Assembly: GCA_024653325.1 (NCBI GenBank) | Contig: JANLFX010000005.1 | Span: 1-64,000 of the forward strand | Length of the DNA stretch: 64,000 nucleotides | Direction of reading: 5' to 3' | DNA from: Anaerolineae bacterium | Lineage (GTDB): Bacteria; Chloroflexota; Anaerolineae; JACIWR01 | The notes under the pieces: generated by a model | The model's database searches: none | The model's input: only the letters and a program-made list of their open reading frames with translations | Told to the model about the DNA's origin: nothing | Made by a program: the position numbers and the translations under genes | Shown: piece after piece, positions 1 through 64,000 of the stretch | Numbering within the stretch: position 1 is the stretch's first letter | How the letters are laid out: each line of letters opens with the position of its first letter

Positions 1-175
1 GGGTGGGGATGGGTGAGGTAGTCACCACACGGCAAATCTAACAATGTCGAGGTAGCCATGCATCCCCAAAACCTATCAACGAATACGCAACGAATAAACA
101 AATCTCGCCGTTTTCATTCGTTTATTCGTTTTCCATTCGTTGACAGGGTTCGCACTGCCAAGTTGCCAACTCGTC

Positions 176-1621
176 CTACAGCGGCCCGTCAGGGCCAAGT
201 TCGTAGCGAAACACTTCCACTCGCGCGAAGGAAGCATGCTCGGTGCGCCGCCCGTGGCGGTCCAGCCAGGCTTTCACCATCTGCCGCTCATCCCACATCG
301 TCGCCTCAGAGTAACACAGCCATACGGTATCGTAGCCCCGGGTCTGCGCCCGCATCGCCGCGTCCAGCCAGGCCTCGGTAGTAGCCTCATTGGTGGGAAT
401 GCCGTCGGCGTAGGGAGAAGAGTCGCCGTAGTAATACTCGAAGGTGGGGCGGACGTAAGAGATGTGGAAGATGATCAATTCATCGGGATTACGGTGCTGG
501 CGGAGGTAGGTGGCGGCGGCGCGGAAATCGGATTTGATGATGGTGTGCGCCTGCCACCACAGTCCGCGCGCGTTGATGACCACGATGGCGATCAGGAGTA
601 TCGTCGCCAACAGGCGAGTCCGATGGCCGATTTTCATTACCCCCAGGGCAGCGAGCAGGTAAAGGGCCGGGGCAGTCCAAATGAGATAGCGATCAAGAAA
701 AAGGGGCATTTTCAGGGATATGAGATACACACTGATGATGGGAAAGAAGAACCACAGCAGGCAGGTGGCGGCGACACGCCAACCATCCTGGCGATGGTTC
801 TCCTCCAACAAAATTGCCCCGGCCAGCAGCAAGGCAAAGACGCTGATCGCCAGCCAGTTATACACTGGCCATAGCCCCTGGGCGAAAGCCAGCAACATGA
901 TGTTAAGCATTTGGGGCAGGGGAACGAACTTGTGGCCGGTGGCGAACCCCGAGAGCAGGGTGGGTATTTCCCACAGAGCCAGGGGCAGGTAGGGCAGGGT
1001 GAGGGCGGCCATGGCTGCCAGCCAGCTCCGCCAGCGCGCCTGGTAACGGGGCCACCAGATCACGAAGAGTAAAGCCTGTAAGGGCACGATAATCGCCGCC
1101 AGCACGTGGACGTACAGGCCCAGGCTGGTCACCAGCACGTGGCCCAGCCACAGCCAAAGCCTACCCCGCTCCAACGCCTGGGTGTACAGGTACATAGACA
1201 ACAGGATGAGCGCCAGGAGAAGGGCGTACATCTTGCCCTCCTGGCTGTACCACACCAGATACGGCGATAGGGTGATGAGTAAGGGGGCGAGGGTAGCGGG
1301 GAAAGGAGTGAACCAGCGGCGGCTCACCGCGTAGGTGAGGGGCACGGCCAGCACGCCCCAAAAGAGCGAAAAGAAACGTAGGGCGAACTCAGAATCGCCG
1401 GCCACGGTCAGCCAGGGACGGAGAAGCAGATAATACAGAGGACCGTTCCATCCGGCCCGCGTGAAGTTGGAAAGAAGAATGCTCAGGGGTTCACGGGCGA
1501 AACGGATGGCGTCCATCTCGTCGCGCCACAGGCTCTGGAAATCGAGGTGGTAAACGCGCACGAGGAAAGCCAGAAGCACGATGCCTAGGAGGATAACGCG
1601 GGTACCCGGCACACGCACCAC
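176..1621 (-). CDS. Membrane glycosyltransferase, PMT/ArnT-like (GT39/GT83 family)
   Basis: 481 aa polytopic membrane protein. N-terminal loop motif 'YHLDFQSLWRDEMDAIRFA' is typical of dolichyl-phosphate-mannose/ArnT-type glycosyltransferases. Many TM helices followed by a C-terminal soluble domain. Confidence 0.55.
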   Translation of the reverse strand: MVRVPGTRVILLGIVLLAFLVRVYHLDFQSLWRDEMDAIRFAREPLSILLSNFTRAGWNGPLYYLLLRPWLTVAGDSEFALRFFSLFWGVLAVPLTYAVSRRWFTPFPATLAPLLITLSPYLVWYSQEGKMYALLLALILLSMYLYTQALERGRLWLWLGHVLVTSLGLYVHVLAAIIVPLQALLFVIWWPRYQARWRSWLAAMAALTLPYLPLALWEIPTLLSGFATGHKFVPLPQMLNIMLLAFAQGLWPVYNWLAISVFALLLAGAILLEENHRQDGWRVAATCLLWFFFPIISVYLISLKMPLFLDRYLIWTAPALYLLAALGVMKIGHRTRLLATILLIAIVVINARGLWWQAHTIIKSDFRAAATYLRQHRNPDELIIFHISYVRPTFEYYYGDSSPYADGIPTNEATTEAWLDAAMRAQTRGYDTVWLCYSEATMWDERQMVKAWLDRHGRRTEHASFARVEVFRYELGPDGPL

Positions 1622-1631
1622 TTTCGCCCTA

Positions 1632-2033
1632 TCATCCCTTTCGCCGTTGCCAGATCAGCATCGTACCTGTGATGGCGGATACTATCAGCAGGCCAATACC
1701 GATCCACAAGAACAACCGAGCGGCTGGATGCGGAGTCACAGGTTCCTGCACCGGGGGGCCAACCGGTGTTGTGGAAACAGGGGTGGTAATGGTCAGCAGG
1801 GACTCCGGTGTGGGGATGAGATCGCCCAACGGTGAAGGTGGGGACTGAAAAGCGCTGGCGATGACCGGTCCGCCATTGCTCCAGACCAGGACAGCGATCA
1901 GCACGGCGATCAATCCCAGCGGCCACAAAGGGAGGGAGAGCCGCAGTTCATTTCTGAGCTTCTCGACCGCAAAAGGAAATTGCACAGACCTTCTCTTTCC
2001 ATTACTGCGAGACGAAAGGGTTGCCCCGCACAA
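1632..2033 (-). CDS. Small hypothetical membrane protein (2 predicted TM helices, Pro-rich middle)
   Basis: ORF lies between a glycosylase and a glycosyltransferase on the same strand. Hydrophobic stretches present; no recognisable motif. Confidence 0.3.
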   Translation of the reverse strand: MCGATLSSRSNGKRRSVQFPFAVEKLRNELRLSLPLWPLGLIAVLIAVLVWSNGGPVIASAFQSPPSPLGDLIPTPESLLTITTPVSTTPVGPPVQEPVTPHPAARLFLWIGIGLLIVSAITGTMLIWQRRKG

Positions 2034-2637
2034 AAAAGCGCCACGGCAAGGTTAGCGCAACCTCGTCCCCGCGCACCCCCACGCGGGGACCGGTTTCCAC
2101 TTCCTCATCATCCACCGGCAAATCGGGTTCGATAAAAAGCGGCCCGCCAGCGCAAAGATCCAGGCCGTTAAAATTGCGATCAATGGCCAACGCCTGGCAT
2201 AGCCTGGCCGGACCATTAGTGAGTTCGTGGTCGGGACGGCCCCGGCGCAGGCGACGCATGGTGGTCAGGCCCTCCACCGGCTCCAGGGCGCGGATGAGCA
2301 CTGCTGCCGGGAACCCCTCACTCTCCGTGACCACGTTCAGACAGTGGTGCATGCCGTAGATAAAGTACACATAAGCGTGACCCGGCGGGCCATACATCAC
2401 TGCATTGCGCGCCGTACGTCCGCAGGCGGCATGGCTGGCTCGATCTGTCTCACCGATGTAGGCTTCTACCTCGACGATACGCCCGCTGAGCCGCTCGCCC
2501 GCCAGCAGGCGAACCAGCCGTTGGCCCAGAAGCTCACGGGCGACGGTCAGCGTGTCACGGGTGTAGAACTCGCGGGGCAACACCGATGGCAATCCGGGTT
2601 GGCGACCCATCTTACGGCTCACCATCGCTCCCCTCAC
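2002..2637 (-). CDS. mpg: DNA-3-methyladenine glycosylase (MPG/AAG family)
   Basis: Motifs 'GRIVEVEAYIGETDRASHA...GHAYVYFIYGMHHCLNVV' match the Mpg family. True start is probably the internal Met. Confidence 0.7.
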   Translation of the reverse strand: MRGAMVSRKMGRQPGLPSVLPREFYTRDTLTVARELLGQRLVRLLAGERLSGRIVEVEAYIGETDRASHAACGRTARNAVMYGPPGHAYVYFIYGMHHCLNVVTESEGFPAAVLIRALEPVEGLTTMRRLRRGRPDHELTNGPARLCQALAIDRNFNGLDLCAGGPLFIEPDLPVDDEEVETGPRVGVRGDEVALTLPWRFFVRGNPFVSQ

Positions 2638-2639
2638 GA

Positions 2640-2674
2640 CAGGTGCAACGCACTTTAGAAGTGCGTTGCACCTG
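2640..2674. terminator. REP-like hairpin family B (stem GTGCGACGCAC / GTGCGTCGCAC), likely terminator of galT
   Basis: 14-bp near-perfect inverted repeat 'caggtgcaacgcac-tttagaa-gtgcgttgcacctg' immediately after the galT stop codon. The same hairpin recurs at 13228 and 57120. Confidence 0.5.
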
Positions 2675-2679
2675 TGTAC

Positions 2680-3705
2680 CTATACCTCCCGCAAATAGCG
2701 GGCTGCATCCTCGGGCGGCACCGGATTGATGTAGAAGCCCGTACCCCACTCGAACCCGGCGACGCGTGTCAGGCGGGGCATGATCTCGATGTGCCAGTGC
2801 CAATCCTGCTCCAGCGTGACCCAGTACCCGGGCCGCTTGGCCTGGGCCCGGGTGTTGGGCGCTACGTGGAACACGAAGTTGTAAGGGGGATCGTTGAGGC
2901 TTACTTTCAGACGGGTAAGCATGTCTTTCATAATCCGGGACAGGCTTTTGATCTGATCTTCTGAAATGTCGGCGAAGGTGTGATGGTGCGTCAGCGGGGC
3001 GATGAGCACCTCGAAGGGGAACCGCGAGGCGTATGGACAAAGGGCGATGAAGTCTTCGTTCCGAGCTATGACCCGCGAACCGTCTTTCAGTTCCTGGCGA
3101 ATGATGTCACAAAACAAGCACCGCTCCTTGCGCAGGTAATGCTCGCGGGCGGAGTCCAGTTCCATCGAGATAGTGCGCGGGGTGATGGGTGTGGCGATGA
3201 GTTGCGTGTGGGGGTGGGCCAGGGACGCGCCGGCCGTGACCCCATAGTTCTTGAATATCAGTACGTAACGGAAGCGCGGATCCCCCATCAGGTCATTCAA
3301 CCGGTGCTGGTAGGCGCGGATGACCAGTTCCAGGTGCTCCAGAGATTGGTCTGCCAGGTGCAGGTTGTGATCGGTAGTCTCAATGACCACCTCGTGAGCT
3401 CCTACCCCGTTCATTTTGTCGAAGATGCCCTCTCCTTCGCGGCACAGGTCACCCTCAATGCACAGGGCCGGGAATTTGTTGGAAACTACTCGGACGGTCC
3501 ACCCTGGTTGATTGGGCTGGGATCCATTGAGCCGGTAAGCAAAGACTTCTGGAGGGGTAGTGTGTTCATTGCCCTCGCAGAAGGGACAGAAGTTGCCATT
3601 AGGCGTTTCGTCCAGCGTTCCGGTGAAATCACTTGGGCGTTTCGCCCGTTCGGTAGCGATGATAACCCATCGTCGTTGAATAGGATCGTGTCGTAGTTCG
3701 GGCAT
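2680..3705 (-). CDS. galT: Galactose-1-phosphate uridylyltransferase
   Basis: Zn/Fe-site motifs 'CPFCEGNEH' and active-site 'HPHTQL', along with length, fit GalT class I. Confidence 0.8.
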   Translation of the reverse strand: MPELRHDPIQRRWVIIATERAKRPSDFTGTLDETPNGNFCPFCEGNEHTTPPEVFAYRLNGSQPNQPGWTVRVVSNKFPALCIEGDLCREGEGIFDKMNGVGAHEVVIETTDHNLHLADQSLEHLELVIRAYQHRLNDLMGDPRFRYVLIFKNYGVTAGASLAHPHTQLIATPITPRTISMELDSAREHYLRKERCLFCDIIRQELKDGSRVIARNEDFIALCPYASRFPFEVLIAPLTHHHTFADISEDQIKSLSRIMKDMLTRLKVSLNDPPYNFVFHVAPNTRAQAKRPGYWVTLEQDWHWHIEIMPRLTRVAGFEWGTGFYINPVPPEDAARYLREV

Positions 3706-3831
3706 GAATGGCTCCTGCGTTGTTGGTTTTTCGTGGTCCCTTTTCGTTCATAAGTGCGTCTTGCTCGGCGACCGCGTATGCAGGCAAATATACCACAACT
3801 CCTGATAAAGTGCAAACAACTCCAGACTCAG

Positions 3832-4005
3832 AGGCTGTCTAAAAATTCGGTTCGGCGACTAAAGTCACACCTGTAGGGCTTGCAGCCGAGCGTCCATCTG
3901 CATGGACGAGCTTCCGTCCGCGCAGGCGGACGGCCAGCCGGAGGCTCACTAGGCGTGATTTCTAATCGCCAGCCTAATTTTCAGGCATGCTCTCAACTTC
4001 GAAAG
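3832..4005. repeat. Dispersed ~170 bp repeat, copy A (inverted partner at 52520-52690)
   Basis: About 90% identity to the reverse complement of 52520-52690. Contains internal hairpin 'ccgtccgcgcaggcggacgg'. Intergenic. Confidence 0.65.
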
Positions 4006-4015
4006 TCCGGGATGC

Positions 4016-4690
4016 CTAGCGCGAAAGCAAGTACAAGATGAGAGCCGAGGAAAGGGGAACGGTGATGTTGTCAATATGCCAGGGAGAAGAGGCTTCAACC
4101 AGGCTGGTGACCAGAGCCACGAGGAAAGCCTGCAGCAGGCTGGACAGCAGGCCCAATGGGGGGAAACAAAGCAGGGCTAGAAAGGTGGTCAACCAACTGA
4201 AGAGGAACATCGTCAGGGAACCTTCCATGGAACGGGTGGTGCCCCAGAAATGATATTTATACTGGCCAAAGCGGTGACCGAGGATAGCCGCCATGGCGTC
4301 GCCCCAGGTCATCGGCATGAGGGCGGCTACAATGAGACCAGGATAGCGGTCCGGCCTGGTCATCCAAAAGAGCACGATGACCAGTGCAAACGAGATGGGG
4401 AAATAAACCGTGCCCAGATTGCCCCGCTCGCCCGTCTCCATCGCCTTAAAAGTCTCCCGGCGATAGGAAATGTAGTTGATGATCACAAAGCTGATGGGCG
4501 GGATGATGGCGAAATACCAGTGTTCAAAAAGGAGCACCGTGCCGATGGACCACATGCCCACGGCGATGTGGATAAACTTGCGGGTAAAGTCAGTGGAATA
4601 GTTTCGCCATCTGCGCAGGCCCTCGCCAGCGAAGATGGCGGCAAATACGTACACGTAGGAAATGGCTAAAGCCAGCCAGTCCGATTTCAT
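4016..4690 (-). CDS. CTP-dependent polyprenol/dolichol-kinase-like membrane protein (DUF92/CdsA superfamily)
   Basis: Polytopic membrane protein with C-terminal 'WGDAMAAILGHRFG' motif, which resembles the CTP-binding motif of Sec59/VTE5/CdsA-type enzymes. Confidence 0.45.
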   Translation of the reverse strand: MKSDWLALAISYVYVFAAIFAGEGLRRWRNYSTDFTRKFIHIAVGMWSIGTVLLFEHWYFAIIPPISFVIINYISYRRETFKAMETGERGNLGTVYFPISFALVIVLFWMTRPDRYPGLIVAALMPMTWGDAMAAILGHRFGQYKYHFWGTTRSMEGSLTMFLFSWLTTFLALLCFPPLGLLSSLLQAFLVALVTSLVEASSPWHIDNITVPLSSALILYLLSR

Positions 4691-4702
4691 CTCCTCACCC
4701 CC

Positions 4703-4750
4703 TCAGGTGACAGTCAATTGACAGTCACCTTTGAGGTGACTGTCACCTGA
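4703..4750. repeat. REP-like palindrome family A (AGGTGAC-N-GTCACCT units)
   Basis: Sequence 'tcaggtgacagtcaattgacagtcacctttgaggtgactgtcacctga' lies between psuG's 3' end and the membrane gene. Related copies at 23177, 24105 and 44685. Confidence 0.5.
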
Positions 4751-4755
4751 CCTAA

Positions 4756-5679
4756 TTAGGCGGCCAGCGCCCCGGCGATACGGGCAGCAATGGCCGCGTT
4801 GTTTTCCAAAAGGGCCACGTTGGCCTGCAGGCTGTCTCCCCCGGTAATTTCCGCGATGCGGGCCAGGAGGAACGGGGTGATGGCTTTACCCCGGATGCCC
4901 TGCTCTTCGGCGGCGGCCAGGGCCTGAGCGATGGCCATTTCCATCACCTCAGCGGGGAGCTCGGCCTCGGCGGGCACGGGGGCGACGATCAGCACCCCGC
5001 CACCCAGTCCCAGGTCCCAGCGGGCGCGGATAATCTCCGCTGCTGCCTGCGGGCTGTCTACCCGCGCGTCCACCGGCAGGCCGCTGGAGCGGGTATAAAA
5101 GGCCGGGAATTCATCGGTGCCGTAGCCGAGCACCGGCACACCCCAGGTCTCCAGCCACTCCAGGGTAAGCGGCAGGTCGAGGATGGATTTAGCCCCGGCG
5201 CAGACCACGGCCACCGGCGTGCGGGCCAGTTCCGGCAAATCGGCGGACACGTCGAAGGGCTGACCGCGATGGACCCCGCCGATGCCCCCGGTGGCGAAAA
5301 CTTTGATCCCCGCCTGAGCCGCGATCCACATCGTCGCTGCGACAGTCGTCGCCCCGTCGCCACCCTGGGCAACGACGATGGGCAGGTCGCGGCGGCTGAC
5401 CTTGCGGATATTTCCTCCTCGGGCCAGGCGTTCCAGCCCAGCATTATCCAGTCCTATCCTCAGCCGCCCGCCGAGCACAGCGATGGTCGCCGGGGTGGCT
5501 CCCTCGGCGCGGATCACCTCCTCCAGCCGGTGCGCGGTCTCCAGATTGGTGGGAAAGGGCAGGCCGTGGGCGATAAGGGTGGATTCCAGGGCAACCACGG
5601 GCCGGCCGGCTTTCAGGGCTTCCTCGACCTCTGCTTTCAGGACGAGCCAATCTTGCGCGGGCTTTTTGAGGAGTGTCAT
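4756..5679 (-). CDS. psuG: Pseudouridine-5'-phosphate glycosidase
   Basis: 'PVVALESTLIAHGLPFPTNLETA...VLGG' and the rest match the PsuG/IndA family. The ORF-track N-terminal extension to 5775 is unlikely; the internal Met abuts the upstream gene's stop. Confidence 0.75.
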   Translation of the reverse strand: MTLLKKPAQDWLVLKAEVEEALKAGRPVVALESTLIAHGLPFPTNLETAHRLEEVIRAEGATPATIAVLGGRLRIGLDNAGLERLARGGNIRKVSRRDLPIVVAQGGDGATTVAATMWIAAQAGIKVFATGGIGGVHRGQPFDVSADLPELARTPVAVVCAGAKSILDLPLTLEWLETWGVPVLGYGTDEFPAFYTRSSGLPVDARVDSPQAAAEIIRARWDLGLGGGVLIVAPVPAEAELPAEVMEMAIAQALAAAEEQGIRGKAITPFLLARIAEITGGDSLQANVALLENNAAIAARIAGALAA

Positions 5680-6878
5680 TAGCCCTCCACTTTTTGTAGC
5701 GCCGTCTCTTTGGGCGGTTTGACCTCGGTCAGCTTGGGCAACCCTTCTTCCCTTATCGAGAGGATATTTCCCCATTCATCGGCCACTACCTTCCACTTGC
5801 GCTCCTCGCGGACAGTGATGGTGTTTTTTCCATCCCCGGTCGGTTTGTATTCGGGATCACCGTAGTGGGCAAATAGAATTACCACACCGCTGGTCGGTCT
5901 GCGTTCCATCTCCAGCAAGCGTAACGGGGTTTTATCGCCCAGCTTGCGCTGCGCCGACTTGGTGATGACCCGCACCAGGCGGTCTTCGTGGGCGAAGACA
6001 GGTTCTGGCAACTGCATTGTGCCGTCCAGGTATGCTGCGTATTGTTGCGCGGCCCCCAAAGCAAAGGCAAGGGAAAAGAAGATAAATATGCCGCTGTACA
6101 TCAGGGAATTCAGCAGCCGGCTGTACCCTTCGTCTTTGTACGTGGCGATGAACACCAAAGCCAGCGCCAATGCGGCCACCAGGGCTGCGATCATGATCAA
6201 AATCGGAGAGGGTCGGAGACCTTTCTTCACCCGCCGGCCCCACGAGTAATCGCGTAACTTGCCTTTCAACGAATAAGAGAAAAACACTATCAGGCAGGAC
6301 AGGAAAACGGCTAAGACTGTGCTCACGCCGATGGAGATGTACGGGCCCAGGCTCCGGCGCGCGAACGGGGAGACCAGCGGGGCCAGGGCGAAAATGAGGG
6401 CCAGGACACCCGGAAAATTCAGGAAAAAACGCCGCAACCGGTCTCCACCGCCCTGGGCGGACAGAGCTCGCGCTCCGCTGTTATCCGCTCCGCAGAAGGG
6501 GCAGATGTTTTCTTTGTGGTAGGCGATTGTCCCCCCCGCCTTGCACACCGGACAGCGCGCGTTATCCAGGTTCCAATCGGCCCGTTCTGCCCCGCAGCGT
6601 GGGCAGATGCCCGATTTGATGAAATGGTCAGTGTTATCCGCCCCGCACTTCCGACAGAGCAGCCGCCCATCGGGCAGTTCCTGGTAGCTGATCACGGCCT
6701 CGGCTTTGCAGCCAGGTTGGGGACAGCGGGCCTTGAGCGCATTCTCCGGCTTGAGGTCCGCGCCACAGCGGGGGCACCGGTTGTGTTGGGCAAACCAGGC
6801 AGTGTTGTCGGTGCCGCAGTGGCGGCAATAGAAATGACCGGTCAGGTATTCCCGTTTGCAGGAAAGACAGGTGGGCAT
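5679..6878 (-). CDS. Membrane protein with four N-terminal double zinc-ribbon repeats and a C-terminal soluble domain
   Basis: Repeated C-x2-C...C-x2-C pairs ('CLSCK..CRHCG', 'CPRCG..CPQPGC', 'CRKCG..CPRCG', 'CPVCK..CPFCG') are followed by about 4 TM helices and a roughly 110 aa C-terminal domain. Lies directly downstream of an SPFH gene. Confidence 0.5.
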   Translation of the reverse strand: MPTCLSCKREYLTGHFYCRHCGTDNTAWFAQHNRCPRCGADLKPENALKARCPQPGCKAEAVISYQELPDGRLLCRKCGADNTDHFIKSGICPRCGAERADWNLDNARCPVCKAGGTIAYHKENICPFCGADNSGARALSAQGGGDRLRRFFLNFPGVLALIFALAPLVSPFARRSLGPYISIGVSTVLAVFLSCLIVFFSYSLKGKLRDYSWGRRVKKGLRPSPILIMIAALVAALALALVFIATYKDEGYSRLLNSLMYSGIFIFFSLAFALGAAQQYAAYLDGTMQLPEPVFAHEDRLVRVITKSAQRKLGDKTPLRLLEMERRPTSGVVILFAHYGDPEYKPTGDGKNTITVREERKWKVVADEWGNILSIREEGLPKLTEVKPPKETALQKVEG

Positions 6879-6946
6879 GGGTTGTTACCTCCGTGTGGCG
6901 GCGCTAAAGGGTACACTTTGGTCAGACGGCGGGCTGGAAGCCCGCT

Positions 6947-8530
6947 TTACTCTGATTTTTCCATGTGTTCCGTGATGTCGCGCAATTCCCCAGGGCCAAG
7001 CAAACCCTCTTTGCCCTCGCTGATGAACAGGGCTTTGGCCCCGGCACTCTTGGCCATTGCTTCCAGCGCCTCAATATAGCGGGTGGCGATCACATCATCG
7101 GCGACAACGTTGCGCGAGAGTTGCTCGAATGCGCGGATGAAACGAATACTCACCCCGTCGGGCATGCCGGTGAGTATGTTGACCATCCGCTCTATTTGAT
7201 CCACCATTTCCGCACTGGCTTTGCTCCTGATTCTCTCCAGTGCTCTGATAACTCGGACCCTGCTTTCACCTTCCGCCTCAGCTTCCTCCAACTTGATCTT
7301 GGTCTTCCATTCCGTCTCCCACACCGCCAGCATCTGCTGGCGGACCTCGTCGGGCATCTGGATCATCCGCAGGTCCACGCCCCCATATTTGACCCCCCAG
7401 TTGAGGCAGAGTTTCTCCAGGACCTCGTTGGCCCGTTTTTCAATTTGCTCGATAGTGCGCTGATTGGTCGGGAAAAAACCTTCCGGCGTGGGCGTGCCGG
7501 ACAAATCAAAAATCTGGTCGAGATCATAAGTGAGGATAATGTCGCGGATAATGGACTCGGAAGCGCCGGGGACGGTGCCCTGCCAGCCGAACTCGGTCAC
7601 GTTATACACCGCTTTGCGGATGGTGGCCTCGTAAACCGGATAGGGGTCCTTGCTGATCAGGGGAGAGAGGGCTTCGCCGTCGGGGGGGATGTGGCTTTCG
7701 GGGCGGGCATCCACGTCCTTTTTCGATTCGATCTGGAAGCTGACCCCCAGGGCCAGTTTCAGCGGCACCCGGTCACGGGTAAGGACGTTTTCCGCCTCGC
7801 GCAGCACCCACTGCGGTCGCAGGTCCACAATGGCTTTGAGCACCTCCGCGCGTTTGGTGATGACCACCCCCGGCCCAGCGATACGGCTGATTGTGCCCCC
7901 GCGCTCGAAAACCACGGCGTTTCCAGGGCGGATGATCACCTTGCCGGGCCCTCCCAGGAATTTCATCAGCCCTCCCACTTTCCCTTTGAGTTCCTTTCCG
8001 TCCACGATGGTAGCGGTGAGGTAATTTGAGGCGAAAATCAGGCTGAAAAGCAGGCGCAGGGCTTCACCTCTGCTGATTTTGAAAGGTTCCTGGTGCAATC
8101 CCAGGATATACTCAGAACTGACCCACATCACGGTCAGGAGAGGGAGGCCGAAAATAGCAATGGCCGCCGGGAAGGCCACGAGAAAAAAGCCCACGATCCA
8201 TTGCAAGGTGCCCTCGGTGATTTCGTCACCGAATTTTTGGTTGATGAGGTCTTTGACCGGCAGACTCAGCACCAGGGCCAGGCCGAGGATCAGAGAGATG
8301 GCAAACATGATGCGCTGGGCCTTTTCATTGGGGAAGGACCAGCCCAGGAAAATCAAGCTAAGCGCCAGGATAGGTGTACCCACCCAGCGGTTGTTGATGA
8401 TCATGCCGATGATGGTCAGTATCAGGCAGATGAGGGCTTTGAGAAAGAAAACCCGCGTCTTGGATACCTTTTCCTCTTTCGGCCCCTCCAGGCTCTCGAT
8501 TTCGTATGTCATCGCCAGCCTCCTCCACAC
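6947..8530 (-). CDS. SPFH/band-7 (stomatin/flotillin-like) membrane protein with long C-terminal coiled-coil region
   Basis: N-terminal TM helices, then core 'KVIIRPGNAVVFERGGTISRIAGPGVV...LTRDRVPLKLALGVSFQI', which matches the SPFH domain. Confidence 0.55.
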   Translation of the reverse strand: MWRRLAMTYEIESLEGPKEEKVSKTRVFFLKALICLILTIIGMIINNRWVGTPILALSLIFLGWSFPNEKAQRIMFAISLILGLALVLSLPVKDLINQKFGDEITEGTLQWIVGFFLVAFPAAIAIFGLPLLTVMWVSSEYILGLHQEPFKISRGEALRLLFSLIFASNYLTATIVDGKELKGKVGGLMKFLGGPGKVIIRPGNAVVFERGGTISRIAGPGVVITKRAEVLKAIVDLRPQWVLREAENVLTRDRVPLKLALGVSFQIESKKDVDARPESHIPPDGEALSPLISKDPYPVYEATIRKAVYNVTEFGWQGTVPGASESIIRDIILTYDLDQIFDLSGTPTPEGFFPTNQRTIEQIEKRANEVLEKLCLNWGVKYGGVDLRMIQMPDEVRQQMLAVWETEWKTKIKLEEAEAEGESRVRVIRALERIRSKASAEMVDQIERMVNILTGMPDGVSIRFIRAFEQLSRNVVADDVIATRYIEALEAMAKSAGAKALFISEGKEGLLGPGELRDITEHMEKSE

Positions 8531-8589
8531 TGTGCCGTGTGCGCCAAATCGTGTCTATACTATACCATAAATTGGTCTAAAAGGGAAGT

Positions 8590-8612
8590 GGGTCGGGTTG
8601 TCAACCCGACCC
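8590..8612. terminator. Perfect 11-bp-stem hairpin (gggtcgggttg t caacccgaccc), probable intrinsic terminator for the DUF2007 gene
   Basis: Perfect inverted repeat followed on the minus strand by a T-rich tract. Lies between convergent or serial genes. Confidence 0.4.
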
Positions 8613-8667
8613 ACGTGCCCCTTGGTTGTTTCGGACTGAGCACTCAGGGAAAACACTGACCATTGAG

Positions 8668-8967
8668 TCATTGTTCATTAGTCATTGACTCGTTGAAGCC
8701 TTCCGTGGCCTCGTCTTCCCACCCTTCCTCCGGCTCAGCGGCCAGCACCGCCTGGGCGTCTTCGGCCAACGCCTCGGGCACCATGACCCGCACCTCGCCC
8801 AGGCCGTCCACGGTGATGCCCAACACCGGGCCGGCGCTTTCGTAATCCAACAGGGCCGGTATGCCGGCACTTTCCAGTTTGCTTTTGATTAGCTCGGCCT
8901 GTAACAGCCCCTGAGTAGTGTATACTGTGGTCAGACCCGGGCGGTGAATTTTTCTGTGAAACAACAT
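8668..8967 (-). CDS. DUF2007-like small protein (putative signal-transducing, PII-like fold)
   Basis: 99 aa with an acidic C-terminus. Pattern 'TVYTTQGLLQAELIKSKLESAGIP' resembles the DUF2007 family. Confidence 0.4.
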   Translation of the reverse strand: MLFHRKIHRPGLTTVYTTQGLLQAELIKSKLESAGIPALLDYESAGPVLGITVDGLGEVRVMVPEALAEDAQAVLAAEPEEGWEDEATEGFNESMTNEQ

Positions 8968-9010
8968 GGGCTATCTCCGTGGTAAAATTGGAAGGTTGGA
9001 AAATCGGTTT

Positions 9011-9502
9011 TTAGGTACTCGTTTCAGTAACGTCGGCCACCTGCCCTCCGGTCACCTGTACCAGCATTTCGTAGCTGATGGGAAACAGGGCATTAGGCGC
9101 GCCAGCCGCAGCGTACAGGGTCTGAAAGCGATGCAGGCTGTCATCAATAATGGTACGCAGGGGTGGCTCGTGGCCCACTGGCGGCACCCCACCGATGGCA
9201 AATCCGGTCTTCTGGCGTACGGTGTCCGCGTCGGCGATCATCACCCGCCTGGCGCCGAGCAACGATTTGAGTTTGCCCGGGCTGGCCCGCCGGTCGCCGG
9301 CAACGAGGACCAGGATGGGTTGGTCGTCGGCCAGAAAGATGAGCGATTTGACGATGCTGCCCAGGGGCGCGTGCATGGCCTCTGCCGCTAACTGGGCAGT
9401 ACGGGTGCTCTCGCCCGCCAATTGCAGAACCTCGATGCCCAAACCTTTGTCTTTCAGGAAACGTCGCACTCGATCCACGGAACTCATTGGCGCATCCTCC
9501 AA
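9011..9502 (-). CDS. ybaK: YbaK/ProX-type aminoacyl-tRNA deacylase (Cys/Pro-tRNA editing)
   Basis: 'VKSLIFLADDQPILVLVAGDRRASPGKLKSLLG...GFAIGGVPPVGH' is the YbaK/EbsC family signature. Confidence 0.7.
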   Translation of the reverse strand: MEDAPMSSVDRVRRFLKDKGLGIEVLQLAGESTRTAQLAAEAMHAPLGSIVKSLIFLADDQPILVLVAGDRRASPGKLKSLLGARRVMIADADTVRQKTGFAIGGVPPVGHEPPLRTIIDDSLHRFQTLYAAAGAPNALFPISYEMLVQVTGGQVADVTETST

Positions 9503-11121
9503 CGGAAGAATTTGATCAGCTTCTCGCGCAACTCGTCGCTGCTGGCGTATTCAATGTACTCCATCCCCGCCAGATCGGTGGGCACTTGACTGCGTTTGTC
9601 CTTGACGATCACCGTCTCTTTACTCAGACCATAGGCCAGACCCAGCTCGAACAACACATTGGGATTCCAGTCCGAGATGTTGATCACGGCGTAGCGCGAG
9701 CTTTGAATGCCCTCGCACACTTTGCACATCACATCAATGTTGCTGATGGCGTCCGACGCTCGCCAGGGGTACAGGCCCACAGCTTCCAATGCCGGAATGA
9801 CTCCATACTTGTATGCATCGGCAAATTCGGGGCGGAAAGGCATGCCGATAAACACCTGATTCGGATCGAGCACGGGGTTCTTGGGACAGGTCGGGCTACC
9901 GGTTTTGAAGCAACGCATCTCCTCCTCCAGTACCAGCTCTCCGCTGGTGATAGGCGGCATTTCCAGGATCGGGGTTTCAAATCCGGTTGTTTCGGTGGGA
10001 TGAATCCAATGGCGGATGGCGCTCATCACCCCACGGCGCTCGGATTTCGGTTCGGTAGTCAATCTCAAGTAGGGTTCCAACACCTGGGCGTAGATGGGAT
10101 TGCGCACCTGGCAGTAGGTGTCCTCGCGGATGACGCCGATCATCTCAAGCTGGGAGATGATGGGATTGTTACGGCTGAAACGTACCTGGCGTCCCTGTTG
10201 GACGATTTCGCGCAGCAGGCTTTTAGCGTCCAGGTCCAGTTCCAGTTGGCGGATGATGTGGCTGAGGTTATCATCCCCCTGGAGCATCAATTCCACGGCA
10301 TCATCCACGTGGGCCGGAGTGAGTACCGGCAACGACTGGCGCTCCAGGATGACGCAGATACGTTGGGTCAGGTAAGGATGCCCTCTGGCCTGCTCGTAGA
10401 TGCGGTCAGCAAATTTGTCCTGAATCCTTGCTCCGGTATGCTCGAAGTTGCTCACCAGGCGGAACACGTCCTCGCGGCTGAAATCCTTGAGGTATATTTT
10501 TTCGCAGATGTTAAGCGGGGAGTTCAGCCCGAAGGTCAGCAGGTACAAGTCCACTGCCCCGCAGAACAGGAACAGGTATTTACGGAAAATCGGTTCGGTG
10601 CCTTTAGCGCTGTTGAACACCGCGCGGATAGTGTTAAAGAAGCTGTCTGACACCTCCGGAAGCAAAGCTCCCACCTCGTCCAGCATGACTATGATGCGCG
10701 GCGAGGGTGTGCGTTCGGCACTATCGCGCAGGAAGTGCAAGAAGTCCACCGGCCCTTTGATGATGGGACGCTCTTCAGGCCAACCTTCTCCTCCCCGACT
10801 GCGCAGCGCGTTGTGAATCTGCGTGCTGACATAGCCGTAACAGGCGGCCTCATCCTGGTTGCGCAGCACCGAAAGGTCAATGAGCACCACCGCAAAGTCG
10901 GCAGCCAGTAACTCAGCACGGGCATGGTAAAGCAATGTGGTTTTACCCGTCTGACGCGAGCTGAGGAGGGCGATGTAGTTAGAGATGGTGGTCTGGGTGG
11001 ACAGGCGTATGATCTCCCGCAGTTCTTCGCGTTCAACGGTAATCGCCCGGTCTCGTTCCGGGTCCAGAGGTCCCCGGGCTTTGAATACCCAATCTACTGT
11101 CAAGTCCCCCCCAATGCTCAC
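9484..11121 (-). CDS. P-loop NTPase (Orc1/Cdc6-like 'archaeal ATPase' fold) with C-terminal TIR/nucleoside-2-deoxyribosyltransferase-like (SLOG) domain
   Basis: Walker A 'SSRQTGKTTLL', Walker B 'IIVMLDEVGAL', sensor-like 'GHPYLTQ'. C-terminal ~145 aa 'QVFIGMPF...YAVINISDWNPNVLFELGLAYGL' has the TIR/NDT-type beta1 and catalytic-Glu motifs. GTG start with an AGGAG RBS, 1 nt after the upstream gene's stop. Confidence 0.6.
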   Translation of the reverse strand: MSIGGDLTVDWVFKARGPLDPERDRAITVEREELREIIRLSTQTTISNYIALLSSRQTGKTTLLYHARAELLAADFAVVLIDLSVLRNQDEAACYGYVSTQIHNALRSRGGEGWPEERPIIKGPVDFLHFLRDSAERTPSPRIIVMLDEVGALLPEVSDSFFNTIRAVFNSAKGTEPIFRKYLFLFCGAVDLYLLTFGLNSPLNICEKIYLKDFSREDVFRLVSNFEHTGARIQDKFADRIYEQARGHPYLTQRICVILERQSLPVLTPAHVDDAVELMLQGDDNLSHIIRQLELDLDAKSLLREIVQQGRQVRFSRNNPIISQLEMIGVIREDTYCQVRNPIYAQVLEPYLRLTTEPKSERRGVMSAIRHWIHPTETTGFETPILEMPPITSGELVLEEEMRCFKTGSPTCPKNPVLDPNQVFIGMPFRPEFADAYKYGVIPALEAVGLYPWRASDAISNIDVMCKVCEGIQSSRYAVINISDWNPNVLFELGLAYGLSKETVIVKDKRSQVPTDLAGMEYIEYASSDELREKLIKFFRWRMRQ

Positions 11122-11122
11122 A

Positions 11123-13156
11123 CTAAAGCTTTCTCCTCAGGCTATCCACCAGGGTCGGCATGTCCTGGCTGGCTTTGATAACCTGCGGGAATCCCTGGTT
11201 AGCGAACTCATAATACTGCCCATTCTTGCGAATGATGGAGTAAAGCACCAGGTCACGGATTGCTTCTTCCAGGTCTGCCTGAGGGACAGCGACTTCGGCC
11301 CTGGTGAGGAAAGTCTCGATGTCCGCCAGGGTGGAGGGCCCCTGGTCAATCATTAGCAGGGAGACGATTTTCTCCAGAGCCGTGGCGTTGCCCCAGGTGA
11401 CCTCGGTAAAGTACTCGCTGAATTGGCTGGAATTGCGCACCGCCTCCAGGTCGGCCATGGTGATCCGCCGCGCTCCCCGCCGATTGATCTGGATGATGAG
11501 CCTCTGGCAGATGTATTGCACGATGTTGGGATGGCAGGAGGAAAGGTCCATGATCTCCCGCACCAACGCTTCCTGGTCCTCCAGCATGATGCCCATAGCC
11601 TGCATGGGTTCCAGGATAATGCGACGGGCGGATTGTTCATCCAGGTAGCTGAGATGAATGGTGTCGCAGAAGTTGAACAAAGGTGAATCGGGAGCGTGCA
11701 GGCGGGTGTACAATATACGTTCGCCGCAGAAGACAAAACGACAGTACTGCTCCTGTGAGAGAGCACGGAACACGCGGAACAGTTTCTCCTGGGATAGCAG
11801 GTCGTAACTCAACAGGGCATCTATTTCGTCAAGGAGGATGATCACTGTCCCCCTGGCCCAATCGTTGTTCAGTTGGGTGATCAGGCGGCGGAATCCATCG
11901 GGCGAAAAGCTGGGCAATTCGACCTCCCACATGGATTGTACCGCCTCAAAGAAACCGTCATAGTCGGTCACGGCTTGGCAGTCCAGGTACAGGGGAAAGA
12001 AATCAGGGGTTTCGCTCAGCAGGCGGTAAACCTTGGCCAGGATGGAGGTCTTGCCGATTTTGCGCCCTCCGATGAGGGCGAAGCTGCAGTCTTTCACCTT
12101 GCGGGTTACGGTTTTCAGTTCGTTGTCGCGGCCAAAAAACATGTTTTCTGGGACAGGCCCCGAGGTCACGTATGGCGAGACGGCGTTCAGGTCTACCTGG
12201 CTCAGGATAATCTGAATCAGGCGTTGTTCGGGATCGCGGGCCATGATGATCTGCCGCAGGTCACTGCCGTCCAGCACGATTAAATCGTGGATCGCGCCGC
12301 GCACCAGGTATTTCAGGTTCTTACGTTTATCCAGTTGGGAGGGCCAGTCGTTCAGATCAATGAGCAGGGCGAAGTAGCTGGTCATGTTGAGGATGTTCAT
12401 CAGGCTGCGCACATCGCTGATGTCCTCGGGGCTGAACTCGCGCTTGCGCAGGAAGATGATGGGAAAACGAGGCGGGACACGCAGGCGCAGGGCGGGCGCT
12501 TTTACCACATAGCCGTGCAGGTCGCGATAAGTACGGGCATCCAGCATGGTGAAGCCCAGCATGTCACAAAGCAGGGAAGCCAGCATGGCGGCAATGGTCT
12601 GGAAAGTAGCCTCGCTTTCCACCGTCTCCCAGGCTGCTTTCCAGTTACGCAAGAAGGTTTTCATTCGTTTGGGGGAGGCCAGCTCGATGCGGGGCGGGTC
12701 CAGACGGAAAACCAGGTCGTCATCGGGGCGCTCTTCCACAAAGCGGCGCATCGCCTCGCTGCGTTCTTTGAGGGGAATATCCAGCAACATGTCTTCTTCC
12801 ACCCGGCCGTGTACCCACAGTGCCTGACGGATGGCGTTTTCCCAGGCTGCCCAGCGGGTTTCTTTGGAACTCCGCCATGAGGGGCTCTGTCGCCGCCGGC
12901 TCACAAGGATGATCAGGAGAAGTAAAATGGCGATAGAGACCAGGAGGAGAAGCGATACCGGCCAGGTAAGGAGGTCGGACAACGATGGGAAGAGAAACCC
13001 GTTTTCCAGTAGAAAACGGGTTTCCGAAATGAAAGCAGATGGCGCATCACTCTGTTGCCAGACGATGGTCTCTTGAGCGTGTAGTGGGATTGACCGGTGG
13101 GCCAGGGCTGATGCGACGTTAAGCGCCGCCGGTGCCAGGCAGGTTATCCCGGACAT
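11123..13156 (-). CDS. Membrane-anchored P-loop NTPase (STAND/Orc1-like), paralogous partner of the downstream ATPase
   Basis: N-terminal hydrophobic segment 'WPVSLLLLVSIAILLLLIILV', about 230 aa of unknown domain, then 'FFGRDNELKTV...IGGRKIGKTSIL' (Walker A) and 'VIILLDEIDALL' (Walker B), with a C-terminal winged-helix-like tail. Confidence 0.6.
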   Translation of the reverse strand: MSGITCLAPAALNVASALAHRSIPLHAQETIVWQQSDAPSAFISETRFLLENGFLFPSLSDLLTWPVSLLLLVSIAILLLLIILVSRRRQSPSWRSSKETRWAAWENAIRQALWVHGRVEEDMLLDIPLKERSEAMRRFVEERPDDDLVFRLDPPRIELASPKRMKTFLRNWKAAWETVESEATFQTIAAMLASLLCDMLGFTMLDARTYRDLHGYVVKAPALRLRVPPRFPIIFLRKREFSPEDISDVRSLMNILNMTSYFALLIDLNDWPSQLDKRKNLKYLVRGAIHDLIVLDGSDLRQIIMARDPEQRLIQIILSQVDLNAVSPYVTSGPVPENMFFGRDNELKTVTRKVKDCSFALIGGRKIGKTSILAKVYRLLSETPDFFPLYLDCQAVTDYDGFFEAVQSMWEVELPSFSPDGFRRLITQLNNDWARGTVIILLDEIDALLSYDLLSQEKLFRVFRALSQEQYCRFVFCGERILYTRLHAPDSPLFNFCDTIHLSYLDEQSARRIILEPMQAMGIMLEDQEALVREIMDLSSCHPNIVQYICQRLIIQINRRGARRITMADLEAVRNSSQFSEYFTEVTWGNATALEKIVSLLMIDQGPSTLADIETFLTRAEVAVPQADLEEAIRDLVLYSIIRKNGQYYEFANQGFPQVIKASQDMPTLVDSLRRKL

Positions 13157-13194
13157 GATTCATCCCCCCCAAGAAACAACGTGTTGCGATCATA

Positions 13195-13223
13195 ATTATA
13201 CAGAGAAAATCTCTTTATGTCAA
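13195..13223 (-). promoter_or_regulatory. Consensus sigma70-type promoter (TTGACA-N17-TATAAT) driving the two-ATPase operon
   Basis: Minus strand reads 'ttgacataaagagattttctctgtataat', about 35 nt upstream of the 13156 start codon. Confidence 0.5.
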
Positions 13224-13227
13224 AGAC

Positions 13228-13260
13228 AAGTGCGACGCACTTCTGGGATGCGTCGCACTT
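13228..13260. terminator. REP-like hairpin family B copy, likely terminator of the kinase gene
   Basis: 'aagtgcgacgca-cttctggga-tgcgtcgcactt' is a 12-bp perfect stem 17 nt after the kinase stop. Same core as the hairpins at 2640 and 57120. Confidence 0.5.
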
Positions 13261-13276
13261 ATCCCGTGACTTCAAA

Positions 13277-15454
13277 TCAATGGCACGATGGCGGTTCTGA
13301 CTCGCCGCCGGGTATGCTCCAACCGGCACCATTGGTTGCTGAGTTGCCATGCCCGTCCACCACGCGGATACGGAGGTCTATATAGCGCGCGCCGCAACGG
13401 GCGTGTATCTGGAACACCGTGCCCTGAGTAGAGCCCTCGTTCCAGTAAGTGGTATAATTTCCGTCCCCACCGGTCACCCGGACGTGGATGGTGGCTATCC
13501 AGTCTCCCGGGTAGTAGTCGGACTTTTGGGGCCGTTCCACGAATTCCCAGTACTGAATGGTGAGGGGTTCAAAGGTGGGCGCGGGTGTAGGTGTATCGGT
13601 CGCCGTCGGTGTGGGGGTCCTGGTTGGCGGGATGCGGGTATTGGTCGGTGTGGGGGTAGGTGTTGGCGTGTCCGTTGGGGTGGCGGTGGCAGTGGGCGTG
13701 TTGGTCGGCGTCGGTGTGTTCGTTGGCGTGGCTGTGTTCGTGGGGGTGGGGGTAATGGTCGGCGTCGGCGTGCGCGTCGCCCACACCAGGCCGCTTCCGG
13801 CAGCATTGGCGTTCCACTGCTCTTTTTCCTCGTCGGACATAGGTTGCGGGCCTTCCGGAGGTTGCCCCGGTATCAGCTCTAATTGTTGACCGGCCGCCAC
13901 TTCGATCTCCTGGCCCTCTGCGCTCACGTGGCCGGTCCCTTCGTCTACCGAAACCAGAGCCGAGCCATCGTTGGCCACAGCTACCCCGAAACGCCGGTCA
14001 CCCCACACTTTTGCCCCCGATTTGGTTTCCATGTACAACGCCGGGGTACCGGTTTCGGTCTCACTTTCGATTTCCTGCACCCAGACACGCCCGGTTTCCA
14101 GGATGAGGGCAATTTGGTTGTTGCCTTCCTCATCCTTCACTTGGTTTACGGTCAGGGTGCTGTTCGCTCCCACCCGCACTTTGCGCCCATCCAGCTCCAA
14201 TAGGGCTGTGGCTTCGTCACCGGTGCGCACTTGCCCGCCGGGATGGATTTTCATGCCCACGGCCGCTCCGCCCCAGGCGTCTTCGGCCCGCGAGCGGGCC
14301 TGGATGACTTCCTCGTTCATGAGGTCACTGACCACTATACTCATCTCTTGGGCCGTGGGAGTGCTGGGACGCAAGGTTGGCACGACTATCAAAGCCAGGG
14401 CGCCAAGAATGACCAGCAGGAGTATTACGCCACCAATGATGCCCCCGATAGCCAGAGGAGAGGTTCGTCGCGCTGCTGGAGCAGCCACCGGGGCATAAAC
14501 CGTTGCTCCGGCGGGTGGTGTCTCACCGATAACGGTGGCCCCCTCCTTTCCGGGAATTGGACCGACCACCGTGGTCGCCTCAGGCGGCAATGCCTCTATC
14601 ATACCCCGGCCTGCACAGGCATCAGCCAGGGCCTCAGCCATCTGAGTGGTGCTTTGGAAGCGATCCTCGGGACGCTTGGCCAGGGCTTTGAGGATGACCC
14701 GTTCCACGGCCTCTGGGATGTTGGGGTTGATGGCACTGGGTAGGGTAAGCGGGTCCTGCACGTGCTTGAAAATCACGGCCAGCGGGGTATCGGCACTGAA
14801 GGGGGTCTGACCGGTGAGCATTTCATACAAAACCACGCCCAGAGAGTAGATGTCACTGCGGTGGTCAATCTCCAGGCCCTGGCCTTGTTCTGGCGACATA
14901 TACTCAGGCGTGCCTACCACTCCGGTCATGGTGAAGCGAGTGCCCTCGACCATGCGCGCAATTCCGAAATCGGAGAGCACGGCCTCACCATCGGAGGTAA
15001 GAAGAATGTTGGCGGGCTTGACGTCACGGTGGACCATTCCCCGCTTATGGGCGTAATCCAAAGCGGAAGCGACAGCCTGAATAATCCGTTGCGTTTCTTC
15101 GAGGGACATGGTCTGACCGGCTTCTTTCAGTTCCCGTAGCCTGGCCTTGAGGGTCTGGCCGTCAATGAACTCCATGACCATGTAGTATATGTTGTTCTCG
15201 CTGCCGAAATCGTAGACCTGGACGATATGGCCGTGGCGCAATTTGGCCACTGACCGGGCCTCATGCTGGAAGCGGGCCAGGAATTGCTCATCCGTGGCGA
15301 CCATAGAATGCAGAATTTTGATTGCCACGTAGCGGTCCAGAGCGGGTTGATAGGCCTTATAGACTTCGGCCATGCCGCCTTTACCCAACTGAGCGACGAT
15401 GCGATATTGTCCTAGAGTTCTGCCGATCATGTCCATGTGTGCACCTCCATGCAT
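13277..15454 (-). CDS. Hanks-type Ser/Thr protein kinase with TM helix, FecR-like extracytoplasmic domain, Pro/Thr-rich linker and C-terminal beta-rich domain
   Basis: '[12 protein letters not shown]...VAIKIL', '[11 protein letters not shown]', 'DFGIA' and '[10 protein letters not shown]' place it in the Hanks kinase family. One TM helix; '[11 protein letters not shown]...LETGRVWV' is FecR-like. Confidence 0.8.
13560..13800. repeat. Low-complexity Pro/Thr-codon repeat (encodes the TPTPTNT... linker of the kinase)
   Basis: Direct repeats of ggtgt[a/g]gg[t/c]g on the plus strand; encodes (T-P-T-N/D/A)n. Confidence 0.6.
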
Positions 15455-15552
15455 TGAGGCTGCGATGCGGAAAATTTATCCATATTATAGCCGAGGATGG
15501 GGATTTTGTCCATCAAGATACACCTGTCCTCCCGTAGGCTCCGCTGGCAGGG

Positions 15553-16206
15553 TCAGGAGACCCCGCCGAACCCCTGGGTCTCCACGTCTGCGTAGACGCC
15601 GCGATACTCCGGAGGTAACATGGCGGCCAGGCGGCGCATCAACGCCTCAGTGTATTCCTCGAGCTGATGGCCGCGCAGCCGCTCCGGAAGCGTCCATTCC
15701 AGGGGCTTCCCTATCTCTATTCGGGCTTTGCCCCTTCGCAAGTGTCTGAGCGCATAACCGATTTTCTCCGTACCGGTGATGGCTACTGGCACGATGGTCG
15801 CCCCACTGCGGCTGGCCAGATACACCGCCCCTGTTTTTCCTTTCTGCAGCGTCCCTGTCTTGCTGCGCGTCCCTTCTGGAGCCAGTCCCAGACATCCACC
15901 TGCCCGCAGCACTTCCAGTGCTTTGCCCAGAGCCTCGCGATCTACTTCTCCACGGCGGATCCAGATAGCTCCCATTGAAGCCAGAAGGGGAGCAAAGATT
16001 AGGTGGTGGCGATACTTGCTGGCTGCCAGCACGGTGATGTGCCTGGGCACTGCCACCAGCAGCAAAGGGGAGTCGAACCAGCTCAGGTGGTTAGGGGCGA
16101 TGATACAGGGCCCTTCTCTGGGCACGTTTTCCCTGCCCACAATTTCGAGCCGGATCAGAATCCGGGCTAACAAGGCAACTATCCAACGCACTAAACGATA
16201 GTACAT
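15553..16206 (-). CDS. plsC: 1-acyl-sn-glycerol-3-phosphate acyltransferase
   Basis: HX4D motif 'NHLSWFD' and 'PEGTRS' motif. Confidence 0.7.
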   Translation of the reverse strand: MYYRLVRWIVALLARILIRLEIVGRENVPREGPCIIAPNHLSWFDSPLLLVAVPRHITVLAASKYRHHLIFAPLLASMGAIWIRRGEVDREALGKALEVLRAGGCLGLAPEGTRSKTGTLQKGKTGAVYLASRSGATIVPVAITGTEKIGYALRHLRRGKARIEIGKPLEWTLPERLRGHQLEEYTEALMRRLAAMLPPEYRGVYADVETQGFGGVS

Positions 16207-16376
16207 CCTCCTCTCTCCATCCCATTCAAATTATAGTCAGTACTACAGCGATAGTTCACTCTGAGCTCACCGCCGAGGCGCCGAGAACACAGAGGAATCT
16301 ATAAAAACCTCTGCGAACTCAGCGTCTCTGCGATACACAAGCATTATCCAGGGTTAAACCATTGTTTTACGTTCGA

Positions 16377-17354
16377 TTACTCGTGTTCACTCCGCCGGCC
16401 CTGCACCTGTACAGTATAACGGGCCACTTCGCCTCCCAGCGGCGTTATGGAATCCATGAATTCTGCACTGGCACCCGGGGCCAGCACGCTGGCCTGCACC
16501 TCGACCTCGCGCACGGCCACCACCCGGTCCCGGCTGTCGTAGGCAGTAATCACCACTTCGATGCCGGTGGCCCGTTCTTCCCCAAAGTTGCGCACCCGGC
16601 CACTGACCACGAACGACCGCCCCTGAACCTGTCCCTTGTGCTCAACCACGTCCAGGTCGCGGTAACGGCTACCCAGGTAAGTGCATGGTTCGGCACTGAG
16701 GGGAATCACCTGATAGGCAGCATAAGCAGTTGGCGGTTGGGCGAAAAGCACGGCGAAGGGCGACGTCCCACCGGCGGGGATGATGTCCAGGGCGGTAAAG
16801 GCCGTCGCTGTGGCCAGGACCCCGTTGTCAGAGCCGTACAACGATACCTGCACTTGCACAAATTCCACGTCCATCCCAGCCAGATTACGCACCTCACCCA
16901 GACACCACAGGCTGCCCACTGGCGTCTCATGGAAACCGAGGTTTTCGATGACCACAGGCAACGGTGTAGGCGTAGGCGTGGGCGGTGACTGTTCCTCCTC
17001 TTCCTCGCGGGGAATGATCAACTTCTGTCCTACCTGCAGACGGCGAGGGTCATATACCTCGTTGGCGTCCATCAACGTCTCGACCGCGATCCCAAACTGC
17101 TTGGCGATCCCGCTCAGCGTATCCCCTTGCTGCACGATGTAGATAATCGGCGTAGGGGTTAGGGTGGGACTGGGGGAAGGGGTCGGGGTAGCCGGGGCCG
17201 GTGTGGAAGTTGCCCGTGGAACAACGGTGTTCAGGTGCACGTCCGTCGTGGGCGGCAGTGGAGTCGGAGTGGGCAAAGTAATGACCTGGCCGCAGCCTAA
17301 TAGCAGGACGAACAGCCCGATGAGAATCCATTTTGTTTTCTGACGATGCATCAT
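16377..17354 (-). CDS. LysM-domain lipoprotein with Pro/Thr-rich linkers and C-terminal beta domain
   Basis: LysM motif 'YIVQQGDTLSGIAKQFGIAVETLMDANEV'. Signal/lipobox 'LLLGC'. PTPTP linkers. Confidence 0.65.
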   Translation of the reverse strand: MMHRQKTKWILIGLFVLLLGCGQVITLPTPTPLPPTTDVHLNTVVPRATSTPAPATPTPSPSPTLTPTPIIYIVQQGDTLSGIAKQFGIAVETLMDANEVYDPRRLQVGQKLIIPREEEEEQSPPTPTPTPLPVVIENLGFHETPVGSLWCLGEVRNLAGMDVEFVQVQVSLYGSDNGVLATATAFTALDIIPAGGTSPFAVLFAQPPTAYAAYQVIPLSAEPCTYLGSRYRDLDVVEHKGQVQGRSFVVSGRVRNFGEERATGIEVVITAYDSRDRVVAVREVEVQASVLAPGASAEFMDSITPLGGEVARYTVQVQGRRSEHE

Positions 17355-17488
17355 GCTCAGATTCGGCTCCCCTGGACGAACGGCCAGCTTTGATAAAGGC
17401 AATGTATCACCCAGGTAATATTTGCGCGGTGCGCTCAGATGGGTGCCGCGACATTACGCCGCCTTTTGATCATGGCTGGAAAGCCGCG

Positions 17489-17836
17489 TTACTGAATCTT
17501 GACCACTATCCGCGCATTTCCCCACAATTCCTCCAGATGATAATAGGCGCGCACTTCTGGGTGGAATAGGTGGATAATCACCCCGCCATAATCAATCACC
17601 ACCCATCCAGAGTTTGGCTCACCGTCCACGTGCAACGGGGAAGCCTGCAGCTCGCTTTTTACCTTCAGTTCAATCTCATCGGTGATAGCTTTGAGCTGGC
17701 GTTCACTATCTCCGCTGGCCAGGATAAAGTAATCGGCCAGGGTTGATATAGGGGTAATGTCTAACAGCAGAATGTCCGTGCCCTTTTTTTCGGCGATAAT
17801 GTCTATTGCTTTGTGGGCTAAATCCAGAGAATGCAG
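17489..17836 (-). CDS. rsfS: Ribosomal silencing factor RsfS (Iojap family); non-ATG start, absent from ORF track
   Basis: Minus-strand translation gives 'LHSLDLAHKAIDIIAEKKGTDILLLDITPISTLADYFILASGDSERQLKAI...VIDYGGVIIHLFHPEVRAYYHLEELWG', a classic RsfS sequence. AAGGAGGTG RBS 6 nt upstream of a CTG codon; no in-frame ATG. Confidence 0.55.
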   Translation of the reverse strand: MHSLDLAHKAIDIIAEKKGTDILLLDITPISTLADYFILASGDSERQLKAITDEIELKVKSELQASPLHVDGEPNSGWVVIDYGGVIIHLFHPEVRAYYHLEELWGNARIVVKIQ

Positions 17837-17882
17837 CGTTCCACCTCCTTTGGGATTCGGTCATTGTGTCATTGGGATTTGA

Positions 17883-19472
17883 TCACTGTCCTCGCAGTTT
17901 CGCCCTTTCCTGTCTGAGGGTCGGATCGGTTTCACGAAAAGTTCTGACCTGGTTGCCGCCATAGTGTTTGGCCATGTACATCGCGTCGTCGGCGGCATCA
18001 ATCAAACTCGAAGGGTCCTGCGCGTCATCAGGATAAGTGGCCACCCCCAGGCTGAAACGGACGCCGGGCAAACCATGGTTTTCCTGCAAGTCCAGGGTGA
18101 CCATGTCAGTTACCCAAATCAGCAGATCATTGGCAATCTGGATGGATTGGGTAGCGTTCACTCCAGGCAGGATGACCATGAACTCGTCGCCACCGTAACG
18201 GGCCACTAGCCCTTTCCATTCCTGGGTAGCTACTTCCAGGGATCGAGCAATGCTTTTCAGCACCTGATCACCTTTGGAGTGGCCATAGCTGTCGTTGAAG
18301 TTCTTGAATTTATCTACCTCAATCATGACCAACGAGACGGGTTGGCGCGTCGCCTGGGCCTCGCGCAAGGTCTGGCGCAGGCTGTCCTGAAAATAGCGGT
18401 GGTTGTACACATTGGTTAAACCATCCAGGTTGGCCATGCGTTGCACTTGATTGTGCAATTGCGCGTTTTCAATAGCCAGAACTGCCGACTTGGCTAAATT
18501 GGAAAGGACCTCTAAATCATTGGGCTCTATCCTGGCCCGGTCATCGCAATCAACGACCAGGACCCCCACTGGCCTTTGTTCTCCCTTCAGAGGGGCGGCG
18601 ATCTGTAACATCGGCCCCTGGGCCATCAGCGGTGAACCTTGTGAACCATCCACGATGAAAGGCCGGTTTTTTTCGATGATTGCTGCAAAAAGGTCCCTAT
18701 CGAAGTGCAACGGGGGTAGAGGAGAAAAGGTGTCCCGATAGCTGTGATAGCTCTCATAAGGGAGGTCTCCTGTTTTGCCGTCGGTGGTGAGGAGCAGCGC
18801 TGCGCGGCGGAAACCGAGGACCTTGGTCGGGACCTCGGCGATGTTCTGCAACGTGTTTCCCGATTGCAGGTCATACACTGCCCGTTCCAGTTCCTGCAAA
18901 ACTGCCAGTTCGGTGAGCTTTCGCTCCAGGTTCTCGGCGTGTTCCTGGCTGTCCTGAATATGTTCCAGTACCCGGCCCTTAAGAGCAAGGGATAGCGCGG
19001 CAGTGCTTATAATCAATCCCCAGGCGGGGATTATCTGCCCAATCACGTCGAAATCTTTGAACCAGAAAATGACCAGTCCACTGGTCAGCACGCCGGCTGT
19101 CGCTGCCACGAGGATGGTTTTCCAGGGGCCGAAACACAGTGCAGCGCCGGCTATGGCCAGCAGGTACAGAATGACATAGGTGGTAATCGGGCCACGCAAG
19201 CCGAGGATGATGGCCGTGATTAACACGCAATCCAGCACGGTAGTGGCACAACGGAACCAATCTGGCAGTTCACGATGTCGCCCGGAGAAATAACTCGTTG
19301 TAATGGTGAACAACACAGCAACGCCCCACGCTGCCCAGCCCATCATCTGCGTCGCCGGGTCGGGACTGGTGAGCAGGAACAGCGCCGCCAGGCCGATGAT
19401 GGCCCAGTGAGCCAGGTGCAGCTCATGCCAGAAAGCGATTGTTTGAAGAGCGGAGGTAGTTATTTTCGCCAC
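17883..19472 (-). CDS. Membrane-anchored GAF-GGDEF diguanylate cyclase
   Basis: N-terminal TM helices, then a GAF-like region. 'RYGGDEFMVIL' and 'DGLTNVYNHRYF' are GGDEF signatures. Confidence 0.8.
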   Translation of the reverse strand: MAKITTSALQTIAFWHELHLAHWAIIGLAALFLLTSPDPATQMMGWAAWGVAVLFTITTSYFSGRHRELPDWFRCATTVLDCVLITAIILGLRGPITTYVILYLLAIAGAALCFGPWKTILVAATAGVLTSGLVIFWFKDFDVIGQIIPAWGLIISTAALSLALKGRVLEHIQDSQEHAENLERKLTELAVLQELERAVYDLQSGNTLQNIAEVPTKVLGFRRAALLLTTDGKTGDLPYESYHSYRDTFSPLPPLHFDRDLFAAIIEKNRPFIVDGSQGSPLMAQGPMLQIAAPLKGEQRPVGVLVVDCDDRARIEPNDLEVLSNLAKSAVLAIENAQLHNQVQRMANLDGLTNVYNHRYFQDSLRQTLREAQATRQPVSLVMIEVDKFKNFNDSYGHSKGDQVLKSIARSLEVATQEWKGLVARYGGDEFMVILPGVNATQSIQIANDLLIWVTDMVTLDLQENHGLPGVRFSLGVATYPDDAQDPSSLIDAADDAMYMAKHYGGNQVRTFRETDPTLRQERAKLRGQ

Positions 19473-19852
19473 AGTAAGTATCCAAAAACCGTGCGGTTGA
19501 CCTATGCCATTTCGTGTGTATTCATTTTAGCACACTTGGTCAGATATTTCAACCCTTTGCTCTGGGAGAGATGCATTTCACTTTGGGGGCGAGTTGCTGC
19601 TGTGCCCTGGCCGCGGAGACCTCTCCCAGCCCCCCAGAATATGGTAGGCGCGGTTTCTTACCGCGCAACCCCGGTCACGACAGTGGGCCTGCGCGGTGCT
19701 GGGGGCCGTCGGCCGCGCTATGGAAAGCGCTATCCCAACTTCGCTCAGGGCGCAGCCCTTCGCTGGGCTCAGGGCGCAGCAGCGGTCGGCCGCTACGGGA
19801 CAAACCTGCCCCGAAACTGAAACGCACCCCTATGGGAGAGTGCATTTCAGAA

Positions 19853-19884
19853 CGGGTAGCCGACGGCACTGCCATCGGCTGCCC
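19853..19884. repeat. REP-like palindrome family C (GGGTAGCCGACGGCA-n-TGCCGTCGGCTACCC type), preceded by 'gcatttca' box
   Basis: 'gggtagccgacggcactgccatcggctgcccc' carries G·U-compatible mismatches. Related copies at 26515 and 43122. Confidence 0.5.
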
Positions 19885-19960
19885 CGTCCCGTTTCTCACC
19901 ACTCTTGACAGCGGAGGACCATTGTGCTATATTGAGCGCATAAACTTCGAGGTGGTCTGG

Positions 19961-23164
<3,204 letters not shown>

Positions 23165-23176
23165 ATGGCGAATCAG

Positions 23177-23195
23177 TCAGGTGACAGTCACCTGA
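23177..23195. repeat. REP-like palindrome family A copy (tcaggtgacagtcacctga)
   Basis: Perfect 19-bp palindrome between the SNF2 stop and the SWIM start. Confidence 0.5.
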
Positions 23196-23206
23196 GGGAG
23201 GGGTGA

Positions 23207-24112
23207 ATGGCTCGACGCCGGTATTATCGCGATGATTGGGGTTACTTTCCACCTTCGCGTCCCATTGAGGTAGAAGGCGGGATCAAGGCTAAAAGCCAGC
23301 GAGGGCAAATTGGCGAGACCTGGTGGGCCGGGCGCTGGATCCGCGCGCTAGAGACGATCATGGATCCGGCGCGCCTGAGACGGGGACGAAGCTACGCTCG
23401 CCAGGGCCAGGTGTTGGAGATAAACGAACAGGCGGGGATGATCACCGCCCGCGTGCAAGGTTCCCGCCGCACGCCCTACAAGGTGCGGATCGAGATCACG
23501 CCCCTTAATGATGCGGAATGGGACAAGGTCATTGAGGCCATGTCCGAGCAGGCCCTCTTCGCCGCCAAGCTTCTTGCCGGCGAGATGCCGCAGAATATCG
23601 AGGAGGCCTTCGCCACGGCAGGGGTGTTATTGTTTCCGGGGCGGTCGAAGGACCTGGTGACCTCGTGCTCCTGCCCGGACTGGGCCAATCCCTGCAAGCA
23701 CATCGCCGCCGTGTATTACCTGTTGGGCGAGCGGTTTGACGAGGACCCGTTCATGCTCTTTCGCCTGCGTGGGCGGACGAAAGAACAGATCATGGAGGCG
23801 CTGCGGGCCAGGCGTGCTGCCGGGGCCGCCGTGATCGCCGAACCGGCAGCCACCTATGAGCCGGAGCCGGCCTTTGCTGCTGAGGATGTGCCGTTGGAGA
23901 GCGCTCTCGATAATTACTGGGACGCGGGCGAGGGCCTGAACGACTTTCGAGTGATGATGACCCCGCCGCCCGTCGAGGCGGCATTGCTCAAAAGATTGGG
24001 TACGCCGCCGTTCTGGAAAGGGCCGCCGGATTTTCAGAGCACCTTGGGCACGGTTTACGCTGCTGTCACTGCCAGAGCGATGGAAGAGGCTTTCGGGGAG
24101 AGCCTCAGGTGA
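23207..24112 (+). CDS. SWIM zinc-finger protein, SNF2-helicase-associated
   Basis: SWIM signature 'CSCPDWANPCKHIAAVYY' (C-x-C-xn-C-x-H). Lies immediately downstream of the SNF2 gene. Confidence 0.7.
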   Translation: MARRRYYRDDWGYFPPSRPIEVEGGIKAKSQRGQIGETWWAGRWIRALETIMDPARLRRGRSYARQGQVLEINEQAGMITARVQGSRRTPYKVRIEITPLNDAEWDKVIEAMSEQALFAAKLLAGEMPQNIEEAFATAGVLLFPGRSKDLVTSCSCPDWANPCKHIAAVYYLLGERFDEDPFMLFRLRGRTKEQIMEALRARRAAGAAVIAEPAATYEPEPAFAAEDVPLESALDNYWDAGEGLNDFRVMMTPPPVEAALLKRLGTPPFWKGPPDFQSTLGTVYAAVTARAMEEAFGESLR

Positions 24113-24167
24113 CGGCCACCTCGAGGGTGACCGTCACCTGAAACAGGGGCGGGATTGCATCCCGCCC
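24105..24167. terminator. Composite bidirectional terminator: family A palindrome plus GC hairpin (gggcgggat-tgc-atcccgccc)
   Basis: Lies between the convergent SWIM (+) and SIMPL (-) genes. Two consecutive perfect inverted repeats. Confidence 0.45.
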
Positions 24168-24178
24168 TTGCTGTTACA

Positions 24179-24910
24179 TTACTTGATGATGTAGGTCACG
24201 CTGACCTGCAGACTGATCTGGATTTGTCCGCTGGAGACCGGCACCTCGCCGCCCCCCATTCTCACGGCAGCTTCCCTCATGACCGGGTAAACCGGACCTG
24301 ATATGTACTCGGTGATGTTCATCGGCACATCCAGGGTGACGCCGGCGGCCTTGGCCAGTTGCTCGGCGCGGACTTTGGCGTCGGCCATCGCTTTATCGCG
24401 GGCTTCGGCTTCCAGCTTGGCCGGATCATCCACACTGAAGCTCACACCGTAGATGTTGTTCGCCCCCGCTTTCACTGCCTCGCCTAACGCCTGTCCCACC
24501 TTGCTCAGGTCGCGGATGGTGACGGTTAAAGTGTTATCCGCCACGTAAGTGAACGTGTCTTTTGGCTGGCCGGTCTTCGGATCGTAGTCCTGCTGGGCAT
24601 ATACCGAGAAATTAGTGGTCTGGATGTCTTTCTCCTCAATGCCCAGTTCCTTGAGCGCAGCCATGATGGCGTGCATCTTGTCGGTGCTATTGTCCACTGC
24701 TTTGACCGGGTCCTGGTCGCGGACCTGCACGCCGATCTGGGCCGTGGCGATGTCCGGCGTGCCGTAGGCAACGCCATTGCCGTTCACGGTAATGGTATGC
24801 GGCTGGGGTTCCTCATTGTTCGCCGTGCTGGGAATCGCGCACCCGGCGAGAGCCAGCGCCCCAAGCAAGGCTACTAAAGATACGGATACGAAAATCATTT
24901 TGCGGTTCAT
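24179..24910 (-). CDS. SIMPL-domain (DUF541) secreted lipoprotein
   Basis: Signal peptide with lipobox 'LALAGC'. Motifs 'GVQVRDQDPVKAVDNSTDKMHAIMAAL' and 'EARDKAMADAKVRAEQLAKAAG' fit SIMPL/26-kDa periplasmic immunogenic protein. Confidence 0.6.
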   Translation of the reverse strand: MNRKMIFVSVSLVALLGALALAGCAIPSTANNEEPQPHTITVNGNGVAYGTPDIATAQIGVQVRDQDPVKAVDNSTDKMHAIMAALKELGIEEKDIQTTNFSVYAQQDYDPKTGQPKDTFTYVADNTLTVTIRDLSKVGQALGEAVKAGANNIYGVSFSVDDPAKLEAEARDKAMADAKVRAEQLAKAAGVTLDVPMNITEYISGPVYPVMREAAVRMGGGEVPVSSGQIQISLQVSVTYIIK

Positions 24911-24999
24911 TTTTATCCCTCCTGGTATGGTTGAAGTTTCATGATTATAGACGCTTCAACCCTCAGTTTGGTTCCCAGCCGCTTCATCCCCTCTTCCGA

Positions 25000-26379
25000 T
25001 CAAGGGTGATGCTGCTCTTGCGGGAACCCGGCCTGCTTGTTGAACCCATTCCAGGCCAGCGAGAACAACATTGGCGGGCGATGTTGCACCGGTACAGACG
25101 ACACAGCCTCTATCCAGCGAGCCGTGGCCTGGGCCGCCCGCTCGAAACACGAGGTGGTGAAGGCGGCTAACGGCGCGGCTCGTTCCCCCTTTTCCACCCC
25201 ACGGTATCTGGCATACATCTCCGCCGCCTCGCTCAGGAACGCCGCTTCCAGTGAATCCCGATCGTCACGGTACAGGGGCAGGCGGGTAGGATAGTCACGG
25301 ATCACCGCCCGATGCAGGCGCTCGTGAGTCCACCACAGCGATTGGGAGTCGTAGATGCCGGTCGGTTCGGGGCCCAGCTCAGGCAGTCCCGCCCCACCCA
25401 GGTACACTGGCTTGAAGATGCCGGTGCATGTGCCGGAAGTGCCGGTCAACCAGTAGGTCGGCAGATCGGGCGCCAGGTGGGCGACCATCGCTCCTGTGGA
25501 TTGGCTGGGCCGGGTCGGGCCGAAGCTGGCGTGCACGCAAAGCGTGTCCATCAACCAGCCTTGGCCCGGATTCCAGGCTGGATCGGCAATAGCCCGCGGA
25601 CCGTGGTCGCGCAGGGCGGCCATCATGGTTTCCACGGTGATGTGGCCCTTCTGCGCCTCCAGCAGGGCGGTCGAGCGACTCTGGCGAGCGTGGCAGCCAT
25701 CCAAACGGGTGTAAATAAAGTCGGAATAACAACGGGCAAAGTGGAATTCGTCCCTCGATTTGCACCAGCCTTTCTCGATGGCGTGTTCCACCAGCCCTGG
25801 CGAGGCCAGATCCCACTCACTGCCAATAGTCAAACCATTGGAAATGGTACGCACATCGCGCACCCGTTCGGCGGCCCAGAACTTGCCCGCCGTCTCCAAT
25901 ACCCAGGCCTCGTTGGGGTCGGCGATGATAAACGAGTTGTGGTAATAGGTCTTGTGGTGGAAGCCGCAGTTGCCGCCCTGGCCATAAGTGGTCAGCAGTT
26001 CAACGATGACGTCCAGGGCCTGGCGGGCCGTATCAGCCCGCTCCAGCGCCAGGCGGATGAAATCCATTCCGATCAGGCCAGGTCTCTTGTCGTAGGGTTC
26101 TTTGGTGAACACCGCCTCGTTGCCGATGGTTACACCGCATTCATTAGCTCCCATCTCGCAACCCCAAAGCCAGAAGGGCTTGGATAGCAACACCTCGTAG
26201 GTTTCCGGCACCTGCGGGATTTCGATGTAGGTGCATTTGACCGTGGCCCCGGCTTCGTGTCTGGCCCGTGGGATGTGGACCAGCACATGCGCCTCGTTTG
26301 GCTCGCGGTCGCTGTTCTTAGCCAAAATGACCGTGCCGTCGGCTGTAGCATTGCCTACTGCGACCAGGGTATCGCACAT
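25000..26379 (-). CDS. Ntn-hydrolase, C69-family dipeptidase-like (N-terminal Cys nucleophile)
   Basis: Protein begins 'MCDTLVAVGNATADGTVILAKNSDR', the C69/PepD-like N-terminal Cys pattern. The ORF-track N-terminal extension is rejected. Confidence 0.5.
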   Translation of the reverse strand: MCDTLVAVGNATADGTVILAKNSDREPNEAHVLVHIPRARHEAGATVKCTYIEIPQVPETYEVLLSKPFWLWGCEMGANECGVTIGNEAVFTKEPYDKRPGLIGMDFIRLALERADTARQALDVIVELLTTYGQGGNCGFHHKTYYHNSFIIADPNEAWVLETAGKFWAAERVRDVRTISNGLTIGSEWDLASPGLVEHAIEKGWCKSRDEFHFARCYSDFIYTRLDGCHARQSRSTALLEAQKGHITVETMMAALRDHGPRAIADPAWNPGQGWLMDTLCVHASFGPTRPSQSTGAMVAHLAPDLPTYWLTGTSGTCTGIFKPVYLGGAGLPELGPEPTGIYDSQSLWWTHERLHRAVIRDYPTRLPLYRDDRDSLEAAFLSEAAEMYARYRGVEKGERAAPLAAFTTSCFERAAQATARWIEAVSSVPVQHRPPMLFSLAWNGFNKQAGFPQEQHHP

Positions 26380-26488
26380 TTTTCTCACCTCACCAATTAT
26401 CAAGTGATTTTTAAGCAATCAGGCCAACTCTGGGAGGGCTTTGAAATTATAGCATAAAGCAGGCAGGAATTCAAAAGCTATATGCCAG

Positions 26489-26554
26489 GCGCATTTCACT
26501 TTGAGGCAGGATTGGGTAGACGATGGCAATGCCGTCGTCTACCCCCACTCGGCC
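26489..26554. repeat. REP-like family C copy with 'gcatttcac' box and palindrome gggtagacgatggcaatgccgtcgtctacccc
   Basis: Intergenic; the stem tolerates a T·G (wobble) mismatch. Confidence 0.5.
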
Positions 26555-26628
26555 CAGGTCTCCGCCTCCGCCGAGCATTGTGACGCGACCAGGGGACCAT
26601 GTCATAGCAGGTCCGGTTAGAAAAAGAC

Positions 26629-26695
26629 TTGACAAAATTAAGATTTTGATTTATGATATATATATGGGTTTCTTTCTTTACAGAAAGAAATAAAC
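26629..26695 (+). promoter_or_regulatory. Consensus promoter (TTGACA-N17-TATGAT) plus palindromic operator tttctttc-tttacag-aaagaaa upstream of the ROK regulator
   Basis: AT-rich island in a GC-rich genome. A perfect -35 element, 17-bp spacer and near-consensus -10 are immediately followed by an 8/8 inverted repeat. Confidence 0.45.
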
Positions 26696-26751
26696 CACCG
26701 ACCTGTCCCCGATTTCACTGATTACCCTTCCCTTCCGGTCTGCTTCAGGAA

Positions 26752-27978
26752 ATGGGCGGAACCATGAATTTGGTTGGCAATCCCTACTTGATGAAACAAC
26801 TAAATCGTTCCGCTATTCTGGGACTTCTTCGTGAACGCGGTCCTCTTTCCAGATCAGATGTTGCCAAAATTCTGAACCTCAGTCCACCTACTGTGACTCG
26901 TATCGTGAATCAGCTTATCGAGGAAGGTTTGTTGTGCGAGGGCGAAACAGCCGAGTCCGTGACCAAAATAGGTCGTCCACCCACTTTGCTGCACTTCAAT
27001 TTCTCGGCCTACATGGTGATAGGCGTGGATGTTGGTGGCACAAGGACGACCGGTGCCGTAGCTGACCTGCACGGTGACATCGTTTATCGGAGAACAATTC
27101 CTTCCATCCCTGATGGTGATCGGTCCCGCAGTTTGCCCTCTCTCTTGGATTTTTTGGGTGAGCTTTTGGAAGCTGCTCCTGTTCCACGCGAGAAGGTTCG
27201 TGGTATCGGCGTGGGGGTGCCTTCCGTTGTGCTAAGCCAAGATCACTCCGTGGCCTGGGCTCCCGCTTTCGGTTGGCGTAACGTGCCTCTCAAGAATCTG
27301 GTGGAAGATCGCTTCGGGATTGCCGCTTTTATCGAGAACGATGTCAATCTGGCCACACTGGGGGAGAGTCAGTTTGGCATTGGCCGTGGCGTTCAAAATC
27401 TGGTGTGTATTTTTGTCGGCACCGGGATCGGCGGTGGGCTGATTCTGAATGGCGAACTGTACCGAGGGCATGAGGGAGCTGCTGGTGAGGTAGGCTACAT
27501 GATTCCCCGGCCCGATTTTTTGCAGCACTCTTATGATGATGAGTTCGGGTGTCTGGAGAGTCTGGCTGCAGGTCCCGGCGTCGTGCGGCGAGCAAAAGAG
27601 GCCATCCAGGCCGGAACTCAGACCAGTCTTAGCATGGGCAACCCGAACGAGTTGACCGCCAAACAGGTCTTTCAAGCTGCCCGGGATGGGGATGCCCTGG
27701 CCCAGGAAATTGTGACTGAGACGGCGAATTATCTGGCTCAGGCAGTAGCCAACGTGGCCTGCACACTTAATCCGGAGATGATCATCTTAGGAGGAGCACT
27801 GACCCGCTCGAGTGATCTGCTTTTAGAGCCTATCAGGGAATGCGTACGTCGGGTGGTGCCGTTTGTGCCGGAAATTGTGCTTACCGAACTGGGTGACGAT
27901 GCCGTCCTTTATGGAGCCCTTGCCTTAGCTATACGCGCCACCCGTGAGCACATTTCCGTGCAGGGGAACGCTACCTAG
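26752..27978 (+). CDS. ROK-family transcriptional repressor (NagC/XylR-like; HTH + sugar-kinase fold)
   Basis: N-terminal wHTH 'LSRSDVAKILNLSPPTVTRIVNQLIEEGLL'. ROK glycine-rich 'IGVDVGGT', and the ROK Cys/His Zn motif region is present. Lower GC than its neighbours. Confidence 0.75.
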   Translation: MGGTMNLVGNPYLMKQLNRSAILGLLRERGPLSRSDVAKILNLSPPTVTRIVNQLIEEGLLCEGETAESVTKIGRPPTLLHFNFSAYMVIGVDVGGTRTTGAVADLHGDIVYRRTIPSIPDGDRSRSLPSLLDFLGELLEAAPVPREKVRGIGVGVPSVVLSQDHSVAWAPAFGWRNVPLKNLVEDRFGIAAFIENDVNLATLGESQFGIGRGVQNLVCIFVGTGIGGGLILNGELYRGHEGAAGEVGYMIPRPDFLQHSYDDEFGCLESLAAGPGVVRRAKEAIQAGTQTSLSMGNPNELTAKQVFQAARDGDALAQEIVTETANYLAQAVANVACTLNPEMIILGGALTRSSDLLLEPIRECVRRVVPFVPEIVLTELGDDAVLYGALALAIRATREHISVQGNAT

Positions 27979-28050
27979 AACAGTGCAAGTTAGTCAGGAC
28001 GGTTTTTGTGGTGCCATGGTCCGCAAGTTCATCTGGTGAAGGAGGGCCTG

Positions 28051-28758
28051 ATGATTCCCGTACTCAATGTGGAGACGCTCACCCTCGATCAACTGGCCAA
28101 GACAATTGACCACTCGCTGCTTAAACCGGAATTGACCGATGAAGACGTTATTGCCGGTTGTGAGTTGGCCAAACGGTATCATGTAGCCTCGGTATGCGTC
28201 AAACCCTGTCATGTGCCGCTGGCAGCCCGTATTCTGGCCGGTTCCGATGTCAAGGTCGGCACGGTGATCGGTTTTCCCCACGGTCACAGCACTACCGCGA
28301 CAAAGGAGTTCGAGGCGCGTGAGGCAGTGGCCAACGGCGCGGAGGAGCTGGATATGGTGATCAACATTGGAGCCCTCCGCTCTGGTCACGATGATTTGGT
28401 GCGCGATGACATTCGGGCGGTGGTGAAAGCTGCTGGCAGCAAGGCCATTGTCAAGGTTATCCTGGAGAACCATTACCTGACAGACCAGGAGAAGGTACGG
28501 GCTTGCCGTCTGGCGGAAGAAGCTGGTGCTCACTACGTCAAGACCTCTACGGGATTCGCCCCGACCGGGGCGACGATTCAAGACCTCAAACTCATGCGGG
28601 CTTCAGTCAGCCCTCATATCGGGGTCAAAGCGGCCCACGGTGTGCGCGACCTGGATACGGCCCTGGAGGTCATCGCCGTGGGTGTAACCCGTATCGGGGC
28701 CACACAAACAGAGCGCATTCTGGAGGATTTCAGGCAGCGTAAGCAGCGTGAAACGTAA
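28051..28758 (+). CDS. deoC: Deoxyribose-phosphate aldolase
   Basis: 'IDHSLLKPELTDEDV', 'VASVCVKP', 'VIGFPHG' and Schiff-base Lys region 'VKTSTGF' fit DeoC. AAGGAGG RBS before the chosen ATG. Confidence 0.75.
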   Translation: MIPVLNVETLTLDQLAKTIDHSLLKPELTDEDVIAGCELAKRYHVASVCVKPCHVPLAARILAGSDVKVGTVIGFPHGHSTTATKEFEAREAVANGAEELDMVINIGALRSGHDDLVRDDIRAVVKAAGSKAIVKVILENHYLTDQEKVRACRLAEEAGAHYVKTSTGFAPTGATIQDLKLMRASVSPHIGVKAAHGVRDLDTALEVIAVGVTRIGATQTERILEDFRQRKQRET

Positions 28759-28876
28759 GGCATAAATGCGGAGTCATGGCATGATATTTTGCTTCACGTT
28801 TTACGCTTCACGGTCGTTGCATTGTGCTTTGTTCCACCCCTGAAGGTGGACATTACATCAACGAGGAGGCAAACAC

Positions 28877-30028
28877 ATGGATGTGATCCGAGCAGCCGTC
28901 ATTGGGACGGGATTTATCGGTCCGGCGCACGTGGAGGCGTTACGCCGTCTGGGCATTGAGGTAGTGGGCATCGCCGGGTCCAGTCCGGAGCGGGCCCGGC
29001 CCAAGGCCGAGGCACTCAATATCCGCCAAGTCTACGCGGACTGGCGTGACCTGGTGGCCGATCCCTCGATCAATGTAGTCCACATTACTACCCCGAACTA
29101 CCTGCATTATCCCATGGCCAAAGCTGCTATTGAAGCCGGCAAGCATGTGGTCTGCGAGAAGCCACTGGCCATGAACTCTCAAGAATCCGCCGAGTTGCTG
29201 CAAATGGCCCAGCAGGCGGGCATTGTCCATGCGGTCAATTACAACATCCGCTTTTATCCCCTTTGTCAAGAAGCGCGGGCCCGCGCGGCCCGGGGTGACC
29301 TGGGCGAGGTGTATATCATCCGTGGCTCCTATCTCCAAGACTGGCTCCTCTACGAGACCGATTGGAACTGGCGGTTGGAGCCAGGGCTGGGCGGCAGTCT
29401 GCGTGCCGTGGCCGATATTGGCACTCACTGGCTGGACCTGACCAGCTTCATCACCGGTCTGCGCGTGCAAGCCGTCCTGGCCGACTTCCGCACTTTTATC
29501 CCCACTCGCAAAAAGCCCGCCAAACCCATTGATACCTTTGCCGGCAAGGAATTGAGACCGGAGGATTACATCGAGCAGCCCATCCACACCGAGGACTACG
29601 CCACCGTGCTCCTGGCCTACGAGGGTGGAGCCAGGGGGGTGATGACCGTCTCCCAGGTGTGCGCCGGACACAAGAATCGCCTGGCTTTTGAGATTGACGG
29701 GGCGAAATCGGCGATGGCCTGGGATTCCGAACGGCCTAATGAACTGTGGATCGGCCACCGCGATAGAGCCAATGAAGTGCTGATGAAAGACCCCTCATTG
29801 CTCACCCCTCAAGCGCGGGCCTTCGCCAGTTATCCCGGTGGTCATAACGAGGGCTTTCCCGATACTTTCAAGCAACTCTATCGCGCCGTGTATGGCTACA
29901 TCCGCGCCGGAGATCGCACCGCCCCACCCGATTTCCCGACGTTTGCTGACGGCCACGAAGAGATACTGCTTTGCGAAGCCATCGAGCGCAGCGCCCGCGA
30001 ACAAAAGTGGGTGGAGGTCGAGCGCTGA
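28877..30028 (+). CDS. Gfo/Idh/MocA-family NAD(P)-dependent oxidoreductase
   Basis: N-terminal Rossmann '[14 protein letters not shown]' and 'EKPLAMN' motif. Confidence 0.75.
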
Positions 30029-30079
30029 CCGATTTGCTGATTTGCCCGATTTGCTGATTTGCCCGATTTGCTGATTTTT
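30029..30079. repeat. Perfect 17-bp tandem repeat x3 (ccgatttgctgatttgc)
   Basis: Starts directly after the upstream stop codon and ends at the RBS of the next gene. Units 1 and 2 are identical; unit 3 differs only at its 3' end. Confidence 0.8.
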
Positions 30080-30094
30080 AAGGAGGGTATGACC

Positions 30095-31036
30095 ATGAAA
30101 ATCGGTTTGATGAGCGCCGCTTTCCCGAATTTGTCCCTGGAAGAACTGGCAACCTGGGCTGCGGAAAACGGGTTCCAGATGTTGGAATTGGCCTGCTGGC
30201 CAGCCGGTGAGGAAAAAGACCGCAAATACGGTGGCGTGGCCCATATAGACGTGGCAGCGCTGACTCCGGCCAAAGCCTCAGAAATCAACGGTATGCTGGC
30301 CGAGAAAGGGCTGGAAATCTCGTCTTTGGGCTACTATCCCAACGCTCTTCACCCCGACCCTGCCCACCGGGAGCACGTCATTGGCCACCTGAAGAAAGTT
30401 ATCCTCGGAGCCGAGATGCTTGGCGTGGGCATTGTGGGCACTTTTGTTGGCCGTGCCTGGAATCCTGAGCTCACCGGGCGCGATTGGCAAAAGGACCTGG
30501 ACTACAATTTCGCGGAGTTCATGAAAGTCTGGCCGGACCTGGTCAAATTTGCCGCCGACCACCACGTCAAGATCGCCATTGAAAACTGCCCCATGCTCTG
30601 GGCTGACACGTGGCCGGGTGGCTCTAACCTGCCTCACTCGCCTGCGCTGATCCGTCGCATGTTCGAGGCCGTGCCAGACGAGAATTTTGGTCTCAACTTC
30701 GACCCCTCACACCTGGTCTGGCAACAGATTGATTACATCCGCTTCGTCTATGATTTCGGGGATCGCATCTTCCACGTGCACGCCAAAGACATGGCTATAG
30801 ACGAGGAGATGTTCTACCAGGATGGTATCCTGGGTTGTGGCTTCCGCTGGCAGATACCTCGCCTGCCGGGACAGGGTCTGGTGGATTGGCAAGAACTGGT
30901 GGCGGCCCTCTACGATGTGGGATACGACTTTGTGCTCAGCATCGAGCATGAGGACCGGAACTGGGAAGGCTCAGAGGAACTGGTCAAGCGTGGATTCTTG
31001 CTGGCCAAGAAGACGCTGGAACTGTACGCGGGGTAA
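30095..31036 (+). CDS. Sugar phosphate isomerase/epimerase (xylose-isomerase-like TIM barrel)
   Basis: The pattern of conserved His/Asp/Glu metal ligands ('HVKIAIENCP', 'HVHAKD', 'SIEHED') fits the AP-endonuclease-2/IolE-like TIM family. Confidence 0.7.
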   Translation: MKIGLMSAAFPNLSLEELATWAAENGFQMLELACWPAGEEKDRKYGGVAHIDVAALTPAKASEINGMLAEKGLEISSLGYYPNALHPDPAHREHVIGHLKKVILGAEMLGVGIVGTFVGRAWNPELTGRDWQKDLDYNFAEFMKVWPDLVKFAADHHVKIAIENCPMLWADTWPGGSNLPHSPALIRRMFEAVPDENFGLNFDPSHLVWQQIDYIRFVYDFGDRIFHVHAKDMAIDEEMFYQDGILGCGFRWQIPRLPGQGLVDWQELVAALYDVGYDFVLSIEHEDRNWEGSEELVKRGFLLAKKTLELYAG

Positions 31037-31109
31037 CATCTGAAAAACATGCTGCGTGTTGCGTATTCCGTTACGCAACACGCAGCACGCGATACCTGTA
31101 GGAGGCATG

Positions 31110-32054
31110 ATGTCACAAGAGGCGATCGTCAGTCAAAGGGCAGGACCGGCCACGGCGGTGGAAGCGGCGGCGGGTCTCAGGGATATATGGTGGCGGCGAA
31201 TATTATTTGTGCCTACCATTGGACTGTTGATACTGTTGGCTATTGTTCCGCTCATCTTTTCCCTGGGGGTCAGCCTGTTTAACTATTCTCTCGGGAGCAG
31301 GGCAATTTGGGTTGGGCTGCGCAACTACATCAACCTGTTCACTGACCCCCAATTTTGGCTGGCCACCCGCATCACCGTGCAATTCACTGTCGTGGCAGTT
31401 TCCATAGAGGTGGTGCTGGGCATCTTATTCGGCTTTGTGATGAATCAGCGCTTCACCGGCATGAGTGTCATCCGGTTGATCGTTTTCCTGCCGATGATGC
31501 TCGCCCCTTTTGTGGTAGGATTATTCTGGCGGTTTATGTTTGACCAGACCTTTGGGATCGTTGATTATCTGCTGACCCAGCTTGGCCTGCCAGCCATCCC
31601 CTGGCTGATTCATCCGTTTTGGGCTCGGGTTGCGGTAGTGATTGTAGATGTATGGCAATGGACCCCCTTCGTGACGCTGCTGGTTTTGGCTGGCTTAGGG
31701 ACGGTGCCGACCGATTTGTTGGAGGCGGCCACCCTTGATCGCGCCTCAAACTGGATGAAGTTTCGCCAGATTTACTGGCCTTATCTGCGCTTTCCCCTGC
31801 TGCTGGCATTGCTTTTCCGCTCCATTGACACATTGAAGATGTTCGACTTGCCTTTCATCCTGACGGGTGGTGGACCAGGGAATTACACTTCCACCCTCTC
31901 TATCCTGGGCTATCGCCAGCAGATCATGTTTTTCAACGTGGGCATGGCAGCGGCCATCTCCTGGGTGGTGGTGATTATCATCAACATTGTGACCAACATC
32001 CTGGTGAGGTTGATCACTCCGGCCAAAGCTGAACAGGTTCATACCGGTCTGTAG
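31110..32054 (+). CDS. Carbohydrate ABC transporter permease (MalF/UgpA-type)
   Basis: Six TM helices and an EAA-like loop 'LEAATLDRASNWMKFRQIYWPYL'. Confidence 0.75.
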   Translation: MSQEAIVSQRAGPATAVEAAAGLRDIWWRRILFVPTIGLLILLAIVPLIFSLGVSLFNYSLGSRAIWVGLRNYINLFTDPQFWLATRITVQFTVVAVSIEVVLGILFGFVMNQRFTGMSVIRLIVFLPMMLAPFVVGLFWRFMFDQTFGIVDYLLTQLGLPAIPWLIHPFWARVAVVIVDVWQWTPFVTLLVLAGLGTVPTDLLEAATLDRASNWMKFRQIYWPYLRFPLLLALLFRSIDTLKMFDLPFILTGGGPGNYTSTLSILGYRQQIMFFNVGMAAAISWVVVIIINIVTNILVRLITPAKAEQVHTGL

Positions 32055-32061
32055 AGGTGGC

Positions 32062-32877
32062 ATGATGAAGATTCTCAAACGGATACTTGGCATAGGTCTC
32101 GCTTTGTTTGTAGCCGCCCTCTTTCTTTTCCCACTACTGTGGGTTGTTCTGGCCTCGTTCAAGACCAAGCTGGAACTCCTGGCCGTTCCACCGGTGTTCA
32201 TTTTCAAGCCGACTTTGCAAAATTACATCAACGCCTTTCGTTCGGACTTTCCCATGCAGGTTCGCAACAGTCTGATCATCGCCGCCAGCTCCACGGTGAT
32301 CTCGATAATCCTGGGTAGCCTGACGGCATACGGATTTTCGCGCTACTCGATCAAGAGCAGCGATTTCCTCCAGTTCTGGATCCTTAGCCTGCGGATGTTG
32401 CCGGCCATCGCCGTGGTAGTGCCTTTCTACCTGGTCTTCCGCGCTCTCAAATTGCTCGATACGCACATCGCCTTGATCCTGGTTTATTGTCTGACCAACA
32501 TCTCGTTCGCGGTGTGGGTGATGAAAGGGTTTTTCGACGAGATACCCCTGGAACTGGAAGAGGCAGCTATGCTCGATGGCTACTCGCCGCCGCAGGTGTT
32601 CCTGCGCGTAGCCTTGCCGCTGGCCCGGGCCGGCCTGGCCACGACGACCATTTTCTGCCTCATCCAATCCCTGAATGAGTTCTTGCTCGCCGTATCGTTG
32701 ACCACCCGGGTGGCGGAAACAGCTCCTGTGGGCCTGTCAAAGGTGCAGACGTTGATGGGGGTGGATTGGGGGCTTTTATCGGCAGCTTCCGTTATCTTCA
32801 TGATTCCAATTATCATTTTCACCATTATCGTTCGAAACGAGTTGGTCCGGGGCATGAGCTTCGGGCGCATGAAGTGA
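32062..32877 (+). CDS. Carbohydrate ABC transporter permease (MalG/UgpE-type)
   Basis: EAA loop 'LEEAAMLDGYSPPQVFLRVALPLA'. Confidence 0.8.
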   Translation: MMKILKRILGIGLALFVAALFLFPLLWVVLASFKTKLELLAVPPVFIFKPTLQNYINAFRSDFPMQVRNSLIIAASSTVISIILGSLTAYGFSRYSIKSSDFLQFWILSLRMLPAIAVVVPFYLVFRALKLLDTHIALILVYCLTNISFAVWVMKGFFDEIPLELEEAAMLDGYSPPQVFLRVALPLARAGLATTTIFCLIQSLNEFLLAVSLTTRVAETAPVGLSKVQTLMGVDWGLLSAASVIFMIPIIIFTIIVRNELVRGMSFGRMK

Positions 32878-32898
32878 GTTTGCATCGGGAGGATTTCT

Positions 32899-33999
32899 GT
32901 GGCGCGTCTTGAGCTGGAGCAACTGGATTGTTGGTATGGCAAGACCCACGCTGTGGATTGCATTAACCTGGTGGTGGAGGATGGGGAGCTGTGCGTGCTG
33001 CTGGGGCCTTCTGGCTGCGGTAAGACCTCGACCCTGCGGATGATCGCTGGCTTTGTCCAACCTGCTGGCGGAGAGATCTATCTGGATGGCCAGCCCATCA
33101 GTCACTTATATCCCGGGGATCGCAATATTGCCATGGTATTTCAGAGCTACGCCCTTTATCCCCACAAGACTGTCCGCGAGCATTTTGTGTTTCCCCTCAT
33201 CCCGGCCAAGATACCCGGACCGGAGATTGAAGAGCGGGTGAAAGAGATGGCGGACTTCCTGGACATGCACGACCTGCTGGATCGTTACCCCAGCGAGCTG
33301 AGCGCTGGTCAACAGCAACGTGTGGCCATTGGCCGGGCCCTGATCCGCCGTCCCCGGCTTTTCCTTTTGGATGAACCGCTGAACAACCTGGACGAGCATC
33401 TGCGGGTGGAGATGCGGGCCAACCTGCGCCGCATGCAGCAGGACCTGAAAATCACCACGGTCTACGTCACCCACGACCAGGTGGAAGCTCAGGCCCTGGG
33501 AGACAAAATCGTGGTGATGGACATGGGCCACATTCGGCAGATAGGATCGCCCCAAGAGGTATATCTGTATCCCAATGATTTATTTGTGGCCGGGTTCATC
33601 GGTACGCCGCCGATGAATTTCATTCCTTGTCGGCTGGAAAGAATGGAATCGCAGGTTGTGCTGCACAATTCGCATTTCTCCCTGCCGCTTCGAGGGAATC
33701 TTGTGGCACGCACCGCCTCGCTCCCCGATGGCCAGGAGTTGATCCTGGGCGTTCGTCCAGAGCACCTTCGTGTGAGGTCGCAACCCGCCGAGGGAACCAT
33801 GCCGGTAGAGATTTACGTGCTGGAGCCACAAAGTAACGAGCTCATCCTGGACTTGAAGCTGGGTGATTTGCTCATCAAAGCCCGAAATGACAAACGGGAA
33901 TTCGACTTCAGGCCCGAAGTAGGCCAGCAAGTATGGGTCGAGTTTTTGCAGGACTACGTGCACCTCTTTGATAAAGGAACGGAACAGCGGCTGGCTTAG
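32899..33999 (+). CDS. ABC transporter ATP-binding protein, MalK/UgpC-like (copy 1)
   Basis: Walker A 'GPSGCGKTST', signature 'LSAGQQQRVAIGRAL', Walker B 'LFLLDEPL' and a C-terminal TOBE-like regulatory domain. Confidence 0.8.
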   Translation: MARLELEQLDCWYGKTHAVDCINLVVEDGELCVLLGPSGCGKTSTLRMIAGFVQPAGGEIYLDGQPISHLYPGDRNIAMVFQSYALYPHKTVREHFVFPLIPAKIPGPEIEERVKEMADFLDMHDLLDRYPSELSAGQQQRVAIGRALIRRPRLFLLDEPLNNLDEHLRVEMRANLRRMQQDLKITTVYVTHDQVEAQALGDKIVVMDMGHIRQIGSPQEVYLYPNDLFVAGFIGTPPMNFIPCRLERMESQVVLHNSHFSLPLRGNLVARTASLPDGQELILGVRPEHLRVRSQPAEGTMPVEIYVLEPQSNELILDLKLGDLLIKARNDKREFDFRPEVGQQVWVEFLQDYVHLFDKGTEQRLA

Positions 34000-34049
34000 A
34001 AAATGTATCGCCATTCGCTATTCGCTATTCGGATTTACCGGAGGAGAAA

Positions 34050-35150
34050 GTGGCAGAGGTCAAGGTTGAGAATGTCTCGGTGCGGTTTGGCCGTAACCTG
34101 GTATTGAAAGAAGCCAGTTTTCAGGTGGCCGACGGTGAACTGTGCGTCATCGTCGGGCCGTCTGGGTGTGGAAAGACCGTCCTGCTCAGAACAGTGGCCG
34201 GATTGACCCGGCCATTGGAGGGGAACATTTATTTTGACGGTAAGCTGGTGAACGATGTGGCTCCCAGCCATCGCGATGTGGCCATGTGTTTCCAGACCTA
34301 TGCTCTTTATCCTTACATGACTGTGCGCCAAAACTGGGAGTTCCCGTTGCGGGCGGTCAATCTGGCTAAAGAGGAGATTCAACAACGAGTGGCCAAGGTC
34401 ATGGAATTGACCCACATGGAACCCTTGATGAACCGTTACCCCAGGGAACTTTCGGGTGGACAGCAACAGCGGGTGGCTCTGGGCCGGGCCCTGGTCCGTC
34501 GCCCTCGCGTCTTCCTGCTCGACGAGCCCTTCGGCAACCTGGATGCGAAATTGCGGGTCGAGTTGCGGGCTACGGTGAAAAGGCTGCAAATGGACCTGGG
34601 CATCACTACCCTGCACGTCACTCACGACCAGGTTGAGGCCCAGGCGATGGGCGACAAAATAGTCGTCATGGCTATGGGTACTGTTCAGCAGGTGGGCACG
34701 CCGGAGGAAATTTACGAGCAACCGGCCAACCTGTTCGTCGCCGGGTTCTTCGGCACACCCAGAATGAATTTCATCCCTTGCGAACTCAAACGCGATGGGG
34801 GACGGCTTTTCTTCGTCCATCCGGCTTTCACTTTACCGGTGCCCCCGCACCAGGTGGCTGCTGTGGAAGCGGGTATCAGTGACACGGGCCTCATTCTGGG
34901 CATTCGCCCGGAGAACGTGTCCATTTCTGCTTCACCGCAGCCCGATGCGATCCCGGTCGAGGTCTACGTGCTGGAACCGCAAAGCAATGAGCTTATTGTG
35001 GATCTGGCCTTCGGTGATATGATCCTGAAATCGCGTGCCGACCGGGACGAACTCGGGTTCGAGCCGAGGCTGAACCAGAAAGTTTACGCCAGGTTTGCCA
35101 GCGATTTCATTCACGTCTTTGACCGCGAATCTCAGCTACGGATCGCCTGA
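34050..35150 (+). CDS. ABC transporter ATP-binding protein, MalK/UgpC-like (copy 2)
   Basis: Walker A 'GPSGCGKTVL', signature 'LSGGQQQRVALGRAL', Walker B 'VFLLDEPF'. Paralogous to the upstream ATPase. Confidence 0.8.
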   Translation: MAEVKVENVSVRFGRNLVLKEASFQVADGELCVIVGPSGCGKTVLLRTVAGLTRPLEGNIYFDGKLVNDVAPSHRDVAMCFQTYALYPYMTVRQNWEFPLRAVNLAKEEIQQRVAKVMELTHMEPLMNRYPRELSGGQQQRVALGRALVRRPRVFLLDEPFGNLDAKLRVELRATVKRLQMDLGITTLHVTHDQVEAQAMGDKIVVMAMGTVQQVGTPEEIYEQPANLFVAGFFGTPRMNFIPCELKRDGGRLFFVHPAFTLPVPPHQVAAVEAGISDTGLILGIRPENVSISASPQPDAIPVEVYVLEPQSNELIVDLAFGDMILKSRADRDELGFEPRLNQKVYARFASDFIHVFDRESQLRIA

Positions 35151-35321
35151 CACCCCATCCTGTTCAGTTTTACAGGAGTTACATAGAGCAGCAACTGTTT
35201 ATTCTGGTCTGATGATGCACGAGGGAAAGGGGGGATGCCTATCGCTCAAAGGCCACTCGATTTGTGAAGTCAATGAAGGCGTATTTAATGAATCGGCGCT
35301 TTGAACAAGGAGGAGTTAGAA

Positions 35322-36863
35322 ATGCACACCAGGAGAATAGCTGCGTTTTCGGTTTTTGTGGTGTTGGCTATGGTGCTGGCGAGCTGCGCCACGCCGACGC
35401 CAGAGAAGATCATCGTCACCCAGCCCCCGGTCGAGGTGACTCGTATTGTGGCCGGCACACCGGAGACCATCGTCGTCACTGCCACACCTGCACCGGTGAA
35501 GGAAGAGGTCACCCTGCGTATCCTGAGCCTGGCCTGGCCGCAGACGCCGGTGGAGCAGGAACTCGCCAACAAGTACTTCACTCCTCAGACGGGCATAAAG
35601 GTGGAGATCACCGGTCCGCCCTACGAATTCGTCGAGTCGAAGGTGCGCGAGATCTGCGCCTCGCAGAGCTCCGAGTACGATCTCTTCGAGTACGACAGCC
35701 AGTGGTACGGTGGGGCCATCATGAACGGCTGCTTCGAACAGTTGGACCCATACTTCAAGAAGGACGGCCTTGACTATGACTCCACGTTTGTGCAGCCGTA
35801 TGCTACCTACAACGGCCGCTGGCCCGTGCCCGTCGGCGTGTTGACCGGCGAACTGGACTGGAAAGACTACACCGATGTGCCGCTCTACTTCATCCCCTGG
35901 ACCATCGGCACCATGATTCTCAGCTACCAGCCAGACCTGTTTGTGGAAGCCGGTATCGTGGACGCGGAGGGAAAGGCCAAACCACCGGACACCTGGGAAG
36001 AGTTTCTGGAAGACGCCAAGGCCCTCACCGTGGACGTGAATGGGAACAACTTGCGGGACAACCCCGACAAATTTGATCCCAAGAACGTGAAGCGCTACGG
36101 CCTGGGCTGGTATGCCTGCCGCATCAGCGACGGCGTCACCCAGCAATGGCTGCCTTTCCACGTCTCCTACGGGGCCAGGTTCTGGGATGAAAACACCTGG
36201 CAGGCGGAAGGCATCATCAACTCCCCCGAGGCGGTTCAGGGTTGCGAGATGTTCGCCCGCTTCTACAAGGAGGGTGTGGTAGATCCGGCCACGGCCACCT
36301 GGTTCGTGAGCGAGATTCTGGGTGCGGCCCAGACTGACAAGTTCGCCATGTCCTTCACCTGGGTCAGCTTCGCCGGTGCTTACGACGACCCCTCCGTCTC
36401 CCAGACCGCCGGCAAGTGGGCCTATGCTCCCTTCCCTGGCCACCAGTTGCCTGACGGCACCATCAGGCGCGCTGCCACCTACGGTTCCCAGGGTATGGGT
36501 ATCAACGCCTTCTCCAAGCAGAAGGAAGCCGCCTGGGAGTACATGAAGTGGTACATGTCGCCTGAGGTCCAGAAGATGCTGGTGGATGACAAGCGAGCCG
36601 GCTTCGCCTCCGCCCGCGTGGACCTGCTGGATTATCAGATGGTACCCGGCACCGCCAAGTGGGCCTCGCTGACCAGCATCATCGAGGGCTATGGCTTCGA
36701 CGTCTGGACCTACCCCGAGTACGCCCAGTTACTCGACATCCAGCAGAACTACATGAACCTGGCCTACATCGGGCAGATCGGGTGTAAAGAGGCCCTGGAC
36801 CAGATCGCCGTATTGCAGCAGCGCATCCTGGACACCAGCCCCAACAATCCCAAGAACAAGTAG
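35322..36863 (+). CDS. ABC transporter extracellular solute-binding lipoprotein (family 1, sugar)
   Basis: Lipobox 'LASCATPTP' with a Pro/Thr linker. Size and adjacency to the permeases support the call. AAGGAGG RBS before the chosen ATG. Confidence 0.7.
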   Translation: MHTRRIAAFSVFVVLAMVLASCATPTPEKIIVTQPPVEVTRIVAGTPETIVVTATPAPVKEEVTLRILSLAWPQTPVEQELANKYFTPQTGIKVEITGPPYEFVESKVREICASQSSEYDLFEYDSQWYGGAIMNGCFEQLDPYFKKDGLDYDSTFVQPYATYNGRWPVPVGVLTGELDWKDYTDVPLYFIPWTIGTMILSYQPDLFVEAGIVDAEGKAKPPDTWEEFLEDAKALTVDVNGNNLRDNPDKFDPKNVKRYGLGWYACRISDGVTQQWLPFHVSYGARFWDENTWQAEGIINSPEAVQGCEMFARFYKEGVVDPATATWFVSEILGAAQTDKFAMSFTWVSFAGAYDDPSVSQTAGKWAYAPFPGHQLPDGTIRRAATYGSQGMGINAFSKQKEAAWEYMKWYMSPEVQKMLVDDKRAGFASARVDLLDYQMVPGTAKWASLTSIIEGYGFDVWTYPEYAQLLDIQQNYMNLAYIGQIGCKEALDQIAVLQQRILDTSPNNPKNK

Positions 36864-36937
36864 CCTGTGTACAAAATTCGGGTAGACAGGGGATCACCCC
36901 TGTCTACCCTTCTCCCTTTCGCGAAAGGAGACTTCGA

Positions 36938-38041
36938 ATGGCTAACAAGGGCAAGGTCAAAGTCGGAATTATTGGCTCACAATTCGAAGCGGATATTCAT
37001 GCTGCCTCTTTTCAGATTATGCCGGAGGAAGCCGAGGTCGTGGCTGTGGCCTCGCCGACGCCCGGTCACCCCGAAGCATTGGCCAAGAAGTACGGTATTC
37101 CCCGCGTCTTCCATGACTACCGTGAGATGCTCAAAGAAAAAGACATCGAGATGGTCACCATTGCCGCGCCGAACTATCTGCACGCGCAGATGACCATTGA
37201 TATCGCCAAGGCCGGTAAGCACGTGGTCTGCGAAAAGCCGCTGTGCATGACGTTAGAAGAAGCCGATGAAATGATTGAAACCTGCAAAAAGCAGGGCGTG
37301 TTGCTCATGTATGCCGAGGAGCTATTCTTCACCCCCAAATACGTCAAAGCCAAAGAGATGGCCGCCCAGGGTGCTTTCGGCAAGGTGTACCTGGTGAAGC
37401 AGAGCGAGAAGCATTTCGGCCCCCATGCCCCCTGGTTCTGGGATGTGGAACGCTCCGGCGGCGGTGTTTTCATGGACATGGGCTGTCATGGCATCGCCTT
37501 CTGCTACTGGTTCCTGGATCGCCCGGCCATCAAGTCCGTTCTGTGCCAGATGGGCACTTACGTGCACGGCGAGATCACCAAAGGCGAGGACAACAGCATC
37601 TGCATCATCGAGTTCGAGAATGGCGCTGTCGGTCTGGTTGAAGATAGCTGGGCACGGCGCGGCGGCATGGACGACCGTATCGAGGTCTACGGTGAGGGGG
37701 GCGTGACCTACGCCAACCTGCACATGGGCAATGCCCTGCCCACGTACAGTGAATACGGCTACGGCTACGCTGTGGAAAAAGCCCCCAGCACCAAAGGCTG
37801 GAGCTATCCTGTCTTTGAAGAACTGTGGAATTACGGCTTCCCACAAGAGATGGCCCACTTTGCCCGTTGCGTGCGGGGCAAGGAGGAGCCCATTGCGACC
37901 GGCGAGGATGGCCGCGTGGTGCAGGAAGTGCTTTACGCCGGATACGAATCGGCGCGCACCGGTTGCAAGGTCCAACTGCCTTTCCGCCCCAAGGGGGTGA
38001 AGAGACCCATTGATTTGTGGTTCGCACCTCACGGGGGTTAA
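36938..38041 (+). CDS. Gfo/Idh/MocA-family oxidoreductase
   Basis: 'VGIIGSQFEADIHAASF...' Rossmann N-terminus and 'EKPLCMT' motif. Confidence 0.75.
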   Translation: MANKGKVKVGIIGSQFEADIHAASFQIMPEEAEVVAVASPTPGHPEALAKKYGIPRVFHDYREMLKEKDIEMVTIAAPNYLHAQMTIDIAKAGKHVVCEKPLCMTLEEADEMIETCKKQGVLLMYAEELFFTPKYVKAKEMAAQGAFGKVYLVKQSEKHFGPHAPWFWDVERSGGGVFMDMGCHGIAFCYWFLDRPAIKSVLCQMGTYVHGEITKGEDNSICIIEFENGAVGLVEDSWARRGGMDDRIEVYGEGGVTYANLHMGNALPTYSEYGYGYAVEKAPSTKGWSYPVFEELWNYGFPQEMAHFARCVRGKEEPIATGEDGRVVQEVLYAGYESARTGCKVQLPFRPKGVKRPIDLWFAPHGG

Positions 38042-38044
38042 CCA

Positions 38045-39472
38045 ATGCTCAATCCATGGGCAGTGCTGACTCAGCATGACATCGAATCTATCCACCACAC
38101 CTCCCTTGCTATCCTGCGCGATGTAGGGGTGAGTCTGCCCAATCAAGAGGTCCTGGAGGCCCTGGCCGGAGCCGGCGCTGACGTGGACTTCAACCACCAG
38201 GTCGCCCGCATCCCTGAGCGCCTGGTGGTTGACTCTGTCGAACGGGCAGGCAAACAGTACATCCTCTATGGCCGTGATCCCAACCGTACCGCTCGCTTCG
38301 GCTATGGTGATTTCGTCCTGGTCTCCAGCCCGGGCCAGTTTGCCTGGGTGGATGAGGATGGCGGCCCGCGCCGACAGCCCACCCAGGAGGACGCGCGCGC
38401 CGGTATTCTTGTCAGTGACGCACTGGAGCACATTGACATCGTCGGGGCCATGGGCATGCCCCTGGACATCCCCGCCGAGTACCGCGACGTGTGGATGGCT
38501 GCCGAATTGGTCAAAAACTCGACCAAGCCCACCCACGTGTGGGTGGCGAACGGCAGGTCGCTGGAGTACATCCTGCGCATCTACGAGGCGGTGAGCGGCG
38601 GCCGCCAGGCTCACCGCCAACGCCCGATGATCGCCGCCTTTATCGAACCTATCAGCCCACTCCGCTTCCCCGAGACCGGGCTCGAAATTCTCATCACCTG
38701 TGCCCGCTATGGCTTGCCTATCGCCTTCGGGCCCATGGTCCAGGCCGGGGCTACAGGTCCGGCTACCCTGGCCGGTACGTTAGCCCTGGAGAATGCGGAG
38801 ATACTGGCCGGAATCGTTCTGGCCCAACTTTTCGGGCCGGGTGTGCCGGTGTGCTACGGCGGCATACCGCACATCATGGACATGCGCTCCTCGCAGATCA
38901 GCTTCGGTGCGCCGGAGCAGGGGTTGATGGCCGTGGCCATGACCCAGATAGCGCGCTATTATGGGCTACCGGTGTACATCAACGTCGGTCTTTCCGACAG
39001 CAAACGGGTGGATATTCAATCCGGCCTGGAACGGGGGATGACCTTGCTGATGGGGGCCCTGGCTGGGGCCGACACCTTTGGGCACATGGGTATCCTGGGC
39101 GCTGACCAGGCCGCCAGTCTGGAGCAGCTCATCGTGGACAATGAGATGGCTGCTTACATCAAACGTATCCTGCGGGGATTCGAGGTCAATGAGGATACTC
39201 TGGCCCTGGATGTGATCCGCAAGGTAGGCATCGGGGGCAACTTCTTGGGAGAAGCACACACTCGCCAGCATTTCCGGCAAGAGCTATGGTTCCCCACCAC
39301 CTTCGACCGGCGGCGCTGGGATGAGTGGTGGGCCGCCGGGGCCAGGTCCATGGCCGATTGGGCGCACGAGCGCAAAACGCAGATTCTGGCCGAACACCGT
39401 CCGCCGTCATTAACACTGGAACTGACCCGCGAGCTTGACGACATCGTCGCTGCTGCCCGGCGTGAAAGGTGA
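38045..39472 (+). CDS. MttB-superfamily (trimethylamine methyltransferase-like, non-Pyl) methyltransferase
   Basis: N-terminus 'LTQHDIESIHHTSLAILRDVGV' and overall ~475 aa TIM-barrel pattern match the MttB family. No in-frame amber codon seen. Confidence 0.55.
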   Translation: MLNPWAVLTQHDIESIHHTSLAILRDVGVSLPNQEVLEALAGAGADVDFNHQVARIPERLVVDSVERAGKQYILYGRDPNRTARFGYGDFVLVSSPGQFAWVDEDGGPRRQPTQEDARAGILVSDALEHIDIVGAMGMPLDIPAEYRDVWMAAELVKNSTKPTHVWVANGRSLEYILRIYEAVSGGRQAHRQRPMIAAFIEPISPLRFPETGLEILITCARYGLPIAFGPMVQAGATGPATLAGTLALENAEILAGIVLAQLFGPGVPVCYGGIPHIMDMRSSQISFGAPEQGLMAVAMTQIARYYGLPVYINVGLSDSKRVDIQSGLERGMTLLMGALAGADTFGHMGILGADQAASLEQLIVDNEMAAYIKRILRGFEVNEDTLALDVIRKVGIGGNFLGEAHTRQHFRQELWFPTTFDRRRWDEWWAAGARSMADWAHERKTQILAEHRPPSLTLELTRELDDIVAAARRER

Positions 39473-39592
39473 GCAGTTAATGGGCCGTGGGGGGACTCAC
39501 GCTCCTGGCCGGTCTCTCGACTGACCAGGGGGCACGGTCGGGAGACCGCGCCCAGCAATTTATCAATTCGATATAATCGGGGGCGTTTTTTT

Positions 39593-40579
39593 ATGACTCA
39601 ACCAGTTCACTTTATTGGAGTGGACCTGGGCGGGACGACAATCACTGGTGGAGCGGTTAATGTCGTGTCTGGCCAGGTCCTCGGTCGCCAACAAATTCCC
39701 ACGCTGGCCAAAGAAGGCCACGATGCGGTCATGGCCCGCATGGTGGATTTAGTCCACACCATCATAGCCGATGCTGCCCTGAGCAAAGAGGACATCGGGG
39801 GTATCGGGGTGGGCCTGCCAGGCGTGTTGGACATGGAACGGGGCATAACCCTGTTTCTACCGAACTTACCCGGCGCCTGGCGCAACGTTCCACTGAAAGC
39901 AACCATGGAGGCTGGTACCGGGCTTCCCACCTACATGCTCAACGATGTGCGCTCTTTCACTCTGGGCGAGAAGACCTTCGGCGCCGGGCGTGAGGTGCAT
40001 ACCATGTTCGGCCTGGCCATCGGCACGGGCATTGGCGGAGGAATGGTGATCAACGGGCAATTGCACCTGGGCCTTGATGGAACGGCTGGAGAGGTAGGGC
40101 ATCAGATTATTGACCCGTATGGCCCGCCCTGTGGGTGCGGCAGTCACGGTTGTTTGGAAGCCTTCGCCAGTGGTCCGGCCATCACTGCCATGGCCCTCAA
40201 AGCTATCACCCAGGGCCTGACTACCAAAATCGCCGAGATGGTTGATTACGATCTGAATAAGGTCACGCCGGAGATCGTTTGCCGCGCAGCCCAGGCCGGA
40301 GACCCTATCGCTATAGACATCTACGAGCGGGCCGGTTTCTACATCGGCGTGGGGGTGGCCAATCTGATCACCATCATCAGCCCGCAGATGGTAGTGATCG
40401 GCGGTGGGGTGGCCCAGGCCGGCGAGCTGCTCTTCGCCCCTATCCGCCGCACGGTGCAGGAGCGCGTCCACGTTACACCGTTGGAAAAAGTGCAAATCGT
40501 GCCCGCCCAACTAGGCACCAGTGCCGGTTTGATCGGGGCGGCGGTGTGGGCCTCCTTACAAACAGCGCTAGGGAAGTAA
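39593..40579 (+). CDS. ROK-family sugar kinase (no HTH)
   Basis: 'IGVDLGGTTI', 'GIGGGMVINGQ' and Zn motif 'CGCGSHGCLE' fit the ROK glucokinase-like family. Confidence 0.7.
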   Translation: MTQPVHFIGVDLGGTTITGGAVNVVSGQVLGRQQIPTLAKEGHDAVMARMVDLVHTIIADAALSKEDIGGIGVGLPGVLDMERGITLFLPNLPGAWRNVPLKATMEAGTGLPTYMLNDVRSFTLGEKTFGAGREVHTMFGLAIGTGIGGGMVINGQLHLGLDGTAGEVGHQIIDPYGPPCGCGSHGCLEAFASGPAITAMALKAITQGLTTKIAEMVDYDLNKVTPEIVCRAAQAGDPIAIDIYERAGFYIGVGVANLITIISPQMVVIGGGVAQAGELLFAPIRRTVQERVHVTPLEKVQIVPAQLGTSAGLIGAAVWASLQTALGK

Positions 40580-40586
40580 CCAGGTC

Positions 40587-41711
40587 ATGGACCATCGCGA
40601 GCGCGTGCTGGCTGCCGTCAACCATCATGAGCCGGACCGGGTGCCAACGGCCTTGTGGGGCAGCGCCTATGGGCTCACCGATCCCTTGTATTTCGACCTC
40701 CTGAAACACCTGGGTCTGGGTGATCCGGTACCACCGTTCCGGCAGCGGCATGGCCACACGGTGAACTACTACGATGATCGGGTGCTGGATGCCCTCGATA
40801 CCGACGTGCGCCATGTCTGGCTGGGCTTTACCGATCTGGGGGGGCCGCCCCAGGGAGGGGGGCTGGATGCCTGGGGTGTGGGCTGGCAGCAGACTGGCAT
40901 CTACCTGGGACCGACCTCTCATCCGCTGGAAGCGGCGAGCATCGAAGACCTGGAGACCTATCCGTGGCCGGAGGTAGAGTCTCTCGTTCGCCGCGACGAG
41001 CTGCGTCAGCGGGCCAAATATCTGAGAGAAAAAACGGATTACGCCGTAGTCGGACGGGCTGCTGATTCCTATGGCTTGCTGGAGCGCGCTTCCCAGCTAC
41101 GCCGGATGGACAGGTTCATGGTGGACCTGGCCCTGGACGAAGCTTTTGCCACCGCGCTGATCAGCAAAATAGCGGACGTGCTGTACCGATTACTGGAGAT
41201 ATACCTGGACACGGCCGGCCCATACCTGGACATCATGGAACTGCCTGGCGACGACTACGCCGCCCAGAACCCGCTCATCTCTCCACGCATGTTCGATAAG
41301 TTGTTCAAGGAGCAGTGGCGCAGACTGATTCACCTGATTAAAGAAGCCGCGCCTCATTGCCGGGTCCTTTTCCACTCCGACGGGCGCATGGAGCCTTTCC
41401 TGGGATCGTTAACCGACATCGGGGTGGACATCTTTCACTGTTTGGAACCCCTGCCCGGGGTGGACATGGCTCAGATCAAACGCGATTATGGGGATAGGCT
41501 TTGTTTCTGGGGGGCTATAGACATTAAGCAGGCGTTGCAAGGTGACGAGGCGCAAGTGGAGGCGGAGGTGCGAGAGCGCATCAGAGCATTGGCCCCGGGT
41601 GGGGGCTATGTCTTGGCTCCGGCCAATCACCTCCAGCCGGATGTTCCTGCGAAAAACGTCGTCGCTCTTTTCCAGGCTGCTCACAGGTACGGAGTATATC
41701 CGCTCGTGTGA
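40587..41711 (+). CDS. Uroporphyrinogen-decarboxylase (URO-D) family protein, MtaA/MtbA-like methyltransferase fold
   Basis: 'RVLAAVNHHEPDRVPTALWGS' N-terminus and C-terminal 'GYVLAPANHLQPDVP' are typical of URO-D-like methylcobamide methyltransferases. Confidence 0.6.
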   Translation: MDHRERVLAAVNHHEPDRVPTALWGSAYGLTDPLYFDLLKHLGLGDPVPPFRQRHGHTVNYYDDRVLDALDTDVRHVWLGFTDLGGPPQGGGLDAWGVGWQQTGIYLGPTSHPLEAASIEDLETYPWPEVESLVRRDELRQRAKYLREKTDYAVVGRAADSYGLLERASQLRRMDRFMVDLALDEAFATALISKIADVLYRLLEIYLDTAGPYLDIMELPGDDYAAQNPLISPRMFDKLFKEQWRRLIHLIKEAAPHCRVLFHSDGRMEPFLGSLTDIGVDIFHCLEPLPGVDMAQIKRDYGDRLCFWGAIDIKQALQGDEAQVEAEVRERIRALAPGGGYVLAPANHLQPDVPAKNVVALFQAAHRYGVYPLV

Positions 41712-41894
41712 AAGGTTCTAACTGAGGTCTGGCGAATTTAGAGGCGTCCACATCTTGGGATTAGCGACGGGGGAAAGCACAAGATGTGGGAGTTCATAGT
41801 AGCGGCTTCAGCCGCTTTTCACCATCCTGGACGGCTGAAGCCCTCACTACGACAAAAAAACGCCGATGTCCAAGTTCTAATTTAACGAGGAGGT

Positions 41895-43097
41895 TTGAAG
41901 ATGCACAAAATAACCATGTTAGGTACGGGTTTGATCGGCTTGTTTTACACGATGACATTGAACAAACGGCGCGGCGGTGACCGGGTGCACGTCGTGTATT
42001 CGCCGACGGAAAAACACGTCCAAAGTTTTGCCCAGGACTGGGGCATCCCCAAATGGACCACCAACATGGCGGAAGCCATCAACGACCCGGAAACGGATGT
42101 GGTGGTGGTTGGGCTGCCGAATTTCGTGCACAAAGAGGCGGTTATCATGGCCGCCGAAGCAGGTAAAGCCGTGTTGTGTACCAAACCGCTGGGCCGAAAC
42201 GCGGCTGAGGCCAAAGCCATGCTTGACGCAGTGGAAAAGGCGGGGGTTTTTCACGGCTACCTCGAAGACCTGGTCTACACTCCTAAGATGCTGAAATCCC
42301 TGCAGTTCGTCAAAAACGGAGCGCTGGGCAGGATATTATGGGTTCGCTCGCGGGAAACGCATGGCGGTCCGCACGGTGCCTGGTTCTGGGACCCGCAGTT
42401 GGCAGGCGGCGGGGCCATTGTGGACATGGGCTGCCACTGCATCGAAATTGCCCGCAATTTTATAGGCAAAGATAACCGGCCTGTGGAGGTCATGTGCTGG
42501 GCCGATACCCTGGTCCACCCCATTGAAAGCGAGGATCATGGCATTGGCCTGATCAGGTTTGAGAGTGGGGCCGTCGGCCAGTTCGAGGTGAGCTGGGCCT
42601 TCAGAGGTGGGATGGACCTGCGGGACGAAGTCGCGGGCACCGAAGGGACCATCTGGGTTGACCACTTCCTCAGAACCGGATTCGAGGTGTTTACCGCCGC
42701 TGGCCGGAAAGGGTACGTCTCCGAGAAGGCCGAGGGTGAAACTGGCTGGCTCTTCCCCGTGGGCGATGAGGTCCACGAACTGGGGTATCCACACATGTTC
42801 GACGATATGTTGAACGCACTGGATAGCAACCAGGAACCGATGGAGACTTTTTATGATGGCTACGTGGTGAATGCGATCATGGATGCCTGTTATCGCTCGG
42901 CTCAATCGAAACGCTGGGAGCCGGTGGAGCTCGAGGTGTGGCGGGGAAAACCTCAACCGGTCGAGAAGAAGGCTCCCGTGGAGTACGAGGGTCAGTACAT
43001 CGTCATTAAGGAAGAACACATGCCAGACGGCAAGACGAAATTGTTGCTCAAGGACAAGGCGACCAATAGGATCATCGAAAAGGTCGTGTCGAAATAG
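41895..43097 (+). CDS. Gfo/Idh/MocA-family oxidoreductase
   Basis: '[13 protein letters not shown]' and 'TKPLGRN' motifs. Confidence 0.75.
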
Positions 43098-43110
43098 CTG
43101 AACAACGTTT

Positions 43111-43162
43111 GTTTGTCTATCGGATAGCCGACGGCACTGCCGTCGGCTATCCGTTTGTCTAT
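43111..43162. repeat. REP family C palindrome (ggatagccgacggcactgccgtcggctatcc) flanked by perfect 10-bp direct repeat gtttgtctat
   Basis: A 31-bp perfect palindrome sits between two identical 10-mers, which looks like a target-site duplication. Confidence 0.55.
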
Positions 43163-43236
43163 GGTTGGGGATGTGCTATAATACACACCGTGCTCGCCCG
43201 ACGTATACGGGTCCCATTTCATCGCTGGAGGTCTAC

Positions 43237-44631
43237 ATGATTGCACCGTCTCATCGGTTATCGTCATCCAGGCACACGACCAGGATGTGGTTATTTGTCC
43301 TGCTAATTCTCCTTGTTATCGTCAGTGGATGCACACAGGCTGCCACACCCTCTCCTGCGCCTGCTGCCACCGCCTGCCCAACGGATACTTTCACGCCAGT
43401 TCCTTCGCCTACGGCCACACCTTCACCAACTCATACCGCGACACCACGGCCCACTGTCACTCCTACCCTGACGCTTGCCCTGAGCAAGGTCGAAGGGCCA
43501 ACGCCAGTCCTCTCACCGACCTCGACACCCACTGCCACTGCCGGATCCACGGCCAGTGTGGCCCAGTCAAGTGCTACTGCGGATGGGACCGCTTCATCCA
43601 CTTCACCGCCCGGATCGGAACTCACCGGCGGGGGACTGGGCGGCCTGACCCCACCAACCGCGGCTGGCACTTATGGGCAGGTGCCCCTGGTGGCTATGGG
43701 GTCCGATGTTTGCCCGCTCACTGGGCTTAAGGTGGATCAGGCCAGGTTGGAACGTCGCCCGCTGGCGGTGAAAATCTCCAACGCGCCGGCCGTTGTCCGT
43801 CCCCAGGCTGGATTGAGCTTCGCTGATGTGGTCTTCGAGCACTATGCCGAAGGTAACCTGACCCGGTTCACCGCCGTTTTCCTGAGCAAAGACTGCGATA
43901 AAATTGGCTCCATCCGCAGTGCGCGGCTGATTGACCTGGAGATCCCGGCCATGTTCAAGTCCATGTTCGCCTATTCCGGGTCCAGCACCGGGGTGAAGGA
44001 AGAAATCCGCAACTCTGATTTCTTCGACCGGGTGATCTCGCCGGACTTCGGCCACGACAGTGCCTTCAAGCGCATTCCGGCCCCCGGCAAAGCTTTTGAG
44101 CACACCCTGTTCAGCGACACGGCCGCGTTATGGAAAGTGACGGACGAGCGCGGTTTGAACGGGCGGCAGGACCTTTCCGGGTGGACCTTCTCCGCCGAAC
44201 CCCCGGCAGGTGGCACGCCGGTTACCCAACTGCAAATCGTGTACTCCTCAGGATATGCGGACGCTGAATATTCTTATGATGCCAGTGCCGGCGGCTATCG
44301 CCGGGCGGTGCTGGGTGTACCCCATCGGGACGAACTCACCGGGCAGCAGCTCGTGGCCAACAACGTCATCGTCGTATACGCCCCTCACGTCGAATCTGCC
44401 ATATTGGAAGATACCCATTACGGCGGTCACTACTCCATCCAGATTCAAATCTGGGGTGAAGGTCTGGCACGTATCTTCCGTGACGGGCAGATGTACGATG
44501 TGCGTTGGTTGCGCCCTGGTCGCCACGACCTCATCCGCTTTGTGGATGCTTTCGGGCAGGCTTTTCCTTTCAAACCGGGCAACGTCTGGATTCAGGTCGT
44601 GCCGTTGGGGTTCAACATCGCCGTGAAGTGA
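43237..44631 (+). CDS. DUF3048-like secreted lipoprotein (YerB-like) with Pro/Thr linker
   Basis: Lipobox 'IVSGC' and a long PT/ST linker. Core 'VKISNAPAVVRPQAGLSFADVVFEHYAEGNLTRFTAVF' resembles DUF3048. Confidence 0.45.
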   Translation: MIAPSHRLSSSRHTTRMWLFVLLILLVIVSGCTQAATPSPAPAATACPTDTFTPVPSPTATPSPTHTATPRPTVTPTLTLALSKVEGPTPVLSPTSTPTATAGSTASVAQSSATADGTASSTSPPGSELTGGGLGGLTPPTAAGTYGQVPLVAMGSDVCPLTGLKVDQARLERRPLAVKISNAPAVVRPQAGLSFADVVFEHYAEGNLTRFTAVFLSKDCDKIGSIRSARLIDLEIPAMFKSMFAYSGSSTGVKEEIRNSDFFDRVISPDFGHDSAFKRIPAPGKAFEHTLFSDTAALWKVTDERGLNGRQDLSGWTFSAEPPAGGTPVTQLQIVYSSGYADAEYSYDASAGGYRRAVLGVPHRDELTGQQLVANNVIVVYAPHVESAILEDTHYGGHYSIQIQIWGEGLARIFRDGQMYDVRWLRPGRHDLIRFVDAFGQAFPFKPGNVWIQVVPLGFNIAVK

Positions 44632-44684
44632 AGTAGCGGCGGGGCTTGCCCCCGCTGAAACGTCGCCCGCCAGGCAACGCTACG

Positions 44685-44725
44685 CATCAGGTGACAGCCA
44701 CCTCGGAGGTGACTGTCACCTGATG
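44685..44725. repeat. REP-like palindrome family A copy (catcaggtgacagccacctcggaggtgactgtcacctgatg)
   Basis: 41-bp near-perfect palindrome downstream of the DUF3048 gene. Additional GC hairpins flank it at 44644-44662 and 44733-44755. Confidence 0.5.
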
Positions 44726-44910
44726 CGAAGGACCGCACCGCTGTGAACAGGCGGTGCTGGGTGACTTTCTGCAGTGGAAAACCTGAGCAGCCCCGGCTCT
44801 ATAGACCTCCGAGGTTTCCAAAAACCTCGAGGTCTGCGCTGGACGTGAACCTTTTTCGCCTTCTGCGAGTGCATATTGTAAACCCTCCATTTTGACCCGA
44901 AGGAGCTGTC

Positions 44911-45849
44911 ATGATACAGGAAACCGTCGCCCGTGTGACCGAGAACGTGAAACGAGTAATCGTCGGTAAGGACGAAGTGATCGAATTGGCGATGATCGCC
45001 TTACTCTGCGAGGGGCACGTGCTCATCGAGGATGTACCTGGTATTGGCAAGACCACCCTGGCCAAAGCTTTGGCTCGCTCGCTGGATTGCACTTTCCAGC
45101 GCATCCAGTTTACTCCCGACCTGCTGCCGTCGGACGTGACTGGCATTTACTTTTTCAATCAGAAAGCTCAGGAATTTCAGTTCAGGCCTGGCCCGGTGAT
45201 GAGCCAGATATTGCTGGCTGATGAGATCAACCGGGCTACACCCCGCACCCAAAGTGCCCTGCTGGAAGCCATGCAGGAGCGGCAGATAACCGTAGATGGC
45301 GAGACCAAGCCTTTGCCCCGTCCTTTCCTGGTCCTCGCTACCCAGAATCCCATCGAACTGGAGGGCACTTTCCCGCTGCCGGAGGCGCAGGTGGACCGGT
45401 TTCTGCTCAAGATCAAGATCGGGTATCCTACCGAAGAGGAGGAGAATCGCATCCTGTTGCGCTTTGAACAGGAAGATCCCCTGGCGGATTTGCAGCCGGT
45501 AGCGACTGCCAGGGAGTTACTGGATTTGCAGGCCGAGGTGCGCCGCGTCCACGTGGAACGATCGGTACGTGAGTATCTGGTGCGCGTGGTGCGCGCCACC
45601 CGCGAACACCCCTCGGTGGACCTGGGGGTCAGTCCGCGAGGCACTTTGTCCCTATACAAAACCGCCCAGGCCCTGGCCGCTATCCGTGGCCGCGACTACG
45701 TCATCCCGGACGACATCAAAGAACTGGCTCCTTACGTGCTGACCCACCGCATCCTTATCAGCCCCCAGACCCGCCTGCGGGGCCGCACTCCGGAGGAAGT
45801 GGTCATGGAAGTGATTAACGAAGTACCGGTGCCGGTGGAGAAACTGTAG
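44911..45849 (+). CDS. MoxR-family AAA+ ATPase
   Basis: '[21 protein letters not shown]' Walker A, '[23 protein letters not shown]' Walker B/sensor, and length ~312 aa. Confidence 0.85.
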
Positions 45850-45852
45850 CGG

Positions 45853-47238
45853 ATGATCTCGGAAAAGGATTTTCTCAGCCGCAAAGAGGCTCTGCGCCGC
45901 CCCAGGGAGTACGAACCCCTCACCGATCAGCGGCGTGAGGGGCGCCGGACGTTGGGCATGTTCAACGATACCTGGATAGCCCTGACCCTGTTCATCATCG
46001 TCCTGGGGTTGGTGGCTCACCAGGAAGGGCTGCTGGTGATCGCCGCGCTCTTGCTCACCGTGCTGCCGGTCGCTTGGTTGTGGAACCGCTATGCCCTCAG
46101 CGGGGTGCAGTATGAACGAACCCTTAGCGAGAAGCGGGCTTTCATCGGTGAGACGGTAGAGCTTACCGTGCGCATTGCCAACCGTAAACTCTTGCCTCTC
46201 AGTTGGCTGCAGGTGGAGGATGATTTTCCCACCGCCATTCCCCTGGAGAAAGACGAGCTAGAACCTTCTTCCCAACCGGAGCGAGGCTATCTGTGCAATC
46301 TGCTGGCCATGCGCTGGTATGAGCGGGTGAGCCGGCGTTATCTCCTGCGCTGTGAACAGCGTGGCTACTTTCAGCTAGGGCCTGCCCACCTGCAATCGGG
46401 TGACATTTTCGGCCTGTTCTCCACCAAAGCTACTGCTCCTCACCTGGATTGGCTGATCATCTATCCCCGCGTATTGCCCATCGAAGGGCTGGAATTGCCC
46501 CCCAAGGACCCCTTCGGGGAGGTTAAGGCTCAGCAGCGCATGTTCGAGGACCCCAGTCGCACCATCGGTGTACGCGATTATCAGCCACAAGATAGCTTCC
46601 GCCACATTCACTGGAAGGCTACCGCCCGCCGGCAGGCGTTGCAGTCCAAAGTCTACGAGCCCAGTGCTTCCCACAACCTGGTGATTTTCCTCAACGTGGC
46701 CATGTTCGCCAAACACTGGGAAGGCACGCGCCCGGCCCTGCTGGAGCGCACGATCAGCACCGCTGCTTCCATCGCCAGCTATGGAATCGAGCACCGCTAC
46801 ACCGTGGGCCTGGTAGCCAACGGCAGCCTGCCCCGCTCTGACCAGCCGATCAAAGTATTGCCCAGCCGCAATCCCCGCCAATTAACCCGCATCCTGGAGA
46901 TGCTGGCCGCCGTGCACCCTCTGGCCCCCGTTTCTTTCGAACGCCTGCTCACTGCCGAGAGCCCTAAATTGCCCTGGGGAGCTACGTTGGTTATAGTTAC
47001 AGCAGTGACAACTGAAACGCTGATGATCACCCTGCTGCGGCTGCGTGAGGCTGGCCGCCGTTTGGTCCTCATCTCCCTGGCCGATGATCCGCCTGCGCAG
47101 GTACTGGAGGGTATTGTGAGCTACCACCTGCCTCCGCCACCTCGCCGACGAGGGCCCATCGCTCCCACCGAGGAGACCTTGAGGTTTCGACTTTGCGAGG
47201 CCCAGGCTGACGAAAAAATACGCGAGGAAAATCGCTAG
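45853..47238 (+). CDS. DUF58-domain protein (MoxR-associated, vWA-like)
   Basis: 'VRDYQPQDSFRHIHWKATAR' is the DUF58 hallmark. Two N-terminal TM helices. Confidence 0.7.
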   Translation: MISEKDFLSRKEALRRPREYEPLTDQRREGRRTLGMFNDTWIALTLFIIVLGLVAHQEGLLVIAALLLTVLPVAWLWNRYALSGVQYERTLSEKRAFIGETVELTVRIANRKLLPLSWLQVEDDFPTAIPLEKDELEPSSQPERGYLCNLLAMRWYERVSRRYLLRCEQRGYFQLGPAHLQSGDIFGLFSTKATAPHLDWLIIYPRVLPIEGLELPPKDPFGEVKAQQRMFEDPSRTIGVRDYQPQDSFRHIHWKATARRQALQSKVYEPSASHNLVIFLNVAMFAKHWEGTRPALLERTISTAASIASYGIEHRYTVGLVANGSLPRSDQPIKVLPSRNPRQLTRILEMLAAVHPLAPVSFERLLTAESPKLPWGATLVIVTAVTTETLMITLLRLREAGRRLVLISLADDPPAQVLEGIVSYHLPPPPRRRGPIAPTEETLRFRLCEAQADEKIREENR

Positions 47239-47239
47239 G

Positions 47240-48691
47240 ATGAACGAGCACGGTCTGCTCTCGCGCCTGGATTGGCGCCGTGAATTCCTGCAACTTATGG
47301 TCCTGGCTATGGAGGTCTGTTGGTTATACCCCTGGGTCGCCCTGCTGGATCAATGGCTGACCGGCCAGGCGCGGTTTACCTCCCCGTTTGAGCTGTTTGT
47401 TCTGTTGGTGGGATTACTGTGGGCCAGCCGGCTATTGCAACAACTGCCCGTCGGGCTGGGTGTGCAGCAGACTCTCCTGATCCCCATCGTCCTGCTCAGT
47501 GCGCTGGTGCTTATCAAAGTTCATCTGTATCCCGGGTATCCCTGGTTCGACGTCGGTTGGCTCGCCGCTATCGGTCAAAGCCTGTCTCGCATGTCCAGCG
47601 AGATACCCGCTGAGGTGGAGGCCATTGTCGTGGTCGGGTATTGCTGGTGGCGAGCGCTGAATTTGAGCCAGAAAACTTTGGACGCGGGCACGGTCGGCTT
47701 TTACTTTCGGGTCGGCGTGGCGGGGCTGGTGTGGTATCTGCTGCTCACCATTTTCGGGCCGACCGCCGATGTAACCCGCCTGGCGTTCGCTTTCTTTTTC
47801 TTCGGACTGATAGCCATGGCCCTGGCGCGCGCCCTGGAAGTGGATATTGTCCATGAGGGCAGGCGTTCGCCTTTCAGCGGCCCCTGGCTGAGCATCGTCC
47901 TGGGGGCGGTGGTGGGCACGCTGGTTATCGCCGCGTTGATGGCCGTTATCCTTTCCCGCCAGACGGCAACGGCCATCGGGATCTGGCTGCGCCCGATCAC
48001 CGACGCCCTGGGTACGGTGCTTTACTACCTCTTCATGGTCATCGCCTACCTCTTGCAACCGCTGATCAATGCCTTGACTTCCATCTTCAGCGCGGCGCTG
48101 CGCGAGATGTTCGGATCGGAAGAGCCGATCATTCAGCCCGCTCAGCCGCCAAACCTGGCAGATTTGCAGAAGGCTGAATCCCCCTGGTGGCTGGGTTTGT
48201 GCAATTGGGCGGCGTTGGTTTTTCTGTTGGCCATTGGCCTGCTCATCGTTGTCACCACGTTACGCCGCTGGCAGGAGAAACGCCAGGCCGCGGGCGACTT
48301 AACCCGCGAGTCTGTCTGGTCTGCTGAGGAGTTTGGGGAGGGATTGCGGGCCGCGTGGCGCCAGGGCTGGGGTAAAGTTGGTGACCTGGCCGGTCTGGTG
48401 CGAATCTATGGGGTGGGGCGCAAGCTGTACTCAGCCATTTCCGTGCGCAAAATCTATGCCAGCCTGGTAGACCTGGCCACAGAAAAAGGGTTTCCGCGCC
48501 CGCAGGCGGCAACGCCATACGAATATCTGCCCACCTTACGCCGCGCTTTTCCCCAGCACGGACAGGAGGTTGGCTCCATCACCGAAGCCTATGTCCAGGT
48601 GCATTATGGGGAGGTGCCGACCAGCGAGGGGGCTCTGGTCTATCTCCAGGGTTGCTGGGAGCGGATACAAAACACAAGTGGGGCAGGTTAG
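47240..48691 (+). CDS. Polytopic membrane protein with C-terminal DUF4129-like domain (MoxR/DUF58 partner)
   Basis: About 9 TM helices. C-terminal 'TPYEYLPTLRRAFPQHGQEVGSITEAYVQVHYG' resembles DUF4129. Confidence 0.5.
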   Translation: MNEHGLLSRLDWRREFLQLMVLAMEVCWLYPWVALLDQWLTGQARFTSPFELFVLLVGLLWASRLLQQLPVGLGVQQTLLIPIVLLSALVLIKVHLYPGYPWFDVGWLAAIGQSLSRMSSEIPAEVEAIVVVGYCWWRALNLSQKTLDAGTVGFYFRVGVAGLVWYLLLTIFGPTADVTRLAFAFFFFGLIAMALARALEVDIVHEGRRSPFSGPWLSIVLGAVVGTLVIAALMAVILSRQTATAIGIWLRPITDALGTVLYYLFMVIAYLLQPLINALTSIFSAALREMFGSEEPIIQPAQPPNLADLQKAESPWWLGLCNWAALVFLLAIGLLIVVTTLRRWQEKRQAAGDLTRESVWSAEEFGEGLRAAWRQGWGKVGDLAGLVRIYGVGRKLYSAISVRKIYASLVDLATEKGFPRPQAATPYEYLPTLRRAFPQHGQEVGSITEAYVQVHYGEVPTSEGALVYLQGCWERIQNTSGAG

Positions 48692-48755
48692 AAACCTGCC
48701 CCACGCTGCCCTACAGCATCCCATCTTGTAGGACGAGCTTAGGCCTGTCCTACAT

Positions 48756-50453
48756 TTACGCCAGATAATCGCGCAGTTTACGGCTGCGCAGGGGATGGCG
48801 CAACTTGCGCAGGGCCTTGGCCTCGATTTGGCGGATGCGCTCGCGGGTGACCCCCATTTCCTGTCCCACTTCCTCCAGAGTGTGGAACTGACCATCCACC
48901 AGACCATAGCGCATTTCCAGCACCTTTCGCTCCCGCATGCTAAGCTGGCCCAGAACACTTTGAATTTGCTCCCGCAAGAGCTGCTGAGAGGCGGCGTCCA
49001 CCGGCCCCGGCATAGACTCATCCTCGATGAAATCCCCCAGCAGGCTATCCTCTTCCGTACCCACCGGTGTTTCCAGGGACACAGGTTCCTGGGCGATGCG
49101 GATGATGCGCCGGACCTTGGCTGCCGCCCGGCGCAAACGTCGTTTGAGCAAGGGGTTTAGGGGCTGGCCCGTGGCCATGGCCATTTCCACGGCTATTTCG
49201 TCCTCCTCGGAAAGCATGCCCATCTCCAGGGCAATCTCTTCTGCCGATGGTTCGTGTCCCAGCTCCTGTACCAGGCGGCGTTGCACGCGAGCCAGCCGGT
49301 TGATAGTTTCCACCATGTGTACCGGGATGCGGATAGTGCGCGATTGATCGGCAATAGCCCGGCTGATGGCCTGGCGAATCCACCACGTGGCGTAGGTTGA
49401 GAACTTGTAGCCTTTGGTGTAATCGAACTTCTCCACCGCTCGCAGCAGCCCAATGTTGCCCTCTTGAATCAGGTCTAAAAAGGAAATGCCTCGCCCCATA
49501 TAACGCTTGGCCACGCTGACCACTAACCGTAAGTTGGCCCGGATCAGGTCTTGCTTGGCCTTCTCAGCGCTCGATGAGACCTGTTCTAATTTGGCGGTGA
49601 TCTCCTCTTCGATCACCATGTTTTTCAAGAAAGCATTAGGCGGGGGAAGTTTTTGTGTTCTATTATGGTAATCCAATAAATGGCGCAGGGAGGAATCTGG
49701 CATCAGATAGAGGTTCATGTAGGCGCCAAACAATTGAGTGGTCAGACGGCGGGTTTCTTCGTCGTCATCTCCATCTCCTCCAGCTTGAGTGTCCAGCAGC
49801 AGGAGGCGCAGGTAAGAGCGCTGGGAATTGACAAGCCCGCTGGAAAGGTGCAGGGAATCCTTGATCATAGCCGATAGATCAAGAGAATCCGAAAACCTTT
49901 TTCGGAACAGGGGCTTCAGGTTCTCCCAGTGTTGGGTAAACAACTTGAACACTTCTCCCATGGTTTCTCTGCCGGTGGGAGGACGCTTCAACTTTTGACT
50001 CAGTCTGGCTTGCAAATCTTTGATGTATTCCTGGGCGGTAACTTTCATTGCCAGCCACATTTCTTCTTCCGGTTCTAACAGGGGCACCCGGCCAATTTCT
50101 CGCAAGTACATGCGTACCGGGTCATTGGCCAATTCTGCACCGCCCAGGTCTGTAATTTCGCCCAGGTGCTCGTCTTCGAGCTCTATCTCTTCTAGTTCCT
50201 GCAAAGGAGGTGCACCTTCACCTTCCTCCTCGTCACCGGCGAGGTCTTCTGGTTCCTCCCTGTCTATTACCTCGATGTTTAATTCCTCCAGACGTTGATA
50301 GAAGGCGTCTAAGGTCTCCTCATCGGCGTCGGGAAAGGCGGCCAGGATGTCCTCCTGGTAGAGGAATCTTTGCTCTAAGCCTTTCGCCAGCAGCGTAGCC
50401 TGTTCTGGGTTGTGGTCCGGCAATCCGGCCATGGCTGTTCCTCCACCTGCCAT
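48756..50453 (-). CDS. rpoD: RNA polymerase sigma factor RpoD (sigma-70, primary)
   Basis: Region 2.4 '[39 protein letters not shown]', region 4.2 '[20 protein letters not shown]', acidic N-terminus. Confidence 0.9.
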
Positions 50454-52354
50454 TATGTAGTGCCTACCTGTCGCCGCAAAGTGGAGCGCGTAGCCAAGGC
50501 CTGATGGATGCGCCGCAGAGCCAAAGTGTAAGTACGCATAATCTCACCGTATTCCTCAGCCCTAACATCTTCACCGCTCATCGTCTCCTCAGATAAAAAG
50601 CGTAGTTCCTGGATCAAAGACCGCAGCCGTTGTTGGCGTATTCTCAATGCGACAGCTACCAGGTCGAATGTAGCCTGATCATCGTCCAGCACGGGTTCGC
50701 TGGCAGGTCCCTGTAGCAATGCATCGAATCGGGGAAATAGTGCCGGGTCCAGCTCGTCGCGCAAAGTTTTGATGTCCACTTGGTCGGTGCTCGCCCTGGC
50801 CATCAGGGCCTCGAAAATGGCTCGGTTCTCGCTATGAGCGAATTCATCCCCACGCAGGGGCTCCTCTTGCATGTCCAATAACATCTGCTTCAGGCGATTG
50901 ATCAGATAAGGCCGGCGTAGTAACACCGACAGGCAATGTTCCTCCGCCCCAAAAGAGAGTGGTGCAGGCGTTGCCGGCGCTTCCTCTGGGGGCGTCGCCG
51001 GTTGCCGGCGGGGCTGGCGACCGGCGAGGTCGCGCCATAACACCTCCTCGTTGACGCGGATCAGCCGGGCCAGTTTCTGTATGTAATGGGTTTGTTCCAC
51101 CCGGTCGCCTATTTCGCGGATAATTTCCATCAGCCGATGGCGGGCTTCTGCCTTTCCCTTGGCAGTGGTCAGGTCCAGATCAGCGGTGACCACTTGAAAA
51201 TAATAATCCACTACTGGCAGAGCCTGGCTCACCAGTTGCGTCCACTGTTCTGGACTTTCGCGGATCACATCGTCGGGGTCTTTGCCCGGCGGCAGGGTGA
51301 TGATGCTGATGTTGGCGTCCAGGCGGCTTTCGTAACGGATCAGGCCACGGGGCGTTGGCACCGGCACGATCTCGCGGTCCAAAGTCTCGCGGGCCACGGC
51401 CAGTCCGCGCAGGGTGGCCTGATCCCCGGCGGCATCGGCATCCAGGGCCAGGGCAAAGTTTTTGGTCAGCCGCTTGAGGAGCCTGAGTTGTTCCTCGGTC
51501 AGAGCGGTGCCCATCGAGGCGACCACGTTGCCAATGCCTGCCTGATGGGCCTGGAGCACATCCATGTAGCCCTCGACGATCACCGCCAGGCCCTGCGCGC
51601 GAATGGCTCCCTTGGCCATGTCCAGGCCGAAGAGCACACTGGATTTGTCGAACAGCGGTGTCTGGGGGGAGTTAATGTACTTGGGCACGCCCTCCGGATC
51701 GAGAGTACGTCCGCCAAAGCCGATCACCTGTCCATGTATGTCGCGGATGGGGATCGTGAGCCGCCCGCGGAAGCGGTCATAAGTACCGCTGCCGTCCTCT
51801 CGCTCAATAATCAACCCCGCCGCCAGCAGGTCTTCTTGCCGATAGCCGCGCATCCGTAGGTGATCGCTCAGGGCCTGCCAGTTATCCAGCGCGTATCCAA
51901 GCTGGAAGCGTTCAATGGTCTGTTGATTAATCCCTCGATGGGCCAGATAATTGCGGGCGATTTCGCCCTGGTCTGCGCTCAGCAACAGGTTGTGGAAGTA
52001 CTGAGCGGCGGCGGCGTTTATCTCCAACAGTCGCTGTTTGAGCTGCTCCTCAGCGGTTCGTTTTTCACTGGGTGGTTCCAAAGTGACTCCGGCGCGTTGA
52101 GCCAGGAGGCGTAAGGCCTCAGGGAAATCCAGATTCTCTCGTTTTTGGATGAAAGTGAAAATATCCCCGCCCGTGGCACAGGCCCCAAAGCAGTGCCAGG
52201 TCTGAGTTTCGGGGAAAACGACGAAAGAAGGGGTTTTTTCGGTGTGGAATGGGCAGAGAGCGGTGAAGTTGCGCCCCGATTTGCGCAGGGGCACATATCC
52301 CGAAATCAATTCCACTATATCCACTCGAGCTTTAATTTCGTCTACTACACTCAT
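50453..52354 (-). CDS. dnaG: DNA primase
   Basis: Zn-ribbon '[11 protein letters not shown]...CFGC', TOPRIM 'VIVEGYMDV' and its position upstream of rpoD. Confidence 0.85.
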
Positions 52355-52519
52355 CGGAATGACCCATTGCTTTTGCACTTGGCGACCCAGTTCAAGTACC
52401 CAGAATTATACATGCAAGGGGCATTTTGGTCAATCAGACGTATTCGTGGTAAAATGGCTGGCGAAGCTCTGCCTCAAACTGACAAGTTTATCTCACGCAA
52501 AGGCGCAAAGGGCGCAGAG

Positions 52520-52690
52520 CTCTCTGAGAGCGTGTCTGAAAATTAGGCTGGCGATTAGAAATCGCGCCTGGTGAGCCTCCGGCTGGCCGTCTACCCGCGC
52601 GGACGGAAGCGAGTCCATGAAGATGGACGCTCGGCTGCAAGCTCTACAGGCGTGACTTTAGTCGCCGAGCCGAATTTTTAGACGGCCTCT
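52520..52690. repeat. Dispersed ~170 bp repeat, copy B (inverted relative to copy A at 3832-4005)
   Basis: The reverse complement aligns with 3832-4005 at about 90% identity across the whole length. Confidence 0.65.
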
Positions 52691-52710
52691 TACTTTAGTG
52701 GGGAGGTTCT

Positions 52711-53922
52711 ATGGTATCCAGTTCACTACCGTTCAATAAATCCGATTTCAGACAGCAATTGGAAGCAGAATTGGTCGGGAATATTCTGCCCTTCTGGATG
52801 ACCCATGTCGTGGATGAGGTCAATGGTGGCTTTTATGGGGCTGTGGACAATGACCTGCGGGTTCACAATGAGGTGCCACGCTCGGCAATTTTGTGCGCCC
52901 GCATTCTCTGGACCTACGCTACGGCCTATCGGATATTGGGTGTGGAGCAGTACTTATCGCTGGCCCGCCGGGCCTACGACTATCTCACCAACGTTTTTGG
53001 GGATCAGGAATATGGCGGCCTGTACTGGGCAGTGGATTATAAGGGCTCCCCGGTCTTTGACCGTAAGCACCACTATGCTCAGGCCTTTGGGATTTACGCT
53101 TTGAGTGAGTATTATCGGGCTACGCAGGAACCGCAGAGCTTGATGCTGGCGCAAACGCTGTTTCGCTTGTTAGAAAAGTATGCTTATGATGCGGTCTATC
53201 AAGGCTATATTGAGGGCCGCAGCCGTGCATGGGAGACCTTGACGGATATGCGCCTGAGCGACAGAGAGCCTAATTGCCGTAAATCCATGAACACCATGTT
53301 ACACATCTTAGAAGCGTATTCCAACTTGTTGCGGGTGTGGGACGATGCACATCTCAAAGCTCAACACAGGGCTTTGCTGACGGTCTTCCTGCAGCATATT
53401 CTTGACCAGCAGACCGGCCATTTTAAGCTCTTTTTCGACGATCAGTGGCGTTCACTTTCCGAGAACGTATCCTTTGGGCATGACATCGAAGGCAGTTGGC
53501 TGCTATGGGAAGCCGCTGAGCTGCAGGGTGACCCGCCACTATCGGCGCAAGCTCGAGAGTCCGCGATCAGCATGGCGGCAGCCGTGTATCGGGAGGGATT
53601 GGACGAGGATGGCAGCCTGTTCTACGAAAGTGGTCCACAGGGTCTGGTGGATACCAGCAAGGCCTGGTGGGCCCAGGCTGAGGCGGTAGTTGGCTTTTAT
53701 AACGCGTACCAGCTTTCAGGTCAGGAGCATTTTGCGCAGGCCGCCTATCGGTGCTGGACCTATATTCAGGCTAAAATGGTGGATCGTCATCATGGGGATT
53801 GGTTTAAACGACTACATCGGGATGGTACGCCGGATCATACTAGCTATAAGGCTGGTCCCTGGGAATGTCCCTATCACCACAGCCGGGCTTGCTTCGAAAT
53901 GTTGGCCCGTCTGAGCGATTGA
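52711..53922 (+). CDS. N-acylglucosamine 2-epimerase (AGE) family epimerase/isomerase (cellobiose-2-epimerase / mannose-isomerase-like)
   Basis: (alpha/alpha)6-barrel family pattern 'ILPFWMTHVVDEVNGGFYGAVDND...', with conserved His/Glu positions. Lower GC than its surroundings. Confidence 0.65.
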   Translation: MVSSSLPFNKSDFRQQLEAELVGNILPFWMTHVVDEVNGGFYGAVDNDLRVHNEVPRSAILCARILWTYATAYRILGVEQYLSLARRAYDYLTNVFGDQEYGGLYWAVDYKGSPVFDRKHHYAQAFGIYALSEYYRATQEPQSLMLAQTLFRLLEKYAYDAVYQGYIEGRSRAWETLTDMRLSDREPNCRKSMNTMLHILEAYSNLLRVWDDAHLKAQHRALLTVFLQHILDQQTGHFKLFFDDQWRSLSENVSFGHDIEGSWLLWEAAELQGDPPLSAQARESAISMAAAVYREGLDEDGSLFYESGPQGLVDTSKAWWAQAEAVVGFYNAYQLSGQEHFAQAAYRCWTYIQAKMVDRHHGDWFKRLHRDGTPDHTSYKAGPWECPYHHSRACFEMLARLSD

Positions 53923-53979
53923 GATTGCTACCCTCCCGCTGGCTTCGCCGTTGAGCCGGCGGGAGGGTGTGTTATGCTC

Positions 53980-54750
53980 TCACGCCGGGCTGGTAAATCT
54001 CTGCTCCACCCACTGTTGAGCCGTGCGCGCCCGGCGACATTCCGGACAGAGTGCCCACTGTTCCTCGATTTCGGGGAACATCTCACCGAGGAAGGCCATT
54101 GGTTCAGGGGCGAAGAGTTTACCACATTGGGGACACTTGTGCAGCTCTACTGTGGTGTGCCAAGTATGCAGGATGCGTTTATTGCCCCGGTCCTCTATTT
54201 TGATCGCTTTAGTGGGGCAGATTTCGGCACACGCCCCACAGCCAATGCAGGTGGCGGCTTGTATGTCGAAGGGAGTGCCCACCCGGCGCTCCATGCCCCG
54301 CCCAATGAAACCGATAGCCGCCGCACCTATGGCCTCACGGCAAACGCGCACGCACAGACCGCAAAGTACGCATAGCTCCTCGGCGCGCTCCGGTGGGGGA
54401 GTGCCGAAACGGGAAGCAGTGACCCCCTCTTGGGCAGCCATCTCCTGTATCACCTCGGATTGTGGACAACGGCTCAGCAGGAACTCCAGAGCCAGGCGAC
54501 GAGCACTTACCGCTTCCGGCGAGTTGGTCTCGACCGCCAGCCCCTCTTCTACCGGGTAAGCGCAGGAAGCGACAAGGGCATGGCGCGGTGCAGCGATGGA
54601 CACCATGCACAACCGGCATGCACCATAAGGGGCCAATCCTTCGTGGAAGCAGAGCGTGGGCAACTCCACTCCGGCGGCGCGCACTGCCTGCAGGATGGTT
54701 GTGCCCTCGGGCACGGTCACAGGCTGTTCGTTCACGGTAAGATTTATCAT
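53980..54750 (-). CDS. HoxU/NuoG-N-terminal-like iron-sulfur protein ([2Fe-2S] + [4Fe-4S] clusters)
   Basis: 'CFHEGLAPYGACRLCMVSI' 2Fe-2S motif, His-containing cluster motif, and C-terminal 'CIGCGACAEICPTKA' ferredoxin motif in about 256 aa. Confidence 0.6.
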   Translation of the reverse strand: MINLTVNEQPVTVPEGTTILQAVRAAGVELPTLCFHEGLAPYGACRLCMVSIAAPRHALVASCAYPVEEGLAVETNSPEAVSARRLALEFLLSRCPQSEVIQEMAAQEGVTASRFGTPPPERAEELCVLCGLCVRVCREAIGAAAIGFIGRGMERRVGTPFDIQAATCIGCGACAEICPTKAIKIEDRGNKRILHTWHTTVELHKCPQCGKLFAPEPMAFLGEMFPEIEEQWALCPECRRARTAQQWVEQRFTSPA

Positions 54751-54754
54751 TGCC

Positions 54755-56638
54755 TCACCTCACGATCTCGATGGCCCCTACCGGGCATACGTCATAACAG
54801 ATGCGGCAACGGGTGCATAGCTCCGGGTTGATGGTGTGCGGCTTTTTCTTCTCCCCGCTGATAGCTCCTGCAGGGCACTCACGGCGGCACAGACCGCAGC
54901 CATTGCACAGATCTGGTACGATGGCGAGTCGGATCAGCGCGCGGCAGACGCCCGCCGGGCAGCGTTTCTCCTCCACATGGGCTTCGTACTCATCGTGGAA
55001 GTAGCGCAATGTAGAAAGCACCGGGTTAGGGGCTGTCTGACCCAACCCGCACAACGAGGCCATCTTGACCCACCTAGCTACTTCTTCCAGCAGATCCAGG
55101 TCCTCTGGTGTCCCCTTACCTTCGACAATGCGGGTGAGGATCTCGTACATATAGTGGGTACCCTCGCGGCAGGGCGTGCATTTGCCACACGATTCGGCCA
55201 TGGTAAAACCGATGAAATAGCGGGCCACATCCACCATGCAGGTGTTCTCGTCCATGACCACCATGCCGCCAGAACCCATGATGGAACCGGCCTGGGTCAG
55301 GGTCTCGTAGCTGATGGGCAGGTCAAACAGGCGGGCCGGCAGGCAGCCGCCGGAAGGGCCACCGGTCTGCACCGCTTTCACCGCTTTGCCATTTAATCCC
55401 CCGCCGCCGATGCCCTCGATCATTTCTCGCAGGGTCAGGCCCAGCGGTACTTCCACCAGGCCGGTATTGGCTACCCGGCCCACCAGGGAAAAGACCACCG
55501 TGCCTGCATTGTTCTCCGTACCGATGGCGGCGTACCACCCGGCCCCCCGATTGATGATCACCGGCACGGTGGCCAGGGTCTTGACGTTGTTGATGACGGT
55601 GGGCTTACCCCACAGCCCACTGATCGCCGGAAAGGGCGGTTTGGGGCGGGGCTCGCCCAATCCGCCCTCGATGGACGAGATGAGGGCTGTCTCTTCCCCG
55701 CAGACGAAGGCCCCCGCCCCGCGCACGATAGTGATGTTGAAATCGAAGCCGGACTCGAGGATGTTTTCCCCCAGCAGCCCCAGCTCCTGGGCGCGGGCGA
55801 CGGCCTGGGTGACACGTTCGACAGCCAGCGGGTACTCGTCGCGCACGTAGATGTATCCCTCATGCGCGCCGATGGCGTATCCGGCGATAGTCAAGCCCTC
55901 GATGACACTGTGGGGATCGCTTTCCAACACGGTGCGGTCCATGTACGCGCCCGGATCGCCCTCATCGCCGTTGCAGATGACATATTTGGGTTGTCCGGGA
56001 GCATCGTGGCAGACCTGCCACTTGCGCCCGGTGGGGAAACCGGCTCCGCCTCGCCCGCGCAACCCGGCGCGCAATACTTCGTCAATCACCTGTTCCGGGG
56101 TGAGGTCCAGCAAAGCGTGGGCCATGGCTTCATAGCCTCCTTGCGCGATGTATTCCTCGATGCTGGTGGGGTCAATCAAGCCACAGTTGCGCAGGATAAT
56201 CTTGCGCTGACGGGCATAGAAAGGCAGTTCGTTGAGGCGGGGTAAACCTCCCGCAGGTTTGGAACCTGCGGGAGGTTCCTTTTCTTCCGGGATGATGGCC
56301 AGCGCGCCTTCTGTCGGTAGGTTACCCTCGGCCAGGGCGGCGATCAGCTCGCGGGCCCGGTCGGCGGTCATGCGGGCATAGAGGACGCGATCCCGGCCTG
56401 GCATCCGTACCTCGACCAGTGGTTCTTGCTGGCAATAGCCCAGGCAGCCAGTGGCGACGAGCATGAGGTCCAGCTCTCGTTGCAAGGCTTCGTCGCGCAG
56501 GGTATCGTACACGGCAGCAGCTCCCGTGGCCAGACCACAGGTGGCCATCCCCACGCTAACCTTCAGTCGGGAGGGATAAAGAGTGGATAGGCCCTTGGCG
56601 CGCAACGTCTCTAAATCGGAACGGCTACATACCTTCAT
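54755..56638 (-). CDS. NuoF/HoxF/HydB-like NAD(P)H-binding flavoprotein subunit (FMN, [4Fe-4S], N-terminal Trx-like [2Fe-2S], C-terminal 2x[4Fe-4S])
   Basis: NADH/FMN site 'GRGGAGFPTGRKW', 'SLCGLGQTAPNPVLS', and C-terminal 'CNGCGLCRRECP...CTRCRICYDVCP'. Confidence 0.7.
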   Translation of the reverse strand: MKVCSRSDLETLRAKGLSTLYPSRLKVSVGMATCGLATGAAAVYDTLRDEALQRELDLMLVATGCLGYCQQEPLVEVRMPGRDRVLYARMTADRARELIAALAEGNLPTEGALAIIPEEKEPPAGSKPAGGLPRLNELPFYARQRKIILRNCGLIDPTSIEEYIAQGGYEAMAHALLDLTPEQVIDEVLRAGLRGRGGAGFPTGRKWQVCHDAPGQPKYVICNGDEGDPGAYMDRTVLESDPHSVIEGLTIAGYAIGAHEGYIYVRDEYPLAVERVTQAVARAQELGLLGENILESGFDFNITIVRGAGAFVCGEETALISSIEGGLGEPRPKPPFPAISGLWGKPTVINNVKTLATVPVIINRGAGWYAAIGTENNAGTVVFSLVGRVANTGLVEVPLGLTLREMIEGIGGGGLNGKAVKAVQTGGPSGGCLPARLFDLPISYETLTQAGSIMGSGGMVVMDENTCMVDVARYFIGFTMAESCGKCTPCREGTHYMYEILTRIVEGKGTPEDLDLLEEVARWVKMASLCGLGQTAPNPVLSTLRYFHDEYEAHVEEKRCPAGVCRALIRLAIVPDLCNGCGLCRRECPAGAISGEKKKPHTINPELCTRCRICYDVCPVGAIEIVR

Positions 56639-57104
56639 CGCTCACGCCTCCTGCCTCTTGCTCCCGGTACTTTCTCAGAATGCGCGGCAGCAGGTCAGCT
56701 CTAAGGCGGCCGTAGGTATCGCCGTCCACGCGCATCACCGGGGACATGCTGCATGAACCGACGCAGTGCACTGTTTCGACGGTGAAAGCGCGGTCGTCCG
56801 TTGTCTCTCCTGGCCTCACTCCCAGGGTAGATTCCAGTTTTTCCAGCAGTTTCTCACCGCCGCGGATGTAACAGGCTGTGCCCAGGCAGACGTGGATGGT
56901 GTGACGGCCTCGGGGCTGGAAGCTGAAGGCGGCGTAGAAAGTAGCCGCGCTGTACACCTGGCTCAGGGGCACACCCAGCTCTTCGGCTGCCCGGCGTAGT
57001 TCCTCTTCGGGCAGATAGCCGTACTCAGCGTTGATGGCGTGTAACCTGGCCAGCAACGCGCCCCCGGCCGGGGGTGGTGGTTGAGGAATAAGTGGCATGG
57101 TCAC
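56625..57104 (-). CDS. NuoE/HoxE/HydC-like thioredoxin-fold [2Fe-2S] subunit
   Basis: 'CLGTACYIRGGEKLL...CVGSCSMSPVMRVD' is the NuoE Cys pattern. Overlaps the nuoF-like gene by 14 bp. Confidence 0.7.
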   Translation of the reverse strand: MTMPLIPQPPPPAGGALLARLHAINAEYGYLPEEELRRAAEELGVPLSQVYSAATFYAAFSFQPRGRHTIHVCLGTACYIRGGEKLLEKLESTLGVRPGETTDDRAFTVETVHCVGSCSMSPVMRVDGDTYGRLRADLLPRILRKYREQEAGGVSDEGM

Positions 57105-57119
57105 CTCCGATAGGGGATA

Positions 57120-57154
57120 CAGGTGCGACGCACTTCCGAAGTGCGTCGCACCTG
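57120..57154. terminator. REP-like hairpin family B copy between cooS and the nuoE-like gene
   Basis: 'caggtgcgacgcac-ttccgaa-gtgcgtcgcacctg' starts 9 nt after the cooS stop. Confidence 0.5.
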
Positions 57155-57162
57155 TTCACGTG

Positions 57163-59043
57163 CTAAATCCCCAACGCCGCTCGCTTCTCCATGATGTGGT
57201 CAACCATCAGTTGCGCGGCCTTGAAGGGATCGGGTTCGACGGCGAACTTAGCGCCCACGACGCCCTCGGCACCCTCGGTCAGTAGCTTGGTCACCTCGGG
57301 GCCACCCAGCACTGGCGGCACAGTGCCCAACACGGTGAAGATGCCCGAGGACACCACGTAAGCGCCGATGCTGACCGCCTTTTCGCTCATCCATTCTGGG
57401 GCCGCGCCGGCCACCGGCAAATCGCTGATGTCCACCCCCAGGGCGTTGGCGATGGCCGAGCAGGCCACCAGGATGCGGCTAATGTCCACGCAGGAGCCCA
57501 TGTGTAGCACCGGCGGGATGCCCAGGGCCTTGCACACACCCTTTAACCCCTCGCCGGCCAGGTCTGCCGCTTCCGGCAGGAGCAACCCGGCCTTGGCGGC
57601 GGCGATGGCGTTGCAGCCCGTGGTCACCACCAGCACGTCTTGTTTGATCAACTCCTTAAGCATATTTATGTGGCCATAATCGTGCTGAATCTTGGGGTTG
57701 TTGCAACCGACCACCCCGGCGATGCCCTTGATCGCGCCCGACTTGACTGCTTCCAACAGCGGGTTGAGGGTACCGCCCAACGCACTGACGATAGCCTCCA
57801 CGCTGAACCCGACCATGCATTCGCTCTTTTCTTTGGGGATGCGTACTTGGCCGGGTTTGCGGAAGCGGTAATTCTCCACGGCGGTGCGCACGATTTCTTT
57901 GGCGATTTCGTAAGCCCGCTCTTCGTGGAACTCGATGTGGGTCGCACCGGGGAACTTGGCCTTGGGCGAGGTAGAGATGAGTTTGGTGTGGAAACAGCCT
58001 GCTACGGTTCCCAGGGCAGGCATGATGCATTGCACATCCACGATCATCGCCTCGACCGCGCCGGTGGTGATGGCCAGCTCCTGTTGCAAGAAGTTGCCCG
58101 CCGGGGGAATGCCGTGGCGCATGAGCACCTCGTTGCCAGTACAGCACATACCGGTCACGTTGATGCCTTTAGCCCCGTATTTCTTGGCCAGGGCCAGCAT
58201 CTCGGGATCTTGTGCGGCGGCGACAATCATCTCCGAGAGGGTGGGTTCATGGCCGTGGACGATGATGTTCACCTGGTCTTCCTTGAGCACGCCCAGGTTG
58301 GCCTCTGATTTGATGGGCTTGGGCGTGCCAAATAGCACGTCAGAAAGTTCGGTAGCGATCATGGAGCCGCCCCAACCGTCGGCGATGGATGCTTTGAGCC
58401 CCTGCAGGATCAAATTCACGGGGTCGTTGTCCACGCCAATGTGGGTGCGATGCATGATCTCCACAATCTCGCGGTCAATGCCGCGCGGGTCAATGCCCAG
58501 CGATTGCCACCGGGCGACGCGCTTCTGCGGCGCGCGGCGGGTGAACTGAATGGGACCTTCCTGTTTGCCGAATTCAGCGTAGATGGCGCGGGCCAGGTCC
58601 AGAGCGATTTGCTCTTTGCTCCGTCCCTCAGTCTCGATACCGTACTCTGCGGCCAGGGCTTTGAGCTTGGCTTCGTCCTTGATTTCGTAGCCACCGCCCT
58701 TGCCCTCGGCGGTGAGCAGCAGGGTGTGGGCGATGTCCCGCCCGTGATCGGAGTGAGCGGCAGCACCGGCGGCGATCATGCGCAGCAAATTGCGAGCGAC
58801 AATAATATCCGCTGTGGCTCCGCAGATGCCTTTCTTGGGGCCTTCTTCCTCAAAGGGACTGATGCGGCAGGGCCCCATGTTACAATTGCGGCAGCAGACC
58901 CCCAGCTCGCCGAAGCCACATTGGGGCAACATGGCTTCGTAGCGATCCCACGCTGTTTCGATGCCTAGCTCTTCGGCCCGGGCCAGCATCTCGTGAGTGG
59001 CGGGATCAATGCTTCGGCTCAAAATCTTCTCACTGTACGCCAT
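57163..59043 (-). CDS. cooS: Anaerobic Ni-dependent carbon monoxide dehydrogenase catalytic subunit
   Basis: N-terminal B/D-cluster motif 'CGFGELGVCCRNCNMGPCRI' and C-cluster Cys/His pattern. 626 aa. AGGAGGTG RBS. Confidence 0.8.
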   Translation of the reverse strand: MAYSEKILSRSIDPATHEMLARAEELGIETAWDRYEAMLPQCGFGELGVCCRNCNMGPCRISPFEEEGPKKGICGATADIIVARNLLRMIAAGAAAHSDHGRDIAHTLLLTAEGKGGGYEIKDEAKLKALAAEYGIETEGRSKEQIALDLARAIYAEFGKQEGPIQFTRRAPQKRVARWQSLGIDPRGIDREIVEIMHRTHIGVDNDPVNLILQGLKASIADGWGGSMIATELSDVLFGTPKPIKSEANLGVLKEDQVNIIVHGHEPTLSEMIVAAAQDPEMLALAKKYGAKGINVTGMCCTGNEVLMRHGIPPAGNFLQQELAITTGAVEAMIVDVQCIMPALGTVAGCFHTKLISTSPKAKFPGATHIEFHEERAYEIAKEIVRTAVENYRFRKPGQVRIPKEKSECMVGFSVEAIVSALGGTLNPLLEAVKSGAIKGIAGVVGCNNPKIQHDYGHINMLKELIKQDVLVVTTGCNAIAAAKAGLLLPEAADLAGEGLKGVCKALGIPPVLHMGSCVDISRILVACSAIANALGVDISDLPVAGAAPEWMSEKAVSIGAYVVSSGIFTVLGTVPPVLGGPEVTKLLTEGAEGVVGAKFAVEPDPFKAAQLMVDHIMEKRAALGI

Positions 59044-59070
59044 GGGAAATCACCTCCTCATGATTTCGGA

Positions 59071-59619
59071 TCATTGGCTGGCTAACTGTTTCTGACTTTC
59101 TAATGCGCCCAGGAATTGTTTAGCGGCGGTGAGAGTGGCTTGACGAATGACTTCAGTGGGATACTTCAGGGTGAGGGCTTTGGTGGGGCAGGCTTCCACG
59201 CAGGCCGGACCGCCGGGCCGGTCCACGCACAAGTCACACTTGAAAGCGGCTCTCTTTTCACGACCGGCCACCTCGGTGGTGGCGACGTGGACCGCACCGA
59301 AGGGGCAGACCATCGTGCATAACCGACAGGCGATGCACAGCCGCTGGTCCACCGCCGTGTAGGTCTCGGTGCGATAGGTCGCGCCGGTAGGGCAGACTCG
59401 CACGCAGGGTGCGTCCTCGCATTGGCGACACTGGGTGGAGAGTTTTACACTGTTCACCTGGACCACCCAATTACGGCGGTGCAACCTCTCGCCAGCCAGT
59501 ACAGCACCGATGATGGTGCCCGCTGTGGTGTGAGCCGCTGCGCAGGCCAGCTCGCAAGTGTGACAGCCCACGCAACGCTCTGGATTGACCAGAATGAATG
59601 GGCCTTCCAGCTTCTTCAT
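59071..59619 (-). CDS. cooF: CooF-like 4x[4Fe-4S] ferredoxin
   Basis: Multiple CxxCxxCxxxCP motifs ('CVGCHTCELAC', 'CRQCEDAPCVRVCP', 'CIACRLCTMVCP', 'CDLCVDRPGGPACVEACP'). Lies immediately upstream of cooS. Confidence 0.65.
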   Translation of the reverse strand: MKKLEGPFILVNPERCVGCHTCELACAAAHTTAGTIIGAVLAGERLHRRNWVVQVNSVKLSTQCRQCEDAPCVRVCPTGATYRTETYTAVDQRLCIACRLCTMVCPFGAVHVATTEVAGREKRAAFKCDLCVDRPGGPACVEACPTKALTLKYPTEVIRQATLTAAKQFLGALESQKQLASQ

Positions 59620-59990
59620 AGCGTTTTTTCACCTCCTTTCCGTGCAAGCATTGGGGACTGGACCTGTTTTTCAGTGGTTTAGCACTACGCTTCCTCGGAA
59701 ATAAGCCGCCTCACACAAAGGCGCAAGGCACGCCAAGGTATGAACTGGAAGAGAGTTCTTATTTCTCTGCGTGCTAGCGCCTCGGCGGTGAAAACTTGAT
59801 TCAATTGTCAAAGAATGTGGTTTGTGAAGATGGCTGGTGGCGACTGGTCTCGAGCTGAGGAGAGGATAGTAGCAGAAGTCGGGGTTGCCTGATAATACCA
59901 CAAAATTGCGCCAGAATCAACTAAAACTGGCTAAGGAATATTTTAAACCCTTTGTGTCCTTCGTGTCCTTTGTGGTTTTCGAACAAGTTC

Positions 59991-60923
59991 TCAGCCCAGG
60001 TGTGAGCCCAGGAATTCCTGCTGGCCGCGCAGAAAGTCGGCAATGGACATGGCCCGTTTACCGGCAAGTTGCACCTCGAAAAGCAGCAATGCACCCTCGC
60101 CAGTAGTCACCGCCGTTCCCTCAGGCAAGGTGATTACCTGTCCCGGCGGCTGGGCCCCGTGCCACTCCACCAGTGCAGCGCGCAACACTTTAAGCCGCTG
60201 GCCTTGCCACATCGTATAGGCTCCCGGCCAGGGGTTATAGGCTCGCACCTGCCGTGACAACTGCCCAGCCGGGCGCGTCCAGTCCAGCCACCCCTCTTCC
60301 TTGCGCAGCGGCCTGCACATCGTGGCCTGGCTATGATCCTGCGGGCGCGGCTGAATCTCCCCGGCCAGCCAACGGGGCAGGGTTTGTATCAATAAATCGG
60401 CGCCCAGAACAGCCAACCGTTCGGTCAACGAGCCGGCTGTATCGGCAGGGTCAATGGACAAGGGAGTCTGAGCCAGAATGGGACCGGTGTCCATGCCCTC
60501 GTCCAGGAGCATGATCGTCACCCCGGTCTCTTTATCGCCGGCCAAGATGGCTGCCGGGATAGGGGCTGCCCCCCGCCAACGGGGAAGCAGTGAAGCGTGG
60601 ACGTTCAGACAGCCCTTGGGCGGTATGGCCAGCACATCCGGCCTGAGTATTTGCCCAAACGCAGCGATCACGATTAGCGTGGGTGACAGAGCGCGCAGTT
60701 TCTCCACGGCCTGGGGATTGCGCAGCGTTGCCGGTTGCCAGACCGGCAATCCCCGGGCCAGGGCGGCTTCTTTCACGGGGGAGGCGACCAGTTTGCGCCC
60801 CCGGCCAGCCGGACGGTCTGGTTGGGTAACCACGCAGACCAGTTCATAACTGGCTTGAGTGGCCAGCGCCTCCAGGGTAGGCACGGCAAAGCGGGGCGTA
60901 CCCATAAACACAATGCGTTCCAT
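59991..60923 (-). CDS. fmt: Methionyl-tRNA formyltransferase
   Basis: 'RIVFMGTPRFAVPTLEAL' and 'NVHASLLPRWRGAAPI' motifs. Confidence 0.85.
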   Translation of the reverse strand: MERIVFMGTPRFAVPTLEALATQASYELVCVVTQPDRPAGRGRKLVASPVKEAALARGLPVWQPATLRNPQAVEKLRALSPTLIVIAAFGQILRPDVLAIPPKGCLNVHASLLPRWRGAAPIPAAILAGDKETGVTIMLLDEGMDTGPILAQTPLSIDPADTAGSLTERLAVLGADLLIQTLPRWLAGEIQPRPQDHSQATMCRPLRKEEGWLDWTRPAGQLSRQVRAYNPWPGAYTMWQGQRLKVLRAALVEWHGAQPPGQVITLPEGTAVTTGEGALLLFEVQLAGKRAMSIADFLRGQQEFLGSHLG

Positions 60924-60944
60924 TTGCCGTTTCTCCTCCTTAAC

Positions 60945-62285
60945 TCACTTCCTATGCTTTGAAGCTCTGATCACGAATACCCCTCCGGCCAGAACCAATG
61001 CGACCAGTCCCACAGTCGCCGGGACCGCCATGATCGGGCAGGCCCCTGCCACCGAGTCCGGTGACGAATTGGTCACCGTCGGGAGCGGGGTAGCCACAGG
61101 TGAAGCAGGCGTGGGCAAGGGGGTATGTGTCGCTGTCGTAGTGGCAGTCGCCGTGGGCGTCGGAGTAGCGGTCGGTGAAGGGGTGAACGTGGCTGTTGAA
61201 GTGGCCGTCGGCGACGGGGTAACGGTGGGTGAAGGGGTGAGCGTGGCCGTAGATGGGAGAGTAGCAGTGGGCGTTGCCACAGGCGTCGGAGTTGGGTTAA
61301 TCTCCTCAGAAGCAATAGCAGATTTGTAACGAGCCGACTCCTGGGCGGTGATGTCCAGGTATAAATTGCCGTAGCTGACGCTGGGTTCAATCATCGTCCC
61401 CTCTACCCATTCGTTGAAGCTGGTGATGATAACCAGGTCGGGTGAGCTGGTAATGGCGGCCTGCCAGGTCTGGCGATAATATTCCCCGTTCCGCCGGTCG
61501 TAGCGATAGGTATGTGCCCGACCGGGAGCTTTGGTATCGTCGTAGCCGGGCATTACCGTAGCCACCCACAGTTTGCGCGTGGCGTGGGTGGCGTTGTACT
61601 CGCGAACGCGCTCGCCCCAACGCGATAGAGTATAACTTACGTCCGATGGTGGATCCCAGGTGATGTTATACAGGTGCAGTCCGTCGAACACTGCCAGATA
61701 ATCCAGGTCCACCCCCTCGGCAATCCACAAACTATTGTGACCAGGATCCACCTTAGCGCGGATGGCCTGCCATGTCTCCACGGAAAAGCGCCCTTGCCGC
61801 CAGAAAAAGATCAGGGGCTTGCCCCCGTAGCGCAAGAAGGCTGGGTGTTGAGCGTGGACGGTCAATACGTGCCGCAGCGCTGCGCTGACGTCACCGGCGC
61901 CGTGCAGAAAGGGCGAGGCCCCCAGGTCAACGTCTACGGTTGCCCGCAGGCCCTTGGCCTGAGCCACGTCCAGCAGGGTGCGAAAATTGGTCTCGGTTTG
62001 ATTGTTCTCCTCCTGAGGGCCATACCAGGAAACGACGAAAGCGTCAATCCCCGCCGCTCGCGCCTGATCCACGTGGCGTTCGATGGTCTCCCGATCACGG
62101 GAGTTGTAGCTTATAATGGGCAAATCGGGGACTTTATCCGTCGTCCACTGGCCAGTGTCGTACCAGGTGTAATAGAAGGCCAGCACCAATCGCTGATCCT
62201 GCGCCGAGGCCGGTCGTACAACGATCAGAGACGATAAGATTACCGCCAGACAGCGGGCTATCAGGTTGCGTCTAAGATGCATCAA
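60945..62285 (-). CDS. Secreted TIM-barrel glycoside hydrolase-like protein (GH99/GH71-like guess) with Pro/Thr linker and C-terminal TM anchor
   Basis: Signal peptide. 'LVLAFYYTWYDTGQW...DAFVVSWYGP' pattern. PT-rich linker and C-terminal hydrophobic tail 'LVALVLAGGVFVI'. The family assignment is tentative. Confidence 0.4.
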   Translation of the reverse strand: MMHLRRNLIARCLAVILSSLIVVRPASAQDQRLVLAFYYTWYDTGQWTTDKVPDLPIISYNSRDRETIERHVDQARAAGIDAFVVSWYGPQEENNQTETNFRTLLDVAQAKGLRATVDVDLGASPFLHGAGDVSAALRHVLTVHAQHPAFLRYGGKPLIFFWRQGRFSVETWQAIRAKVDPGHNSLWIAEGVDLDYLAVFDGLHLYNITWDPPSDVSYTLSRWGERVREYNATHATRKLWVATVMPGYDDTKAPGRAHTYRYDRRNGEYYRQTWQAAITSSPDLVIITSFNEWVEGTMIEPSVSYGNLYLDITAQESARYKSAIASEEINPTPTPVATPTATLPSTATLTPSPTVTPSPTATSTATFTPSPTATPTPTATATTTATHTPLPTPASPVATPLPTVTNSSPDSVAGACPIMAVPATVGLVALVLAGGVFVIRASKHRK

Positions 62286-62408
62286 AGCCTCCGTTCTCGT
62301 TGTTGGTTGCTGGTTCCGATAGCTCGCTAACTCATAGCCTCAATCGGAGTAAGCTGTGGTATAATAGAAAGCAAAAGTGCCGTCCCTCACCAAGAAACGA
62401 AGGGAGAA

Positions 62409-63056
62409 ATGCAGATGGATGAAAAAAGAATACCCACCTTGATCCTGCGCATCTTGTTTAACCTGGTAGATGAGATGATGGGGCATCACAGCCTGGTCAT
62501 GCTTCTCCGACAGGCTGGATTAGAGCAATATAACAATGCCCTACCCCCCCTCGACGAATCTCCGTCTATTACTGTTCCAGAATACTCTTGCCTCCTGGCC
62601 CACATCTACGAGATATTCGGCGCCCGAGGAGCAAAACCCTTGTTTCTGCGGGGCGGGAGAATAGCGGCCGCCGAGTTGCGCAAGCACCATCCCACCCGGT
62701 TTGCCGTAGCCGGCACGGCCCTCAAACTCCTGCCTACTACCAAACGGATGCAGATTGTTCTGGAGCAATTGTGCAAGGAGGGCGAGGAAATCTATGGCAC
62801 CCCCCATCACCTGGAAGAAAAGGATAGCTATTTTGACCTCGTTATGACCTCGTGTCCTTATTGTGCTGAAATTATGAGGCAGGCCGTGGCTACAGGAAGG
62901 CCAGTGATCCGGCCTGTATGCCACATCCCCGTGGCGGTCGTTGATGAGATGATGCAATGGGCTACCGGCGAACCCCATGCCGTAGAGGAAGTGGAATGTA
63001 TAGCCCTTGGCGCGGAAGCCTGCCGCTTCCGGGTGAGCAAACAAGCTGCTCCCTGA
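62409..63056 (+). CDS. Hypothetical Cys-rich protein, possible V4R (4-vinyl reductase-like) domain
   Basis: C-terminal 'CPYCAE...CHIP...CIALGAEAC' cysteine pattern is reminiscent of V4R. Weak. Confidence 0.3.
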   Translation: MQMDEKRIPTLILRILFNLVDEMMGHHSLVMLLRQAGLEQYNNALPPLDESPSITVPEYSCLLAHIYEIFGARGAKPLFLRGGRIAAAELRKHHPTRFAVAGTALKLLPTTKRMQIVLEQLCKEGEEIYGTPHHLEEKDSYFDLVMTSCPYCAEIMRQAVATGRPVIRPVCHIPVAVVDEMMQWATGEPHAVEEVECIALGAEACRFRVSKQAAP

Positions 63057-63062
63057 AACGTC

Positions 63063-64000
63063 TCACCATACCCGGCACACCAACCCTTTGAGGTATTGGG
63101 ATTCCGGAAATGATAACAATGCCGGGTGATCCACACCCTGGGACAGGCGCTCAATGATTTGCACGTCTCGTCCCGCGTCCACACTGGCCCCAAAGACAAT
63201 CTTCTGGAACAGGTCAGCGCTGATCGCTCCGGAGCAGGAGAAAGTGACAAGCGCGCCCCCTGGTCGCACAAGCTGTAAGGCCAGCAGATTGATGTCCTTG
63301 TAACCACGGGCGGCCCGTTCCACCTGGGACTGAGTGTGAGCGAATTTGGGCGGATCAAGAATGACCACATCAAAGGAGCGCCCCTGGTCACGATAGTAGC
63401 GCAGTATCTGGAACACGTCACCCTGAACGAATTCGTCGTCGCGGGCGGCAAAGCCGTTAAGGGCCATGTTCCGCTTCGCCAGGTCCAGCGCCTCGGCAGA
63501 GCTATCTATGTTGGTAATGTGCTCTGCACCGGCGGCAGCGGCGTACACGGCGAACCCGCCGGTGTAAGCAAAAGCGTTGAGCACAGTATGGCCCGGACAA
63601 TAAACCTGTACACGGCGCCGGTTCTCCCGCTGGTCAAGATAAAAGCCTGTCTTCTGACCCCGCTTGATGTCTACCCAGAAGTGGAGCCCGTTTTCCGTGA
63701 TTTGCAACAGGTCAGGAGGCTCCTCACCCCACAGACAACCTTCCTGGGAAAGCAGGCCCTCTTTGGCTCGCATCTCCTCATCGCAGCGCTCGTAGATCCC
63801 GCGGGGCTGGACCAGTTCCGCCAGGAGGGACACAATCTCTCGTTTGCGGACGTCCATCCCCAGGGTGAGGAACTGCACAACAAGAATATCGTCGTAGCGG
63901 TCCACGACCAGGCCGGGTAGCAGGTCCGCCTCAGCGTTGACTAGACGATAGGCGGTAGTCCCCGGATCGTCGGTCAGTACTTTGCGTGCGGCGATGGCCC
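63063..64000 (-). CDS. rlmI: 23S rRNA m5C methyltransferase RlmI/RlmK-like, class I SAM MTase (5' end of the gene lies beyond the window edge)
   Basis: 'DLLPGLVVDRYDDILVVQ' (PUA-linker), 'NAFAYTGGFAVYAA' SAM motif and 'VVILDPPKFA'. The reading frame stays open to position 64000. Confidence 0.65.
   Translation of the reverse strand, partial: AIAARKVLTDDPGTTAYRLVNAEADLLPGLVVDRYDDILVVQFLTLGMDVRKREIVSLLAELVQPRGIYERCDEEMRAKEGLLSQEGCLWGEEPPDLLQITENGLHFWVDIKRGQKTGFYLDQRENRRRVQVYCPGHTVLNAFAYTGGFAVYAAAAGAEHITNIDSSAEALDLAKRNMALNGFAARDDEFVQGDVFQILRYYRDQGRSFDVVILDPPKFAHTQSQVERAARGYKDINLLALQLVRPGGALVTFSCSGAISADLFQKIVFGASVDAGRDVQIIERLSQGVDHPALLSFPESQYLKGLVCRVW

Follow-up and report, generated by a model that had tools for sequence, protein, structure and literature searches.

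The window, by which we mean the whole 64,000-nt stretch of Anaerolineae DNA that was analysed, carries four minus-strand genes that form one transcription unit: two adjacent ATPase genes (genes 1 and 2, both open reading frames verified) are followed by a YbaK-type gene (gene 3), a DUF2007 gene (gene 4) and a terminator. The features of the locus are the following.

13224..13270, minus strand: hairpin located 3' of the upstream Ser/Thr kinase gene and abutting the -35 box
13195..13223, minus strand: sigma-70-type promoter TTGACA-N17-TATAAT, 12/12 consensus positions
11123..13156, minus strand: gene 1, 677 aa (open reading frame; Pfam AAA_22, 1.4e-9)
12902..12964, minus strand: transmembrane (TM) helix of gene 1, residues 65-85 (hydropathy 3.42 over 19 residues)
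12152..12889, minus strand: winged helix and PD-(D/E)xK (restriction-endonuclease, REase) fold of gene 1, residues 90-335
11119..11138, minus strand: coupling junction, with ribosome-binding site GAGGAG (11138-11133), stop TAG (11125-11123), one base, and start GTG (11121-11119)
9484..11121, minus strand: gene 2, 545 aa, AAA_35 ATPase with a C-terminal TIR/NDT-like domain (Pfam AAA_35, 3.4e-16, residues 29-346)
9487..9912, minus strand: predicted TIR/NDT-fold effector domain of gene 2, residues 404-545
9011..9487, minus strand: gene 3, YbaK/ProX-type aminoacyl-tRNA editing domain protein, 158 aa (Pfam tRNA_edit, 9.2e-28)
8668..8967, minus strand: gene 4, DUF2007 protein, 99 aa (Pfam DUF2007, 1.7e-9)
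8588..8614, minus strand: intrinsic-terminator-like hairpin at the end of the four-gene unit (12-bp stem with 8 GC pairs, then CUUCCCUUUUA)

A preliminary description of this DNA had drawn the unit around the ATPase pair (9484-13223) and placed it under its own promoter behind a terminator hairpin. The promoter stands, and its footprint, comprising both hexamers and the greater part of the spacer (TTGACATAAAG.GA.TTTCTCTGTATAAT), is kept in three related loci (L001, L002 and L003), in which the upstream gene and the remaining intergenic sequence differ around it. The upstream hairpin is strong (RNA fold dG -33.6 kcal/mol, z = -7.87, with 0 of 200 shuffles equally stable) and is likely the terminator or insulator of the kinase unit; it is missing from a consensus terminator scan because its T-run is weak. 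The distal boundary has to be moved, since transcription continues past 9484 through genes 3 and 4 to the terminator at 8614..8588 (fold z = -3.9). Translational coupling of the pair was read correctly: stop and start are a single base apart (TAG-T-GTG), GAGGAG lies 11 nt upstream, and orthologues have 4-nt overlaps at the same place. The ATG of gene 3 in turn overlaps the TGA of gene 2 (ATGA). Gene 3 also lies downstream of gene 2 in L001, L002, L003, L006 and L007, and gene 4, annotated as a putative signal-transducing protein, is kept in L001, L002, L003 and L007; a place for YbaK and DUF2007 among the core components is unsupported outside these five closest loci.

Gene 1 encodes an ORC/Cdc6-like P-loop ATPase in which an extracytoplasmic N-terminus of ~64 aa is followed by the TM helix, the winged helix and REase-fold module, the ATPase with its lid and a C-terminal winged helix. 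The membrane anchor noted previously is a single helix followed by SRRRQ, which implies that the C-terminal part is cytoplasmic, and most Chloroflexota relatives have a TM helix 5-32 aa ahead of the N-domain. The ~230-aa domain that had been left unplaced can now be assigned to a winged helix plus REase fold. The restriction-endonuclease core fold is present; column conservation over 44 sequences shows no catalytic D...(D/E)xK on beta2/beta3, the invariant residues being Arg, Pro and one Asp elsewhere than the catalytic positions, and gene 1 matches no Pfam nuclease family. Residues 90-335 are predicted to serve in binding or as an interface, without catalysis, unlike the FokI- or BspD6I-type PD-(D/E)xK nuclease domains, with which they do not share the conserved catalytic motif. 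Homologues of gene 1 number more than 130, chiefly in Chloroflexota. Below the Pfam threshold the protein matches nSTAND1, TniB and ATPase_2, and its STAND scores (nSTAND1, 22.4 bits against a cut-off of 27.1; nSTAND6, 13.8 bits against 27.7) are comparable to the sub-threshold scores of its relatives; gene 2 matches no STAND family model. Against the PDB, the family profile of gene 1 finds human Cdc6 (7e-8) and 2fna (1e-3). Likeness to Orc1/Cdc6 replication initiators is restricted to the ATPase core, the score against the initiator models TIGR02928/PRK00411 being 19.3 bits with a cut-off of 181.3.

As proposed before, the ATPase modules of the two proteins are paralogous (hhalign 98.6%, E = 5e-16, ~320 columns) and their Walker motifs are intact. 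Walker A and Walker B are found at residues 363-371 (GGRKIGKTS) and 441-446 (LLDEID) of gene 1 and at residues 55-61 (SRQTGKT) and 145-150 (VMLDEV) of gene 2, and they are near-invariant within both families. The tail of gene 2 contains VFIGMPF (beta1, 423-429) and NVLFELGLAYGL, together with D463, Q473, the catalytic-type E492 in FELG and four conserved cysteines (C404, C412, C466 and C469). It scores above the curated PF10137 cut-off (26.2 versus 24.7 bits, E = 8.7e-6; match restricted to profile positions 76-118 of 119), and the precomputed Pfam assignment of P0001, a protein identical to gene 2, includes the same family. A flavodoxin-like TIR/NDT fold is modelled confidently, so that the structural similarity expected for a TIR/NDT-like domain was indeed found. 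E492 is invariant in 34 sequences; its counterparts in alignments are the Glu of VFEFG in Cap12 and E88 of NDT. The closest structural matches are nucleoside 2'-deoxyribosyltransferases, MilB, BcmB and Rcl/DNPH1. Because N-glycosidases of nucleosides or nucleotides lead the fold matches, the substrate may be NAD+ or a nucleotide; the best Pfam and sequence-level match is the Cap12/PycTIR NADase family, and the modelled fold by itself does not tell an NADase apart from an N-glycosidase of nucleotides. Among orthologues (83-87% identity over gene 2) the TIR-like domain is the best-conserved part (89-92%), and the N-terminal ~89 residues of gene 1, comprising the exposed segment and the TM helix, are the least conserved (37-40%).

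The pairing extends well beyond close orthologues. Counting loci with at least 1.5 kb of downstream sequence and an AAA_35 start between -64 and +207 nt, measured from where the gene 1 relative ends, an AAA_35 gene directly follows in 46 of 65 loci, which are dominated by Chloroflexota; the other 19 relatives have no downstream AAA_35 partner. Adjacency, with stop and start codons that abut or overlap, holds across several phyla-level MAG labels and ~60% divergence in sequence, and the ATPase modules of the two genes co-diversify (r = 0.95; Mantel 0/2000). Both ends of the pair are modular. Across 44 loci, the partner tails are two-TM (18), PF10137 TIR-like (5), cyclase (5), kinase (4), CHAT (3), GAF-PP2C (3), TIR_2+EAD2 (1) and HEPN-like (1). 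The N-terminus of gene 1 is replaced among relatives by a Sortilin/BNR propeller, Tubulin_2 or TPR and, in a precomputed Pfam listing, by caspase+PEGA, TatD or DUF1294. A CHAT-AAA_35 relative (P0065) stands alone and was excluded as a pair member. The exchange of TIR-like, TIR_2+EAD2, CHAT, two-TM and HEPN-like outputs at one position fits a conflict-type module. Signalling outputs (cyclase, kinase and PP2C) also occur among the tails.

The preliminary description had called the locus a candidate undescribed defence system and had seen in it visibly lower GC, suggestive of horizontal acquisition. This second claim fails: gene 1 (GC 0.568, GC3 0.724) and gene 2 (GC 0.563, GC3 0.712) match the rest of the window (gene averages of 0.589 +/- 0.028 for GC and 0.700 +/- 0.047 for GC3), so composition shows no trace of horizontal acquisition, and GC as evidence of transfer is rejected at the 1-kb and the gene level. 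A match of GC and codon usage to the core genome, which both genes show, had itself been named as an observation that would speak against defence, and so had a housekeeping neighbourhood. In the window, the pair neighbours GalT-like, DZR, SPFH, PlsC, LysM and GGDEF genes. Across 38 paired loci, the two flanking genes on either side are chiefly housekeeping and give PADLOC matches of a generic kinase type alone, with no defence-island association. The PD-T4-6 matches found on the upstream kinase are of the generic Hanks-kinase sort and were discarded as a defence signal; kinase, FHA and STAS genes recur beside the pair. The pair evolves at the rate of its syntenic neighbours. We found no tRNA genes, Rfam matches or flanking repeats at the locus, no relatives on viral contigs, no close copies on plasmids (AAA_35 relatives 25-29% identical at most) and merely weak TIR-like matches in phages; known defence genes nearby, mobility and atypical composition, the marks of a defence island, are lacking. 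Among gene 1 relatives, dnaE is directly upstream in 21 of 62, or about a third, 4 of them in paired loci, and the identity of dnaE among these loci (51-100%) implies that the arrangement is ancient. The window itself contains no dnaE; a 1216-aa open reading frame (19514..23164) was considered and rejected.

The other half of the claim, that the architecture matches no named defence system, is upheld by PADLOC, NCBIfam and the literature. Matches to PADLOC and NCBIfam system models are confined to the P-loop or to C-terminal motifs, the gene 2 tail weakly matching the TIR-effector, PycTIR and PDC-S35 models over roughly its last 40-70 residues. CBASS and Pycsar do not apply, as no CD-NTase or pyrimidine cyclase gene lies within +/-6 kb, nor does Thoeris, as neither protein matches ThsA or ThsB in PADLOC. 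The one Ths-related match nearby is a weak HIT-family match on the GalT-like gene. Neither protein matches nSTAND2 at E <= 1, as an nSTAND2 two-gene operon would demand. Sequence searches of the PDB with both full proteins and the A3 profile gave nothing useful. A literature search for AAA_35/PF14516 found no relevant paper; neither Kaur 2020 (PMC7159879) nor Kaur 2021 (PMC8195603) mentions this family or the two-gene architecture, and a 2026 STAND survey (PMC13581612) mentions neither AAA_35 nor Chloroflexota and describes no such ATPase pair.

Several known systems nevertheless resemble parts of the locus. Oligomerisation activates the NADase PycTIR, which is of the PF10137 type and alternates with a TM effector in Pycsar systems (PMC11224242). 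Unlike Cap12 (CBASS) and PycTIR, the domain described here belongs to a separate subfamily with four conserved Cys, its activator module is an AAA_35 ATPase, and the locus lacks a cyclase or CD-NTase gene and a CNBD, STING or SAVED sensor domain. The NTPase conflict systems that include the nSTAND2 operon (PMC7159879; PMC8195603) likewise comprise two adjacent genes with NTPase cores of the CDC6/ORC-STAND radiation, variable effectors (TIR, caspase/CHAT, kinase and EADs) and a bias to filamentous or multicellular lineages, Chloroflexi included; one partner in our set even carries EAD2, a domain described from conflict systems (PMC8195603). In contrast to the nSTAND2 operon, the ATPases here are AAA_35 and AAA_22/ATPase_2-like with sub-threshold nSTAND1/nSTAND6 alone, one member is anchored by a TM helix and carries a wHTH-REase-fold module, and linkage to dnaE, not mobility, characterises much of the family. 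Single-chain STAND/NLR-like proteins such as Avs and bNACHT (PMC13581612) share the proposed ATP-driven oligomerisation switch from sensor to death effector (e.g., TIR), but here sensor and effector are divided between two paralogous ATPases, the effector is C-terminal instead of N-terminal, and the sensor is N-terminal and often extracytoplasmic. The two-ATPase module is thus real and previously undescribed, a variant among NTPase-centred conflict and signalling systems.

How might such a pair work? In plants, NLR pairs such as RRS1/RPS4 consist of adjacent paralogous NTPases, one bearing sensor or integrated domains that vary, its partner the TIR-type executing domain. The adjacency of paralogous NTPases, the sensor/executor division and the co-evolution as a unit recall our locus by analogy only. 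The bacterial genes belong to a different ATPase clade, are tandem and coupled rather than head-to-head, and have one membrane-anchored member; no common ancestry of the pairing is implied. We envision a two-ATPase sensor-executor switch with a TIR/NDT-type N-glycosidase output, a reading to which we give an even chance; that the two proteins interact physically, what triggers them, which substrate is cleaved and what role this serves in the cell are inferred. Gene 1 would be the membrane-anchored sensor or scaffold, its N-terminus being the site at which relatives carry interchangeable sensor domains, and gene 2 would be the executor, its synthesis tied to that of gene 1 by translational coupling, with a swappable output in its C-terminal slot, here a putative Cap12/PycTIR-related N-glycosidase with E492 as nucleophile-type Glu. 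Conceivably, gene 1 perceives a membrane signal, such as an envelope event or incoming nucleic acid, upon which the paralogous ATPases would hetero-oligomerise in an ATP-dependent manner, cluster the TIR-like domains and switch on cleavage of NAD+ or a nucleotide. Cleavage might then lead to growth arrest or cell death, an abortive-infection or programmed-death type of response in a filamentous bacterium. An anti-phage role is unproven and receives no support from genomic context; defence is still one of the two readings in play.

The second of these, less probable in our judgement but a serious one, is that the pair serves Chloroflexota as a signal-transduction or cell-cycle module without an immune role, in which a receptor-like ORC/Cdc6-type ATPase passes on cues from the envelope or from outside the cell, perhaps connected with DNA replication, to a partner ATPase whose tail is a physiological output. 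In this clade, the TIR/NDT-like tail would then produce or break down a nucleotide signal or a metabolite, and the cell would not be killed. The dnaE linkage, the housekeeping flanks and vertical inheritance with native composition all favour such a module, as do the extracytoplasmic propeller sensors, which are typical of receptors, and the outputs that include cyclase, Ser/Thr kinase and GAF-PP2C, with kinase, FHA and STAS genes alongside. Winged helices in both ATPases and the REase fold of gene 1 are, moreover, what DNA-associated ORC/Cdc6 relatives would be expected to have. The CHAT, TIR_2+EAD2, HEPN-like and two-TM tails, however, are typical of death or conflict effectors, and unrelated outputs exchanged freely at a single position are commoner in conflict systems than in dedicated regulators. 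Stand-alone members of the TIR-like subfamily lie between hsdS and hsdR in type I R-M operons (7-8 loci), and in the clade of the window the pair has its own promoter, while the propeller and the position next to dnaE have been lost.

A different question is what the tail cleaves. It may act on nucleotides, nucleosides or aminoacyl-tRNA instead of NAD+, with the YbaK-type deacylase as its partner (for instance an antidote, a repair factor or a factor sharing its RNA substrate), which we regard as quite unlikely. The structural matches to NDTs, MilB, BcmB and Rcl/DNPH1 and the ATGA overlap of gene 2 with YbaK point this way. In a second lineage, a YbaK-family gene stands right after distant stand-alone relatives (L117, L118, L119, L121 and L126). 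A TPR fusion (P0073) is flanked by GluRS and an AlaX-type tRNA_SAD gene, a Bathyarchaeia solo has a class I aaRS nearby, and other neighbours are adenosine deaminase, DeoC, GuaA and adenylosuccinate synthetase. YbaK accompanies the five closest orthologues alone, however, so that lineage-specific synteny could account for it; the second YbaK lineage is one event in ~27 clusters and suggestive only (rough chance expectation 0.03), and the Cap12/PycTIR NADase match argues for NAD+. A composite history, in our view unlikely as a whole, would derive the module from an ancient dnaE-linked Anaerolineae core gene, the module being re-armed in this clade with a Zn-binding four-Cys TIR/NDT N-glycosidase, and a transmembrane, receptor-like gene 1 sensing envelope events and acting on an executor gene 2 with a swap-in death or signalling domain; because of the YbaK link, its target might be a nucleotide or aminoacyl-tRNA and not NAD+. 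That the ATPases are independent and simply co-transcribed is very improbable, for although CHAT-AAA_35 relatives and 19 of the 65 gene 1 relatives occur without a partner, abutting or overlapping adjacency persists in 46 loci, the distance matrices correlate, and the proteins are paralogous as in other hetero-oligomeric ORC/Cdc6-type assemblies.

If the sensor-executor switch holds true, a split, membrane-tethered form would join the NTPase-driven immune and cell-death switches, and a poorly studied filamentous phylum would provide a bacterial counterpart to sensor/helper receptor pairs. The natural swaps of sensors and outputs offer a test set for how an ORC/Cdc6-like ATPase transmits a signal to a TIR-type enzyme, and the dnaE linkage raises the question of whether a housekeeping replication or envelope ATPase was recruited for conflict, or whether recruitment went in the opposite direction. 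The four-Cys TIR/NDT subfamily, with more than 356 relatives in a metagenome scan and members both in type I R-M operons and beside purine and tRNA genes, is an uncharacterised enzyme family worth assaying.

Both minus-strand reading frames of the preliminary description were recovered, as were the ribosome-binding site at their junction (GAGGAG-N7-TAG-T-GTG), the consensus promoter and, in front of it, a very stable hairpin (dG -33.6 kcal/mol, z -7.9). The two genes do form a unit, but it does not end at gene 2, because two more genes follow downstream:

13223..13195, minus strand: promoter, TTGACA-N17-TATAAT, 12/12 consensus positions
11123..13156, minus strand: gene 1, 677 aa, membrane-anchored ORC/Cdc6-like ATPase
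9484..11121, minus strand: gene 2, 545 aa, AAA_35 ATPase with TIR/NDT-like tail
9011-9487, minus strand: YbaK-type tRNA_edit gene, its ATG overlapping the gene 2 stop (ATGA)
after the YbaK-type gene, minus strand: DUF2007 gene, part of the same unit
8614..8588, minus strand: intrinsic-terminator-like hairpin, 3' of the DUF2007 gene

The combination of a TIR-like tail with YbaK and DUF2007 genes is confined to the five closest loci (75-91% identity). The lower GC attributed to the pair was not seen: gene 1 (GC 0.568, GC3 0.724) and gene 2 (0.563, 0.712) are not depressed relative to the window average over 50 called ORFs (GC 0.589 +/- 0.028, GC3 0.700 +/- 0.047). Comparison with three homologous loci (L001, L002, L003) identifies the promoter as a phylogenetic footprint; 5' of the orthologues the hexamers are the same and the spacer largely so, and the remaining intergenic sequence differs, as does the upstream gene in L001. 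The 17-nt spacer TAAAG.GA.TTTCTCTG is conserved together with the hexamers (window 13195-13223), as is the ribosome-binding region GGGGGGAT, and these stretches may represent a candidate regulator binding site.

Walker A and B motifs are intact in both proteins and conserved family-wide, and the proposed paralogy of the two ATPases extends through the lid and the C-terminal winged helix (hhalign 98.6%, E = 5e-16). Gene 1 indeed carries one strong TM helix (residues 65-85, then RRR); its ATPase matches AAA_22 in Pfam, with nSTAND1, TniB and ATPase_2 sub-threshold, and its family profile matches Cdc6 and the 'archaeal ATPase' 2fna. Residues 90-335 correspond to a wHTH-REase-fold module that is rare (343 representatives in 1.84 billion clusters) and always lies immediately N-terminal to the ATPase; since the family alignment shows no conserved catalytic D...(D/E)xK, we read it as a predicted binding or interface module. 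Orthologues that are 78-92% identical elsewhere share only 37-40% identity, or nothing detectable, over the N-terminal ~89 residues (exposed segment and TM helix; window 12890-13156); outside this segment they have evolved like neighbouring genes. The segment's divergence may stem from relaxed constraint or, alternatively, from diversifying selection acting on the exposed part.

Gene 2 has no TM helix. It matches AAA_35 (E = 3.4e-16) and, C-terminally and barely over the gathering score, PF10137 (CAP12/PycTIR TIR). Its last 151 residues have 45-75% identical relatives among short proteins of unrelated lineages, in which D463, C466, K467, C469, Q473 and E492-L-G are invariant and C404 and C412 are also shared. 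Given a confident AF2 model (pLDDT 89.6), these invariant residues and the alignment of E492, in a profile search, with the Glu of Cap12 VFEFG and E88 of Chroococcidiopsis NDT, the domain has the TIR/NDT-type N-glycosidase fold proposed for it, key Glu included; this fold is compatible with more than one substrate. Specific to this TIR/NDT subfamily are four near-invariant cysteines, C404, C412, C466 and C469 (CFKxG..C, MCKxC; window 9487-9912), which perhaps coordinate a structural Zn ion.

One genome per species was scanned, which yielded 112 relatives; 80 loci, nearly all from Chloroflexota MAGs, were examined. An AAA_35 partner lies downstream in 46 of the 65 loci with enough sequence; counted from where the gene 1 relative ends, its start falls between -64 and +207 nt. 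The distance matrices obtained for the two ATPases correlate at r = 0.95 (Mantel 0/2000), to which shared species phylogeny contributes. The partners differ in their tails:

C-terminal tails of AAA_35 partners in 44 complete loci
two-TM module: 18/44
PF10137 TIR-like: 5/44
class III cyclase: 5/44
Ser/Thr kinase: 4/44
CHAT: 3/44
GAF-PP2C: 3/44
TIR_2+EAD2: 1/44
Rx4H HEPN-like: 1/44
unknown: 1/44
short: 3/44

The N-terminus of gene 1 varies as well. In the core Chloroflexota form it comprises a signal or anchor, a ~620 aa Sortilin/BNR propeller and a TM helix; the window's gene 1 is a short form. TM-less relatives (L051-L053, L058, L063, L065, L070-L085) bear a Tubulin_2 (FtsZ/tubulin-like) N-terminus, and others bear TPR, caspase+PEGA, TatD or DUF1294. 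Partners of the Tubulin_2 forms have a class III cyclase or Ser/Thr kinase as their tail, and a TatD DNase gene lies directly 5' of the gene 1 relative in L063, L065 and L072. Ser/Thr kinases recur 5' of gene 1 (8 loci), fused to the partner (5 loci) and upstream in the window.

How might the pair act? That it constitutes a sensor-executor core we regard as an even call. Gene 1 would sense a membrane event and engage its paralogue, gene 2, in ATP-dependent hetero-oligomerisation; this would cluster the TIR-like domains, which might then cleave NAD+ or a nucleotide at the N-glycosidic bond and so arrest the cell. Tails swapped at a single position, here TIR-like, TIR_2+EAD2, CHAT, HEPN-like and two-TM, are the hallmark of effector modules. 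A conflict-type role is favoured by this swapping, by EAD2, known from conflict systems (Kaur et al., 2020, PMC7159879; 2021, PMC8195603), by kinship with PycTIR, and by stand-alone members nested between hsdS and hsdR. PycTIR, likewise in PF10137, is an oligomerisation-activated NADase, and Pycsar alternates it with a TM effector (PMC11224242). A specifically anti-phage role we hold with less confidence.

The nested genes are stand-alone members of the four-Cys subfamily (about 200-260 aa) in type I restriction-modification operons at 7-8 loci (hsdS at -1 in 8, hsdR at +1 in 7; examples L137, L153 and L154, with hsdS at L153:1051-2319 and hsdR at L137:6436-9585); in 4 loci a tyrosine integrase lies two genes 5'. 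The position between hsdS and hsdR is that of PrrC in the prr locus.

CBASS, Pycsar and Thoeris were rejected as the identity of the system because it has no cyclase, cyclic-nucleotide sensor or ThsA, even though the gene 2 domain is a PF10137 member. The logic of the pair is that of the nSTAND2 two-gene operon and other NTPase-centred conflict systems (Kaur et al.), but its ATPase families differ, a TM-anchored sensor with a wHTH-REase fold comes in addition, and its family is in large part core-genome. The pair corresponds to no named defence system, as suspected: it is undescribed in the literature searched and in PADLOC/NCBIfam models.

Set against a conflict-type role is the main rival, a physiological signalling or cell-cycle module, which we consider possible though doubtful and which draws on receptor-like sensors, signalling outputs and linkage to dnaE. 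This gene lies directly 5', on the same strand, of 21 of 62 gene 1 relatives (L013, L030-L037, L039-L048, L057, L069; for example dnaE at L035:4341-7877, with the gene 1 relative starting at about 7844); at 4 of the 21 loci the pair is complete, with an AAA_35 two-TM partner downstream. Because dnaE identity across the 21 loci spans 51-100%, the arrangement is old, which points to the sensor ATPase having arisen anciently in the core genome, possibly in connection with replication. The adjacency is absent from the window's clade, and the window holds no dnaE.

An association with defence islands was not borne out. Within two genes on either side of 38 paired loci we found mostly housekeeping genes and kinases, FHA and STAS proteins, with no PADLOC matches other than kinases; in the window the pair is surrounded by GalT-like, double zinc ribbon, SPFH, PlsC, LysM and GGDEF genes, the sole PADLOC match being a generic kinase. 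Searches of the locus for tRNA genes, Rfam families and flanking repeats found none; relatives were not found on viral contigs, and plasmid and phage matches are distant only. The upstream Ser/Thr kinase gene contains five imperfect 25-nt direct repeats (window 13605-13764) encoding a Pro/Thr-rich stretch (TPTPT...). A separate FecR-domain gene lies between kinase and gene 1 in L001, L002 and L006, joined in L001 by an ABC transporter, and is absent from window 13157-13276; the C-terminal part of the window kinase is homologous to the FecR-domain proteins of orthologous loci.

Improbable, finally, is a reading in which the enzyme targets nucleotides or aminoacyl-tRNA and YbaK is its partner. 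In its favour are a YbaK-type gene directly 3' of TIR/NDT-like genes in two unrelated lineages, one being the window's, where the gene is translationally coupled, and the second comprising distant solos (L117, L118, L119, L121, L126; e.g. L118:6459-6926), and aminoacyl-tRNA synthetase and AlaX genes flanking two other relatives; the neighbour statistics are suggestive at most (in the second lineage, roughly 0.03 would be expected by chance). Those two relatives, of the same TIR-like subfamily, are P0073 (L091), with GluRS and an AlaX-type tRNA_SAD/DHHA1 gene on its flanks, and P0256 (L088-L090), with a class I aminoacyl-tRNA synthetase two genes off and DUF4145 and MazE genes adjoining. Further stand-alone members lie among adenosine deaminase, DeoC aldolase and GMP synthase genes (L118 group, L118:3756-8553) or beside adenylosuccinate synthetase (L130 group, L130:2217-3221), purine/deoxynucleoside neighbours in keeping with an NDT/DNPH1-like function of some members on nucleotides. 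Large histidine-kinase-type proteins (GAF x6 + HATPase_c) adjoin stand-alone TIR/NDT-like genes in 14 loci (L163 and 13 others).

Follow-up and report, generated by a model that had tools for sequence, protein, structure and literature searches.

An AAA_35 ATPase tethered to a TIR/deoxyribosyltransferase-type domain with four conserved cysteines in Anaerolineae

What does the end of a gene for a small ATPase encode in an Anaerolineae bacterium, and could it be an enzyme that the ATPase controls? ATPase-gated TIR-type glycosidases acting on NAD+ or nucleotides have a central part in carrying out immune responses and programmed death, be it in bacteria, plants, or animals. We analyzed a 64-kb stretch of DNA (the window), in which a sequence-only reading had proposed a C-terminal SLOG/TIR-like domain fused to an ATPase. 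The span assigned to this domain, 9484-9930, corresponds to residues 398 to 545 plus the stop codon of a complete gene on the minus strand (9484..11121), and the peptide quoted for it, NQVFIGMPFRPEFADAYKYGVIPALEAVGLYPWRASDAISNIDVMCKVCEGIQSSRYAVINISDWNPNVLFELGLAYGLSKETVIV, was found near the C-terminal end of this open reading frame. The gene encodes 545 residues plus a stop codon, and its product is 100% identical to the NCBI entry "AAA-like domain-containing protein [Anaerolineae bacterium]" (P0013). It consists of an AAA_35 ATPase, a disordered linker, and a TIR-like domain with a putative zinc site.

The gene belongs to a block of co-directional genes. Its GTG start codon lies 1 nt past the stop codon of an upstream ATPase gene (11123..13156, minus strand), with a GAGGAG Shine-Dalgarno sequence 11 nt upstream. 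At the other end, the junction sequence shows that its stop codon is overlapped (ATGA) by the ATG of a YbaK/ProX-type tRNA_edit gene (9011..9487, minus strand; Pfam tRNA_edit, E = 1e-27). The last gene of the block (8668..8967, minus strand) encodes a small DUF2007 protein (Pfam, E = 1.7e-9) and is kept only in close orthologous loci; a Ser/Thr kinase is also among the neighbors at this locus. Neither a second TIR-like or AAA_35 gene nor a tRNA gene was found within the 64-kb window. A phage origin was rejected, since we found no relatives among the IMG/VR viral contigs and matches to PHROG were weak and only to families of unknown function.

The C-terminal domain (residues 404 to 545; 9487..9912, minus strand) was assigned to the TIR/DrHyd superfamily of N-glycosidase-like domains on the basis of Pfam, profile, AlphaFold2, Foldseek, and dN/dS analyses. 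It scored above the gathering cutoff of Pfam PF10137 (CAP12-PCTIR_TIR; E = 8.7e-6, 26.2 bits versus 24.7) and below that of PF05014 (15.8 bits versus 28.8). The PF10137 match was limited to positions 76 to 118 of the 119 positions of the profile; positions 1 to 75, which hold the beta-A/alpha-A NAD-stacking residues, were not aligned, and the N-terminal half of the domain looks more NDT-like and carries the Cys4 elaboration. A family profile matched the Cap12 TIR-STING structure 7un8 (E = 3e-4), and a search of the PDB with the whole protein sequence gave nothing significant, Cap12, NDT, and Rcl being reached by profiles only. The AlphaFold2 model of residues 402 to 545 (pLDDT 85.5, pTM 0.83) is flavodoxin-like, in keeping with the fold that had been anticipated, and its elements follow the order b1-aA-b2-aB-b3-aC-b4-b5-aD. 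Its best Foldseek matches were to NDT and TIR structures (E of 8e-6 to 1e-3 to NDT, TIR, SPARTA-TIR, and DNPH1), and the model shows the NDT fold with the nucleophile glutamate after beta-3/beta-4. The PF10137, 7un8, and structural matches go far past what chance would give and uphold the TIR/NDT-like half of the initial proposal. A SLOG identity was rejected, because Pfam and fold comparison did not reveal a Gly-rich nucleotide-binding motif combined with a closest match to LOG, ThsA-SLOG, or DprA. Selection on the domain has been strongly purifying: its dN/dS against four orthologs was 0.02 to 0.06, as low as or lower than that of the ATPase. The end of the gene therefore encodes a TIR/deoxyribosyltransferase-type domain that is tethered to a STAND-like ATPase.

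The putative catalytic motif, N486-P-N488-V-L-F-E492-L-G494 (9640..9666, minus strand), covers the end of beta-3 and the start of alpha-C. N486, N488, V489, E492, and G494 are each at least 90% conserved among 148 family members, and a glutamate occupies the position of E492 in 152 of 156 family domains. This residue (FELG motif) lies in the third helix, alpha-C, where the sequence-only reading had predicted a conserved catalytic glutamate, and alignment supports its placement in the active site. The family profile aligns NVxFE(492)xG with NVVFE(84)FG of SfSTING and PTD(516)L with PTD(110)L (7un8), thereby pairing E492 with E84, N488 with N80, and D516 with D110; E492 also aligns with E88 of CtNDT and with the catalytic glutamate of Rcl/DNPH1. 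In SfSTING, E84 is catalytic, N80 is a ribose/phosphate ligand, and D110 acts in trans, completing the active site of the neighboring subunit (PMC9402430). The loop equivalent to that of D110 (7un8 LPTDLDG) is P514-T-D516-L517, between beta-4 and beta-5 (9571..9582, minus strand), whose aspartate and leucine are invariant in close homologs. By alignment, the domain thus retains E492, N488, and D516, the elements that make Cap12/SfSTING-type TIRs NAD+ glycohydrolases, and it may well be catalytic. N486, on the other hand, aligns with R78 of SfSTING and D82 of CtNDT. The sugar-hydroxyl-binding aspartate that NDTs have six residues before the glutamate (D82 in CtNDT, D92 in LlNDT) is absent and replaced by this asparagine, which at least 90% of subfamily members share. 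The presence of N486 instead of R78 or D82/D92 indicates that substrate contacts differ.

Three features go beyond the sequence-only reading, namely, the candidate trans-acting D516, a site of four cysteines, and a membrane ATPase paralog encoded directly upstream. The first cysteine pair, C404 and C412 (9886..9912, minus strand; RCFKxGxxxCPK), is N-terminal to strand beta-1, and the second, C466 and C469 (9715..9726, minus strand; MCKxC), stands at the start of helix alpha-B. Both are invariant in close homologs. Across the family, 125 domains have both pairs and 19 have neither, while the first pair alone occurs in 3 domains and the second alone in none (Fisher p = 4e-21, uncorrected for phylogeny). 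The N-terminal CxxxGxxxC loop and the alpha-B CxxC probably bind one zinc ion. Such a site would hold in place the region that corresponds to the TIR BB-loop, and an apparent structural zinc site beside this region could be a new regulatory handle.

We defined a Zn-stapled TIR-like subfamily by CxxxGxxxC ahead of beta-1 and, where alpha-B begins, CxxC or CxxxC, and the window protein belongs to it with all four cysteines. This subfamily is distinct, widespread in bacteria and archaea, and poorly annotated, with more than 6,000 clusters at 50% identity (E <= 1e-10). It stands between the TIR NADases and the deoxyribosyltransferases: PF10137 was matched by 81 of 148 members at E <= 1e-3 and PF05014 by 51 of 148. 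Family-wide, REC, GAF, PAS, CDC48_N, and nSTAND1/2 modules have the TIR-like domain as their output. Among 116 neighbors at about 40 nonredundant loci, the recurrent ones were PurA-like proteins (6), NUDIX proteins (5), helicases, and restriction-modification genes.

The fusion to an N-terminal ATPase, also part of the earlier proposal, is clear from the AAA_35 match (Pfam, E = 3e-16). This STAND/ORC-class P-loop module (residues 7 to 358; 10048..11103, minus strand) has the STAND features of a P-loop nucleotide-binding domain, a winged helix, and, between them, a helical domain in which a GxP-like motif is present. Its Walker A motif (LSSRQTGKTT, residues 53 to 62; 10936..10965, minus strand) is well conserved, RQTGKT being present in 56 to 57 of the 57 homologs with a residue at these columns, and D148-E149 of the Walker B motif (IIVMLDE, residues 143 to 149; 10675..10695, minus strand) is invariant in the 57 homologs with a residue there. 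The polypeptide has no repeat-type sensor (TPR, WD40, or LRR), the winged helix being followed only by the linker and the TIR-like domain. The linker of about 45 residues (residues 359 to 403; 9913..10047, minus strand) is predicted to be disordered (AlphaFold2 pLDDT below 50 at residues 361 to 404). It shares 39 to 50% amino acid identity among orthologs, with a dN/dS of 0.19 to 0.31, versus less than 0.08 for the flanking domains. What is attached to the AAA_35 core varies. In paralogs, the core carries a CHAT protease at its N-terminal end or, at its C-terminal end, either an Mrr_cat nuclease or a two-TM domain. In other lineages, the C-terminal module is swapped for the two-TM domain or for the Mrr nuclease, the latter on a paralog without known gene context. 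AAA_35, a family of small STAND-like ATPases, behaves as a chassis on which protease, nuclease, membrane, and TIR-like effectors are interchangeable. We found no mention of PF14516 (AAA_35) in the literature that we searched.

The upstream gene encodes a single-pass membrane protein of 677 residues with an ATPase of the AAA_22/nSTAND1 type (Pfam AAA_22, E = 1.4e-9; nSTAND1, E = 1e-4). It is paralogous to the AAA_35 ATPase (26% identity, E = 3e-8), and its TM helix lies at about residues 62 to 88. The two-ATPase cassette is conserved in Anaerolineae: the partner gene directly precedes the AAA_35 gene, overlapping it or separated from it by 1 nt, in all 6 orthologous loci and in all 5 paralogous loci without CHAT. 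The partners have portions outside the cytoplasm. A signal peptide was present in two of three analyzed partners, and two of three partners analyzed at paralogous loci had a TM helix along with a BNR/sortilin propeller; the partner in the window has its TM helix and a short ectodomain. In several Anaerolineae, the cassette is syntenic beside dnaE, with no obvious mobile defense island. Given their adjacency and paralogy, the two ATPases may interact. The conserved two-ATPase arrangement with an extracytoplasmic sensor suggests that a cytosolic glycosidase is switched on from the outside in.

How does this protein relate to known systems? It has its fold in common with the TIR NADase effectors of CAP12 and Pycsar (PF10137; SfSTING TIR-STING 7un8, PycTIR), together with the alpha-C NVxFExG motif with its glutamate, the asparagine at -4, and the aspartate of the PxDL loop. 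An effector role activated by assembly of the attached module would be a further likeness. However, only the C-terminal third of the PF10137 profile is matched, Cap12 lacks the four conserved cysteines of the N-terminal extension and alpha-B, and R78 of SfSTING is N486 here. In addition, a P-loop ATPase would be the activator instead of a cyclic-nucleotide sensor (STING or SAVED), and, unlike in CBASS and Pycsar, no cyclase gene adjoins the window gene. With NDT, DNPH1 (Rcl), and MilB-BcmB (PF05014, the "DrHyd" of Burroughs and Aravind), the domain shares the aligned nucleophile glutamate (CtNDT E88) and a similar beta-1 motif, and part of the subfamily likewise sits in nucleotide-metabolism operons. 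These are free metabolic enzymes, whereas the window domain is fused to an ATPase; it also differs from them in its subthreshold PF05014 score, in the asparagine that replaces the sugar-binding aspartate at -6, and in having the Cys4 site and the PxDL loop. We also compared it with STAND-TIR immune proteins, i.e., the plant TIR-NLRs WRR4A and RPP1, bacterial Avs/NLR-like proteins with TIR or SIR2, and the animal TEP1 TeTIR (bioRxiv 10.64898/2026.09.21.753143). In contrast to these, the window ATPase is of the small AAA_35 type, nearest to archaeal PABY2304 and SSO1545, and lacks a repeat sensor at the C terminus; a long disordered tether links it to an effector at that end, and sensing is apparently delegated to the separate membrane-anchored paralogous ATPase.

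The PADLOC models for PDC-S35 and CBASS TIR effectors showed a weak likeness (19 to 27 bits) to residues 487 to 537 only of the window protein, which falls far short of membership. Short members of the TIR-like family (about 255 residues) match PDC-S35 in both their N-terminal helical and their C-terminal TIR-like parts. No PADLOC model matched either of the two ATPases, and neither a CD-NTase, nor a pyrimidine cyclase with a fused nucleotide sensor, nor a ThsA-type effector, the partners expected in CBASS, Pycsar, and Thoeris, was found among the neighbors. Membership in CBASS, Pycsar, Thoeris, or Avs was rejected, as the PADLOC TIR-effector, PycTIR, and PDC-S35 matches were weak and the NCBIfam Cap12 matches were far below the cutoff.

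The reading that we favor, and hold to be moderately probable, is that of a two-module protein in which a STAND/ORC-class ATPase carries, on its tether of about 45 residues, a TIR-DrHyd catalytic domain, and in which ATP-driven oligomerization activates an N-glycosidase, most likely acting on NAD+. The upstream membrane-anchored paralogous ATPase would be the sensor subunit, and a cue at the envelope would lead to ATP-dependent co-oligomerization of both ATPases. The tethered TIR-like domains would thereby be gathered into composite active sites and would cut the N-glycosidic bond of NAD+ or, less probably, of a related nucleotide. This could result in metabolic arrest, cell death, or the production of a signal, in a context of conflict or programmed death.

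Several points weigh against this proposal. The closest structural neighbors of the domain are deoxyribosyltransferases and nucleotide hydrolases and not NADase TIRs, the cassette sits beside dnaE instead of in an evident mobile defense island, and the ATPases match no PADLOC model. With the same architecture and ATPase gating, the domain could instead be a DrHyd-type N-glycosidase or transferase like NDT, DNPH1/Rcl, or MilB, acting on (d)NMPs, modified nucleotides, or ATP/dNTP pools. We consider this possible but rather unlikely. It would fit the weak profile matches to NDT, Rcl, and DNPH1 with the glutamate aligned, the PF05014 matches across the family, and the beta-1 motif GMPF, which resembles (S/G)P.F of NDT. 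Moreover, at six related but independent loci, the subfamily is encoded in a nucleotide-metabolism operon between NUDIX, an adenylosuccinate-synthetase homolog (PurA-like), and a deoxynucleoside kinase (dNK), an arrangement that, for these loci at least, favors a chemistry of nucleotides over one of NAD+. The window protein itself, however, falls short of the PF05014 cutoff, and its N-P-N-V-x-F-E motif has an asparagine at -4, as Cap12 has N80, but no aspartate at -6 (NDT D92/D82). The PxDL loop with its trans-aspartate is common to PF10137 TIRs and not to NDTs, and it is established that elsewhere effector slots swapped with proteases, nucleases, and membrane domains usually hold NADases (PMC9503650).

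Two further readings concern the role of the domain. It might be noncatalytic, serving not as an effector but as a nucleotide-binding sensor or homotypic TIR-like adaptor in control of the ATPase; sensor and adaptor versions exist in the TIR/DrHyd/SLOG clade (PMC9503650), and the subfamily is often fused to signaling modules such as REC and GAF. We judge this improbable, given that the glutamate is so widely kept, along with N488 and D516, that the domain holds the output position in REC, GAF, and PAS fusions, that nuclease and membrane modules interchange with it on the same ATPase core, and that its dN/dS is very low. Even harder to sustain, and in our view highly improbable, is a tRNA-directed N-glycosidase acting on the 3' ends of tRNA or aminoacyl-tRNA together with the YbaK-like deacylase. 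The ATGA overlap, which couples the tRNA_edit gene translationally, would agree with such a partnership, as would the retention of this gene in loci L001-L004 and L009 and the unrelated subfamily members that adjoin AlaX-like and GluRS genes (L013, L019) or RtcB and archease (L035). Nevertheless, tRNA-related families were only singletons in the neighbor survey, and tRNA_edit also follows a paralog with a C-terminal TM module (L009) and is absent from L010, L012, L039, and L040. It thus tracks local synteny and not the TIR-like domain.

Under the favored reading of an ATPase-gated glycosidase, the locus would be a moderately novel variant of the design that couples an ATPase switch to an NAD-cleaving effector, to which it adds the apparent Cys4 zinc site and the membrane-anchored partner ATPase. 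If confirmed, it would offer a tractable model of paired STAND proteins that divide sensing from execution, as well as enzymes of a new family with NAD+/nucleotide chemistry. A bolder interpretation, which we regard as doubtful and put forward only tentatively, is that the two STAND-class ATPases form an envelope-spanning, receptor-like pair, a membrane-anchored subunit with an extracytoplasmic part and a cytosolic executor, and are to bacteria what sensor/helper NLR pairs are to plants. The killing module would have been exchanged in the evolution of Anaerolineae between the membrane-inserting two-TM domain and a zinc-stapled TIR/DrHyd glycosidase, and the latter would stand for a branch of the TIR superfamily that depends on metal and has not been described before. 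The pair would be inherited, apparently vertically, beside dnaE in filamentous bacteria and not on a mobile island. As for the extracytoplasmic part, sister lineages have a large BNR/sortilin propeller there, and the membrane-anchored partner in the window has a short ectodomain.

The gene under study is an intact 545-codon open reading frame on the minus strand of the window (9484-11121), and its product is identical to the NCBI entry P0013, "AAA-like domain-containing protein [Anaerolineae bacterium]". The segment quoted in the sequence-only reading corresponds exactly to the last ~148 codons of this frame. Pfam identified AAA_35 (PF14516) at residues 29 to 346 (E=3e-16) and CAP12-PCTIR_TIR (PF10137) at residues 486 to 526, with 26.2 bits against a gathering cutoff of 24.7; Nuc_deoxyrib_tr (PF05014) matched below threshold (15.8 bits). 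The same ~50 residues also weakly matched CBASS/Pycsar TIR effectors and Cap12 in PADLOC and NCBIfam. Because of these Pfam, PADLOC and NCBIfam matches, the TIR-like feature is real and a chance motif is excluded. The core proposal of the sequence-only reading, a TIR/NDT-type domain fused to an ATPase, was right. The 387-aa antisense open reading frame that overlaps the gene (9487-10650, plus strand) is a shadow frame, arising from the high GC content of the coding strand, and nothing supports it as a gene.

To model the TIR-like domain, we submitted residues 402 to 545 with 10 homologs to AlphaFold2, which gave a mean pLDDT of 85.5 and a pTM of 0.83. The modelled topology is b1(419-426)-aA-b2-aB(462-474)-b3(475-481)-aC(487-498)-b4(502-508)-b5-aD. 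In Foldseek, the best structural match was the reference nucleoside deoxyribosyltransferase CtNDT (E=8e-6), and Hydra TIR, SPARTA TIR, DNPH1, BcmB, and SARM1 matched at E values of ~1e-4 to 1e-3. A fold other than flavodoxin-like would have told against the domain call; the predicted fold is flavodoxin-like, and the call survived this check. The label "SLOG/TIR-like" of the sequence-only reading holds for the TIR/NDT-like part, but the SLOG part was too loose, since LOG and ThsA-SLOG structures ranked below the NDT/TIR matches.

The family profile aligned with the solved chain of SfSTING, a Cap12 TIR-STING (E=3e-4), the family stretch pNVlfELGlayG...vPtDLkG facing DNVVFEFGLFLG...LPTDLDG. In SfSTING, E84 is catalytic, R78 and N80 serve as ligands of the phosphodiester and ribose, and D110 inserted from the opposite TIR subunit completes the active site; this is why the NADase becomes active when filaments form (Morehouse et al. 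2022, PMC9402430). According to the profile alignment, the equivalent residues here are E492 for E84, N486/N488 for R78/N80, and D516 for D110. E492 also aligned with E88 of CtNDT, a residue that PDB entries 8pqq and 8pqs carry in mutated form, as well as with the catalytic glutamate of Rcl/DNPH1. The three differ at position -6 from this glutamate, which is Asn in our protein, Arg in SfSTING, and Asp in NDT. In the domain model, E492 is housed by alpha-C, the helix that holds the catalytic glutamate in all these enzymes (PMC9402430). D516 lies in the beta-4/beta-5 loop, modelled with lower confidence (pLDDT ~62), which is what one would expect of a mobile, trans-acting loop.

A word-indexed search with the TIR-like domain recovered only 12 relatives. 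When 1.84 billion cluster representatives were searched exhaustively with a profile, 20,539 relatives emerged at E<=1e-3, of which 6,206 passed E<=1e-10 and 106 passed E<=1e-30. Among 148 scanned members, PF10137 was matched by 81, PF05014 by 51, and TIR_2 by 5, and these profile matches place the family between Cap12-type TIRs and deoxyribosyltransferases. N486, N488, V489, E492, G494, and Y525 are near-invariant across the family, and M-P428-F429, D463, K507, D516-L517, and E521/E524 are additionally invariant in the closer homologs. Four cysteines stand out: C404 and C412 (RCFKxGxxxCPK) sit in an extension N-terminal to beta-1, and C466 and C469 (MCKxC) at the first turn of alpha-B. Both pairs were present in 125 of 147 scorable domains, neither in 19, only the first in 3 (one of them a window-edge miss), and only the second in 0 (Fisher p=4e-21, not corrected for phylogeny). 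Because the two pairs covary, the four cysteines probably form a single Cys4 metal site, presumably for zinc, which probably staples the N-terminal extension to the region equivalent to the TIR BB loop and to alpha-B.

The full-length model (pLDDT 85.1) showed a compact ATPase module at residues 7 to 358 (pLDDT >90), a disordered segment at 361 to 408 (pLDDT <50), and the TIR-like domain beyond it. In AAA_35 homologs, Walker A (RQTGKT), Walker B (DE), the NSPLN motif, and the G-H of the GxP-like GHPYL motif are invariant or near-invariant; the ATPase is probably active. Purifying selection is strong: in four orthologs of 83 to 87% identity, approximate dN/dS (dS ~1) was 0.02 to 0.06 for the TIR-like domain, 0.06 to 0.08 for the ATPase, and 0.19 to 0.31 for the linker.

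All of the closest AAA_35 proteins come from Chloroflexota (41 to 53% ATPase identity). In many, of ~900 aa, the core carries an N-terminal CHAT protease; in one it is followed by an Mrr_cat nuclease (P0023, 532 aa) and in four by a domain of two TM helices (P0022, P0025, P0065, and P0130), and ~350-aa proteins consist of AAA_35 alone. Conversely, the Zn-TIR-like domain is C-terminal to REC in 21/148 members, and elsewhere to GAF, PAS, HEAT, CDC48_N, Prok-RING, YukD, or nSTAND1/2; it also occurs in tandem pairs behind a helical region. Since modules are swapped on the AAA_35 core and the TIR-like domain follows such varied modules, this architecture argues that it is an output or effector module.

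Several of these fusions merit description. The caspase-like CHAT is the commonest AAA_35 fusion in Chloroflexota (913 aa in, e.g., loci L005 and L006). The ~600-aa proteins P0079, P0085, and P0090 combine a helical/TPR-like N terminus with two tandem Cys4 TIR-like domains; such double-domain proteins occur as two paralogs in one block in L013 (3361-9794) and L019 (526-6654), ordered GluRS, double-domain protein, radical SAM, AlaX-like (tRNA_SAD+DHHA1), double-domain protein. In a Bathyarchaeota locus (L018, 5116-6429), CDC48_N and CDC48_2 substrate-recognition domains are fused directly to the Zn-TIR-like domain, with a DUF4062 gene divergently upstream and an AAA_15/AAA_21 ATPase nearby.

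The GTG start of our gene, preceded by the Shine-Dalgarno sequence GAGGAG, lies 1 nt past the stop codon of a partner gene (11123-13156, minus strand). The 677-aa partner has one TM helix at about residues 62 to 88, and the positive-inside rule places its N terminus outside; its ATPase, of AAA_22/nSTAND1 type, is a paralog of AAA_35 (26% identity, E=3e-8). Downstream, the stop codon of our gene shares the sequence ATGA with the start codon of a YbaK-type tRNA_edit gene, and DUF2007 comes next. This four-gene block recurs in the orthologous contigs L001 to L004, and the pair also in L015 and L016. The order membrane ATPase then AAA_35 protein is kept in 5/5 more distant loci, all just downstream of dnaE, where the partners (L009, 2166-5999; L010/11, 2265-6026 in L010; L012, 2228-6004; L039, 994-4905; L040, 1055-4960) are 1250 to 1300 aa long and immediately upstream of the AAA_35 genes. 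They consist of a BNR/sortilin beta-propeller of ~640 aa, a TM helix, and an AAA_22/nSTAND1 ATPase; of three analysed, two had a signal peptide and two a TM helix, none being detected in the third. They resemble receptor-type STAND-like ATPases whose sensor is extracytoplasmic. In three of the five loci the AAA_35 protein ends in the two-TM domain. No partner ATPase lies alongside CHAT-AAA_35 genes (e.g., L005 and L006) or bare AAA_35 genes. Because the pairing is kept across loci while the C-terminal module varies, the gene order indicates that what is conserved is a cassette of two ATPases, one of them with an extracytoplasmic part and the other with a C-terminal module that can be exchanged. 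The cassette is chromosomally syntenic in Anaerolineae and does not form an obvious mobile island. The dnaE upstream of it in L040 (1-587) carries an intein (Pfam Intein_splicing and LAGLIDADG_3; product of 1586 aa).

Wider scans for the domain returned 24 loci from GTDB genomes and 32 from JGI metagenomes. Hosts were bacterial (Anaerolineae, Aminicenantes, Clostridia, Nitrospirota, and Lentisphaeria) and archaeal (Bathyarchaeota, Thermoproteota, ANME-1, Methanosarcinales, and Aenigmarchaeota); no relatives were found in viral contigs. Families that recur among 116 neighbouring genes are adenylosuccinate-synthetase homologs (6), NUDIX (5), and dNK and thymidylate kinase (2 each), and helicase (ResIII/DEAD), Eco57I/HSDR_N/N6_N4 methylase, DUF4391 restriction-type, and DUF4062 genes also recur. 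The subfamily thus appears both in a nucleotide-metabolism operon and in defence-like neighbourhoods. A tRNA link is very unlikely to be real; the tRNA-related neighbours (YbaK-like, AlaX/GluRS, and RtcB/archease) are singletons in this survey. The operon, conserved in L028, L032 (4476-7867), L033, L034, and two metagenome loci, is ordered NUDIX, PUA-like plus Zn-TIR-like protein (~325 to 335 aa; PUA-like match weak), adenylosuccinate-synthetase homolog (PF00709, E=3e-152), and deoxynucleoside kinase. Reminiscent of PurZ-type pathways, it appears to serve the modification or sanitation of nucleotides, and its TIR-like domain would be a nucleotide N-glycosidase or transferase.

For the protein studied here, we lean slightly towards an ATPase-gated glycosidase. 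ATP-dependent (co-)oligomerisation would gather the tethered TIR-like domains, and composite active sites like those of SfSTING would then arise and cleave an N-glycosidic bond, leading to growth arrest, death, or a signal on a cue sensed at the envelope. The analysis shows a TIR/DrHyd fold with conserved Glu, Asn, and trans-Asp and a putative Cys4 site, flexibly tethered to a STAND-class ATPase whose motifs are intact; it also shows a paralogous membrane ATPase encoded 1 nt away, effector-module exchange, and strong purifying selection. Given motifs of the PF10137 type and a place as effector, NAD+ is the most likely substrate, a choice we hold at about even confidence; PF10137 membership is itself marginal, with the score above threshold and the catalytic motifs present but the N-terminal half of the domain unmatched. 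The main rival, a nucleotide substrate of the type used by the deoxyribosyltransferase-like superfamily (DrHyd), seems unlikely to us; membership in PF05014 failed, with a score below threshold and the sugar-binding Asp missing.

Membership in CBASS, Pycsar, and Thoeris failed as well, their defining partners being missing. In its predicted working mode, the protein resembles TIR-NLRs, Avs-TIR, Cap12 TIR-STING, and TEP1 TeTIR, ATPase- or sensor-gated TIR NADases, and this general design is familiar. What is new is the subfamily stapled by cysteines, AAA_35 as an uncharacterised chassis, the pairing with a membrane putative "sensor" ATPase, and the documented interchange of membrane and TIR-like modules.

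Other genes of the window lie close by. A Ser/Thr protein kinase (13277-15454, minus strand; Pkinase, E=4e-55) is located 120 nt upstream of the partner gene, an adjacency that orthologous loci do not conserve. It has a TM segment and a long low-complexity stretch rich in Pro and Thr, which yields several spurious long open reading frames on both strands (13349-13889). No link to our gene was found for two divergent genes ~7 kb away, encoding a GAF-GGDEF diguanylate cyclase (17883-19472, minus strand) and a 1216-aa SNF2-family helicase with DUF3670 (19514-23164, plus strand). Downstream of the block, a multi-DZR (double zinc-ribbon) membrane protein and then a multi-TM SPFH/Band-7 protein (5679-8530, minus strand) may form a membrane-scaffold pair.

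Follow-up and report, generated by a model that had tools for sequence, protein, structure and literature searches.

The inositol pathway of Thermotoga maritima comprises the ROK-family regulator IolR together with IolG, IolM, IolN, and IolO. In rhizopine catabolism, the moc genes encode a dehydrogenase (MocA), a barrel protein (MocC), and the oxygenase MocDEF that demethylates 3-O-methyl-scyllo-inosamine, i.e., this methyl-cyclitol pathway needs a dedicated demethylase. Six substrates are known for the MttB family of corrinoid-dependent methyltransferases, and all of them are N-methyl compounds, none an O-methyl compound (PMC12155760). Glycine betaine is bound in MtgB by Y97, R312, H348, and F356, and R312 is retained in the members with known substrates, which are acidic quaternary amines (PMC13080624). 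A corrinoid protein need not be encoded beside its methyltransferase: MtpB, MtcB, MtyB, and MthB of E. limosum share the unlinked MtqC (PMC12155760), and MtgC/MtgD in Ruegeria is a further precedent (PMC12478193). Core methionine synthases accept methylcobalamin as a methyl source (PMC7005905, PMC7857596). No description of O2-free methyl removal from methylated sugars or inositols by such enzymes was found in the literature searched. Here, we report an operon in a 64-kb stretch of DNA from an Anaerolineae bacterium (the window) in which two parallel modules, each made of a dehydrogenase and a corrinoid-methyltransferase homologue, may remove the methyl group of a methylated carbohydrate or cyclitol, helped by a corrinoid protein encoded elsewhere; we put the probability of this reading at roughly 45%.

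Operon layout and gene order in relatives

The stretch 36938-43097 holds five genes that by Pfam encode a Gfo/Idh/MocA dehydrogenase (GFO2, 36938..38041; GFO_IDH_MocA), a non-pyrrolysine MttB-superfamily protein (MttB-like, 38045..39472), a ROK-family sugar kinase (39593..40579; Pfam ROK 245 bits; TIGR00744 223 bits, below the cutoff of 260), a divergent URO-D/MtaA-like TIM barrel (URO-D-like, 40587..41711), and another Gfo/Idh/MocA dehydrogenase (GFO3, 41895..43097; GFO_IDH_MocA). The ROK protein has no HTH and is therefore of the kinase type. These five genes are the distal end of a 14-gene operon (26752-43097), all on the + strand. It starts with a ROK-family transcriptional regulator (26752..27978; Pfam ROK 211 bits, HTH_24/MarR at the N terminus), followed by DeoC, a deoxyribose-phosphate aldolase homologue (28006..28758; TIGR00126 deoC 252.6 bits, cutoff 117; PDB 8qps, E 6e-70), GFO1, a levoglucosan-dehydrogenase-like Gfo/Idh/MocA dehydrogenase (28877..30028; NF052479 191 bits, below the cutoff of 650; PDB 6a3f 164 bits), and a xylose-isomerase-like TIM barrel (30059..31036; AP_endonuc_2, Pfam 129 bits) that weakly resembles IolE (40 bits) and the LgdB2 hydratase 8ro4. 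The DeoC homologue was found in 12 fetched loci and adjoins GFO1 where checked (L085 and L112). The transporter genes come next, i.e., two ABC permeases (31056-32054 and 32062-32877; BPD_transp_1), two tandem MalK-type ABC ATPases (32899-33999 and 34050-35150; ABC_tran, OB_MalK, and TOBE), and a 520-aa extracellular solute-binding protein of the CUT1 type (35301..36863; SBP_bac_1 and SBP_bac_8), the nearest PDB entry of which is the trehalose/maltose-binding protein 1eu8 (73 bits). A candidate sigma-70-like promoter, called by consensus match only, lies upstream of the operon (26629..26657, + strand; TTGACA-17-TATGAT, 11/12 matches), and an intrinsic-terminator-like hairpin at the operon end (43121..43153, + strand; a 15-bp stem with 11 GC pairs, then a T-rich tail) starts 24 nt past the GFO3 stop codon. 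The window also encodes a CooS-type CO dehydrogenase (TIGR01702 768 bits), and the source organism is an anaerobe.

The order solute-binding protein-GFO2-MttB-like-ROK kinase-URO-D-like is repeated in eight other loci (L005, L088, L096, L113, L114, L115, L118, and L119), in which GFO3 comes next wherever the contig reaches far enough; with this recurrent gene order, the arrangement in the window is not chance. Public annotations (trimethylamine methyltransferase and uroporphyrinogen decarboxylase) would fit a betaine/trimethylamine methyltransferase and a heme-pathway or MtaA-like gene that landed in a sugar operon by accident. We regard this as extremely improbable: it is contradicted by the cross-phylum synteny with GFO partners; the genes are tightly spaced (3 nt from GFO2 to MttB-like, 7 nt from the ROK kinase to URO-D-like), and the operon has just one promoter-like site and one strong terminator-like hairpin; MttB-like has neither pyrrolysine nor a betaine pocket; and no HemE model of NCBIfam matched URO-D-like at E up to 1e-5. 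The first-pass annotation had placed MttB-superfamily and URO-D proteins, i.e., members of the two corrinoid-methyltransferase superfamilies, amid GFO dehydrogenases and a ROK kinase in a sugar/polyol cluster; the Pfam assignments bear this out, and the carbohydrate/cyclitol operon is real. It had also likened the two to MttB/URO-D pairs, and here it is not supported, so that as a whole it is partly supported. MttB-like and URO-D-like form no obligate pair; the conserved units are GFO2+MttB-like and URO-D-like+GFO3, mostly apart from each other. URO-D-superfamily genes lie within 10 kb of the MttB-like clade in 11 of 83 loci, the URO-D-like ortholog is missing beside GFO2+MttB-like in most of the 83, and URO-D-like+GFO3 stands without any MttB-like gene in 74/81 loci. 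Even the syntenic operons L006 and L008 are without the URO-D-like gene.

These counts speak against the idea that MttB-like is the MT1 and URO-D-like the MT2 of one three-component system like the methanogen MttB/MttC/MtbA, with the corrinoid protein elsewhere. Both genes do share one operon here and in eight other loci, one of which (L119) adds a corrinoid protein and completes the triad, and MttB and URO-D paralogues occur together in L084 (5 and 6 copies, respectively) and in the Bacteroidota loci L002, L003, and L018. Each gene is, however, far commoner without the other, and we consider a single MT1/MT2 system improbable, also in view of the URO-D-like results below.

The MttB-like protein and its partner GFO2

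MttB-like matches MTTB (PF06253) over its full length (346 bits) and TIGR02369 with 431 bits, under the cutoff of 525; it is about 40% identical to D. hafniense MtgB (E 5e-82). Its ORF has no in-frame stop, and Leu316 occupies the pyrrolysine position (GLSDSK vs GSXSDAK in MttB). The barrel core motifs SDM, SPE, GLSDSK, and DAQxGxE are kept. The pocket residues R312, H348, and F356 of MtgB align to Y, H, and D in 88/94 members of the MttB-like clade, and Y97 is not kept. In A1, Q98 and D354 do not vary, and Y311 hardly does. By these alignments, the glycine-betaine pocket is gone from the clade, with Tyr in place of R312 and Asp in place of F356. The first-pass annotation would have taken such missing contact residues as evidence against its proposal; they disfavor a betaine substrate only, not methyl transfer itself.

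In a rival reading, MttB-like would demethylate an N-methyl compound, i.e., a methylamine in protonated or quaternary form (for example, an N-methyl amino sugar, aminocyclitol, or osmolyte), with the carbohydrate genes handling the carbon skeleton or being unrelated. This would agree with all six characterized substrates of the family (PMC12155760). These N-methyl substrates speak against our main reading, and so does the point that no Lewis-acid metal site for ether activation is known in the MttB family. The invariant Asp354, in place of a cation-π Phe, could hold an ammonium group, both GFO2 and GFO3 resemble the aminoglycoside 3''-dehydrogenases KanD2 and GenD2, and NagB-II-like and PIG-L deacetylase genes lie just downstream in L011, L114, and L118. 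Those amino-sugar genes, however, have their own transporter next to them, may be a separate operon, and are missing from the window; the transporter here is of the CUT1 sugar type, not the betaine/choline type; and R312, conserved in members with known acidic quaternary amine substrates (PMC13080624), is absent. We therefore think an N-methyl substrate unlikely.

The best models for GFO2 are IolG (170 bits, below the cutoff of 355) and then KanD2 (6jw6), GenD2 (6nor), and TM0414 (3ezy). In 40/71 loci from five phyla, the gene immediately upstream of MttB-like is a GFO2 ortholog (at least 70% identity), with intergenic gaps mostly of 50-200 bp, and the loci with both genes include Anaerolineae, Planctomycetota, Verrucomicrobiota, Acidobacteriota, and others. 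Across phyla, GFO2 identity stays on a plateau of ~83% and MttB-like drifts to 49-80%. Around the two genes, relatives carry GH16, GH95, sulfatase, fucosidase, 3-keto-disaccharide hydrolase, and TAT-signal GFO genes. In ten loci (L005, L008, L009, L011, L087, L088, L114, L115, L118, and L119), a Creatininase-family gene comes right after MttB-like, and its product resembles IolN, the 3-dehydro-scyllo-inosose hydrolase (95 bits, below the cutoff of 245). In the window, 1.0-1.15 kb is missing at this site (blastn vs L088 and L005), which is left as a 107-bp spacer (39466..39572, + strand). Since this gene is lost here and kept in close relatives, the window's copy of the pathway may be altered, which speaks against our main reading.

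The dehydrogenase partners point to one more possibility, i.e., that both proteins are recruited TIM barrels without methyl transfer, working as a cobalamin-free lyase, hydratase, isomerase, or hydrolase on a GFO-made keto-sugar or inosose, which would parallel DgpA/DgpBC, LgdA/LgdB, and IolG/IolN. The partner GFOs are of the sugar-3-dehydrogenase type (nearest structures KanD2, GenD2, DgpA, and LGDH), the Planctomycetota have GFO2+MttB-like beside periplasmic GFOs and 3-keto-disaccharide-hydrolase genes, and the betaine pocket and the MtaA zinc cysteines are both replaced. Within 10 kb of the MttB-like clade, a corrinoid protein was found in 0/83 loci, so it is homology that argues for corrinoid dependence of MttB-like. 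We nevertheless rate this possibility as rather unlikely: the MtgB core motifs and about 40% identity are kept in MttB-like, we know of no cobalamin-independent member of either methyltransferase clade, and the corrinoid genes near URO-D-like described in the next section are hard to explain by it.

The URO-D-like protein, GFO3, and the corrinoid machinery

PF01208 matches URO-D-like in its C-terminal two-thirds only (78 bits). The AlphaFold2 model (pLDDT 90) has MtaA (4ay7/4ay8), an MT2 enzyme, as its top Foldseek matches, and the sequence match to MtaA is weak (E 3e-4). At the positions of the MtaA zinc ligands (HxC...C, assigned from the literature), URO-D-like has the invariant H263-S-D265 and N347-H348. 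The thiol-type zinc cysteines of MtaA are thus lost from the family, which again counts against an MT2 role although MtaA is the nearest structure; the His/Asp/His-type residues also suit the metal site of a hydrolase or lyase. We see URO-D-like as a candidate substrate:corrinoid methyltransferase with a putative metal site. The nearest PDB entries of GFO3 are GenD2 (6nor), LGDH (6a3f), and KanD2. Among 39 loci with room on both sides of URO-D-like, a GFO3 ortholog adjoins it in 19 and the ROK kinase in 14.

The Pfam scan, which took in 46 long ORFs chosen as likely genes out of 96 ORFs of at least 150 aa, found no corrinoid protein, activase, or MT2 candidate in the window. A B12-binding HMM and a RACo phmmer query had no match among all six-frame ORFs of the window, and Rfam gave no cobalamin riboswitch there (0 hits). 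The first-pass remark that corrinoid protein and activase are absent is true for the window, and the comparative search supplied the missing partners in relatives. In L119, the window's gene order is extended: the gene directly behind GFO3 encodes a corrinoid protein of the TIGR02370 class, with a score above cutoff (226 bits). A sugar cluster in L085 contains URO-D-like, then a corrinoid protein gene that shares 4 bp with it, and then a Meth_synt_2 (core-MetE-like) gene; the core-MetE-like protein scores 209 bits with NF003317 ‘methionine synthase’, below the cutoff of 406, and has the HxC...C pattern. As the MT2 role in L085 is already taken by this protein, URO-D-like there is most simply an MT1; were it the MT2, no MT1 would be left. 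RACo and a corrinoid protein occur with URO-D-like in L110 and L112, RACo adjoins it in L136, and a corrinoid protein and Meth_synt_2 are found in L153 and L160, respectively. Altogether, five corrinoid protein genes were counted in 0.66 Mb of URO-D-like loci vs 0 in 1.24 Mb of MttB-like loci. Please note that corrinoid-related neighbors occur in only 8/81 URO-D-like loci, which speaks against the main reading, as do the lack of corrinoid machinery in the window, the 0/83 count for the MttB-like clade, and the weak match of URO-D-like to an MtaA with zinc cysteines that it does not share.

Proposed pathway and comparison with known systems

In our main reading, a strictly anaerobic Anaerolineae bacterium uses the operon 26752-43097 to import and break down a neutral carbohydrate or cyclitol in methylated form. 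We infer that the chemistry is methyl transfer, that both enzymes remove methyl groups (MT1), and that a methylated sugar or inositol serves as substrate. Each module would consist of an NAD-dependent Gfo/Idh/MocA dehydrogenase and a TIM-barrel enzyme descended from a substrate:corrinoid methyltransferase, which would hand the substrate methyl to a small corrinoid protein in its Co(I) state. This protein would be encoded elsewhere in the genome, probably common to both modules, kept active by a RACo-type activase, and unloaded by a separate enzyme, e.g., a core-MetE-type thiol methyltransferase or a folate methyltransferase. Further conversion of the demethylated product would fall to the other dehydrogenases, the isomerase-like barrel, the ROK kinase, and the DeoC aldolase. 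Speculatively, the partner dehydrogenase may first make a ketone beside the methoxy group. This would yield an enol methyl ether, from which Co(I) could displace a leaving group similar to the phenolates of known O-demethylases. For the methyl-cyclitol idea of the first-pass annotation, the match of GFO2 to IolG/TM0414 and the IolN-like gene of relatives speak in favor, but the presence of a ROK kinase and a bona fide DeoC favors a sugar as end product no less than a cyclitol.

Among known systems, the D. hafniense glycine betaine:tetrahydrofolate system MtgB/MtgC/MtgA has superfamily and fold in common with MttB-like (E 5e-82, 9yce/2qne), and MtgB has the same Leu at the pyrrolysine position and the same barrel core motifs. 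In contrast to MtgB and the E. limosum systems, the pocket of MttB-like is changed (R312→Tyr, F356→Asp, Y97 not kept), none of the 83 loci has an adjacent corrinoid protein, the conserved partner gene encodes a Gfo/Idh/MocA dehydrogenase, and the setting is one of carbohydrate catabolism, not osmolyte use. The Methanosarcina trimethylamine:coenzyme M system MttB/MttC/MtbA likewise combines MttB-family and URO-D-family proteins, to which L119 adds the corrinoid protein; the window, however, has no pyrrolysine, no MtaA/MtbA zinc cysteines, and no coenzyme M context, and the two genes are usually apart. With the Thermotoga and moc pathways, the locus shares a ROK regulator, GFOs (GFO2 matching IolG and TM0414/3ezy), a xylose-isomerase-like barrel, an ABC transporter, and, in close relatives, the Creatininase-family protein matching the IolN model. 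However, the curated cutoffs are missed (IolG 170 vs 355; IolN 95 vs 245), the window is without the IolN-like gene, the ROK kinase and DeoC do not belong to those pathways, and demethylation there is by an oxygenase.

The cytochrome P450 6-O-methyl-D-galactose demethylase of marine Bacteroidota is alike in its proposed role, i.e., removing a methyl ether that blocks sugar catabolism (PMC6292453, PMC9400963), but it is of an unrelated family, depends on oxygen, and yields formaldehyde, whereas the window comes from an anaerobe that encodes a CooS-type CO dehydrogenase. As working model, we propose the four-component O-demethylases that act on phenyl methyl ethers in acetogens and Desulfitobacterium (MT I, corrinoid protein, MT II, and activating enzyme) together with the archaeal Mto system; there, the Co(I) of a small corrinoid protein attacks the O-methyl group, and the activase depends on ATP (PMC3727330, PMC8630106). 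The RACo-type activase and corrinoid protein beside URO-D-like in relatives resemble these systems; the O-demethylases use aromatic ethers with phenolate leaving groups, whereas the substrates here would be sugars or cyclitols, and each methyltransferase homologue comes with a dehydrogenase.

Operon layout and its surroundings

The operon comprises 14 closely spaced genes on the + strand (26752–43097), and by Pfam it begins with a ROK-family regulator carrying an HTH domain, followed by DeoC, GFO1 (28877–30028, the first of three Gfo/Idh/MocA dehydrogenases), a xylose-isomerase-like TIM barrel and a transporter made of two permeases, two MalK-type ATPases and a 520-aa solute-binding protein (35301–36863). 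The distal part holds, in order, the dehydrogenase GFO2 (36938–38041), the MttB-like gene (38045–39472), a ROK kinase, the URO-D-like gene (40587–41711) and a third dehydrogenase, GFO3 (41895–43097). The gap between GFO2 and the MttB-like gene is 3 nt and that between the ROK kinase and the URO-D-like gene is 7 nt; Pfam assignments and spacing agree with the gene description of the first-pass annotation. A promoter-like site near consensus lies upstream of the regulator gene, and a terminator-like hairpin with a 15-bp stem is located 24 nt past GFO3. The solute-binding protein gene and GFO2 are 74 nt apart, and the gap contains a GC-rich hairpin (36880–36909, 13-bp stem) that could raise expression of the binding protein by acting as a stabiliser or attenuator within the operon. 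DeoC passes its curated cutoff and is a true DeoC. GFO1 scores 191 bits against NF052479 (cutoff 650), short of a levoglucosan dehydrogenase assignment, and the TIM barrel matches the LgdB2 structure (8ro4) with merely 30.7 bits, short of a clear LgdB homologue.

On the – strand at 53980–59619, CooS, the catalytic subunit of anaerobic CO dehydrogenase (TIGR01702, 768 bits), is accompanied by a CooF-like ferredoxin, NuoE- and NuoF-like subunits and a 2Fe-2S/4Fe-4S protein, with no acetyl-CoA synthase gene nearby; because of this CooS-type enzyme we take the organism to be an anaerobe. Just downstream of the operon, a DUF3048 protein gene with its own promoter-like site (43165–44631, +) and a trio of MoxR AAA+ ATPase, DUF58 and DUF4129 genes (44911–48691, +) appear unrelated to it. 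Elsewhere in the window, two adjoining large NTPase genes (9484–13156, –), one with AAA_35 and a C-terminal stretch like the CAP12/Pycsar TIR effector domain and the other with AAA_22, could be a defence-type STAND/TIR pair; an SNF2-family helicase of 1216 aa with DUF3670 is followed by a SWIM zinc-finger protein (19514–24112, +); and a GH99-like protein of the endo-alpha-mannosidase family (60945–62285, –) adjoins a methionyl-tRNA formyltransferase-like gene.

Active sites of the two methyltransferase homologues

The MttB-like protein matches PF06253 over essentially its full length (346 bits, residues 4–472), which places it in the MttB superfamily, and it is about 40% identical to the glycine betaine methyltransferase MtgB (E 5e-82; against MttB structures, E 5e-73). 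Its score against TIGR02369, the equivalog model of trimethylamine methyltransferase MttB, is 431 bits, under the cutoff of 525; no stop codon breaks the ORF, and the residue at the pyrrolysine (Pyl334) position is Leu316. The core motifs common to MtgB and MttB are retained, and from homology alone the clade would be expected to depend on a corrinoid. In MtgB, mutagenesis and a ligand-bound structure show that glycine betaine is held by Y97, R312, H348 and F356, and R312 is conserved in those superfamily members whose (acidic quaternary amine) substrates are known (PMC13080624). The sole survivor of this pocket in the MttB-like protein is H348 (His347); R312 is replaced by Tyr311 and F356 by Asp354, and the counterpart of Y97 varies by aligner, being Gln98 in HMMER and Pro96 in MAFFT. 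Gln98 and Asp354 never vary, and Tyr311 hardly does, among 22 homologues with identities as low as 57%; of 94 clade sequences, 88 carry the Tyr311/His347/Asp354 signature. Drift does not account for these replacements; read from sequence, the methyltransferase scaffold is otherwise conserved and bears a substrate pocket that is distinct and under selection.

The URO-D-like protein is more divergent. PF01208 matches residues 135–368 (78 bits), and the nearest solved sequence match is weak (MtaA 4ay7, E 3e-4). Its AlphaFold2 model (pLDDT 90) has the URO-D fold, with MtaA (4ay7/4ay8, TM 0.67–0.77) as the best match, HemE-type decarboxylases next and then MetE. The curated MtaA/MtbA/CmuA models score far below their cutoffs (TIGR01463, 37.8 bits against 235; NF040654, 36.5 against 400). 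The MtaA zinc site, a His-x-Cys...Cys arrangement that activates the thiol acceptor, is not found here: His263-Ser-Asp265 and Asn347-His348 stand at the zinc-ligand positions and are invariant in 23 homologues. His284 and Glu287 are likewise invariant, and in the model all these residues are at the C-terminal ends of the barrel strands. As for HemE, no HemE model in NCBIfam matches at E up to 1e-5, the HemE structures rank under MtaA, and the gene is surrounded by carbohydrate genes. The URO-D-like protein is neither HemE nor a thiol-methylating MtaA/MtbA; the invariant residues would form a metal site with oxygen and nitrogen ligands, which would suit ether or hydroxyl activation.

Gene neighbourhoods and possible corrinoid partners

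The first-pass annotation had pointed out the lack of a corrinoid protein and an activase near the two genes, and our searches bear this out. Neither a corrinoid protein nor a RamA/RACo-type activase was found in the 64-kb window by Pfam on 46 long ORFs chosen as likely genes, or among all six-frame ORFs searched with a B12-binding HMM built from five corrinoid proteins and with RACo by phmmer; an Rfam search of the window was negative as well. Small proteins beside MttB paralogues in two other loci (L084, 269 aa; L003, 262 aa) were tried as cryptic corrinoid proteins and gave no Pfam match.

When one genome per GTDB species was scanned for the MttB-like protein, 80 loci were obtained. They belong to Anaerolineae, Planctomycetota (Pirellulales, Phycisphaerae, Sedimentisphaerales), Verrucomicrobiota, Acidobacteriota, Bacteroidota and other groups, and 83 clade loci entered the neighbour counts. 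What stays next to the MttB-like gene is GFO2 rather than the URO-D-like gene: of the 71 loci with room for it, 40 have an ortholog (at least 70% identity) immediately upstream, usually with 50–200 bp of spacing. Given this adjacency, a chance juxtaposition of methyltransferase homologues and sugar genes is hardly credible. Between phyla (Chloroflexota, Planctomycetota, Verrucomicrobiota, Acidobacteriota) GFO2 is about 83% identical (range 72–96%) regardless of the divergence of the MttB-like protein (49–80%), and every one of the best 120 database clusters is at least 84% identical to the window protein. Such constraint is unusually strong for the Gfo/Idh/MocA family and might reflect a tight complex or several interaction partners. 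Other neighbours of the MttB-like gene include GH16, GH95-like, fucosidase and sulfatase genes, GFOs with TAT signals, a 3-keto-disaccharide hydrolase and a NanM-like Kelch protein, and in Planctomycetota the GFO2 and MttB-like pair adjoins recR, dnaX and rpoN. One chromosome labelled Deltaproteobacteria (L166, 9296–11796) carries a GFO2 that is 91% identical to the window's and no MttB-like gene, flanked merely by fragments of a binding-protein gene (197 aa) and a Creatininase gene (41 aa); this looks like a decayed or recently transferred operon remnant.

No corrinoid protein was found in the 83 clade loci (1.24 Mb in total). The one exception to this lack is L119, a locus of the URO-D-like family, where the window gene order continues past GFO3 straight into a corrinoid protein gene whose product scores above the curated TIGR02370 cutoff. 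Unlikely in our view, yet to be taken seriously, is the rival that the MttB-like protein has a cobalamin-independent new function on keto-sugars; the lack of linked corrinoid proteins and the remodelled pocket would suit it, and the retained core motifs and L119 would suit a corrinoid-dependent methyltransferase. Unlinked partners have precedent in this family: one unlinked corrinoid protein, MtqC, serves MttB paralogues that number three (PMC12155760), and Ruegeria offers a second case of sharing with MtgC/MtgD (PMC12478193).

For the URO-D-like family, a metagenome scan gave 80 loci, 81 being analysed with the addition of L085. Where there is room on both sides, GFO3 is adjacent in 19 of 39 loci and the ROK kinase in 14 of 39, and a module of DeoC, GFO1, TIM barrel and ROK kinase is often upstream. 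Only eight of the 81 loci (L085, L110, L112, L119, L136, L153 and the Meth_synt_2 loci L160 and L161) have corrinoid-related neighbours, which are absent in the window. L085 (10001–13707) is the most explicit: the URO-D-like gene, a 219-aa corrinoid protein gene overlapping it by 4 bp, a 345-aa Meth_synt_2 gene and a metallo-beta-lactamase-fold gene follow in a row, inside a cluster of ABC transporter, GFO, DeoC, TIM barrel, ROK, GntR, SIS and SDR genes. Its Meth_synt_2 protein corresponds to the C-terminal domain of MetE only, scores 209 bits against the 'methionine synthase' model NF003317 (cutoff 406) and has the HxC...C pattern in its sequence; for core MetE enzymes, the methyl donor is methylcobalamin or a methylcorrinoid (PMC7005905, PMC7857596). 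The row suggests that carbohydrate-derived methyl groups could be fed straight into methionine. L112 has a sugar cluster as in L085 and then a RACo/AcsV-like activase and a corrinoid protein; the pair of RACo and corrinoid protein recurs in L110, RACo is immediately upstream in L136, the corrinoid protein gene adjoins the URO-D-like gene in L153, and a MetE-like gene is present in L160.

The first-pass annotation had speculated that the two homologues, as one MttB/URO-D pair, remove the methyl group from an O-methylated cyclitol or methyl-sugar. The demethylation idea is partly supported; the pair is not, the actual anatomy being two dehydrogenase–methyltransferase modules, GFO2 with the MttB-like gene and GFO3 with the URO-D-like gene. 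Eight loci (L005, L088, L096, L113, L114, L115, L118 and L119) do share the window order of solute-binding protein, GFO2, MttB-like gene, ROK kinase and URO-D-like gene, with GFO3 next wherever the contig reaches that far. In L006 and L008 the operon is the same except that the URO-D-like gene is missing. Both proteins acting in a single three-component system, to which that shared order would lend itself, is quite unlikely in our judgement. The two homologues are mostly apart, and in L085 a thiol methyltransferase of the MetE type already has the unloading (MT2) role; most simply, both would be MT1 enzymes, acting on the substrate side and feeding a common corrinoid protein.

Proposed role, substrate and known routes

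Two features suggest that the substrate is a methylated carbohydrate or cyclitol, namely the steady pairing with dehydrogenases of the sugar or inositol type and the presence of a sugar-type transporter, kinase and aldolase in the operon; the nearest dehydrogenase structures are KanD2, GenD2, TM0414, DgpA and levoglucosan dehydrogenase. For a cyclitol, the regulator is of the ROK family and the best curated model for GFO2 is IolG (TIGR04380), aligned over its full length at 169.8 bits, below the cutoff of 355. In ten close relatives, moreover, a gene of the Creatininase family separates the MttB-like gene from the ROK kinase, and it also matches the model of IolN (3-dehydro-scyllo-inosose hydrolase). 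In the window, a 107-bp spacer (39466–39572) takes the place of the 1.0–1.15 kb in relatives (L088, 2606–3757; L005, 10789–11822), which looks like a clean deletion, and the window copy of the pathway may be incomplete. Creatinine or creatine as substrate was rejected in view of the IolN ring-hydrolase match, the carbohydrate context and the Planctomycetota loci without the gene. For a sugar, there are the glucokinase-like ROK kinase, the true DeoC, the resemblance of GFO1 and the TIM barrel to levoglucosan-pathway enzymes, and the glycoside hydrolase neighbours in other phyla.

After GFO3, three relatives (L011; L114, 12538–18076; L118) carry a NagB-II-like glucosamine-6-phosphate deaminase, a PIG-L family de-N-acetylase and a second CUT1 transporter, which hints at an amino-sugar connection absent from the window. 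An N-methyl (amino-sugar) substrate for the MttB-like protein is unlikely, although all six known MttB-family substrates are N-methyl amines, most non-pyrrolysine members having no known substrate (PMC12155760), and Asp354 could hold an ammonium group; the NagB-II and PIG-L genes that would favour it come with their own transporter in the relatives and are missing from the window.

A further-reaching form of the carbohydrate or cyclitol reading, tentative and with a probability that we put at roughly 0.3, is a widespread, oxygen-independent removal of methyl groups from carbohydrates or cyclitols by a very highly conserved dehydrogenase, an MttB- or URO-D-family enzyme and a shared corrinoid protein. 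The dehydrogenase would oxidise the carbon beside a methoxy (or methylamino) group, and the sugar-adapted MttB-family or URO-D-family enzyme would pass the methyl to the shared corrinoid protein, which would deliver it to methionine or folate. A possible, chemically attractive rationale for the pairing is that oxidation beside the methoxy group gives an enolisable ketone; in the enol methyl ether, Co(I) could meet a leaving group of much the same kind as the phenolates released by known O-demethylases. Our data yield a clade residue signature (Tyr311, His347, Asp354) and two conserved dehydrogenase–methyltransferase gene pairs, and partner proteins can be named: RACo from L112 and the corrinoid proteins encoded in L119 and L085. 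This opens the question to a direct test in vitro.

If confirmed, such a route would be a further source of carbon and methyl groups for major sediment heterotrophs, would tie carbohydrate breakdown to cobamide demand and methionine synthesis, and would correct the widespread labels 'trimethylamine methyltransferase' and 'uroporphyrinogen decarboxylase', through which methylamine cycling is overestimated in metagenomes. Organic matter that reaches anoxic sediments, whether from plants, algae or the dissolved pool, commonly contains methylated sugars and inositols. The route would also be the first non-betaine, carbohydrate-linked function for a large uncharacterised MttB-superfamily clade of Planctomycetota, Anaerolineae, Verrucomicrobiota, Acidobacteriota and Bacteroidota. 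In the literature searched, no corrinoid-dependent sugar demethylation was found, and the sole route described is that of an oxygen-requiring P450 (PMC6292453); the proposed system, if true, would do under anaerobic conditions what the P450 sugar demethylases do with oxygen. A metagenomic island (L084, 1–21497) holds five MttB-family and six URO-D-family paralogues among two CUT1-type ABC transporters and an FGGY sugar kinase, and no corrinoid protein is recognisable in it. The island is reminiscent of acetogens, with their expanded sets of methyltransferase paralogues, except that its context is one of sugar genes.
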